A DNA stretch of 27,113 nt from Sumerlaeia bacterium (GCA_040219255.1 JAVJSW010000061.1:1-27113); one strand, 5' to 3'. Shown: positions 1 to 27,113, counted from the first letter of the stretch. Made by a program: numbers and translations. Notes: generated by a model from the letters alone, not told the origin.

Positions 1-2
1 AC

Positions 3-209
3 TCCGAACCCGCCGCGGCCACCGCTCCGGCGGTGGAAGCCTCGGAAGCGGAAAAGGTGGAAGCCCCCGCCGATGAGGACGAGTCGGAAGTGGAAATGAC
101 GGAGCGCGCGGTCGAGGAAGAAATGGCCGAAATGGACAAGACCGCCAAGAAGGGCGGGCTCGCCGGCGAACCGAAGGAAGAAGCAGAGGACGACGAGAAG
201 AAGCACTGA
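3..209 (+). CDS. 3' end of a CDS entering the window; acidic low-complexity tail, probably the C-terminal extension of ATP synthase F1 alpha (by synteny)
   Basis: Open frame 3-209: SEPAAATAPAVEASEAEKVEAPADEDESEVEMTERAVEEEMAEMDKTAKKGGLAGEPKEEAEDDEKKH*, GC3-rich codons, directly upstream of atpG. Identity as atpA rests only on the usual atpA-G-D-C order. Confidence 0.6.
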   Translation, partial: SEPAAATAPAVEASEAEKVEAPADEDESEVEMTERAVEEEMAEMDKTAKKGGLAGEPKEEAEDDEKKH

Positions 210-272
210 TCCTTCCCCGAATCCTGAGCCGTCCACCCGTTGGACAGCACCTGTTGAGGAGCACTATTCGGC

Positions 273-1154
273 ATGGCCAAAGGCGTCAAAGAGCTACGTC
301 GGCGTATCAAGTCGATCAAGAACACGAAGAAAATCACGCGCGCCATGGAAATGGTGGCGGCCGCGAAGCTGCGCCGTACCCAGCACCTGATGGAAGCGTC
401 GAAGCCGTTCATGAGCAAGATCGAGACGCTGCTGGGCCGGCTGGCGCTGGACCCGAAAGTGGCCGATCATCCGCTGTTCAAGGTGAACCCGAAGGCCGAG
501 AAGAAGCCGCCGCTGGTGGTTCTCTACACCAGTGACCGCGGTCTCTGCGGGGCCTTCAACGCGAACCTGATCAAAATGGCGTCGCGGTATCTGGCGAAAA
601 ATCCCGATGCGCTGATGTACTGCATCGGGCGCAAGGGCCGCGATTTCTTCAAGAAGCGCATCGGCGACCGGCTGATCGGCTTCTCCGTGGACCTGGGCGG
701 CTCGGTCGATGCGCATGTGACGGAAGAAATCAACCGCAAGCTGTTGGCGATGTGGAACGACGGCGAAGTTTCGCGCATCGATTTCGTGAGCCCGGATTTC
801 ATCTCGACGAGTACGCAGCGCCCGCGTGTCAGCCGGTTCCTGCCGCTCGAACCCCAGGCCTTCGGTCTGAAGGAAGAAGACGCCGGCAAACCCATCGATT
901 ACATCCTCGAGCCAAGCCCGGAAGCGGTCTTCAACGCGCTGCTGCCGACGTACCTTGGCACGAAAATCTATCTCCTCGTCGCGGAGGGCATGACCAGCGA
1001 GCACGCCTCGCGTATGCTGGCCATGAACGCCGCCACGAAGAACAGCAACGAGCTGATGAACAAGCTCACCTTGCAGATGAACAAAGCGCGTCAGTCTGCA
1101 ATCACCACGGAAATTATCGAGATCGTTGCGGGCGCCGACGCGCTCGCCGGATGA
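273..1154 (+). CDS. atpG: ATP synthase F1 subunit gamma
   Basis: IKSIKNTKKITRAMEMVAAAK, TSDRGLCGAFN, SEHASRMLAMNAATKN and NKARQSAITTEIIEIVAGA motifs; GAGGAG RBS upstream. Confidence 0.98.
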   Translation: MAKGVKELRRRIKSIKNTKKITRAMEMVAAAKLRRTQHLMEASKPFMSKIETLLGRLALDPKVADHPLFKVNPKAEKKPPLVVLYTSDRGLCGAFNANLIKMASRYLAKNPDALMYCIGRKGRDFFKKRIGDRLIGFSVDLGGSVDAHVTEEINRKLLAMWNDGEVSRIDFVSPDFISTSTQRPRVSRFLPLEPQAFGLKEEDAGKPIDYILEPSPEAVFNALLPTYLGTKIYLLVAEGMTSEHASRMLAMNAATKNSNELMNKLTLQMNKARQSAITTEIIEIVAGADALAG

Positions 1155-1172
1155 CCCCAAGAGAGAAGCTGA

Positions 1173-2645
<1,473 letters not shown>

Positions 2646-2750
2646 GACCGGGTATGGCGCATCGCATCGTGCGGCGGATAACGTGGCGGCTTCACTTGCC
2701 TAACACACGAACGTCGCACAGGAAACGTCGAACGTTGAACGGACAGACCT

Positions 2751-3035
2751 ATGGCTAACTTTCATCTCAACATCGTCTCCGCTTTGGAAACCGTTTTCAG
2801 CGGGGAAGCGACGGCACTGACGCTGCCGGGCGCGGAGGGCTACTTCGGCCTCCTGGCGCACCACGCTCCCATCGTGGCCGTGCTCGGCGAGGGAGAGGCG
2901 ACCCTGCGGGTGGGAACGAAGGAAACGACGTTCCACATCAAGGGCGGCTTCCTGGAAATGTCGAACAACGTCTGCACGCTCCTGCCCGAGGAAGTGCGCG
3001 GCCTGGATCACCTCAAGCCGGCGGCGGCCGAGTAG
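2751..3035 (+). CDS. atpC: ATP synthase F1 subunit epsilon, short form (N-terminal beta-sandwich only)
   Basis: LPGAEGYFGLLAHHAPIV and IKGGFLEMSNN motifs; follows atpD; 94 aa with no C-terminal helical hairpin. Confidence 0.92.
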   Translation: MANFHLNIVSALETVFSGEATALTLPGAEGYFGLLAHHAPIVAVLGEGEATLRVGTKETTFHIKGGFLEMSNNVCTLLPEEVRGLDHLKPAAAE

Positions 3036-3088
3036 GCGGCGCAGACGCTTTCACACTGGTCTCCTTTTACCTGGGCGAGAAGTCACCT

Positions 3089-3130
3089 GACCCCCCGACA
3101 CTGTTTGGTGTCGGGGGGTCGGCTGTTTAT
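3089..3130 (+). terminator. Probable intrinsic terminator of the atp operon
   Basis: Perfect 13-bp stem GACCCCCCGACAC / GTGTCGGGGGGTC (3089-3120) with a 6-nt loop, followed by a weak T tract (GGCTGTTTAT). Confidence 0.65.
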
Positions 3131-3255
3131 GCGGCTTTCGTGGAGCACTCGACTTATTGTACTTCCGCCGTGGCAAACGGATGAGTTTCCTGTTGAAGCG
3201 CCTTGGCTCCGATGCTAATGATGCATACAGTTTAGCCACAGGAGTTTTATCCCCC

Positions 3256-3534
3256 ATGAAACGAGTCATCGTGCTCGTGGTGCTTCTGGCGTCTGCTGGC
3301 GCTTTTGCAGTGGTTCATGCCATCAGCCCCCGAGCGAGCTCCATCGAGGTGGAGAATGCCACGGTGTCATCTGGAGGGGGAGTTTCGTCGTCTTCGACCT
3401 ATTCCCTCGATGACTCCATCACCGTCGGAGACACTGTGGGAGACACCTCTTCCGCCTCCTATTCGATCAACTCTGAAACATATGAAACACCAGAGAGCGG
3501 ACTTGACTGGCGCTCGGTGGAGGATAACCAATGA
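3256..3534 (+). CDS. Small secreted Ser/Gly/Thr-rich protein
   Basis: AGGAG RBS then ATG at 3256 (preferred over the TTG at 3157); signal peptide MKRVIVLVVLLASAGAFA; SGGGVSSSSTYSL...SSASYSI; stop overlaps the next start (ATGA). Confidence 0.75.
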   Translation: MKRVIVLVVLLASAGAFAVVHAISPRASSIEVENATVSSGGGVSSSSTYSLDDSITVGDTVGDTSSASYSINSETYETPESGLDWRSVEDNQ

Positions 3535-4859
3535 AGAATATCTTTTCGAGATTTCTATTCGTATTGTGCTGGGTTGCGCTGACCGGTCTGGTGCGGGCTG
3601 ACGACACCGAGTTTAATTACAGGGGCGTCTTGAATACCTCTGGCAGTCCCTACAACGGCACGGCGGATTTTTATTTCGCCATACTGACGGTGGATAGCAG
3701 TCTGGTCGAGTCGGTCCAATGGACAAACGATGGCGGAGATTTGGATGTGGTTCCCCCCGCCAATCCGGTTTCACTTCAGGTCAATCAAGGCCGGTTTGCA
3801 GTCCAAATTGGCGATACCAGTCTCGCGAACATGACAGAATTGCCGGCTTCGATTTTCAACTCGGCCGACGATCTCTACCTTCGGGTCTGGGTGGACGCGG
3901 CGGGGGGCGGGCTAGAGCAACTGAGCCCGGATCGAAAGATTTCTCTGCCCGACGCCATCGGGATCCAATCCCGCAAGAGCCTCACGATTTACGTCGATCC
4001 AGTGATTGGCAATGATCGCTATCCGGGACATCGCGCGAACAAGCCGAAAAAGACGATCCAGGCCGCCGTGGATGTGCTTCCCAAGGTCATCACCGACGAG
4101 ACAATTATTCATCTCGCGGCCGGCACCTATGACCAAGGCGCCACGCTGAAGAACCTGATTCTTTCCGGTCCGTCCTCCAAGCTTCTTATCGTCGGGGACA
4201 TCGATAATCCTTCGAGCGTCGTTCTCGACGGCGGCGGTACTGAAAAGGATGGACTTTACATCAATTCCATCGCGACCACGATTCGAATCGAGGGTCTGAC
4301 GATACAGAACTTCGAGCACAGCCTGCGGGTCGCATCGAGCAATCTAGTCGTCAAGGATTGTGTCTTCAAGGGCTCCGACTTTGGCATTCTCGCCCGCTAC
4401 AATTCCGTTTTCACCACCACCGACGTCGAAATTGACGACTGTCTCTACGGAATCAACGCGGCCACGAACGTTTATCTTCGGATGGAAAACACGAGCATCA
4501 CCAATTGCGCGAACGAAGGGGTTCACGTGAAGGCGATGTCAAGCTTCTATCTCGTTGGCACAACCCTCTTTGAGAATTGCGGGGTCGGCACCGGTTCCGC
4601 AGCCTTCCGCCTCAGTGGAAATTCCTTCGGAAATCTGGATGGCGCCATCACCCTGCGAAACAGCGGCGGAACGGCACTTCACTGCATTCGAGGCTCCTAC
4701 GTGAATATCGGCACCAGTGGGACGACGCTCGTGGTTGAAGGCAACAACGTCGGCCTCTGGGCCGATCTCAGTTCCACAATCGACTACGAGCCAAGCCTGA
4801 CCACCTTCTTGTCGAACACTCAAGACACCCAAGCGACGAACAACGGCTTCGTGTTCTGA
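3531..4859 (+). CDS. Secreted protein: N-terminal FNYRGVL-type domain plus right-handed parallel beta-helix (pectin lyase-like fold)
   Basis: Signal peptide; IYVDPVIGND..G...PKKTIQAAVD..IHLAAGTY cap typical of beta-helix proteins, followed by I-x-N/D-C-x-x-G-I coils; GGAGGA RBS. Confidence 0.75.
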   Translation: MKNIFSRFLFVLCWVALTGLVRADDTEFNYRGVLNTSGSPYNGTADFYFAILTVDSSLVESVQWTNDGGDLDVVPPANPVSLQVNQGRFAVQIGDTSLANMTELPASIFNSADDLYLRVWVDAAGGGLEQLSPDRKISLPDAIGIQSRKSLTIYVDPVIGNDRYPGHRANKPKKTIQAAVDVLPKVITDETIIHLAAGTYDQGATLKNLILSGPSSKLLIVGDIDNPSSVVLDGGGTEKDGLYINSIATTIRIEGLTIQNFEHSLRVASSNLVVKDCVFKGSDFGILARYNSVFTTTDVEIDDCLYGINAATNVYLRMENTSITNCANEGVHVKAMSSFYLVGTTLFENCGVGTGSAAFRLSGNSFGNLDGAITLRNSGGTALHCIRGSYVNIGTSGTTLVVEGNNVGLWADLSSTIDYEPSLTTFLSNTQDTQATNNGFVF

Positions 4860-5051
4860 CGGTTCTTCATGCTCACTCTCCCTGCCACCTTGGAGACTTG
4901 AAATCTCTCGTGGCTGAGCACACTTCGCCAAGTTCGGAATGCCCGGCTCTTCTTCGCAAGCAGCCGGGCATTCCGTTATTTGGGCCACCATAACTGTGGC
5001 CCGATTTTGGCATCTTCTGATCGGACTTGAGCCAGACAGGATGGATTTTCC

Positions 5052-5765
5052 ATGAGACGCTCCGTTTTGAAATCTTTTGGTTTGGCGCTCTTGGCTCTGG
5101 CGGGAACCGCCTGCACCCTCGCCAAAGGCGTTGTCGGCAACCGTTCCGGCTATGAGGAGCCGGACTACATCGTGAAGGAAACGCTGCCGGGAGGAATCGC
5201 GATCCGGCACTACGCGGGGCGCGTGGTGGTGCAGACCACGGTGGAGCCCGGGGGAGAAGCCGAAGATGCGGACGAACCGCGCGACGAGGCTTTTCAGCGG
5301 CTCTTCGACTATATCTCCGGCGAGAATTCGGCGCGAGGCGAGATCGCGATGACTGTGCCGGTGGAAACCAAGAAGTCCTCGCAGAAGGTGGCCATGACGG
5401 TTCCCGTGGAAGTAAGGGGCGAGGACGCTGGGAGACCATCCGCCGAACCCCTGACGATGCGGTTTTTCCTGCCGTCGAAATACACCGCCGAAACAGCGCC
5501 CGCGCCAGCGGACCCGCGGGTCGAACTGGCGACGCTTCCGGCCGAGACCTACGCCGTCGCGCGGATCGAGGGCGGTGTGAACGAGGAGGACTTGGCGGCG
5601 GCCAAGAAGGCCGTTTCCCAGGCGGTGGCCTCCAGCCCGCTCTACCGGGCGGCGGGCGAGCCGGTGGTGTGGTATTACGATCCACCCTTCACCCTGCCGC
5701 CGCTGCGGCAGACGGATGTGGCCCTCGCCGTGGAGCGCATCCCGGCACCAACGCCCGCCCCATGA
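5052..5765 (+). CDS. SOUL family heme-binding protein, predicted lipoprotein
   Basis: EEPDY, IRHY, AFQRLFDYISGEN, IAMTVPV (twice), MRFFLPSKY and YYDPPFTLPPLR motifs; lipobox-like LAGTAC. Confidence 0.9.
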   Translation: MRRSVLKSFGLALLALAGTACTLAKGVVGNRSGYEEPDYIVKETLPGGIAIRHYAGRVVVQTTVEPGGEAEDADEPRDEAFQRLFDYISGENSARGEIAMTVPVETKKSSQKVAMTVPVEVRGEDAGRPSAEPLTMRFFLPSKYTAETAPAPADPRVELATLPAETYAVARIEGGVNEEDLAAAKKAVSQAVASSPLYRAAGEPVVWYYDPPFTLPPLRQTDVALAVERIPAPTPAP

Positions 5766-5771
5766 GACAAA

Positions 5772-5797
5772 CCGCCGTCCGTTCGGCGGGATGGCGG
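5772..5797. terminator. GC-rich hairpin between convergent genes, possible terminator
   Basis: CCGCCGTCC...GGATGGCGG stem directly after the SOUL stop and downstream of the convergent small ORF. Confidence 0.4.
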
Positions 5798-5839
5798 ATT
5801 CTCCGGCGCGATGCCGGCAGGGGAAAGAGCAAGCGGCGG

Positions 5840-6028
5840 TCAGCCGCCGCGGTAGTCGCCGGTCTTCGGGTTGGTTTTCTGCTTAAGAATGTCCGCCTTG
5901 GACTTTGGGGGCTTGGCCGGATTGGCCCCGCCTGGCGAGCGCTCTTCCATTTCGGGATGAATGGGCCCCCGGTCGCTGTGGCGGGGAGTCTTGTCGTCGT
6001 CGCGGTGCTTTTCGCCTTTTCGAGTCAT
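5840..6028 (-). CDS. Small hydrophilic, probably disordered hypothetical protein (62 aa)
   Basis: ATG at 6028 preceded by AGGAAAAG; MTRKGEKHRDDDKTPRHSDRGPIHPEMEERSPGG...KTGDYRGG; fills an otherwise empty intergenic gap. Confidence 0.55.
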   Translation of the reverse strand: MTRKGEKHRDDDKTPRHSDRGPIHPEMEERSPGGANPAKPPKSKADILKQKTNPKTGDYRGG

Positions 6029-6374
6029 GGGACTTTTCCTTAATTGTGGGATTGGAAACTGGGGGCTGCGTGAGTCGGCTCCCAGGATGGCGCGTTGAGA
6101 AAAGCGTTCCAGCGCGGAGGCAAGATAAATCGGTGTTAATTTGTCTCGCTTATCCCGCACCCTGTGTCATAGGCGTTTCGCCGACTTAAGCCCAGGTTGA
6201 TAGATGGCCACCCTAAACTCTCGATTGTCATGGATTGGTCTCCGAACGGATGGAACGCGTCCGAGTTCTCTTTGAGCTTTCAAAGCCTTTCATGGTTGAC
6301 TTGATTAGGGTTGCCCTATGTCACAAGGTTGGGACAAAGTGCTTGTATGACAGGATGAAAGGAGGTTGCAGCAG

Positions 6375-7982
6375 ATGCATTTTGACCTCAGCCAATATGG
6401 AGTGACGGCGGAAAAGATTCACCGCAATCCGCCGGTGGGACGGTTGTACGAGTTGGGTTTGGAGGAAAAGGGCACGACGTTCTCGTCCACGGGGGCGATG
6501 ATCGCCTATTCGGGGGCGAAGACCGGCCGCAGCCCGGAGGACAAGCGGGTCGTTCGCGAGGCGGACAGCGAAGGCAATATTTGGTGGGGCAGTGTCAACC
6601 GCCCGATTTGCGAGAAGTCCTTCGCCTTCAATCGCGAAATCGCTCTGAATTTTCTAGCCTCGAGGCATCGAGTCTTCGTCATCGATGGATACGCCGGGTG
6701 GGACCCACGCTATCGAATCAAAGTCCGAGTGATCTGCTCGCGCGCCTACCACGCGCTGTTCATGCACAACATGCTGATCCGCCCCACGAAAGAGGAACTG
6801 GCCAATTTCGGCGAGCCCGATTGGGTGATCTACAACGCGGGCCAGATGGGGGCCTCGACCCAGGTCGAAAACGTGGACACGAAGACCAGCGTGGCGCTCT
6901 CCTTCAAGAACCGCGAGTTCGTCATTCTCGGCACCGAGTACGCCGGCGAAATGAAGAAGGGCGTCTTCACGGTGCTCAATTACATCCTGCCGCTGCAAGG
7001 CGTGCTGTCGATGCACTGCTCGGCGAACGAGGGCGGGGACGGCGACACAGCGCTCTTCTTCGGCCTCTCGGGCACGGGCAAGACGACGCTGTCGGCGGAT
7101 CCGAAGCGCGCCCTGATCGGTGACGATGAGCACGGATGGAGCGACCGGGGCATCTTCAATTTCGAAGGCGGTTGCTACGCCAAGACGATCAACCTGTCGC
7201 GCGAGGGCGAACCGCAAATCTACGACGCCATCAAGTTCGGCTCCATTCTGGAAAACGTCGTCTACGATCCCTTCAGCCACGACGTCGACTACACCGACAC
7301 GCGGTTCACGCAGAACACGCGCTGCTCCTATCCGGTGGAATTCATCGACAACGCCAAGATTCCGTGCGTCGGCGGCCACCCGAAGAACGTCATCTTCCTG
7401 ACCTGCGACGCCTTTGGCGTGCTGCCTCCGGTGGCGAAGCTGACGCCGGGCCAGGCCATGTACCATTTCATCAGCGGCTACACGGCCAAGGTGGCGGGCA
7501 CGGAAGTGGGCGTGACCGAACCCAAGGCCACCTTCTCGGCCTGCTTTGGCGCGGCCTTCCTGGTCTGGCACCCGGCGAAGTACGCGGAAATGCTGGCGGA
7601 GAAAATGCGCGCCCACGGCTCCACCGTCTGGCTCGTGAACACCGGCTGGAGCGGCGGACCGGCGGCCGACATGTTCGGCGTCAAGGCCAGCAAACGCATG
7701 AAGCTGGCCTACACCCGCTCCATCGTGGACGCCATCCTGAACGGCGAACTGGATCATGCGGAGTACCAGACCGACGAGGTTTTCGGCCTGGCGACTCCGA
7801 AGTCCCTGGCGGGCGTTCCGGATGAAATCCTCAATCCGCGGATGGCCTGGCCGGACAAGAACTCGTATGACCTGGCGGCTGGCAAGCTGGCCGAGATGTT
7901 CACCAAGAACTTCGAGAAGTACGCCAGCGAAGCGAGCGCCGAAATCCTGGAAGCGGCCCCGAAGATTCCCGCCGCCAGTTGA
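6375..7982 (+). CDS. pckA: Phosphoenolpyruvate carboxykinase (ATP)
   Basis: TGRSPEDK, YAGEMKKG, SMHCSAN, FFGLSGTGKTTLS, LIGDDEHGW and NFEGGCYAK motifs; AAGGAGG RBS spaced correctly for the ATG at 6375. Confidence 0.98.
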   Translation: MHFDLSQYGVTAEKIHRNPPVGRLYELGLEEKGTTFSSTGAMIAYSGAKTGRSPEDKRVVREADSEGNIWWGSVNRPICEKSFAFNREIALNFLASRHRVFVIDGYAGWDPRYRIKVRVICSRAYHALFMHNMLIRPTKEELANFGEPDWVIYNAGQMGASTQVENVDTKTSVALSFKNREFVILGTEYAGEMKKGVFTVLNYILPLQGVLSMHCSANEGGDGDTALFFGLSGTGKTTLSADPKRALIGDDEHGWSDRGIFNFEGGCYAKTINLSREGEPQIYDAIKFGSILENVVYDPFSHDVDYTDTRFTQNTRCSYPVEFIDNAKIPCVGGHPKNVIFLTCDAFGVLPPVAKLTPGQAMYHFISGYTAKVAGTEVGVTEPKATFSACFGAAFLVWHPAKYAEMLAEKMRAHGSTVWLVNTGWSGGPAADMFGVKASKRMKLAYTRSIVDAILNGELDHAEYQTDEVFGLATPKSLAGVPDEILNPRMAWPDKNSYDLAAGKLAEMFTKNFEKYASEASAEILEAAPKIPAAS

Positions 7983-8032
7983 CCCGTCAGCCTTGTGGCG
8001 TGTGGGACTTCTCGACGCGCTGACACAATGAC

Positions 8033-8084
8033 TCCCCGGCAGACCCCCCGCAGGACAGCGTGGACCTGCCGGGGATTCTTCTTT
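8033..8084 (+). terminator. Probable intrinsic terminator after pckA
   Basis: TCCCCGGCAG (8033-8042) pairs with CTGCCGGGGA (8066-8075), followed by TTCTTCTTT. Confidence 0.65.
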
Positions 8085-8238
8085 GTATGACTTCACCCCT
8101 GAAATTATGGCGCGCTTCGAAAAATCGAGGAACCCCTTGCGATTCCGGAGCATCCGGCTCAAAAGATGCTTTTGAGCAGAAGACAAATTCTTTTCGGCGG
8201 GCCATCACGCAACCTGAGCGCCAGCCCTCGAGCCACTT

Positions 8239-8730
8239 ATGAAGAACCTCAACCTCGTCCCCGGAAAAAACCGCATCCAGTGCGTCACGAACGCACCCCT
8301 GTCCGACTCCATGCTGGTCGAGCAGCTCAACCTGCCCATGGCGTGCGGAGGCAACGGTCTGTGTGCCACCTGTCACGTCGTGGTGACCGGCGGGATGGAC
8401 AATTTGTCCGAGCCCTCCTCGAAAGAGTTGCGCACGCTCAACCGGTTGACAGGGCGCTGCGAGGGCTCGCGCCTGGCTTGCCAGGCGCGGATTCTCGGCG
8501 ACGTGACAGTCCGCCTGCCGGAGGGCATTTACATCACCGGCACGGACGATCTGGAGAGCCTGATCGGCCGGCGGGCCGAAGCGGCCATCCTCCATCCCGC
8601 CGACGGCCGGGTCCTGGTCAACCAGGGCCAGATCATCAGCCGCTACATCATCCGCAAACTCGAAGGCATGAACTTCAACCCGTGGGATGTGGCGGCGGGC
8701 GAGGACGAAGGCGGCAAACAGGTGGTTTAG
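8239..8730 (+). CDS. 2Fe-2S ferredoxin with C-terminal extension (Slr0148/Fd5-like)
   Basis: CGGNGLCATCHV (C-x5-C-x2-C) and RLACQ fourth ligand; about 65 extra C-terminal residues (LIGRRAE..ILHPADGRVLV..GQIISR). Confidence 0.9.
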   Translation: MKNLNLVPGKNRIQCVTNAPLSDSMLVEQLNLPMACGGNGLCATCHVVVTGGMDNLSEPSSKELRTLNRLTGRCEGSRLACQARILGDVTVRLPEGIYITGTDDLESLIGRRAEAAILHPADGRVLVNQGQIISRYIIRKLEGMNFNPWDVAAGEDEGGKQVV

Positions 8731-8858
8731 CCCCTCTTCCTCCGCGGCGGGCTCCTCCCCGATTTCGCTTGTTCGCCCACCGACATTTTTCTTAGACTGC
8801 GTTTACCTCAAAGAGTCTCTATCGCACCGATGCATTGCACCCCCAGGATTGTTTGACC

Positions 8859-9527
8859 ATGTCCAAGATCTCCATCGAAGCCGGTGGCAGCCTCCATGGC
8901 ATCCGCCACAACTACTACGATCCGGAGGATTTCTTCCTCCGCGATGAGCGGACGGGGGAAATTCGCCGCCGCGACGGTCAACGCACGATCGCCATCTCCG
9001 AAGATTTCGTGGCCGCCTTGATGGCCGGCACGGCGGAGGAAGTGGGCGACGAAGCGGCCCGCGCCATCATGTACCAGGCCGGTTTCCAGTGGGCCCTGGC
9101 GGACATGAAGAATTTCAGCCGCAACATGGAGAAGGAATTCGGCAGCATCGGCCTCACCGAGATGCAGCTCAATTTCGTTCTCGAAACCTGGTGGTGGCCG
9201 CTCACCAGCCAAGGCTGGGGCGGCTGGAAGTTCGACTTCGCCCATCGTAAGCAGGGCCTGATTTTCGTCGACCTCTACGATTCCGTCGTGGCGCGCAGCC
9301 TCGAGCGACTCGGCAAGCCGGTCTGCTACTGGTACGCGGGGCTCTTTGGTGGCCTGTTCACCTTCATGAGCCGGCGCGATTTGTCCTCCATCGAAATCCA
9401 GTGCTACGCCAACGGCTACGACGTCTGCAAGTTCATGGTCGGCATGGAGAAGCGCGTCAACGCCGCCGCCTTCTGGGTCGAAGAAGGCGCCACGTCGAAA
9501 GAAATCATGAGCCAGTTGCTCGAATAA
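8859..9527 (+). CDS. V4R (4-vinyl reductase-like) domain protein 1
   Basis: LETWWWPLTSQGWG, DSVVARSL..GKPVC..YAG and IEIQCY..G...CKF motifs, as in the cyanobacterial Slr0144/Slr0147-type proteins; AGGA RBS before the ATG at 8859. Confidence 0.9.
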   Translation: MSKISIEAGGSLHGIRHNYYDPEDFFLRDERTGEIRRRDGQRTIAISEDFVAALMAGTAEEVGDEAARAIMYQAGFQWALADMKNFSRNMEKEFGSIGLTEMQLNFVLETWWWPLTSQGWGGWKFDFAHRKQGLIFVDLYDSVVARSLERLGKPVCYWYAGLFGGLFTFMSRRDLSSIEIQCYANGYDVCKFMVGMEKRVNAAAFWVEEGATSKEIMSQLLE

Positions 9528-9550
9528 CCGCCGCGCCAGGACCCTTCCAC

Positions 9551-9919
9551 ATGCCCATCCGCATTGCCATACCCGAAGCCTCAGCGATTCGGCGCCTCGC
9601 GGCGTCGCTTGCGACCTCCGCGGCGGCCAAGACGCCTTCCTCGGGCGGCGGGCTGGACTTGAACCAGAACGTGCGCAACTACTTCTTCTACTTTCCCTGG
9701 ACCGGCAAGCCGGTGGTGACCGGTGAGCGTATGCCGACGCTGGAGGAGGCGACGGTGGGACAGTATTTCTCAGCGTTCGACTGGGAAGGGCGCCGCAGCG
9801 GACCGCCCCCGGACGCTCCGCCCCCCGCCGGAATCTCCGCCGCCCAACCGGCCAAGGCCACAGGGTCTCCGCAAGAGAAAGGCTTCGACCGATTTTTCTC
9901 CAACTTTTTCCAAGATTGA
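9551..9919 (+). CDS. Hypothetical protein with two V-x-x-Y-F-x-x-F-x-W-x-G repeats
   Basis: ATG at 9551 after the V4R1 stop; repeats NVRNYFFYFPWTG and TVGQYFSAFDWEG; C-terminus GFDRFFSNFFQD; fills the operon gap exactly. Confidence 0.75.
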   Translation: MPIRIAIPEASAIRRLAASLATSAAAKTPSSGGGLDLNQNVRNYFFYFPWTGKPVVTGERMPTLEEATVGQYFSAFDWEGRRSGPPPDAPPPAGISAAQPAKATGSPQEKGFDRFFSNFFQD

Positions 9920-9939
9920 CCGCCGACGGAGCGTAGCCC

Positions 9940-10437
9940 ATGTCGCATCCCCTTTTGCAGCAAATCTCGAAGGCCGAACCGGGCCGTTACCTGACCGAGC
10001 AGGAAGTCTATCGCATCGCCAGCGAAGACGAGTTCATGAAGCCCCGCCTGCAAGCCGCAAAGGCCGCCCAGGAAAAGGAGCAGGTCATCGTGCAGGCCGC
10101 CATCAAGGCGACCTTCAAGAAGTTCGACTTCAGTGTGCACGACTACTACGAAGGCAAATGCTACCGCGATGTGGCCATGGTCTATCGCTACTGCGTTTTC
10201 TCCATGCTGTGCAACGACACGTCTCTTTTGGAGAACAAGCTTCTCTATTGGATGCGGACGATCATCCAGGCGTTCGAATTCCCGGGACGCAACGACTCGA
10301 TCAGGTTGACCTACGCGGGAATGCGCCGCGAGGCCTGGAACCACCTGAGCCAGGAGCACGCGCGGCTTCTCGATCCCTATCTGGAACTGGCCGAAAACGT
10401 GCTGCCCGCCACCGGCGAACGCCACAATCGCGAGTGA
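9940..10437 (+). CDS. Phycobiliprotein-like globin (bilin biosynthesis-associated globin, BBAG-type)
   Basis: GRYLTEQE N-terminal motif; KCYRDVAMVYRYCVFSMLCND..LLE..LYW aligns by eye with phycobiliprotein ACxRDxxxYLRYxxYAxxxGD; 165 aa, helical. Confidence 0.85.
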   Translation: MSHPLLQQISKAEPGRYLTEQEVYRIASEDEFMKPRLQAAKAAQEKEQVIVQAAIKATFKKFDFSVHDYYEGKCYRDVAMVYRYCVFSMLCNDTSLLENKLLYWMRTIIQAFEFPGRNDSIRLTYAGMRREAWNHLSQEHARLLDPYLELAENVLPATGERHNRE

Positions 10438-10480
10438 TCCCACCTTCCCCTCGCCTCTCTCCCCAAAGGTTCCCTTTTCC

Positions 10481-11173
10481 ATGACGAGCACCGACGGACA
10501 TAGCAATGGCAACGGCCGGGAATATCTTCCCCCCGTCGCGTTCTACGAGAACGACTACCTGCGCCACGACCTGCGGGGCGGCACGCTGTTCAATCGCAGC
10601 GGCACCAAGATGTGCTATATGCCCAGCGAACTGCTGATCGGTTTGCAGCGCACGCTGGAGGATGAAACGGGCCCGGCGTGGCGGTTGATCCTCAAGCGTG
10701 TGGGCCAGATCTGGGGCCGGCGGGTGGCGCGCCGCTTCCGCCAGGAAATGCAGGAATTCTACGGCCGGCCGCTCTTCGATCTTCCCATGCGGGAATTCAC
10801 CACGCTCCTCGAAGCCTATTTCCGCTACCATGGCTGGGGGCTGCTGACGCTCGATTTTACCCATGCGAACTCGGGGCTGATCGCCGCCAAGCTGGAGAAC
10901 AGCGCCTTTGTCGAGGTGATCGGGAACTCTGACGTGCCCATCGACTCGATCGTTTCGGGACTGCTGGCGGAACTCGTTTCCGAGGTGGCGGAACGCGACG
11001 ACATCGAGTGCTTCGAGACCGAGTGCTCGGCCATGGGCGCGCCCTGCTGCCGGTTCATCCTGGGAATCAAGGGCCGCATCGGCAAAGTCCCCGACTGGGT
11101 CGAGGAAGGCCTGAGCCATGAAGAGGTGCTCGAGCGCCTCAATTCTCCGGTGGAGGACTCGGCGACGGCATGA
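10481..11173 (+). CDS. V4R domain protein 2
   Basis: GTLFNRSGTKM, GQIWGRR, HGWGLLTLDF, LENSAF and CFETECSAMGAPCCRF motifs. Confidence 0.9.
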   Translation: MTSTDGHSNGNGREYLPPVAFYENDYLRHDLRGGTLFNRSGTKMCYMPSELLIGLQRTLEDETGPAWRLILKRVGQIWGRRVARRFRQEMQEFYGRPLFDLPMREFTTLLEAYFRYHGWGLLTLDFTHANSGLIAAKLENSAFVEVIGNSDVPIDSIVSGLLAELVSEVAERDDIECFETECSAMGAPCCRFILGIKGRIGKVPDWVEEGLSHEEVLERLNSPVEDSATA

Positions 11174-12102
11174 TGACCGCGGCGGATCCTTCGGTGGAGG
11201 CGTGGCTTCCGAGTCAGTACCACGACCCGGCACTGGTCGGTGGCGGTGGACAGGCGGACGTCTGGCGCGCACGCGCCCGTTCGGGTCCCTCGCCCGTGGC
11301 GATCAAGCGCTACAAGAAGAACACGCCCCGGGGCGTGTTCTACCGGGAACTGGCGATGCTGGCGGAGGTGCGAAGCCCCCATGTGGTGGAGGTCTACGAC
11401 CTGCTCGATTCGCCCGCTGGCGATTTGCTGCTGGTGATGGAGTACTGCGCCGGGGGCAACCTGCGCGACGCGCTCGAATCCGACGCCTCTCCCACCTACG
11501 GCGAAGCCTTGCGGTTGGCTTCGCAGGTGGCCCTCGGCCTTCACGACATCCACGGCAGGGGCTTGATCCACGGCGACATCAAACCCGAGAACCTCTTCCG
11601 CCTGAAGCGGACGGGGCCACCGGAATGGAAAATCGCCGATTTCGGCGTCAGCGAGTTCGCCCACGCCCGGGGCAACGGCTGCCGCTTCTACACACCGGCC
11701 TACGCGGCGCCCGAGCAGAAGGACCAGCGCATCTTCCAATCCTCTGACATCTACGCCTGGGCGGTGGTGCTGGCCGAGTGCCTGCTGGGGCGATTGCCCT
11801 GGGAGGAACCGGAACCGCTGATGGAAAACCAGCGCCCGCCGGCCTTCGACTCCCTGGAGGGTTTGCCTCCGGACTTACGCGATTTGCTCTTCCGGTGCCT
11901 GGAGGAAAGGCCCTCCCTACGCCCCGACGCTTTAGCTTGTCAGAAGACTTGCGCGCGCTGTTATTCTTTCTGGAAAGCCAGCGCCTACTGCCAGAACGAT
12001 CTCTCCCAAGTTTTTGGCGAATCATTGTTTGTGGATCGAGGTTCAGCAGATGTCATTGCCCTGGAAACGGAAGAAGGATGGAAACCCTCGGAAGAAAAGT
12101 GA
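11170..12102 (+). CDS. Hanks-type Ser/Thr protein kinase, soluble
   Basis: GGGGQADV loop, VAIK, LVMEYC, HGDIKPEN, DFG, TPAYAAPE and SDIYAW motifs; ATGA overlap with V4R2; no TM segment seen. Confidence 0.95.
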   Translation: MMTAADPSVEAWLPSQYHDPALVGGGGQADVWRARARSGPSPVAIKRYKKNTPRGVFYRELAMLAEVRSPHVVEVYDLLDSPAGDLLLVMEYCAGGNLRDALESDASPTYGEALRLASQVALGLHDIHGRGLIHGDIKPENLFRLKRTGPPEWKIADFGVSEFAHARGNGCRFYTPAYAAPEQKDQRIFQSSDIYAWAVVLAECLLGRLPWEEPEPLMENQRPPAFDSLEGLPPDLRDLLFRCLEERPSLRPDALACQKTCARCYSFWKASAYCQNDLSQVFGESLFVDRGSADVIALETEEGWKPSEEK

Positions 12103-12436
12103 GGAAGACTCGGAAACGCCAGGAACGAGCAGAGAGCTTTTTCGGGAGTTCGACGAAGCCATCGACGAGCAGGGCGGCTCGAGCCTGGTGCGGGAACTGG
12201 AAGAAGCCTTCGGCGAGAAGAAGCAGTTCGATACACAAGAGGTCATCGACGAGCTGCGCCGCAAAGTCGCCAGGAAAAGCCCCGGCTACTTCGACCAATC
12301 GACGGTGGAATGGAAGCCGCGTCCGCGCGACGGGGAACCGGCAAACAGCCCGGACGAGGAAGACAGCAATCCGCGCCGGCCGAAAACCGCCGCCGATTTT
12401 CTCGACGATTTCGCCTCGGACGACGGGGCCCGGTAA
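12050..12436 (+). CDS. Acidic, largely disordered hypothetical protein A
   Basis: GAGG RBS then ATG at 12050 (MSLPWKRKK...); E/D-rich with host-like codon usage; sits in operon position. Confidence 0.7.
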   Translation: MSLPWKRKKDGNPRKKSEEDSETPGTSRELFREFDEAIDEQGGSSLVRELEEAFGEKKQFDTQEVIDELRRKVARKSPGYFDQSTVEWKPRPRDGEPANSPDEEDSNPRRPKTAADFLDDFASDDGAR

Positions 12437-12487
12437 GCCCTCCGCCGATCGGCGAGGGCCAACATTGATTGAAACGGACGGATCGAT

Positions 12488-12958
12488 ATGGCGTTCTGGA
12501 AACGATTTCTCGGCGAAGCGAAACCCGCTTCCCAATCCCGGACGGAAGCCCAGGGCCGCACCGGCAACGCCGCCGATGTCTTCGGCGAGTTCCTCGACGG
12601 TGCCGAATCGAAAGAGCCCATCGCCGCCGAACCCGCGGCGCCGGGCAAGAAGCGCCGCGACACCCACGCCATACCCATTCGCGCCGGGGCGAAGCTGGAA
12701 GCCGATCCGCCTCCCGGCCCCGAACTGCGCCCCCACGCTTCGGTTCCAAAACCCCCGGCCAAACGGGAAGAGCGCAAACCCGCGCCTTTCCGCGTTCGCT
12801 CCGGGCCGCTGGTGCCGTCCGGCCGAATGGATGACGAAGTGACCACTCGGCAGGTCGTCATGCCCGATAGGTCTCAGGAAGAAACGGAGCAGGAACTCCC
12901 GCCGAAGCAGAACAAGAAAGCCGACGATGTCTTCGGCGATTTCGGATGGGATAATTGA
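12488..12958 (+). CDS. Pro/charged disordered hypothetical protein B
   Basis: MAFWKRFLG start; internal repeats AADVFGEF and ADDVFGDF; stop 3 nt before the next ATG. Confidence 0.75.
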   Translation: MAFWKRFLGEAKPASQSRTEAQGRTGNAADVFGEFLDGAESKEPIAAEPAAPGKKRRDTHAIPIRAGAKLEADPPPGPELRPHASVPKPPAKREERKPAPFRVRSGPLVPSGRMDDEVTTRQVVMPDRSQEETEQELPPKQNKKADDVFGDFGWDN

Positions 12959-12961
12959 TCG

Positions 12962-13720
12962 ATGAAAACGATCCTGATCGCCAGCGCCACCGGCGGCAGC
13001 GCCAAGACCACCACCGCCGTGCGGCTGGCGGAATCCCTGAAACGCGCCCGCGTCCCCGCCGGCGTCATGGATTTGTCACCCTATCCGACGGCCAATTATC
13101 TGGTTCGGGAAAAGGACGTCTTCGCCCTCAATGGGCGCGGAGCCGCCACCTCTGTCGCCGTCGATGCGATGCTGCGGCCTCTCGAAGACCGGTGTCGCGC
13201 CCTGGTCATCGATACGGGACGGCTCGACGATCCGATGCTCGATTTCTGGATCGAGTTCTGTGACGCCATGATCCTGACAACCCGGGTGGACGCCTTCGCG
13301 CTCAAGGCCTTCGAGGGCATCTGGGACAGCCTGGAGCAGCGCCGCAAAGACAACCCGGAGATGAAATTCCTGGGGTTCCTACCCGTCGTCGTGGGCCCCG
13401 AGGAGAAAAAAAACGTCCGCCAGTTGCAGCTTGCCGCGTCCCGATTCGTCCTTGAAACCGCCGTTCCCTTCGACCAGCAGGAAATCCTGAGGGCCCAGTC
13501 GACCTGCATCGAAGGGCTGGACCCTTTGCCGGCCGATTACGGCGAGGCCTCCCGCGAAGCTTACGACGCCTTGGCGGCCCATACGATCGGACAGCTCGGG
13601 ATCGAACAGTTGCCGCAAACCGAGCCGGAACGGAAAAAGGAAGTGGGACTCTTCACAAAGCTCTGGCGCGTCGCCTCCAAATCGGTGCGGCCCAAAGTCA
13701 GCACCCAGGGAGGATACTGA
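12962..13720 (+). CDS. ParA/MinD-family ATPase-like protein 1 (degenerate Walker A)
   Basis: MKTILIASATGGSAKTTTA, VMDLSP, LVIDTG and FLGFLPV motifs; C-terminal GLFTKLWRVA amphipathic segment. Confidence 0.8.
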   Translation: MKTILIASATGGSAKTTTAVRLAESLKRARVPAGVMDLSPYPTANYLVREKDVFALNGRGAATSVAVDAMLRPLEDRCRALVIDTGRLDDPMLDFWIEFCDAMILTTRVDAFALKAFEGIWDSLEQRRKDNPEMKFLGFLPVVVGPEEKKNVRQLQLAASRFVLETAVPFDQQEILRAQSTCIEGLDPLPADYGEASREAYDALAAHTIGQLGIEQLPQTEPERKKEVGLFTKLWRVASKSVRPKVSTQGGY

Positions 13721-13721
13721 A

Positions 13722-14483
13722 ATGGAAGCTGCCGATATTCCCGTCGTTCTCGTTCTCAGCCATCGCGGCGGCTCGGGCAAGACGGCCCTGGCGGCGGGAA
13801 TCGCCTCCGATTGGGCCGACCTGGGCGAGAAGCCGTTGCTGGTCGATTGCGCCGCCGCCGGGGGAGCGTCCGCTCTCTTTGGCCGCTATCTCCCCGCCGA
13901 TTTCGTTTTTCCGGTTTGGCGAGGCGAGGAGAAACCTTTCCCGATGGTTCAGGAAGGCGGGATGAGCATGCGCTTCCTGAAGGCCGGCCCGGCGCTGAAG
14001 GACCCGCAGGCCGCCGAGCGCCTGCGCGAGGGGGCGGCGAAGGCCCGCTGCACCTCCGTCGTGGTGGATTTGCCCGCCTGCGGCCGGTCCGAACTCGAAC
14101 CTTTGCTGCGCGTCGCCACGCTGGTGCTGCTGGTGATGCCGGTGGACGCGCTCGCGTTCCGCGGCAGCCGGCCGTTTCTGGAAATGATTCAGGAGGAACG
14201 CGCCCGCCCCGGCCGCGACTTCCAGAGCGTGGTGGTGGTCAATGGCACCGGCGTGAAGAATCCGGCGAAGGAGCACACTGAGGTGTTCCTGCGCCAGTAC
14301 CTCGGCCCGATCCTGGCCCCGGTGGAAATCCCGCACGATCCGTCTCTGAAGGCCGGAATGGCCAAGGGCATTCTGCCCGGATCGGAGGCCGAGCGGTCAC
14401 CGGCCAGCGACGCCATCTTGAGGCTGGCCAAGCACCTGCGGCAAATGCTGGCCCAGCACGGGACCGCCGGAGCGATGGCGTGA
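13722..14483 (+). CDS. ParA/MinD-family ATPase 2
   Basis: VLSHRGGSGKTALA, LLVDC, VVVDLPA, VVVNG, IPHD and SPASDAILRLA motifs; GGAGGA RBS. Confidence 0.88.
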   Translation: MEAADIPVVLVLSHRGGSGKTALAAGIASDWADLGEKPLLVDCAAAGGASALFGRYLPADFVFPVWRGEEKPFPMVQEGGMSMRFLKAGPALKDPQAAERLREGAAKARCTSVVVDLPACGRSELEPLLRVATLVLLVMPVDALAFRGSRPFLEMIQEERARPGRDFQSVVVVNGTGVKNPAKEHTEVFLRQYLGPILAPVEIPHDPSLKAGMAKGILPGSEAERSPASDAILRLAKHLRQMLAQHGTAGAMA

Positions 14484-15199
14484 CTTCCAAATCTATCCAA
14501 GACCTGACGGAACGCGGCGTTCTCAGCACGCTGTGGGAAGAAACCTGCGCGGCGCTGGAGGGACTCTTTCCCATGAGAGAAACGCCCATCCCGCGAGAAT
14601 TCGCCCTGCGCCTGCCCCTTAACCCAAAGAGCGACAGCGTTTTGACCTTCAACGACAGAGCGGTCGAGGGCGTCGGCGATTTGCGGGCCACGCTGATCGC
14701 CGGGTCACGGGCCGAGATCGTCAACGTCATGCTCTTTCCCGCCGACGTGCAACGCCATCCGGTGTTCGCGTCCGAAATCGTGGTCTTCGCCAAGGCCCTT
14801 CGGGTGGGGGTGATCGACCTGCAACCGCTGGTGCGGACCCAGGAGCAGGAGGGGCTGATCGAGGGAGACCTGGCCGCTCTGCGAAGCCGGTTTGGCGACC
14901 TGTCCGATGGCGGGGAACTGCCGGACTGGGCGCGCGAACACTTCACCCCCGCCTGCGTTCACGTGCGCGAGCCGGGCCTGGAGTCCCTGCCCCGCCTGCG
15001 CGAAGCCTATCTCGCCTATCTTCGGCTTTTCATCCAATACGTCCGGAACAATCCCGGAACGCCCGCCGCAACGGAAGATCCCGCCCTGCGCCACTACAAA
15101 GACCACCACATCGCCAACACGCCGGGATGGCCCTTCCTCTCGCGGCTTTATGGAGAAGACTGGACGCGGCGCTTCCTGCGCGAAGGCATGTACGCCTGA
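14480..15199 (+). CDS. Ferredoxin-dependent bilin reductase family protein (PcyA/PebA/PebB/RCCR superfamily)
   Basis: IVNVMLFP...PVFASEIV, VIDLQPL, LPDWAREHFTP, AYLAYL and PG..FLSRLYGEDWTRRFL motifs; GTGA overlap with ParA2. Confidence 0.85.
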   Translation: MTSKSIQDLTERGVLSTLWEETCAALEGLFPMRETPIPREFALRLPLNPKSDSVLTFNDRAVEGVGDLRATLIAGSRAEIVNVMLFPADVQRHPVFASEIVVFAKALRVGVIDLQPLVRTQEQEGLIEGDLAALRSRFGDLSDGGELPDWAREHFTPACVHVREPGLESLPRLREAYLAYLRLFIQYVRNNPGTPAATEDPALRHYKDHHIANTPGWPFLSRLYGEDWTRRFLREGMYA

Positions 15200-15203
15200 C
15201 GGC

Positions 15204-16052
15204 CTACAATCGCACGTCGAGCGCGTCGCGCAACCCATCGCCCAGCAGATTGATCCCCAGCACCGCCAGCGCAATCATCAGGCCCGGGAACAGGACGATG
15301 TGGGGCGCCTGCAGGTAGGCGTCCTTGCCGTCCGCCAGCATCCGCCCCCACTCCGGGTCCGGAGGCTGGGCGCCAAGGCCGAGGAAACTGAGCGCCGACG
15401 TGTAGAGAATCGCCGTGCCTAGGCTGAGCGTGCTGATCACCAGCAGCGGCGCCAGGCAGTTCGGCAGAACGTGGTTCTTCAGAATCCGCACATGCCCCGC
15501 CCCCAACGTCCGCGCCGAATGGACATAGTCGAGGCCGCCCTGCTGCAGCGAGGACGCCCGCACGATGCGCGCGAACTTCGGGACGAAGGCGATGCCCACG
15601 GCGATCATGGCGTTCGAGAGGCTCGGCCCCAGCGCCGCGATCACCGCCAACGCCAGCAGGTAATCCGGCAGCGCCAGCATCACGTCCGCCACGCGCATGA
15701 TGCTCGCATCCACCCAGCCGCCGAAATAGCCGCTGACCAGACCGAACCCGCCGCCGAACACGATGCCGATCGCCACCGTCAGGATGCCTGCCCCAAGAGT
15801 CAGGTGCGCTCCATAGAGAATACGCGAAAGAATATCGCGCCCCAACGCGTCGCGCCCCATCCAGGCCTGAGCGCTCGGAGTCTCGCGGATCGCCGACGCG
15901 TCCGTCACCTGCTCCTTGTAATCCTCGGGCGCCAACGCGGGCCCCGCCACCGCCAGGAACAGCATGAAGACCACGATCGCCAGACCGGCCAGCGCCGTGT
16001 GGGATCGCTTCATCCGCCGCCAGACGAAACTGACCAGGGTATCGGTTTGCAT
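15204..16052 (-). CDS. Peptide/nickel ABC transporter permease (DppC/OppC type)
   Basis: WMGRDALGRDILSRILYGA, EAA-like loop DYVHSARTLGAG, HVLPN and LSFLGLGAQPPDPEWG motifs; start set at the ATG at 16052 (MQTDTLVSFVWRR). Confidence 0.93.
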   Translation of the reverse strand: MQTDTLVSFVWRRMKRSHTALAGLAIVVFMLFLAVAGPALAPEDYKEQVTDASAIRETPSAQAWMGRDALGRDILSRILYGAHLTLGAGILTVAIGIVFGGGFGLVSGYFGGWVDASIMRVADVMLALPDYLLALAVIAALGPSLSNAMIAVGIAFVPKFARIVRASSLQQGGLDYVHSARTLGAGHVRILKNHVLPNCLAPLLVISTLSLGTAILYTSALSFLGLGAQPPDPEWGRMLADGKDAYLQAPHIVLFPGLMIALAVLGINLLGDGLRDALDVRL

Positions 16053-16293
16053 CTGTTCCGTCTCGGCCAAAAGCGCGGGTCCTCCGGAAGGTCGGGTGCT
16101 ATGACAGTGCCCTCTGTGCCCCACCGCTTGGGGGAGCGCAAGCCTCGACTGGCCCTGGAGCGTGCCGGAATGGTACCACGCGCATCCGAGTCTGTGACCC
16201 GCCAGGCGAAGCCCACGCCATTCGCTGGCATCTGACAGGAGACCTTGAGCAGCGGGGGCAAGAGCGACTTCCAGGGCGGAATCGCCGCTCGAC

Positions 16294-16315
16294 ATGGGCG
16301 GGATGCCCATCCTAC
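16294..16315 (-). repeat. Single GTAG-type REP-like palindrome
   Basis: Minus strand GTAG-G-ATGGGC-ATCCC-GCCCAT in the intergenic gap; only one copy seen in the window. Confidence 0.3.
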
Positions 16316-16345
16316 TCAGAAGGCGACCGCCCAAACAAACACCGC

Positions 16346-17221
16346 CTACAGCCGAATCCCCAGCGCCTTGGCCTCTTCCTTCAGCCCCAGAATCCCCGGC
16401 CGGGTCAGGGCGAAATCGTAGCGGCATGGGTCGGCCGGCGAGATGGCGGCGAAGGCGTCCGTGATCGCCAGCGCCGTCGAGAGCGTCGGCGCCCGCAGGT
16501 CCGCCAACCCCAGCGCCCGCGTGACCTGCATCACGTGCGTATCCACCGGCATGACGAGGCGCGCCGGATCCACCGGCCACAGGCCCAGATCGACGCCGTC
16601 GTCCGGCCGGCAGACCCATCGCAGGAACAGGTTCATCCGCTTGCAGGTGCTTTTTTTCTCCGGCGCCGTCAGCAGCAGCCGCGCCCCCGATGGCAGCGCC
16701 GACACCGAGCCGCCGGCCCGCTTCAGCCACCGCTCGCGCTCCGCCACGCCGTCGACGGGCGCGGCGGTGATGGCTTCGACAAAGCGCTGCATCGTGGGCA
16801 GAACGGTGGGATCCGCCGGGGCGTCCAGCGACTGCCAGAGCGCCCCGAGGCTCCCCTGGTCCCGCAAGACGCGGCCGATCCAACTCAGGTAAATCCAGAG
16901 GTCTTCCTCGCGCACCCAGCGATAGGTGAAGGCGGGGAATCGCCGTGTCCAGTGGCGCGGCTCGGTTTCGGCCAGAGCCGCCGCCGGCTGCGGGCCCAGT
17001 TCGCCGAGGATGGCTTCGAGGGCCGACGCGATGGACTTCACGTTGCCGAAGGCGAAGGACGCCGCCATCAGCGCCACCACCTCGCGGTCGGCGTGGGAAG
17101 GGTAGCGGTGGGCGAAAGCCAGCGGGTCCCGGGGCAGGAACTCGGGGCGGTGATAGGCGTGGTAAAGGTATTCGAGAAGCTCGCGCAACCGGTCGCGCGA
17201 GAGCCGGCGGCGCGGACTCAC
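16346..17221 (-). CDS. TIGR02757/DUF2400 family protein (HhH-GPD-like)
   Basis: DPLAFAHRY, DREVVAL..ASFAFGNV, STCKRMNLFLRWVCR, VDLGLW, PVDTHV and DPCRYDFAL motifs; GTG at 17221 overlaps the upstream stop (GTGA). Confidence 0.9.
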   Translation of the reverse strand: MSPRRRLSRDRLRELLEYLYHAYHRPEFLPRDPLAFAHRYPSHADREVVALMAASFAFGNVKSIASALEAILGELGPQPAAALAETEPRHWTRRFPAFTYRWVREEDLWIYLSWIGRVLRDQGSLGALWQSLDAPADPTVLPTMQRFVEAITAAPVDGVAERERWLKRAGGSVSALPSGARLLLTAPEKKSTCKRMNLFLRWVCRPDDGVDLGLWPVDPARLVMPVDTHVMQVTRALGLADLRAPTLSTALAITDAFAAISPADPCRYDFALTRPGILGLKEEAKALGIRL

Positions 17222-19407
17222 GGAAGCATCGAGTTCATCGGGCGCCGCTCGCAATCGTCCAGGTAGGCCGTGAAATGCTTTGTCAAGTCCGGGTCGAAGC
17301 ACTTGCCGGCTTCGGAGCGGAGGACGTCGAGGGCTTGCCGGCCAGTCATGGGGGTCGAGTAGGGGCGCGAAGTCGTCATGGCGTCGTAGCTGTCGGCGAT
17401 CTTGATCAGGCGGGCGCCGATGGGAATGTCCACGCCCTTGAGCAAGCCCGGGTAGGCGGGGAAGCGGCACGAGGTTTCCCCGTCCCAGCGCTCATGATGG
17501 GCGGCCAACAGCAGGGCCACCTCGCCGATGTAGGGAACTTCCTTGAGGATGTCCTGTCCGGCCTGGGGGTGGGTCTGGACGAGTTCGTACTCGCGGGGCG
17601 AGAGGGGGCCGGTGCGCGACAGAATCTGCGTGGGGATGGAAATCTTGCCCACGTCGTGCAGCAGCGCCGCCAGGGCAACCGCTTCGATTTCCGCCTGCGA
17701 CCACTTGGCCCGCTGGGCGATGGAAACGCACAGGTTCATCACGCGCAGCGCGTGGGCGTGGTAGTAGGGTTCTTTTTCATAGAGGACGCGCAGGATCTTG
17801 CTGAGCGAATGGTTCCAGCGGCTCAGGTCTTCCGGGCGGGTCGAGATCAGTTTGCGCAGCAGATCGCGCCGCGCCTGCTCTTCCTTGTGGGCGTAGAGGG
17901 CTTTGTCGGCGCTGTCGAGAAGGTGCTGGGCCGAGGCCCCCTGGGCCGAGCGCAGTCCGCAGGAGAGGCTGTAAGCCCAGTGCTCGCGGTTGAGCGTCTT
18001 GGCCTTTTCCCGGGCGGTTTGCAGGATGCGCTCGCGCAGCACTTCCGCCTGTTCGGCGCTTGTGTTCGGCATCAGGACCACGAATTCGTCGCCGCCGTAG
18101 CGGGCCACGAGATCGGTTTCCCGGGCCGCGATGCGCAACACGTCGGCGGTCGCCACGATGGCTTCGTCGCCAGCGATGTGCGAGTAGGTATCGTTGAGCT
18201 TCTTGAACCGGTCGATGTCGATCATCAGGATGCTGAGCGGCAAATCGTAGCGCACCGCGCGCGCCACTTCGCGCTGCAGCGCCACGTCGAACCCGCGGCG
18301 GTTCACCAGGCCTGTCATACCGTCCTGCTCGGCCAGACGCCGCGCCCGCGCCAGCAGGTGGGCACCCTCGATAGCCGAGGCCACCGTGTTGGCATAAAGT
18401 TGCAGACCGACGAGCCGCTGTGGCGAGACCTGGCAGCGGTTCGCGTCGTGGTCGGCGAAGAGCACGCCGATGGGCCGGCCCGCCATCAGCAGCGGCAGCG
18501 ACAGCGCGTGGTAGCGGAGCCCTTTCGAGGCCTTGGGGAAAAGGGTGGATCCCTCCACCTCGGGCAACCAATTGGCCGTGCCATCGCGATAGGTCCGAAC
18601 CAGAAGGTTGTCGCTCGAGTCGATATCCATGGAAATACTGCGCAGGATCGTCGGGTCGAATCCCATGCCGCCGACAGCCTTGAGGCAGTTGGTTTTATCG
18701 ATGTAGCTCAGGATCAGGCATCGGGTGGCGTTGAGGCGCTCGACCATGATTTCGCCCGCCAGTTCGGGGCAGCTTTGTTCCTGATCGGTGCTTTGCAACA
18801 GGGTGGCCGACTCGAGGATGTCTTGCAGATCGTTGCGCTCGCGGCGCATGCGCTCGTACTCGTGGCATCCGGGCAGCGCTTCCTCCGCCGCGGCCAGCAG
18901 CGGCGTCAGCGCCGGCAGGGCGGTCTCCAGGGCGGGCAAATCATCCTTCGACACCGCGAAGGCCATGTAGCCGCAGACATCGCGATGCGAGCGCAGGGGC
19001 AGCATCAGGGTGCAGACCGGGCCGGTGGGCGGGGGGGACTGAGCGCTGGAAGTTTCGCCCGCGCCAAGACGCTTGGCGATCGTGCCTTCGACGCCGTAGA
19101 GGGCGGGAGCCTGGAGGGAGAAGCCGCCTTGCTCGTCGCTCGGGCCCTCCGCCTCCGCCGGATAGGGACGCCCGCCAGTGAGGATTCCGTTGCGCAGCCG
19201 CAGACTGATGCGAACCGAGGAGTCTTCCGGATGAGCCAGCGTCATGCGGGCTTCGCGGATTTGAACGGCCGCCACACGCTCCACGGCGCTGCCGAATCGC
19301 TCCAACAGGGACGAGTAATCCAGCGCCCCGAAGAGAGACTCTCTCAGGGGTGGGATCAGGTCATCCGGTGTCTCTTTGGAACGCGGAAGCACGGTCGAAA
19401 AGGCCAT
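17218..19407 (-). CDS. GAF + GGDEF + HD-GYP cyclic di-GMP turnover protein
   Basis: GAF (LSLPLLMAGRPIGVLFAD); DGMTGLVNRR, DIDRFKKLND and RETDLVARYGGDEF; HDVGK, HHERWDG, AYP and IADSYDAMTTSRPY. Confidence 0.95.
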   Translation of the reverse strand: MAFSTVLPRSKETPDDLIPPLRESLFGALDYSSLLERFGSAVERVAAVQIREARMTLAHPEDSSVRISLRLRNGILTGGRPYPAEAEGPSDEQGGFSLQAPALYGVEGTIAKRLGAGETSSAQSPPPTGPVCTLMLPLRSHRDVCGYMAFAVSKDDLPALETALPALTPLLAAAEEALPGCHEYERMRRERNDLQDILESATLLQSTDQEQSCPELAGEIMVERLNATRCLILSYIDKTNCLKAVGGMGFDPTILRSISMDIDSSDNLLVRTYRDGTANWLPEVEGSTLFPKASKGLRYHALSLPLLMAGRPIGVLFADHDANRCQVSPQRLVGLQLYANTVASAIEGAHLLARARRLAEQDGMTGLVNRRGFDVALQREVARAVRYDLPLSILMIDIDRFKKLNDTYSHIAGDEAIVATADVLRIAARETDLVARYGGDEFVVLMPNTSAEQAEVLRERILQTAREKAKTLNREHWAYSLSCGLRSAQGASAQHLLDSADKALYAHKEEQARRDLLRKLISTRPEDLSRWNHSLSKILRVLYEKEPYYHAHALRVMNLCVSIAQRAKWSQAEIEAVALAALLHDVGKISIPTQILSRTGPLSPREYELVQTHPQAGQDILKEVPYIGEVALLLAAHHERWDGETSCRFPAYPGLLKGVDIPIGARLIKIADSYDAMTTSRPYSTPMTGRQALDVLRSEAGKCFDPDLTKHFTAYLDDCERRPMNSMLP

Positions 19408-19606
19408 TCAATAAAATCGGACCCGGCATTGCCCCGACGATACCCGCAGGTCCCGCAGCCGGACTCCACAACTCCTCGGCAATCTTTGGCGGTGAACTAA
19501 AGTTTGCTCAGCCAACACAGTGAACAGCGAACCAATTCTCAGCAGACTTGTCAGCAGGAAAGTGACTTTTGTGTGTCAATTTGTCTAGCAATTCGCACCG
19601 GATTTC

Positions 19607-22015
19607 TCAGTCTTTCAAATTGAAGTCGAACCGGTTCTCCACGCCCGCCTCCAGAGTGATCGACGTTCTCGAATCGCGCCATCTCGGCGTGGAGCGATTC
19701 GCGGACACGTAGGCCTCCGCCTCGCCTTGCGCCAGACCCTCGATCCGGTATCGGCCACGCCAGTCGGTAAAGGCCGCCACGCCATCCACGAACACCGCGG
19801 CCCCGGCGATCGGTTCGCCGCTGGCGCCATCGCGCACCGTGCCGGTCACGGTGGCGGCGGGGGAGAGAGCCAGCGAACCGAGATCGAGTGCGTCCTCCGC
19901 GAGTTCCCACTCGCGTGGCAGAAAACCATCCTTCTCCACCCGCAGAACCCAGCCTCCGGGCGGAATGGCCGAGAACCGGAAAGCCCCCCCCTCGTCCGTC
20001 CGGGTGCTGGCGATAGACTGCCATCCCACCGGCGTTTCCATTCCCAGGTCCACCCGCGCATCCGCCAGGCGTTGGCCCGTCGCGCCGGCTTCGACCCGTC
20101 CGGCGATCGAGGAATCTTCGAGGGAGCCGTCAGCCAATGTCAGGTCGAGGATCTGGCTGGGACCGGGTTCGGCGCGGACGCCCTCCCTCACGGCGGAACC
20201 GGCACCCTGCGCCCGAAGCACCAAAGTCAGCGGACCGCGCGGCAGCCCGGACAGTCGAAATTCCCCACTGGCGCTTTCCAAAACTTCGCCCCGCTGCATG
20301 CGGATCGGTCCCTGCGCGATCACGGTGCTTTCGACGCGAGGGACCGCCCCGCCCGCCGCGTCCCGTACCCGCAGGCGCAGCCCATGGCTCAGGTCGATGC
20401 GCAACGTGACAGGGAAATCTTCCACCCCATACATGCCGTGCTCCGCCAGGACGCGAAAGAACGCTTCCCGGCGAAGCACCGAGCCGTCCGATGTCAGGCG
20501 CAGCGAGCACTCCCCGGCTCCATCGAAGGCGAAGGCGCCCTGCGCATCCGTAATCGCTTCTCGGCGGCAGGCCAGATCGCAGGCCTCGCACAGCGCCAAG
20601 ATCCGGTGATCGGCCAGCGGCAGCCCACGCTCGTCCACAAGGCGTCCCGCCAGGGCGCTGCCTCCGGCTTCGCGCTGGCGAAGCACGATTTCCAGACTCG
20701 CCGGCGCCTCCTCGTCAACTCCCGTTCGTTGACTCTCGAAACCGGGCGCCGTGGTTGACAGGGCCACCGGACCCCGCGGCACTCCGGCGAGCGTGAATTC
20801 GCCCCCGGCCCCCGAGGCCGTGCCGGGCGGCGCGGCTCCAAACGCGCGGTAAAGCGCCAACAAGCGAGGCTCGACGTCCTCGACATCGATGGCGGCGCCC
20901 TCGACGGGCGAGCCCGCCTCGTCGCGCACAACGCCCGCGAGCACCCGCCCCGTATCCAGGTGCAGCGTTTCTCGCAAAGCGACTCGCCCGCCGCTGGCCT
21001 CCGCGCCTTCCGGCGAGACCGCCGGCACATACCCGGGCGCCCACGCCGCCACCTGAAACGGCAGCGAGCCGTCCGCCGCGCGGGGGACATGGGGCATTTC
21101 GAAGAACCCGCCGGCTGCGGCTTCCACGGCGTGCGCGTTCTCCAGGTAAGCGGCCGGCGCCTCCGCCCCCGGCACCGCCAGGACCCGGGCCCCGGCCACG
21201 GATTGCCCGCCCGCGTCCGTCACACGGCCCGAAACCCGCACCCCGGGCAGGGGCTCCAATTCGACCCGCAACGGCGCGGCGCCCAAGTCATCCGGAATCG
21301 CCAGGTCAAGGCGCCGCGCCTCGAAACCCGCCAGATCGAATCGCACCTCGTAAGCACCGTCCTCCAACGGAGGAATCCGAAAGAACCCGTTCTCCAGGCT
21401 GAAGAATCCGGGGAAGGCGCCGGGCGGCGATTCCGCCAGAATCCGCACCCCGCCCAGGGGCGCGCCCGTTTCCGCGTCGCGGGTTTCTCCCTCCAGCGGC
21501 GGGTTTCCGGGCAGAAGAAAATCCAGCCCCGTCAGGGCCTCCCCCTGGCCCAGGGAAAACGTGCGCACCGGCCGCGCCGACGGGGGCGACACGAGCGCCA
21601 GCGAGTACTCGCCCGCCGCCAAATCCTCGAAGGCGAACTCGCCTTCGGGCCCCGTGCTCTGGCCCGTTTCCGAGGCGGAGCCTTCCCGCCGAAGGACCAA
21701 CCAGCCGCCGGACACCCCCAGGCCACCCAGCAAGACCTGCCCCTGAAGAGAGCCGGTGCCGGCCGGGTCGGAAGGCGCGGGTTCGAGTGGTGGCGGGATC
21801 TGCGACAGTGCCGGTGTGGGCGCGGGTGTGGAAGAGGGCGTTGGAGAGGGCGTGGCCGATGGCGCGGGCGTTGGCCGGGGAACCGCCTCGGAAACGGTCT
21901 CGCGCAGCGAGCGTTCCGGCGCCCGCCGCCCATGCCAGAGCGCCACAACGCCCAAGCCCGCCGCCATCACCAGCAGCGCCATCACAACCACCCGCGTTTG
22001 GCGAACACTTCCCAT
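19607..22015 (-). CDS. Membrane-anchored protein with tandem carboxypeptidase-regulatory-like (Cna-B/prealbumin-like) domains
   Basis: N-terminal hydrophobic anchor, Pro/Thr linker, then repeated G-x-V-x-D-x-x-G-x-P-x-x-GA-x-V...T-D-x-x-G-x-F units; start set at the ATG at 22015. Confidence 0.85.
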   Translation of the reverse strand: MGSVRQTRVVVMALLVMAAGLGVVALWHGRRAPERSLRETVSEAVPRPTPAPSATPSPTPSSTPAPTPALSQIPPPLEPAPSDPAGTGSLQGQVLLGGLGVSGGWLVLRREGSASETGQSTGPEGEFAFEDLAAGEYSLALVSPPSARPVRTFSLGQGEALTGLDFLLPGNPPLEGETRDAETGAPLGGVRILAESPPGAFPGFFSLENGFFRIPPLEDGAYEVRFDLAGFEARRLDLAIPDDLGAAPLRVELEPLPGVRVSGRVTDAGGQSVAGARVLAVPGAEAPAAYLENAHAVEAAAGGFFEMPHVPRAADGSLPFQVAAWAPGYVPAVSPEGAEASGGRVALRETLHLDTGRVLAGVVRDEAGSPVEGAAIDVEDVEPRLLALYRAFGAAPPGTASGAGGEFTLAGVPRGPVALSTTAPGFESQRTGVDEEAPASLEIVLRQREAGGSALAGRLVDERGLPLADHRILALCEACDLACRREAITDAQGAFAFDGAGECSLRLTSDGSVLRREAFFRVLAEHGMYGVEDFPVTLRIDLSHGLRLRVRDAAGGAVPRVESTVIAQGPIRMQRGEVLESASGEFRLSGLPRGPLTLVLRAQGAGSAVREGVRAEPGPSQILDLTLADGSLEDSSIAGRVEAGATGQRLADARVDLGMETPVGWQSIASTRTDEGGAFRFSAIPPGGWVLRVEKDGFLPREWELAEDALDLGSLALSPAATVTGTVRDGASGEPIAGAAVFVDGVAAFTDWRGRYRIEGLAQGEAEAYVSANRSTPRWRDSRTSITLEAGVENRFDFNLKD

Positions 22016-22046
22016 GGGGCCGGTTATCCTTTGACCAGGTGAAGGA

Positions 22047-23870
22047 TCAGACGCCCGCCCGCAGCAACTCGCGCAACTCCGCCGTCGAGCGCTTGAAGGT
22101 CTCGAAAGCATCCGTCAGGACCTTCGGATCGGTCAGGTCCACGCCGCCCATCTTCACCAAATCCAACGGATCGGCGGACCCGCCGGAACGCAGGAAGTCC
22201 AGGTACTGATCGCGCAGTTTCGCATCGCCGAGGATGCGCTGGCTGAACACCTGCGCCGCGCAGAAACCGGTCGCGTACTTGTACACGTAGAAGTCGTAAT
22301 AGAAGTGCGGAATGCGCATCCATTCATAGGCGATGCGCGGGTCGGCCTTCACGCCGGGGCCGTAGTAGGCGGCGTTCAGCTCGTAATAGCGTTCCGCGAT
22401 GGCCTCGGCGGTCAGGGGCTCGCCGCTCTGATCCATCTCGTGCAGGATGCGTTCGAACTCGGCGAACTGGGTCTGGCGGAAGACGGTGCCCTTGAACTGA
22501 TCGCACTGGTGATTCAGCAGATAAGCGCGGAACTTGGGATCGTCCGTCGTCTCCAGCAGGTAATTCAGCAGCAGCGCCTCGTTCGTCGTCGAGGCGATCT
22601 CGGCCACGAAAATCGTGTAGTCGGCGTAGCGATACGGCTGCTTGCGATGCGACAGCCACGTGTGCATCGAGTGCCCCAGTTCGTGCGCCAGCGTGAACAC
22701 GTGGTCCAGCGTGCCCTGATAATTCATCAGCACGTACGGATGCGTGCTGTAGCACCCGCCGCTGTAGGCGCCGCTGCGCTTGCCCTTGTTCTCGTACACG
22801 TCGATCCAGCGGTCGGAGAACGCGCTCTTCAGGCCGCCGAGGTACTCCTCGCCCATCGGCTCGCAAGAGCGCGTCACCCACTCGCAGGCTTCGCCCCACG
22901 AAACCTTCATGTCGTAATCGGGCACCAGCGAGACGTACTGATCGTACATGTCGAGTTGGTCGAGGCCGAGCATTTCCTTGCGCAGATCGATGTAATCGTG
23001 GAACGCGGGCAGGGCCGTATGCACCGCCTCGATCAGCGCGTCGTAGAGCTTCACCGGCACGTTGTCGGGGTGCAGCGCCGCCTCGAGCGCCGAGTCGAAA
23101 TGGCGGATTCCAGCGGTATAGTTGTTCAACTTCACCGACCCGCCGAGCGTCGAAGCCAGCGTGTTCTTGTACCCGATGTAGGTGTCGTAGAGCGTCTCGA
23201 AAGCGCGGCGGCGCACATCGCGGTCCTTGCTTTCCAGGAACGTCACGAAGCGCCCGTTCGAGAGCGGCTGGGCTTCGCCCTTTTCATCCTTCACGTCCGG
23301 AAAACTCATGTCCGCGTTCGTCAGGTAAGTGAACGTCTGATAAGGCGTCGCGAAGATCTGCGAGGCTTTCGACAGCAGCGTTTCCTCGGCGTCGCTGAGG
23401 GTGTGGGGTTTCTGGCGGATCAGCTCCTTCATCGTGCGGCGATAATCCGCCAGCGCCGCGTCCTCCGCCCAGGCCCGCAGCGATTCCTCCGGATGCGCCA
23501 GAATCTCCGGCCGGATCCAAGCCGTCTTGCCGCGCACTTCCGCCACCTTGGCGGCGACACGCTGGTGCCGCGCCTGGTTCGTGCTGTTGCCCGTGTCCTC
23601 GTCCTCGCGGTGATGGGCGTAGGAATACAGCCGGTCGATCGTCTGCCAGAACGCGTCCTCCAGTCGGAAGCACTCCGCCAGCGCCGCGGCGCTGGCGAGC
23701 TTGCCCTGGAGCGCCAGGAGGGGCTTGAGCGACTCGTCGATGCGCCGGAAATCCGCGTCCCAGGCATCGGGCGTCGCGTAAATCGCTTCGAGATTCCACC
23801 GGTCCGGGGCCGGAATATCGTCCCGGTTGGGGATGCGCTGTGTCGCGGGAGCTTCGCTGGTTGCCGCCAT
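22047..23870 (-). CDS. pepF: Oligoendopeptidase F (M3B)
   Basis: WNLEAIY, WIDVYENKGKRSGAYS, TLAHELGHSMH, FVAEIAST and RIPHFY..FYVYKYATG motifs; start set at the ATG at 23870. Confidence 0.96.
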   Translation of the reverse strand: MAATSEAPATQRIPNRDDIPAPDRWNLEAIYATPDAWDADFRRIDESLKPLLALQGKLASAAALAECFRLEDAFWQTIDRLYSYAHHREDEDTGNSTNQARHQRVAAKVAEVRGKTAWIRPEILAHPEESLRAWAEDAALADYRRTMKELIRQKPHTLSDAEETLLSKASQIFATPYQTFTYLTNADMSFPDVKDEKGEAQPLSNGRFVTFLESKDRDVRRRAFETLYDTYIGYKNTLASTLGGSVKLNNYTAGIRHFDSALEAALHPDNVPVKLYDALIEAVHTALPAFHDYIDLRKEMLGLDQLDMYDQYVSLVPDYDMKVSWGEACEWVTRSCEPMGEEYLGGLKSAFSDRWIDVYENKGKRSGAYSGGCYSTHPYVLMNYQGTLDHVFTLAHELGHSMHTWLSHRKQPYRYADYTIFVAEIASTTNEALLLNYLLETTDDPKFRAYLLNHQCDQFKGTVFRQTQFAEFERILHEMDQSGEPLTAEAIAERYYELNAAYYGPGVKADPRIAYEWMRIPHFYYDFYVYKYATGFCAAQVFSQRILGDAKLRDQYLDFLRSGGSADPLDLVKMGGVDLTDPKVLTDAFETFKRSTAELRELLRAGV

Positions 23871-24037
23871 GGAGAATTGAACCCTTGCAAGAAAATCGTC
23901 ACCGGCCGCGCCGGAGCGAACCAACGGCAGCCAATCCCGGACCATGCCCGGGGCCGATGGCGCGGACAACGGCAAAGAGGAACCCCTGAACCTCTACCAG
24001 GTTGAACGCACCGATTCCGACGCCCGCGCGAGGAGTG

Positions 24038-24153
24038 GCCACGGATTGGCACGGATAAGCACACCATTCCCCTCAATGGACGGTGTTGAGCCCCGCGCCC
24101 ACGCCCCTCACCCCTGGCCCTCATCCAAATCCCGATCCGTGCCCATCCGTGGC
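24038..24153. repeat. 116-bp element bounded by 19-bp inverted repeats (MITE/REP-like)
   Basis: GCCACGGATTGGCACGGAT (24038-24056) vs ATCCGTGCCCATCCGTGGC (24135-24153), one mismatch; each arm contains two CACGGAT units. Confidence 0.65.
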
Positions 24154-24267
24154 GATTCCCCCTCTGAACAGCGCCCGCGCTTCACCTCCGCGCTTCACAA
24201 AACCGATTGGCACCCCGCCCCGCCCCGCGCATAATCATCTCCAACGTCCCACCCCGGAATCGCGACC

Positions 24268-25200
24268 ATGCCGAGTTGCCGCCCGCACAAACCGCCGCCC
24301 CGCGACGTCGCCGCCGATTTCGAGGCCTACTCCTCCGAAACCTGGGTCGATACCGATGGGCTCATCGTCCAGCCCCAGAGCGGTCTCACCTACACCACCT
24401 ATATGGACGACGTCCGCCTCTCGAACGCCGTCACCGTCGAGCACAACGTCATCGGCCCCGGCAGTATCGCCCATTTCCTGCGCAACCGCGTTATCGAACC
24501 CGCCGTCGCCGCCCTGCCCACCGTCACCGACTCGTGGTTCCATTACGACCAGGTCGGCTCAGTCATGACCGTCACCAACCCGAGCGGCGCCTTCTCGCGC
24601 GAAGTGTACAAGGACGCCTTCGGCAACGTGATGGACAACTGGGCCACGGGCCTCTGGGCCAACGCCAACGGCCAGAGTGGCTGGGGACATAACACGAAGG
24701 AGTTCGCTGGGGATGTGGGGTTGGTTTATATGTACCAGAGGTGGTACAATGGGAAGATTGGGGTGTTCGCGAGTACGGCGCCGTATCCGCCAATGATTGA
24801 GCATAGTTACTCGTTCGCCGAGTCTGATCCAATCCAGAAGGTGGATCCTTATGGTCGTGTTGTGGAAGTTTGCTGGAGCAATGCGTTTGGAGCAGGAGGT
24901 ATTTTGGGGCGGCACTTCTGGCTGAAGGGTGATGGAAGAGAATGTGGGCAAACTCAGTCTAGTGGGGGCGGTGACACAGATCACAGTGGTCGAACGGCTG
25001 AAGGCTGTTCGGAGGTTCCGGGATCAGAAGGAAAAGAAAAGGCAATTATGGACTGTATTTGTAGTGGAGGGACTAACGGAGGGCTTTGGTTTCCATGGGT
25101 AAAAGACTGCAAGAGCGAAGTAGGTGACTGCCTCAAGGAGCAAGGTCTGAATATGCCGGACGATGTGCCTAACAGACATCCAGGAATTGGGGTATTTTGA
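24268..25200 (+). CDS. 5'-truncated (orphan) RHS repeat-associated core with polymorphic C-terminal toxin domain
   Basis: FHYDQVGSV, DAFGN, GLVYMYQRWY and PIQKVDPYG core end, then a 114-aa variable tip; no long YD-repeat region; the start codon is doubtful. Confidence 0.82.
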   Translation: MPSCRPHKPPPRDVAADFEAYSSETWVDTDGLIVQPQSGLTYTTYMDDVRLSNAVTVEHNVIGPGSIAHFLRNRVIEPAVAALPTVTDSWFHYDQVGSVMTVTNPSGAFSREVYKDAFGNVMDNWATGLWANANGQSGWGHNTKEFAGDVGLVYMYQRWYNGKIGVFASTAPYPPMIEHSYSFAESDPIQKVDPYGRVVEVCWSNAFGAGGILGRHFWLKGDGRECGQTQSSGGGDTDHSGRTAEGCSEVPGSEGKEKAIMDCICSGGTNGGLWFPWVKDCKSEVGDCLKEQGLNMPDDVPNRHPGIGVF

Positions 25201-25203
25201 AGC

Positions 25204-26154
25204 ATGAACGCCTATGCAAATGGAAAACAAGTGGTCACGATTTTATGTATAGCTGTATTGAATGGCATAATGATTTGTCTTAGCTCCTGTTCTTCTACGG
25301 CGGTGCAAAGTAGTAGCGCCAGAATGGCCAATGCTGAGACGCCGAATTCTTCCAATGAGGAATCTCGTGATTTGAAAATGGCTTCTAAAGGCTTCTCCGA
25401 GACAGAGATGTATTTGCTGGAAAATGAGAACTTGGAATCCAAGTATGGACACATGGTTACATTCAGCAAAGATAGTTTCAGGAAATATCTCGACACAAGG
25501 CGTGGTAATGAGCGGTTGTACATCGATTACGCAAGAAGTTCCGATGGTCGCTTCCTGTACATATGGGCTTATGAGTATGTCGAAAATATCCAAAAGTCCG
25601 ATTTCTTTTGGATCGTCGACCACAATGGAAGTATAATTTCTTCCTTAGAGGGAGAGATGGCTCGTTCGGCTCACGAAGAATATATACACCCGCTTGCGCG
25701 AGGAATATACATGCCAGAATGGGAAATGCACTCTCCAACTGGTTTGTACGCTGCATTTATTGACAAATCAGGTGTTCTAAACGTCGGAAAGTTTGAGTCA
25801 GGAGAATATCACGTAATTCGCACTATGGATGGCGTTCCAGATGGACTTAATCTGAGCTTTCCACCCAATTTGATGTTTGAAACATCTGATGGAGTTGTGC
25901 TTTTTTTGGGAAACCGCATGGCTATCCACTTAAATGACGATGGTGTGATCTATAATAAAGAATTGGTCTTTGAAAATGAGGGAAAGTTTCCTGCTGAAGC
26001 TGTCTCCTTAGACGGTAATTATGCCATTTTAAAAGAATCTTATGGTGTTTTGCCCTTCTTCGGCGGCGTGAGACTGTTTCTTTATGACATACAAAATAGT
26101 GAGCGTTTGCAAACATTAAAGACAGCTTCAAATAGGGTTCTATGGATGAAATAG
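25204..26154 (+). CDS. Low-GC predicted lipoprotein, candidate immunity protein
   Basis: Starts 3 nt after the toxin stop; hydrophobic stretch ending in lipobox LSSC; SSDGRFL, SPTGLYA and SLDGNYA beta-propeller-like turns; clearly AT-richer than the host genes. Confidence 0.7.
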   Translation: MNAYANGKQVVTILCIAVLNGIMICLSSCSSTAVQSSSARMANAETPNSSNEESRDLKMASKGFSETEMYLLENENLESKYGHMVTFSKDSFRKYLDTRRGNERLYIDYARSSDGRFLYIWAYEYVENIQKSDFFWIVDHNGSIISSLEGEMARSAHEEYIHPLARGIYMPEWEMHSPTGLYAAFIDKSGVLNVGKFESGEYHVIRTMDGVPDGLNLSFPPNLMFETSDGVVLFLGNRMAIHLNDDGVIYNKELVFENEGKFPAEAVSLDGNYAILKESYGVLPFFGGVRLFLYDIQNSERLQTLKTASNRVLWMK

Positions 26155-26208
26155 GCTCGTATCCCAGTGATATAGATCTCGCCACGCAAGTCGCCCACCC
26201 CCCCCCCT

Positions 26209-26525
26209 CTAATACTCCACCCGAAACGTCGGGCTCTCCTCCACCCTCTCCCCGCGCCGGTCATACATTTTCGTAGTCGAGATGTCCGCGTGGCCCAGCC
26301 ACGCCTGCACCCGGGCGATGTCGGCGCCGTGGTCGAGGGCGTTCGTGGCCGCCGTGGCCCTCAGGGCGTGGGGGCCGATGCCTGAGGCGGCGATGCCCGC
26401 TTCCCGGCAACAACGCCCGACGATTTCGCGATGCACGCTCCCCGGATCGAGCCCCCGTGCTAAGCCGCCCGGCGCCGCATTGTTGACCACGGGCCGGAAC
26501 AGCGCCCCGCCCGTGTCCTCGCCCC
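26209..26525 (-). pseudogene. C-terminal fragment of a tyrosine recombinase/integrase
   Basis: GALFRPV, PHALRATAATNAL, QAWLGHADISTTKMYD and ESPTFRVEY*; the N-terminal domain and first catalytic Arg box are absent. Confidence 0.85.
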
Positions 26526-26734
26526 CAATCAGCGTCTCTCCGCGTCCATCTCGCGGTTCCAAACTCCTCCCTCTCCTCGACTTATCCGCCCCTAAGCTCC
26601 TCAACTCCCTTTAGTCTGATAAGTGTATTTTGTCTTTCTTGTCCCCGAAGCTCCACATGAGGGGACAAACGAACAAGCCTGTGAAACCCTTCCTCCATCA
26701 CGCCTGACCCACAGGAACCACCCGCCATGAAACG

Positions 26735-26973
26735 GTAAGCGTCAGTTGAGCCACGTTCCCGGCGGCCTTGCCATCGTCCGTGGCAGGGCGTAGCGTCTCC
26801 ACGAGCCTCGAGCCCGCTTGGCCTGAGGAACCACCGTTTCGCTCGCGTTGGTCTTTTGCAGATGTTGACTGCTGTCGAGTCTTCAGCCGATTTCGGCCGC
26901 ATCCTCGGTTGCAGCCCGAGCCGCCGCCCAGCGGTCCGGCAACCATTGAGCCAATTGGCTTTGCGGCGAGTCC
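26735..26973 (-). mobile_element. Right end of an IS66-family element with TnpC C-terminal remnant
   Basis: IS66-type end GTAAGCGTCAGTTGAGCC at 26735; minus frame 26972-26883 reads DSPQSQLAQWLPDRWAAARAATEDAAEIG*, resembling the TnpC C-terminal L-x-x-[WL]-L-P-x-x-W motif. Confidence 0.65.
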
Positions 26974-27113
26974 GTAAACGTCCTACGAGCCCCATCTTGA
27001 CCATCGCCGGGGTCCTGTGCGATTCTGCCTCCTCATTTTATACACGGAGAGCAGGTCATGGAACACAAGACCCCCGGCTTCACATCCGGCGCGAAGCGAA
27101 TGCACTGGCAGGC
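26974..27113 (+). mobile_element. Left end of a second IS66-family element; tnpA-like ORF starts at 27058 and runs off the window
   Basis: GTAAACGTCCTACGAGCC terminus; TTGACC (26997) with TGn-GATTCT promoter-like boxes; GGAG RBS; MEHKTPGFTSGAKRMHWQ resembles the TnpA K-R-x-x-W start. Confidence 0.65.

Follow-up and report, generated by a model that had tools for sequence, protein, structure and literature searches.

Do the 11 co-oriented genes at 8239-15199 of this Sumerlaeia genome form one unit, and what might a bilin cluster, a protein kinase and a pair of ParA-like proteins do together in an apparently non-photosynthetic bacterium? We analyzed Sumerlaeia bacterium GCA_040219255.1 JAVJSW010000061.1:1-27113; this whole stretch of 27,113 nucleotides is called the window, and positions are counted from its first letter. 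The block is one conserved operon-like unit of a Sumerlaeota lineage, in which a published bilin cluster is joined to an extension. The core is already in the literature; what is new is its union with the extension (kinase, g08, ParA1 and ParA2), which is not known to have been described together with that core.

Gene content and junctions

An ORF check of the window recovered all 11 + strand ORFs where a first-pass annotation had placed them, each in a reading frame backed by the GC3 frame plot (Table 1). HMM searches likewise confirmed every domain call of that annotation (Fer2, two V4R, Phycobilisome, Pkinase, CbiA/ParA-type and Fe_bilin_red), with g09 and g10 scoring 24.8 and 25.0 bits, just below the curated CbiA/ParA-type value of 25.4. 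Three of the 11 ORFs (g03, g07 and g08) matched no Pfam family.

Table 1. Positions, products and Pfam matches of the 11 ORFs of the block.
Gene	Position	Strand	Product	Pfam match
g01	8239..8730	+	[2Fe-2S] ferredoxin, Fdx/adrenodoxin type, 163 aa	Fer2, E 1.5e-8, residues 11-85
g02	8835..9527	+	V4R-domain protein A, 230 aa	V4R, E 8.5e-15
g03	9551..9919 (open from 9401)	+	small protein, ~122 aa	no family
g04	9940..10437	+	BBAG-type phycobiliprotein-like globin, 165 aa	Phycobilisome, E 3.7e-18
g05	10481..11173	+	V4R-domain protein B, 230 aa	V4R, E 1.5e-8
g06	11170..12102	+	soluble Hanks-type Ser/Thr kinase, 310 aa	Pkinase, E 3.1e-37
g07	12050..12436 (TTG 12014 or ATG 12050)	+	acidic disordered protein, ~128-140 aa	no family
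g08	12488..12958	+	conserved disordered protein, 156 aa	no family
g09	12962..13720	+	ParA1, ParA/MinD-fold protein, 252 aa	CbiA, E 2.3e-5
g10	13722..14483	+	ParA2, ParA/MinD-like protein, 253 aa	CbiA, E 2e-5
g11	14480..15199	+	ferredoxin-dependent bilin reductase, 239 aa, pre-PcyA (pre-1-like) type	Fe_bilin_red, E 1.4e-23

The coupled junctions lie as first described. The V4R-B stop (11173) and the kinase start (11170) overlap as ATGA, the ParA2 stop (14483) and the GTG start of the reductase (14480) overlap as GTGA, and gaps of 3 nt and 1 nt separate g08 from ParA1 (12958/12962) and ParA1 from ParA2 (13720/13722). This junction spacing suggests that the 11 ORFs may be co-transcribed. The neighbors are pckA upstream (PEPCK_ATP, E 1.6e-217) and a convergent OppC-type permease downstream (stop at 15204). 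The permease had been called correctly, but the terminator assigned to pckA was not recovered: a scan of 7800-15600 returned zero + strand terminator-like sites, including after pckA and inside the block, and a 9-bp AT-rich hairpin at 8157-8177 is the sole such feature visible after pckA. A gene for a SOUL heme-binding protein lies 2.5 kb upstream of the block and is not kept beside the cluster in relatives.

The bilin core, its host and its spread

Judged by its sequence, g01 is the Fe-S protein of the cluster: its best solved relative is 1i7h (E 6.9e-9), an E. coli-type ferredoxin whose cluster-binding Cys align with those of g01, and g01 also has a C-terminal extension of ~70 aa. It is 47-53% identical across Sumerlaeota loci and always their first gene, except in L019 and L027, where a g03 homologue lies upstream. 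Of all the block's genes, g02 is conserved best, and its identity is 65-72% among Sumerlaeota loci and 48-52% to loci of Polyangiaceae, Deltaproteobacteria and Bradymonadales; the values for g05 are 52-60% in Sumerlaeota loci and 32-38% in L032 and L033. Since g02 and g05 share just ~26% identity, these V4R paralogues are old. The small W-repeat protein g03 carries an N-terminal helix (IPEAxAIRRLAASLA) and two F-P-W-x-G / F-x-W-E-G motifs. This ORF had been opened at 9401; the ORF itself stands, but its start is most likely 9551 because conservation begins there, and GC3 backs the frame from ~9540. In 6 Sumerlaeota loci and in Bradymonadales L033, a g03 homologue is found at the equivalent position. 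Its look-alikes in a protein atlas are unnamed, mostly cyanobacterial clusters (scores 0.88-0.90), a lead only.

Cys74 of the globin g04, in a C-Y-R-D motif, aligns with the bilin-attachment Cys of KCARD in CpcA (8iml_A). This attachment-type Cys (CXRD) is kept in 12/14 aligned globins, the exceptions being that of L032 and an orphan paralogue on contig C1. Three extra BBAG paralogues occur in one relative.

The solved relatives of the reductase g11 are PebA 2x9o (2.6e-9) and PcyA (1.8e-5). At the positions of PcyA His88 and Asp105 (Synechocystis numbering), g11 has Asn82 and Glu99; as the available part of Frascogna et al. (2026) lists His88 to Asn and Asp105 to Glu among the pre-1 features, these residues mark g11 as a pre-1-type reductase. 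Glu is found at the Asp105 position in 8/8 Sumerlaeota orthologues, while the His88 position varies among the eight (Asn in 3, Ala in 3, Ser in 2), which counts against our preferred explanation. The same part of that paper gives 3E-phytochromobilin as the Pre-1 product and describes the earliest pre-1 enzyme assayed as barely active, the latter again counting against it. The earlier call of a reductase holds, but the phycobilin proposed as its product needs changing: by analogy with pre-1, g11 would be expected to carry out a two-electron reduction to 3E-phytochromobilin, not phycocyanobilin. No second FDBR was found in the genome, and no heme oxygenase lies inside the cluster; the one heme oxygenase gene is unlinked, on contig C64. 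Heme oxygenase is far commoner than the cluster (24/75 genomes, and 16/66 of those without the reductase), a further point against the preferred explanation, and none was found in the reductase-positive genome G041 (87% complete).

The host is a Sumerlaeota MAG that is 92% complete. A search of this genome for reaction-centre, DPOR-like and phytochrome (PHY domain) genes found none, which bears out its description as apparently non-photosynthetic. Within its order 9/25 genomes have the reductase, against 0/50 others of the phylum. Six loci including the window hold the complete block (g03 has moved in one), 7 further loci cut by contig ends are collinear as far as they extend, and no Sumerlaeota cluster locus breaks the gene order. 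In all related Sumerlaeota loci that extend far enough, core and extension are collinear, so the kinase/ParA half that had been counted as part of the cluster does co-occur with the core in other genomes. Three families of the order, at protein identities of 29-39%, share the gene order of the extension but differ in their flanks, with no flanking gene common to distinct genomes. Because the same gene order recurs between differing flanks, the association exceeds chance.

The kinase, the disordered proteins and the ParA pair

The kinase is a bare catalytic domain with a short tail. K46, E60, H134-x-D136-x-K138..N141, D157-F-G159 and P181-E182 are invariant in 7/7 aligned cluster kinases, and on these residues the catalytic core of g06 is intact. 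A kinase always lies 3' of V4R-B, in the 8 Sumerlaeota loci long enough to show it and in the two deltaproteobacterial-type loci L032 and L033. Among the ~40 kinase genes of this genome, however, the best match of the deltaproteobacterial-type cluster kinases is not g06; a common kinase origin therefore cannot be claimed, which counts against the preferred explanation.

Both disordered proteins of the first-pass annotation are encoded, but the conserved unit holds only g08: one g08-type ORF lies between kinase and ParA1 in 7/7 relatives examined, as the single ORF of that interval, and g07 has no counterpart there. Sharing with g08 its frame and the ELF-x-EF and acidic DF-rich C-terminal motifs (28% identity), g07 is probably a diverged, window-specific copy. 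In g08, P/E/S/K/Q/G/R/D/A make up 66-75% of residues, and a hydrophobic/basic N-terminal stretch is accompanied by D-[VL]-[FM]-G-[DE]-F, I-A-P-R-like and C-terminal G-W-D..F-G motifs. Partners of ParA/MinD proteins bind through a disordered N-terminus, according to the available part of PMC10241942, and g08 could be a partner or an adaptor for the two ParA proteins.

The ParA1 profile matches Soj, ParA and MinD, and the AF2 model of ParA1 (pLDDT 81.8) has Soj 2bek (TM 0.68), ParA, FlhG and MinD as top folds. The Walker A of ParA1 is degenerate (TGGSAKTT), and Ser occupies the catalytic-Asp position. A C-terminal amphipathic helix (230-241), detached behind a low-confidence linker, has the highest hydrophobic moment in the protein (0.85); the signal is clear in 3/7 ParA1 as extracted and weaker in the rest, some of them partial alignment pieces, which counts against the preferred explanation. 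The ParA1 family is tight (26 representatives with at least 178 bits, the next at 122, then 93 or less). ParA2 is invariably located between ParA1 and the reductase, and its profile matches Soj (8e-13), FleN and MinD. The Walker A of ParA2 reads RGGSGKT, with the signature Lys replaced, and Ala stands at the Soj Asp44 position; it scores better against Soj chain 2bek, which has Ala there, than against wild type 1wcv, which has Asp.

Upon comparing relatives, we found the catalytic Asp in 0/7 ParA1 and 0/7 ParA2, and a canonical KGGxGK[ST] in 2/7 and 0/7. The P-loop Lys is Arg in 2/7 ParA1, and the Gly before Lys is lost in 4/7 ParA2. The P-loops are so variable that even nucleotide binding is uncertain, which counts against the preferred explanation. 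With a degenerate Walker A and no catalytic Asp in either protein, the pair looks like scaffolds or tethers rather than motors. The fold calls of the ParA/MinD module are thus upheld, whereas its reading as a positioning device is weakened.

Proposed function, alternatives and known systems

We lean, if only slightly, toward a scheme in which the bilin cluster, the kinase and a static ParA tether act as one functional block. The unlinked heme oxygenase would open heme to biliverdin, which the reductase, with electrons from the cluster's own 2Fe-2S ferredoxin, would convert to a phytochromobilin-type bilin in a two-electron step, as characterized pre-1 enzymes do. This bilin would be attached to globin Cys74. 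Together with g03, the V4R paralogues may complete a bilin-protein complex whose state would report light and/or redox and oxygen conditions; V4R and kinase would then pass on a light or redox signal. The kinase might phosphorylate one of the cluster proteins, with the ferredoxin as the likeliest target (as inferred for SpkG and Fd5 in Synechocystis), and so gate electron supply or output. ParA1 and ParA2 would form a nucleotide-bound, poorly hydrolyzing heterodimer. The amphipathic helix at the C-terminus of ParA1 would hold it at the membrane, and g08 would connect it to the bilin-protein complex. Such a pair would be a static tether or scaffold, not a moving positioning motor.

A different view of the same proteins is that g08 and the ParA pair make up a dynamic, ATP-powered positioning system (McdA/McdB or ParA/ParB-like) that spaces or segregates a large BBAG body on nucleoid or membrane. 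The fold of g09 and g10 would suit it, as would a disordered protein directly upstream, like McdB-type partners, and the extra BBAG paralogues of one relative hint at multi-subunit assemblies; moreover, ParA/MinD genes as a rule adjoin cargo genes (PMC10241942, available part). We nevertheless consider it unlikely, given the scarcity of canonical P-loops and the missing catalytic Asp in both alignments. The ParA-type positioning systems known to us also use one homodimeric ATPase, never two diverged paralogues. Relatives of Mrp/NBP35, CooC, HypB and Get3 share the SIMIBI class with ParA/MinD, and the pair might load Fe-S, metal or tetrapyrrole into ferredoxin, V4R or reductase, to whose gene the ParA genes are adjacent and translationally coupled. 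Weak N-terminal matches to the NUBPL/Mrp model and CFD1/HypB-type structures point that way. Such maturation or insertion factors are quite improbable here, however: neither ParA alignment has an invariant Cys, which leaves no ligand of the CxxC or bridging-cluster kind, Soj/ParA/FleN/MinD match better than metallochaperones in both sequence and fold, and degenerate P-loops are unexpected in NTP-driven chaperones.

Two further alternatives concern the block as a whole. It could respond to heme, oxygen or redox rather than light, with bilin formation reporting the availability of O2, heme and reduced ferredoxin, or guarding against oxidative stress, and the kinase as output. Light absorption is what biliproteins with a covalent Cys are chiefly known for, which speaks against this, and the SOUL gene upstream, which would fit, is not conserved there. 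Conversely, the host has neither phototrophy genes nor a phytochrome PHY domain, heme oxygenase requires O2 and the reductase reduced ferredoxin, and BBAGs are reported to be poor fluorophores with no function assigned in the literature (Rockwell 2023, PMC10151467, available part). The available observations do not separate light from redox sensing; we hold the alternative to be improbable. That the kinase/ParA half is an unrelated neighbor, travelling by chance with the core in one lineage, is very doubtful. The ParA pair is indeed absent from deltaproteobacterial-type clusters and found only in Sumerlaeota, and the ParA1 family is apparently confined to Sumerlaeia (2/2 named members among 20 looked up). 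Yet the extension is inserted between V4R-B and the reductase instead of flanking the core, start/stop overlaps join it to the core on both sides, and its order outlasts both sequence divergence and changing flanks.

Collectively, the scheme of a tethered bilin cluster can be set against known systems. The core is, as first proposed, the cluster of Rockwell, Martin and Lagarias: the available part of PMC10151467 describes the pre-PcyA (pre-1/pre-3) BBAG cluster with the same Fe-S protein, two V4R paralogues, CXRD globin and pre-PcyA-type reductase, likewise in a non-photosynthetic host. Compared with that account, heme oxygenase lies outside the cluster here, and genes for the kinase, the disordered protein and both ParA-like proteins come between V4R-B and the reductase. 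Sumerlaeota are not named in the main text of PMC10151467 or of the 2026 follow-up. The suggested likeness to the slr0144-slr0152 ('pap') operon of Synechocystis sp. PCC 6803 is real by published descriptions: both have V4R proteins, a BBAG-type globin, a Ser/Thr kinase and a 2Fe-2S ferredoxin (Fd5 in Synechocystis), and we do not claim that SpkG and g06 are orthologues. There, SpkG is the last gene, and its loss abolishes Fd5 phosphorylation (PMC11863333, available part). The pap operon differs in its phototrophic host, unlinked reductase, TPR protein slr0151 and lack of ParA-like genes.

For the ParA pair, McdA/McdB, MinD/MinE and Soj/Spo0J share the fold, the disordered protein encoded upstream and adjacent candidate cargo genes, and the ParA1 helix resembles that of MinD/FlhG. 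In these systems one homodimer takes the place of our two diverged paralogues with their degenerate Walker A and missing catalytic Asp, and the cargo or matrix of the block is a candidate only. BcsQ, a MinD-family protein of cellulose secretion, offers another parallel, a small MinD-like protein as an assembly or scaffold component. No cellulose synthesis genes lie near the block, and the BcsQ model is matched weakly and at the N-terminus alone; nonetheless, one source automatically names several ParA1 homologues BcsQ, and the fold matches include BcsRQ structures.

Gene content, conservation and host of the bilin cluster

The window spans the full length (27,113 nt) of contig C61. The cluster comprises eleven ORFs, all on the plus strand between pckA and a convergent permease gene, and every reading frame is backed by the GC3 frame plot. 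Pfam searches bore out the domain assignments of the first-pass annotation (Fer2, two V4R, Phycobilisome, Pkinase, Fe_bilin_red and two CbiA/ParA-type domains), while three of the eleven ORFs lacked any family match. The junctions were likewise as described, with an ATGA overlap at 11170, a GTGA overlap at 14480, and gaps of 3 nt (12958/12962) and 1 nt (13720/13722). The terminator proposed after pckA was not confirmed: a terminator scan of 7800-15600 on the plus strand returned no terminator-like site, and the sole candidate visible is a short hairpin.

Coordinates and profile matches of the cluster genes (g01 to g11, in gene order) and of other features
Feature	Location	Strand	Profile match	Remarks
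SOUL heme-binding protein	5052-5765	+	PF04832, E 1.4e-35	2.5 kb upstream of cluster, pckA between
pckA	6366-7982		PEPCK_ATP, E 1.6e-217	upstream of block
Hairpin after pckA	8157-8177			AT-rich, 9 bp
Eleven-gene block	8239-15199	+		
g01 ferredoxin		+	Fer2, E 1.5e-8	Cys ligands align to 1i7h
g02 (V4R-A), g05 (V4R-B)		+	V4R, E 8.5e-15 and 1.5e-8	
g04 globin (BBAG)		+	Phycobilisome, E 3.7e-18	
g06 kinase		+	Pkinase, E 3.1e-37	
g09 (ParA1), g10 (ParA2) ATPases		+	CbiA/ParA-type, E 2e-5 both	slightly below curated cut-off
g11 reductase		+	Fe_bilin_red, E 1.4e-23	
OppC-type permease	stop at 15204			convergent to block, downstream flank
729-aa protein	17218-19407	-	weak GAF; GGDEF; HD-GYP-type HD (c-di-GMP turnover)	2 kb downstream
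310-aa ORF, 316-aa ORF, tyrosine recombinase fragment	24268-26604		fragment: Phage_integrase, E 2.3e-11	ORFs without family, the second of low GC (~43.5%); fragment on opposite strand, near contig end
Three extra BBAG paralogues, genome G038	L020 7667-9191			directly after reductase; all with K-C-x-R-D
Second globin of window genome	contig C1 110430-110933 (L004 1471-1971)	-	Phycobilisome, E 2.5e-13	DUF308 membrane protein gene adjacent
Reductase, Bradymonadales MAG G078	contig C207 2599-3129 (L034)	-		~1.7 kb upstream of cluster Fer2, opposite strand

The ferredoxin, which belongs to the Fdx/adrenodoxin type, is extended at its C-terminus by ~70 residues. The two V4R proteins are ~26% identical to each other, and each is 52-72% identical to its own orthologues. 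In the globin, a bilin biosynthesis-associated globin (BBAG), Cys74 lies in a C-Y-R-D motif and aligns to the attachment cysteine in the KCARD motif of solved CpcA; this cysteine is present in 12 of 14 aligned globins. The kinase retains the VAIK lysine, the alpha-C glutamate and the HxDxKxxN, DFG and APE motifs, all invariant in the seven cluster kinases aligned.

The reductase was detected in nine of 75 Sumerlaeota species genomes, all among the 25 genomes of the window's order and none among the 50 outside it; one of the nine, G039, has a weak and different reductase-like ORF without the surrounding cluster genes. A word-index search for the reductase returned four proteins in all, the window's own included. 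We compared the eleven window proteins by tblastn with the regions around reductase hits, the loci from a contig scan and two metagenome contigs. The order Fer2, V4R-A, g03, BBAG, V4R-B, kinase, one disordered ORF, ParA1, ParA2 and reductase is complete in the window and in five further loci (L018/L024, L019/L027, L021/L028, L022/L030 and L035), with g03 displaced to upstream of Fer2 in L019/L027. Seven other loci (L016, L017, L020, L025, L026, L029 and L036) end at contig edges and are collinear to their ends. Identity to the window proteins is highest for V4R-A (65-72%) and lowest for ParA2, ParA1 and the kinase (29-39%). The flanks of distinct genomes have no genes in common, and neither pckA nor the permease gene recurs. 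Since gene order is kept while the flanks differ, the block is a discrete conserved unit, within which the extension (kinase, disordered protein and ParA pair) is enclosed by V4R-B on one side and the reductase on the other. Hence the association of kinase, ParA pair and one disordered ORF with BBAG and V4R genes, which had been noted in the window, recurs in other Sumerlaeota genomes.

The host assembly (5.35 Mb in 83 contigs, 92% complete, 3.3% contaminated) had been taken to be that of a non-phototroph, and our searches agreed: Photo_RC, PsaA/PsaB, nitrogenase/DPOR-like Oxidored_nitro and phytochrome PHY domains were sought in it and none was found. A rhodopsin search was also empty, but equally so in control genomes. 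Given the completeness of the assembly, reaction-centre, DPOR-like and phytochrome genes are likely absent from the host. The genome holds one reductase, no V4R genes beyond the clustered two, and one heme oxygenase, which lies on another contig (C64), as it also does in relatives, where it is found on contigs other than the cluster's. Three DNA metagenome entries from one study contained no more than one third of the window words sampled, and no RNA dataset was among the sequencing runs listed for these words.

Further globin genes were noted in two genomes. The G038 cluster has four BBAG genes in total. The distant second globin of the window genome lacks the attachment cysteine, and its gene is not accompanied by genes for V4R, Fe-S or reductase proteins. 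Within the window itself, the SOUL gene is absent from the cluster flanks of other Sumerlaeota loci. The 729-aa protein was considered as a possible bilin photoreceptor; its GAF match is weak, no obvious bilin-binding motif was seen in it, and it is not conserved in cluster flanks. The two ORFs and the recombinase fragment near the contig end may form a small mobile or acquired islet.

Reductase lineage and kinases beside the core

In Synechocystis PcyA numbering, the catalytic His88 is replaced by Asn82 and Asp105 by Glu99 in the window reductase. The Asp105 position is a glutamate in all eight Sumerlaeota orthologues, and the His88 position is Asn in three, Ala in three and Ser in two. Pre-1 reductases, one of the pre-PcyA lineages, are described by Frascogna et al. 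2026, in its main text, as having glutamate in place of PcyA Asp105, threonine or asparagine in place of His88, and no conserved equivalent of Glu76. As the Asn and Glu substitutions are those listed there for pre-1, the window reductase appears by its residues to belong to a pre-PcyA lineage, with a pre-1 signature. Pre-1 carries out a two-electron reduction of biliverdin to 3E-phytochromobilin, an activity that the same text gives for MCC5789364 only and, weakly, for POZ53557 (Frascogna et al. 2026). Separately, the reductase-like match in G039 (L023/L015, contig C239; 29% identity, E 9e-9) lies in an open frame of 478 aa whose surroundings contain no cluster gene, and may represent a different lineage of ferredoxin-dependent bilin reductase-like proteins in the same Sumerlaeota family.

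A contig scan with the V4R-A alignment returned 11 loci; it relied on two peptide patterns of high specificity, and the clusters published for Opitutales, Methylovulum and cyanobacteria were not among its hits. Four are outside Sumerlaeota, in Polyangiaceae, Deltaproteobacteria and Bradymonadales MAGs. The two of these that are long enough (L032 and L033) read Fer2, V4R-A, a small ORF, BBAG and V4R-B, then a kinase that at 579-830 residues is longer than that of the window; in L033 the small ORF is a relative of g03. Both a ParA-like gene and a reductase are absent within 10 kb of these two loci; the reductase is found elsewhere in the genome in three of the four non-Sumerlaeota genomes, and in one of them, the Bradymonadales MAG G078, it shares the contig with the cluster in a placement that differs from the Sumerlaeota layout.

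A kinase stands next to the core in Sumerlaeota, in deltaproteobacterial-type MAGs and in Synechocystis, three settings far apart from one another. Common descent of this kinase is unsupported, since the best match of the L032 and L033 kinases among the ~40 kinase genes of the window genome is not g06. Alternatively, kinases beside the core may have been recruited repeatedly, which would likewise point to a functional link.

The ParA pair and its disordered neighbor

The first-pass annotation had counted two disordered proteins, g07 and g08. In relatives, a single ORF of 95-131 residues lies between the kinase and ParA1, with a hydrophobic/basic N-terminus, the motifs D-[VL]-[FM]-G-[DE]-F and I-A-P-R, and a C-terminal G-W-D..F-G. 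The g08 protein fits this pattern and is conserved; g07 has no counterpart in relatives and looks, from its sequence, like a diverged duplicate. The conserved ORF lies upstream of the ParA pair and is a candidate cognate partner. A complex prediction of ParA1, ParA2 and the disordered protein, run without controls, scored 0.00 and speaks neither for nor against binding.

Profiles of ParA1 and ParA2 matched best to Soj, ParA, FleN and MinD (ParA2 versus Soj, 8e-13). The ParA1 model (pLDDT 81.8) superposes on Soj 2bek with a TM of 0.68, and also on ParA, FlhG and MinD. Both proteins are therefore assigned the SIMIBI ParA/MinD fold, ParA1 on the predicted model and ParA2 on profile matches. The deviant Walker A motif is K-G-G-x-G-K-[ST] with a signature lysine. 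The window proteins have TGGSAKTT (ParA1) and RGGSGKT (ParA2), and the motif is canonical in two of seven ParA1 and in none of seven ParA2 sequences: the P-loop lysine is Arg in two of the seven ParA1, and the glycine before the lysine is Leu, Trp or Met in four of the seven ParA2. At the position of the catalytic Asp after the second strand (Soj Asp44 / McdA Asp38), the ParA1 sequences have Ser or Ala and the ParA2 sequences Ala, Thr or Ser; none of the 14 has Asp. Soj chains 2bek (Ala) and 1wcv (Asp) differ at one position, at which the ParA2 profile has Ala; we take this position to be Soj Asp44, whose mutation blocks hydrolysis. The titles of fold matches, "McdA(D38A)-ATP" and "Soj mutant D41A", agree with mutation of this Asp as a means to block hydrolysis. 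At the ParA1 C-terminus, a detached helix (230-241) with the protein's top hydrophobic moment resembles the membrane-targeting helix of MinD; the amphipathic signal is clear in three of the seven ParA1 sequences as extracted.

Other roles for the pair were weighed against this ParA/MinD reading. Electron donation in the manner of NifH or BchL was rejected for the lack of a conserved cysteine, and the absence of an invariant Cys from both proteins argues equally against an Mrp-like role. A tetrapyrrole amidase of the CobB/CobQ kind might be suggested by matches to structures titled "cobyrinic acid a,c-diamide synthase"; these are ParA-like proteins that rank below Soj and MinD, and the pair has no amidotransferase domain, so that this reading too was rejected.

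In an exhaustive HMMER search, the ParA1 family comprised a tight set of 26 representatives at or above 178 bits, followed by one protein at 122 bits and the remainder at or below 93. Twenty members were looked up; the two with an organism name are both Candidatus Sumerlaeia. The protein at 122 bits, P0075, is the nearest relative outside the family (1164 aa, assigned to Planctomycetota from the name of one member, three tandem ParA/CbiA-type domains). As a putative ParA1-ParA2 fusion it was uninformative, its first domain scoring equally against both profiles. A metagenome scan with seven ParA1 sequences yielded no usable conserved stretch, and one with four sequences found two loci, both the same cluster.

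A possible assembly and its relation to known systems

One block holds a complete candidate pathway together with an active-looking kinase. The unlinked heme oxygenase would supply biliverdin, from which the pre-1-type reductase, together with the ferredoxin of the cluster, would make a phytochromobilin-type bilin for attachment to BBAG Cys74. The V4R pair and g03 would complete a sensory or regulatory complex with light or redox/oxygen as its input, and the kinase would target one of the proteins of the cluster, with the ferredoxin as the likeliest. ParA1, ParA2 and g08 would hold the complex at the membrane as a tether or scaffold and would not move it. The presence of two ParA proteins that resemble pseudo-ATPases, and of a disordered adaptor, hints at the place where the complex assembles and at its partners. 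We consider it rather unlikely, and propose it only tentatively, that a diverged ParA1/ParA2 heterodimer deficient in hydrolysis, with its disordered adaptor, builds a BBAG/V4R/ferredoxin assembly that is tethered to the membrane and controlled by phosphorylation in a non-phototroph. If true, this would place an organized biliprotein complex in a setting other than photosynthesis and give the ParA/MinD family its first biliprotein cargo, and it could reveal the role of bilin-binding globins before phycobilisomes. The main text of Rockwell 2023 (PMC10151467) gives BBAG functions as not known. What BBAG/V4R/Fe-S clusters do is relevant to how phycocyanobilin synthesis and phycobiliproteins arose.

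A literature search found no paper on Sumerlaeota together with bilin, and when BBAG was combined with ParA, MinD or kinase, none of the 15 best matches contained BBAG. Neither Rockwell 2023 nor Frascogna 2026 mentions ParA, MinD or ATPase in its main text, where the word "kinase" is confined to the SpkG reference; their supplements may include Sumerlaeota sequences or neighboring genes. The extension of kinase, disordered protein and double ParA, as well as the Sumerlaeota host, thus appear undescribed in the main texts and searches covered, and by those texts Sumerlaeota are an addition to the hosts of pre-PcyA clusters.

The core of the window cluster, by contrast, is already published, as the Rockwell 2023 clusters and the SpkG precedent attest. 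According to that main text, the genes of pre-1 and pre-3 reductases in heterotrophs have as cluster neighbors those of an Fe-S protein, of two V4R proteins (one each of clades A and B) and of one or two BBAG globins, frequently joined by a heme oxygenase, which is called "typically" or "sometimes" present and is thus optional; these clusters are related to Synechocystis slr0144-slr0149, and slr0150-slr0152 are set aside for want of conservation evidence (PMC10151467). Collectively, the gene identities of the first-pass annotation were largely right and its observation is real, and the core, which it had called not wholly new, is known already. The window cluster shares with the Rockwell 2023 clusters the reductase, the Fe-S protein and a CXRD globin (BBAG-1/3 type), carries two V4R genes that are candidates for clades A and B, and differs in having no heme oxygenase. 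Synechocystis slr0144-slr0152 encodes two V4R proteins, an Fd5-type ferredoxin, a globin, the TPR protein Slr0151 and, as slr0152, the kinase SpkG, whose mutant loses ferredoxin 5 phosphorylation (PMC11863333). The likeness to the window block rests on domain sets, which overlap, rather than on Synechocystis protein sequences; the Synechocystis host is a phototroph, whereas the window block is without the TPR protein and its host probably without reaction centres. Should the kinase-ferredoxin link also hold beyond cyanobacteria, the interpretation of the Synechocystis operon in terms of "photosystem assembly" would have to be reconsidered.
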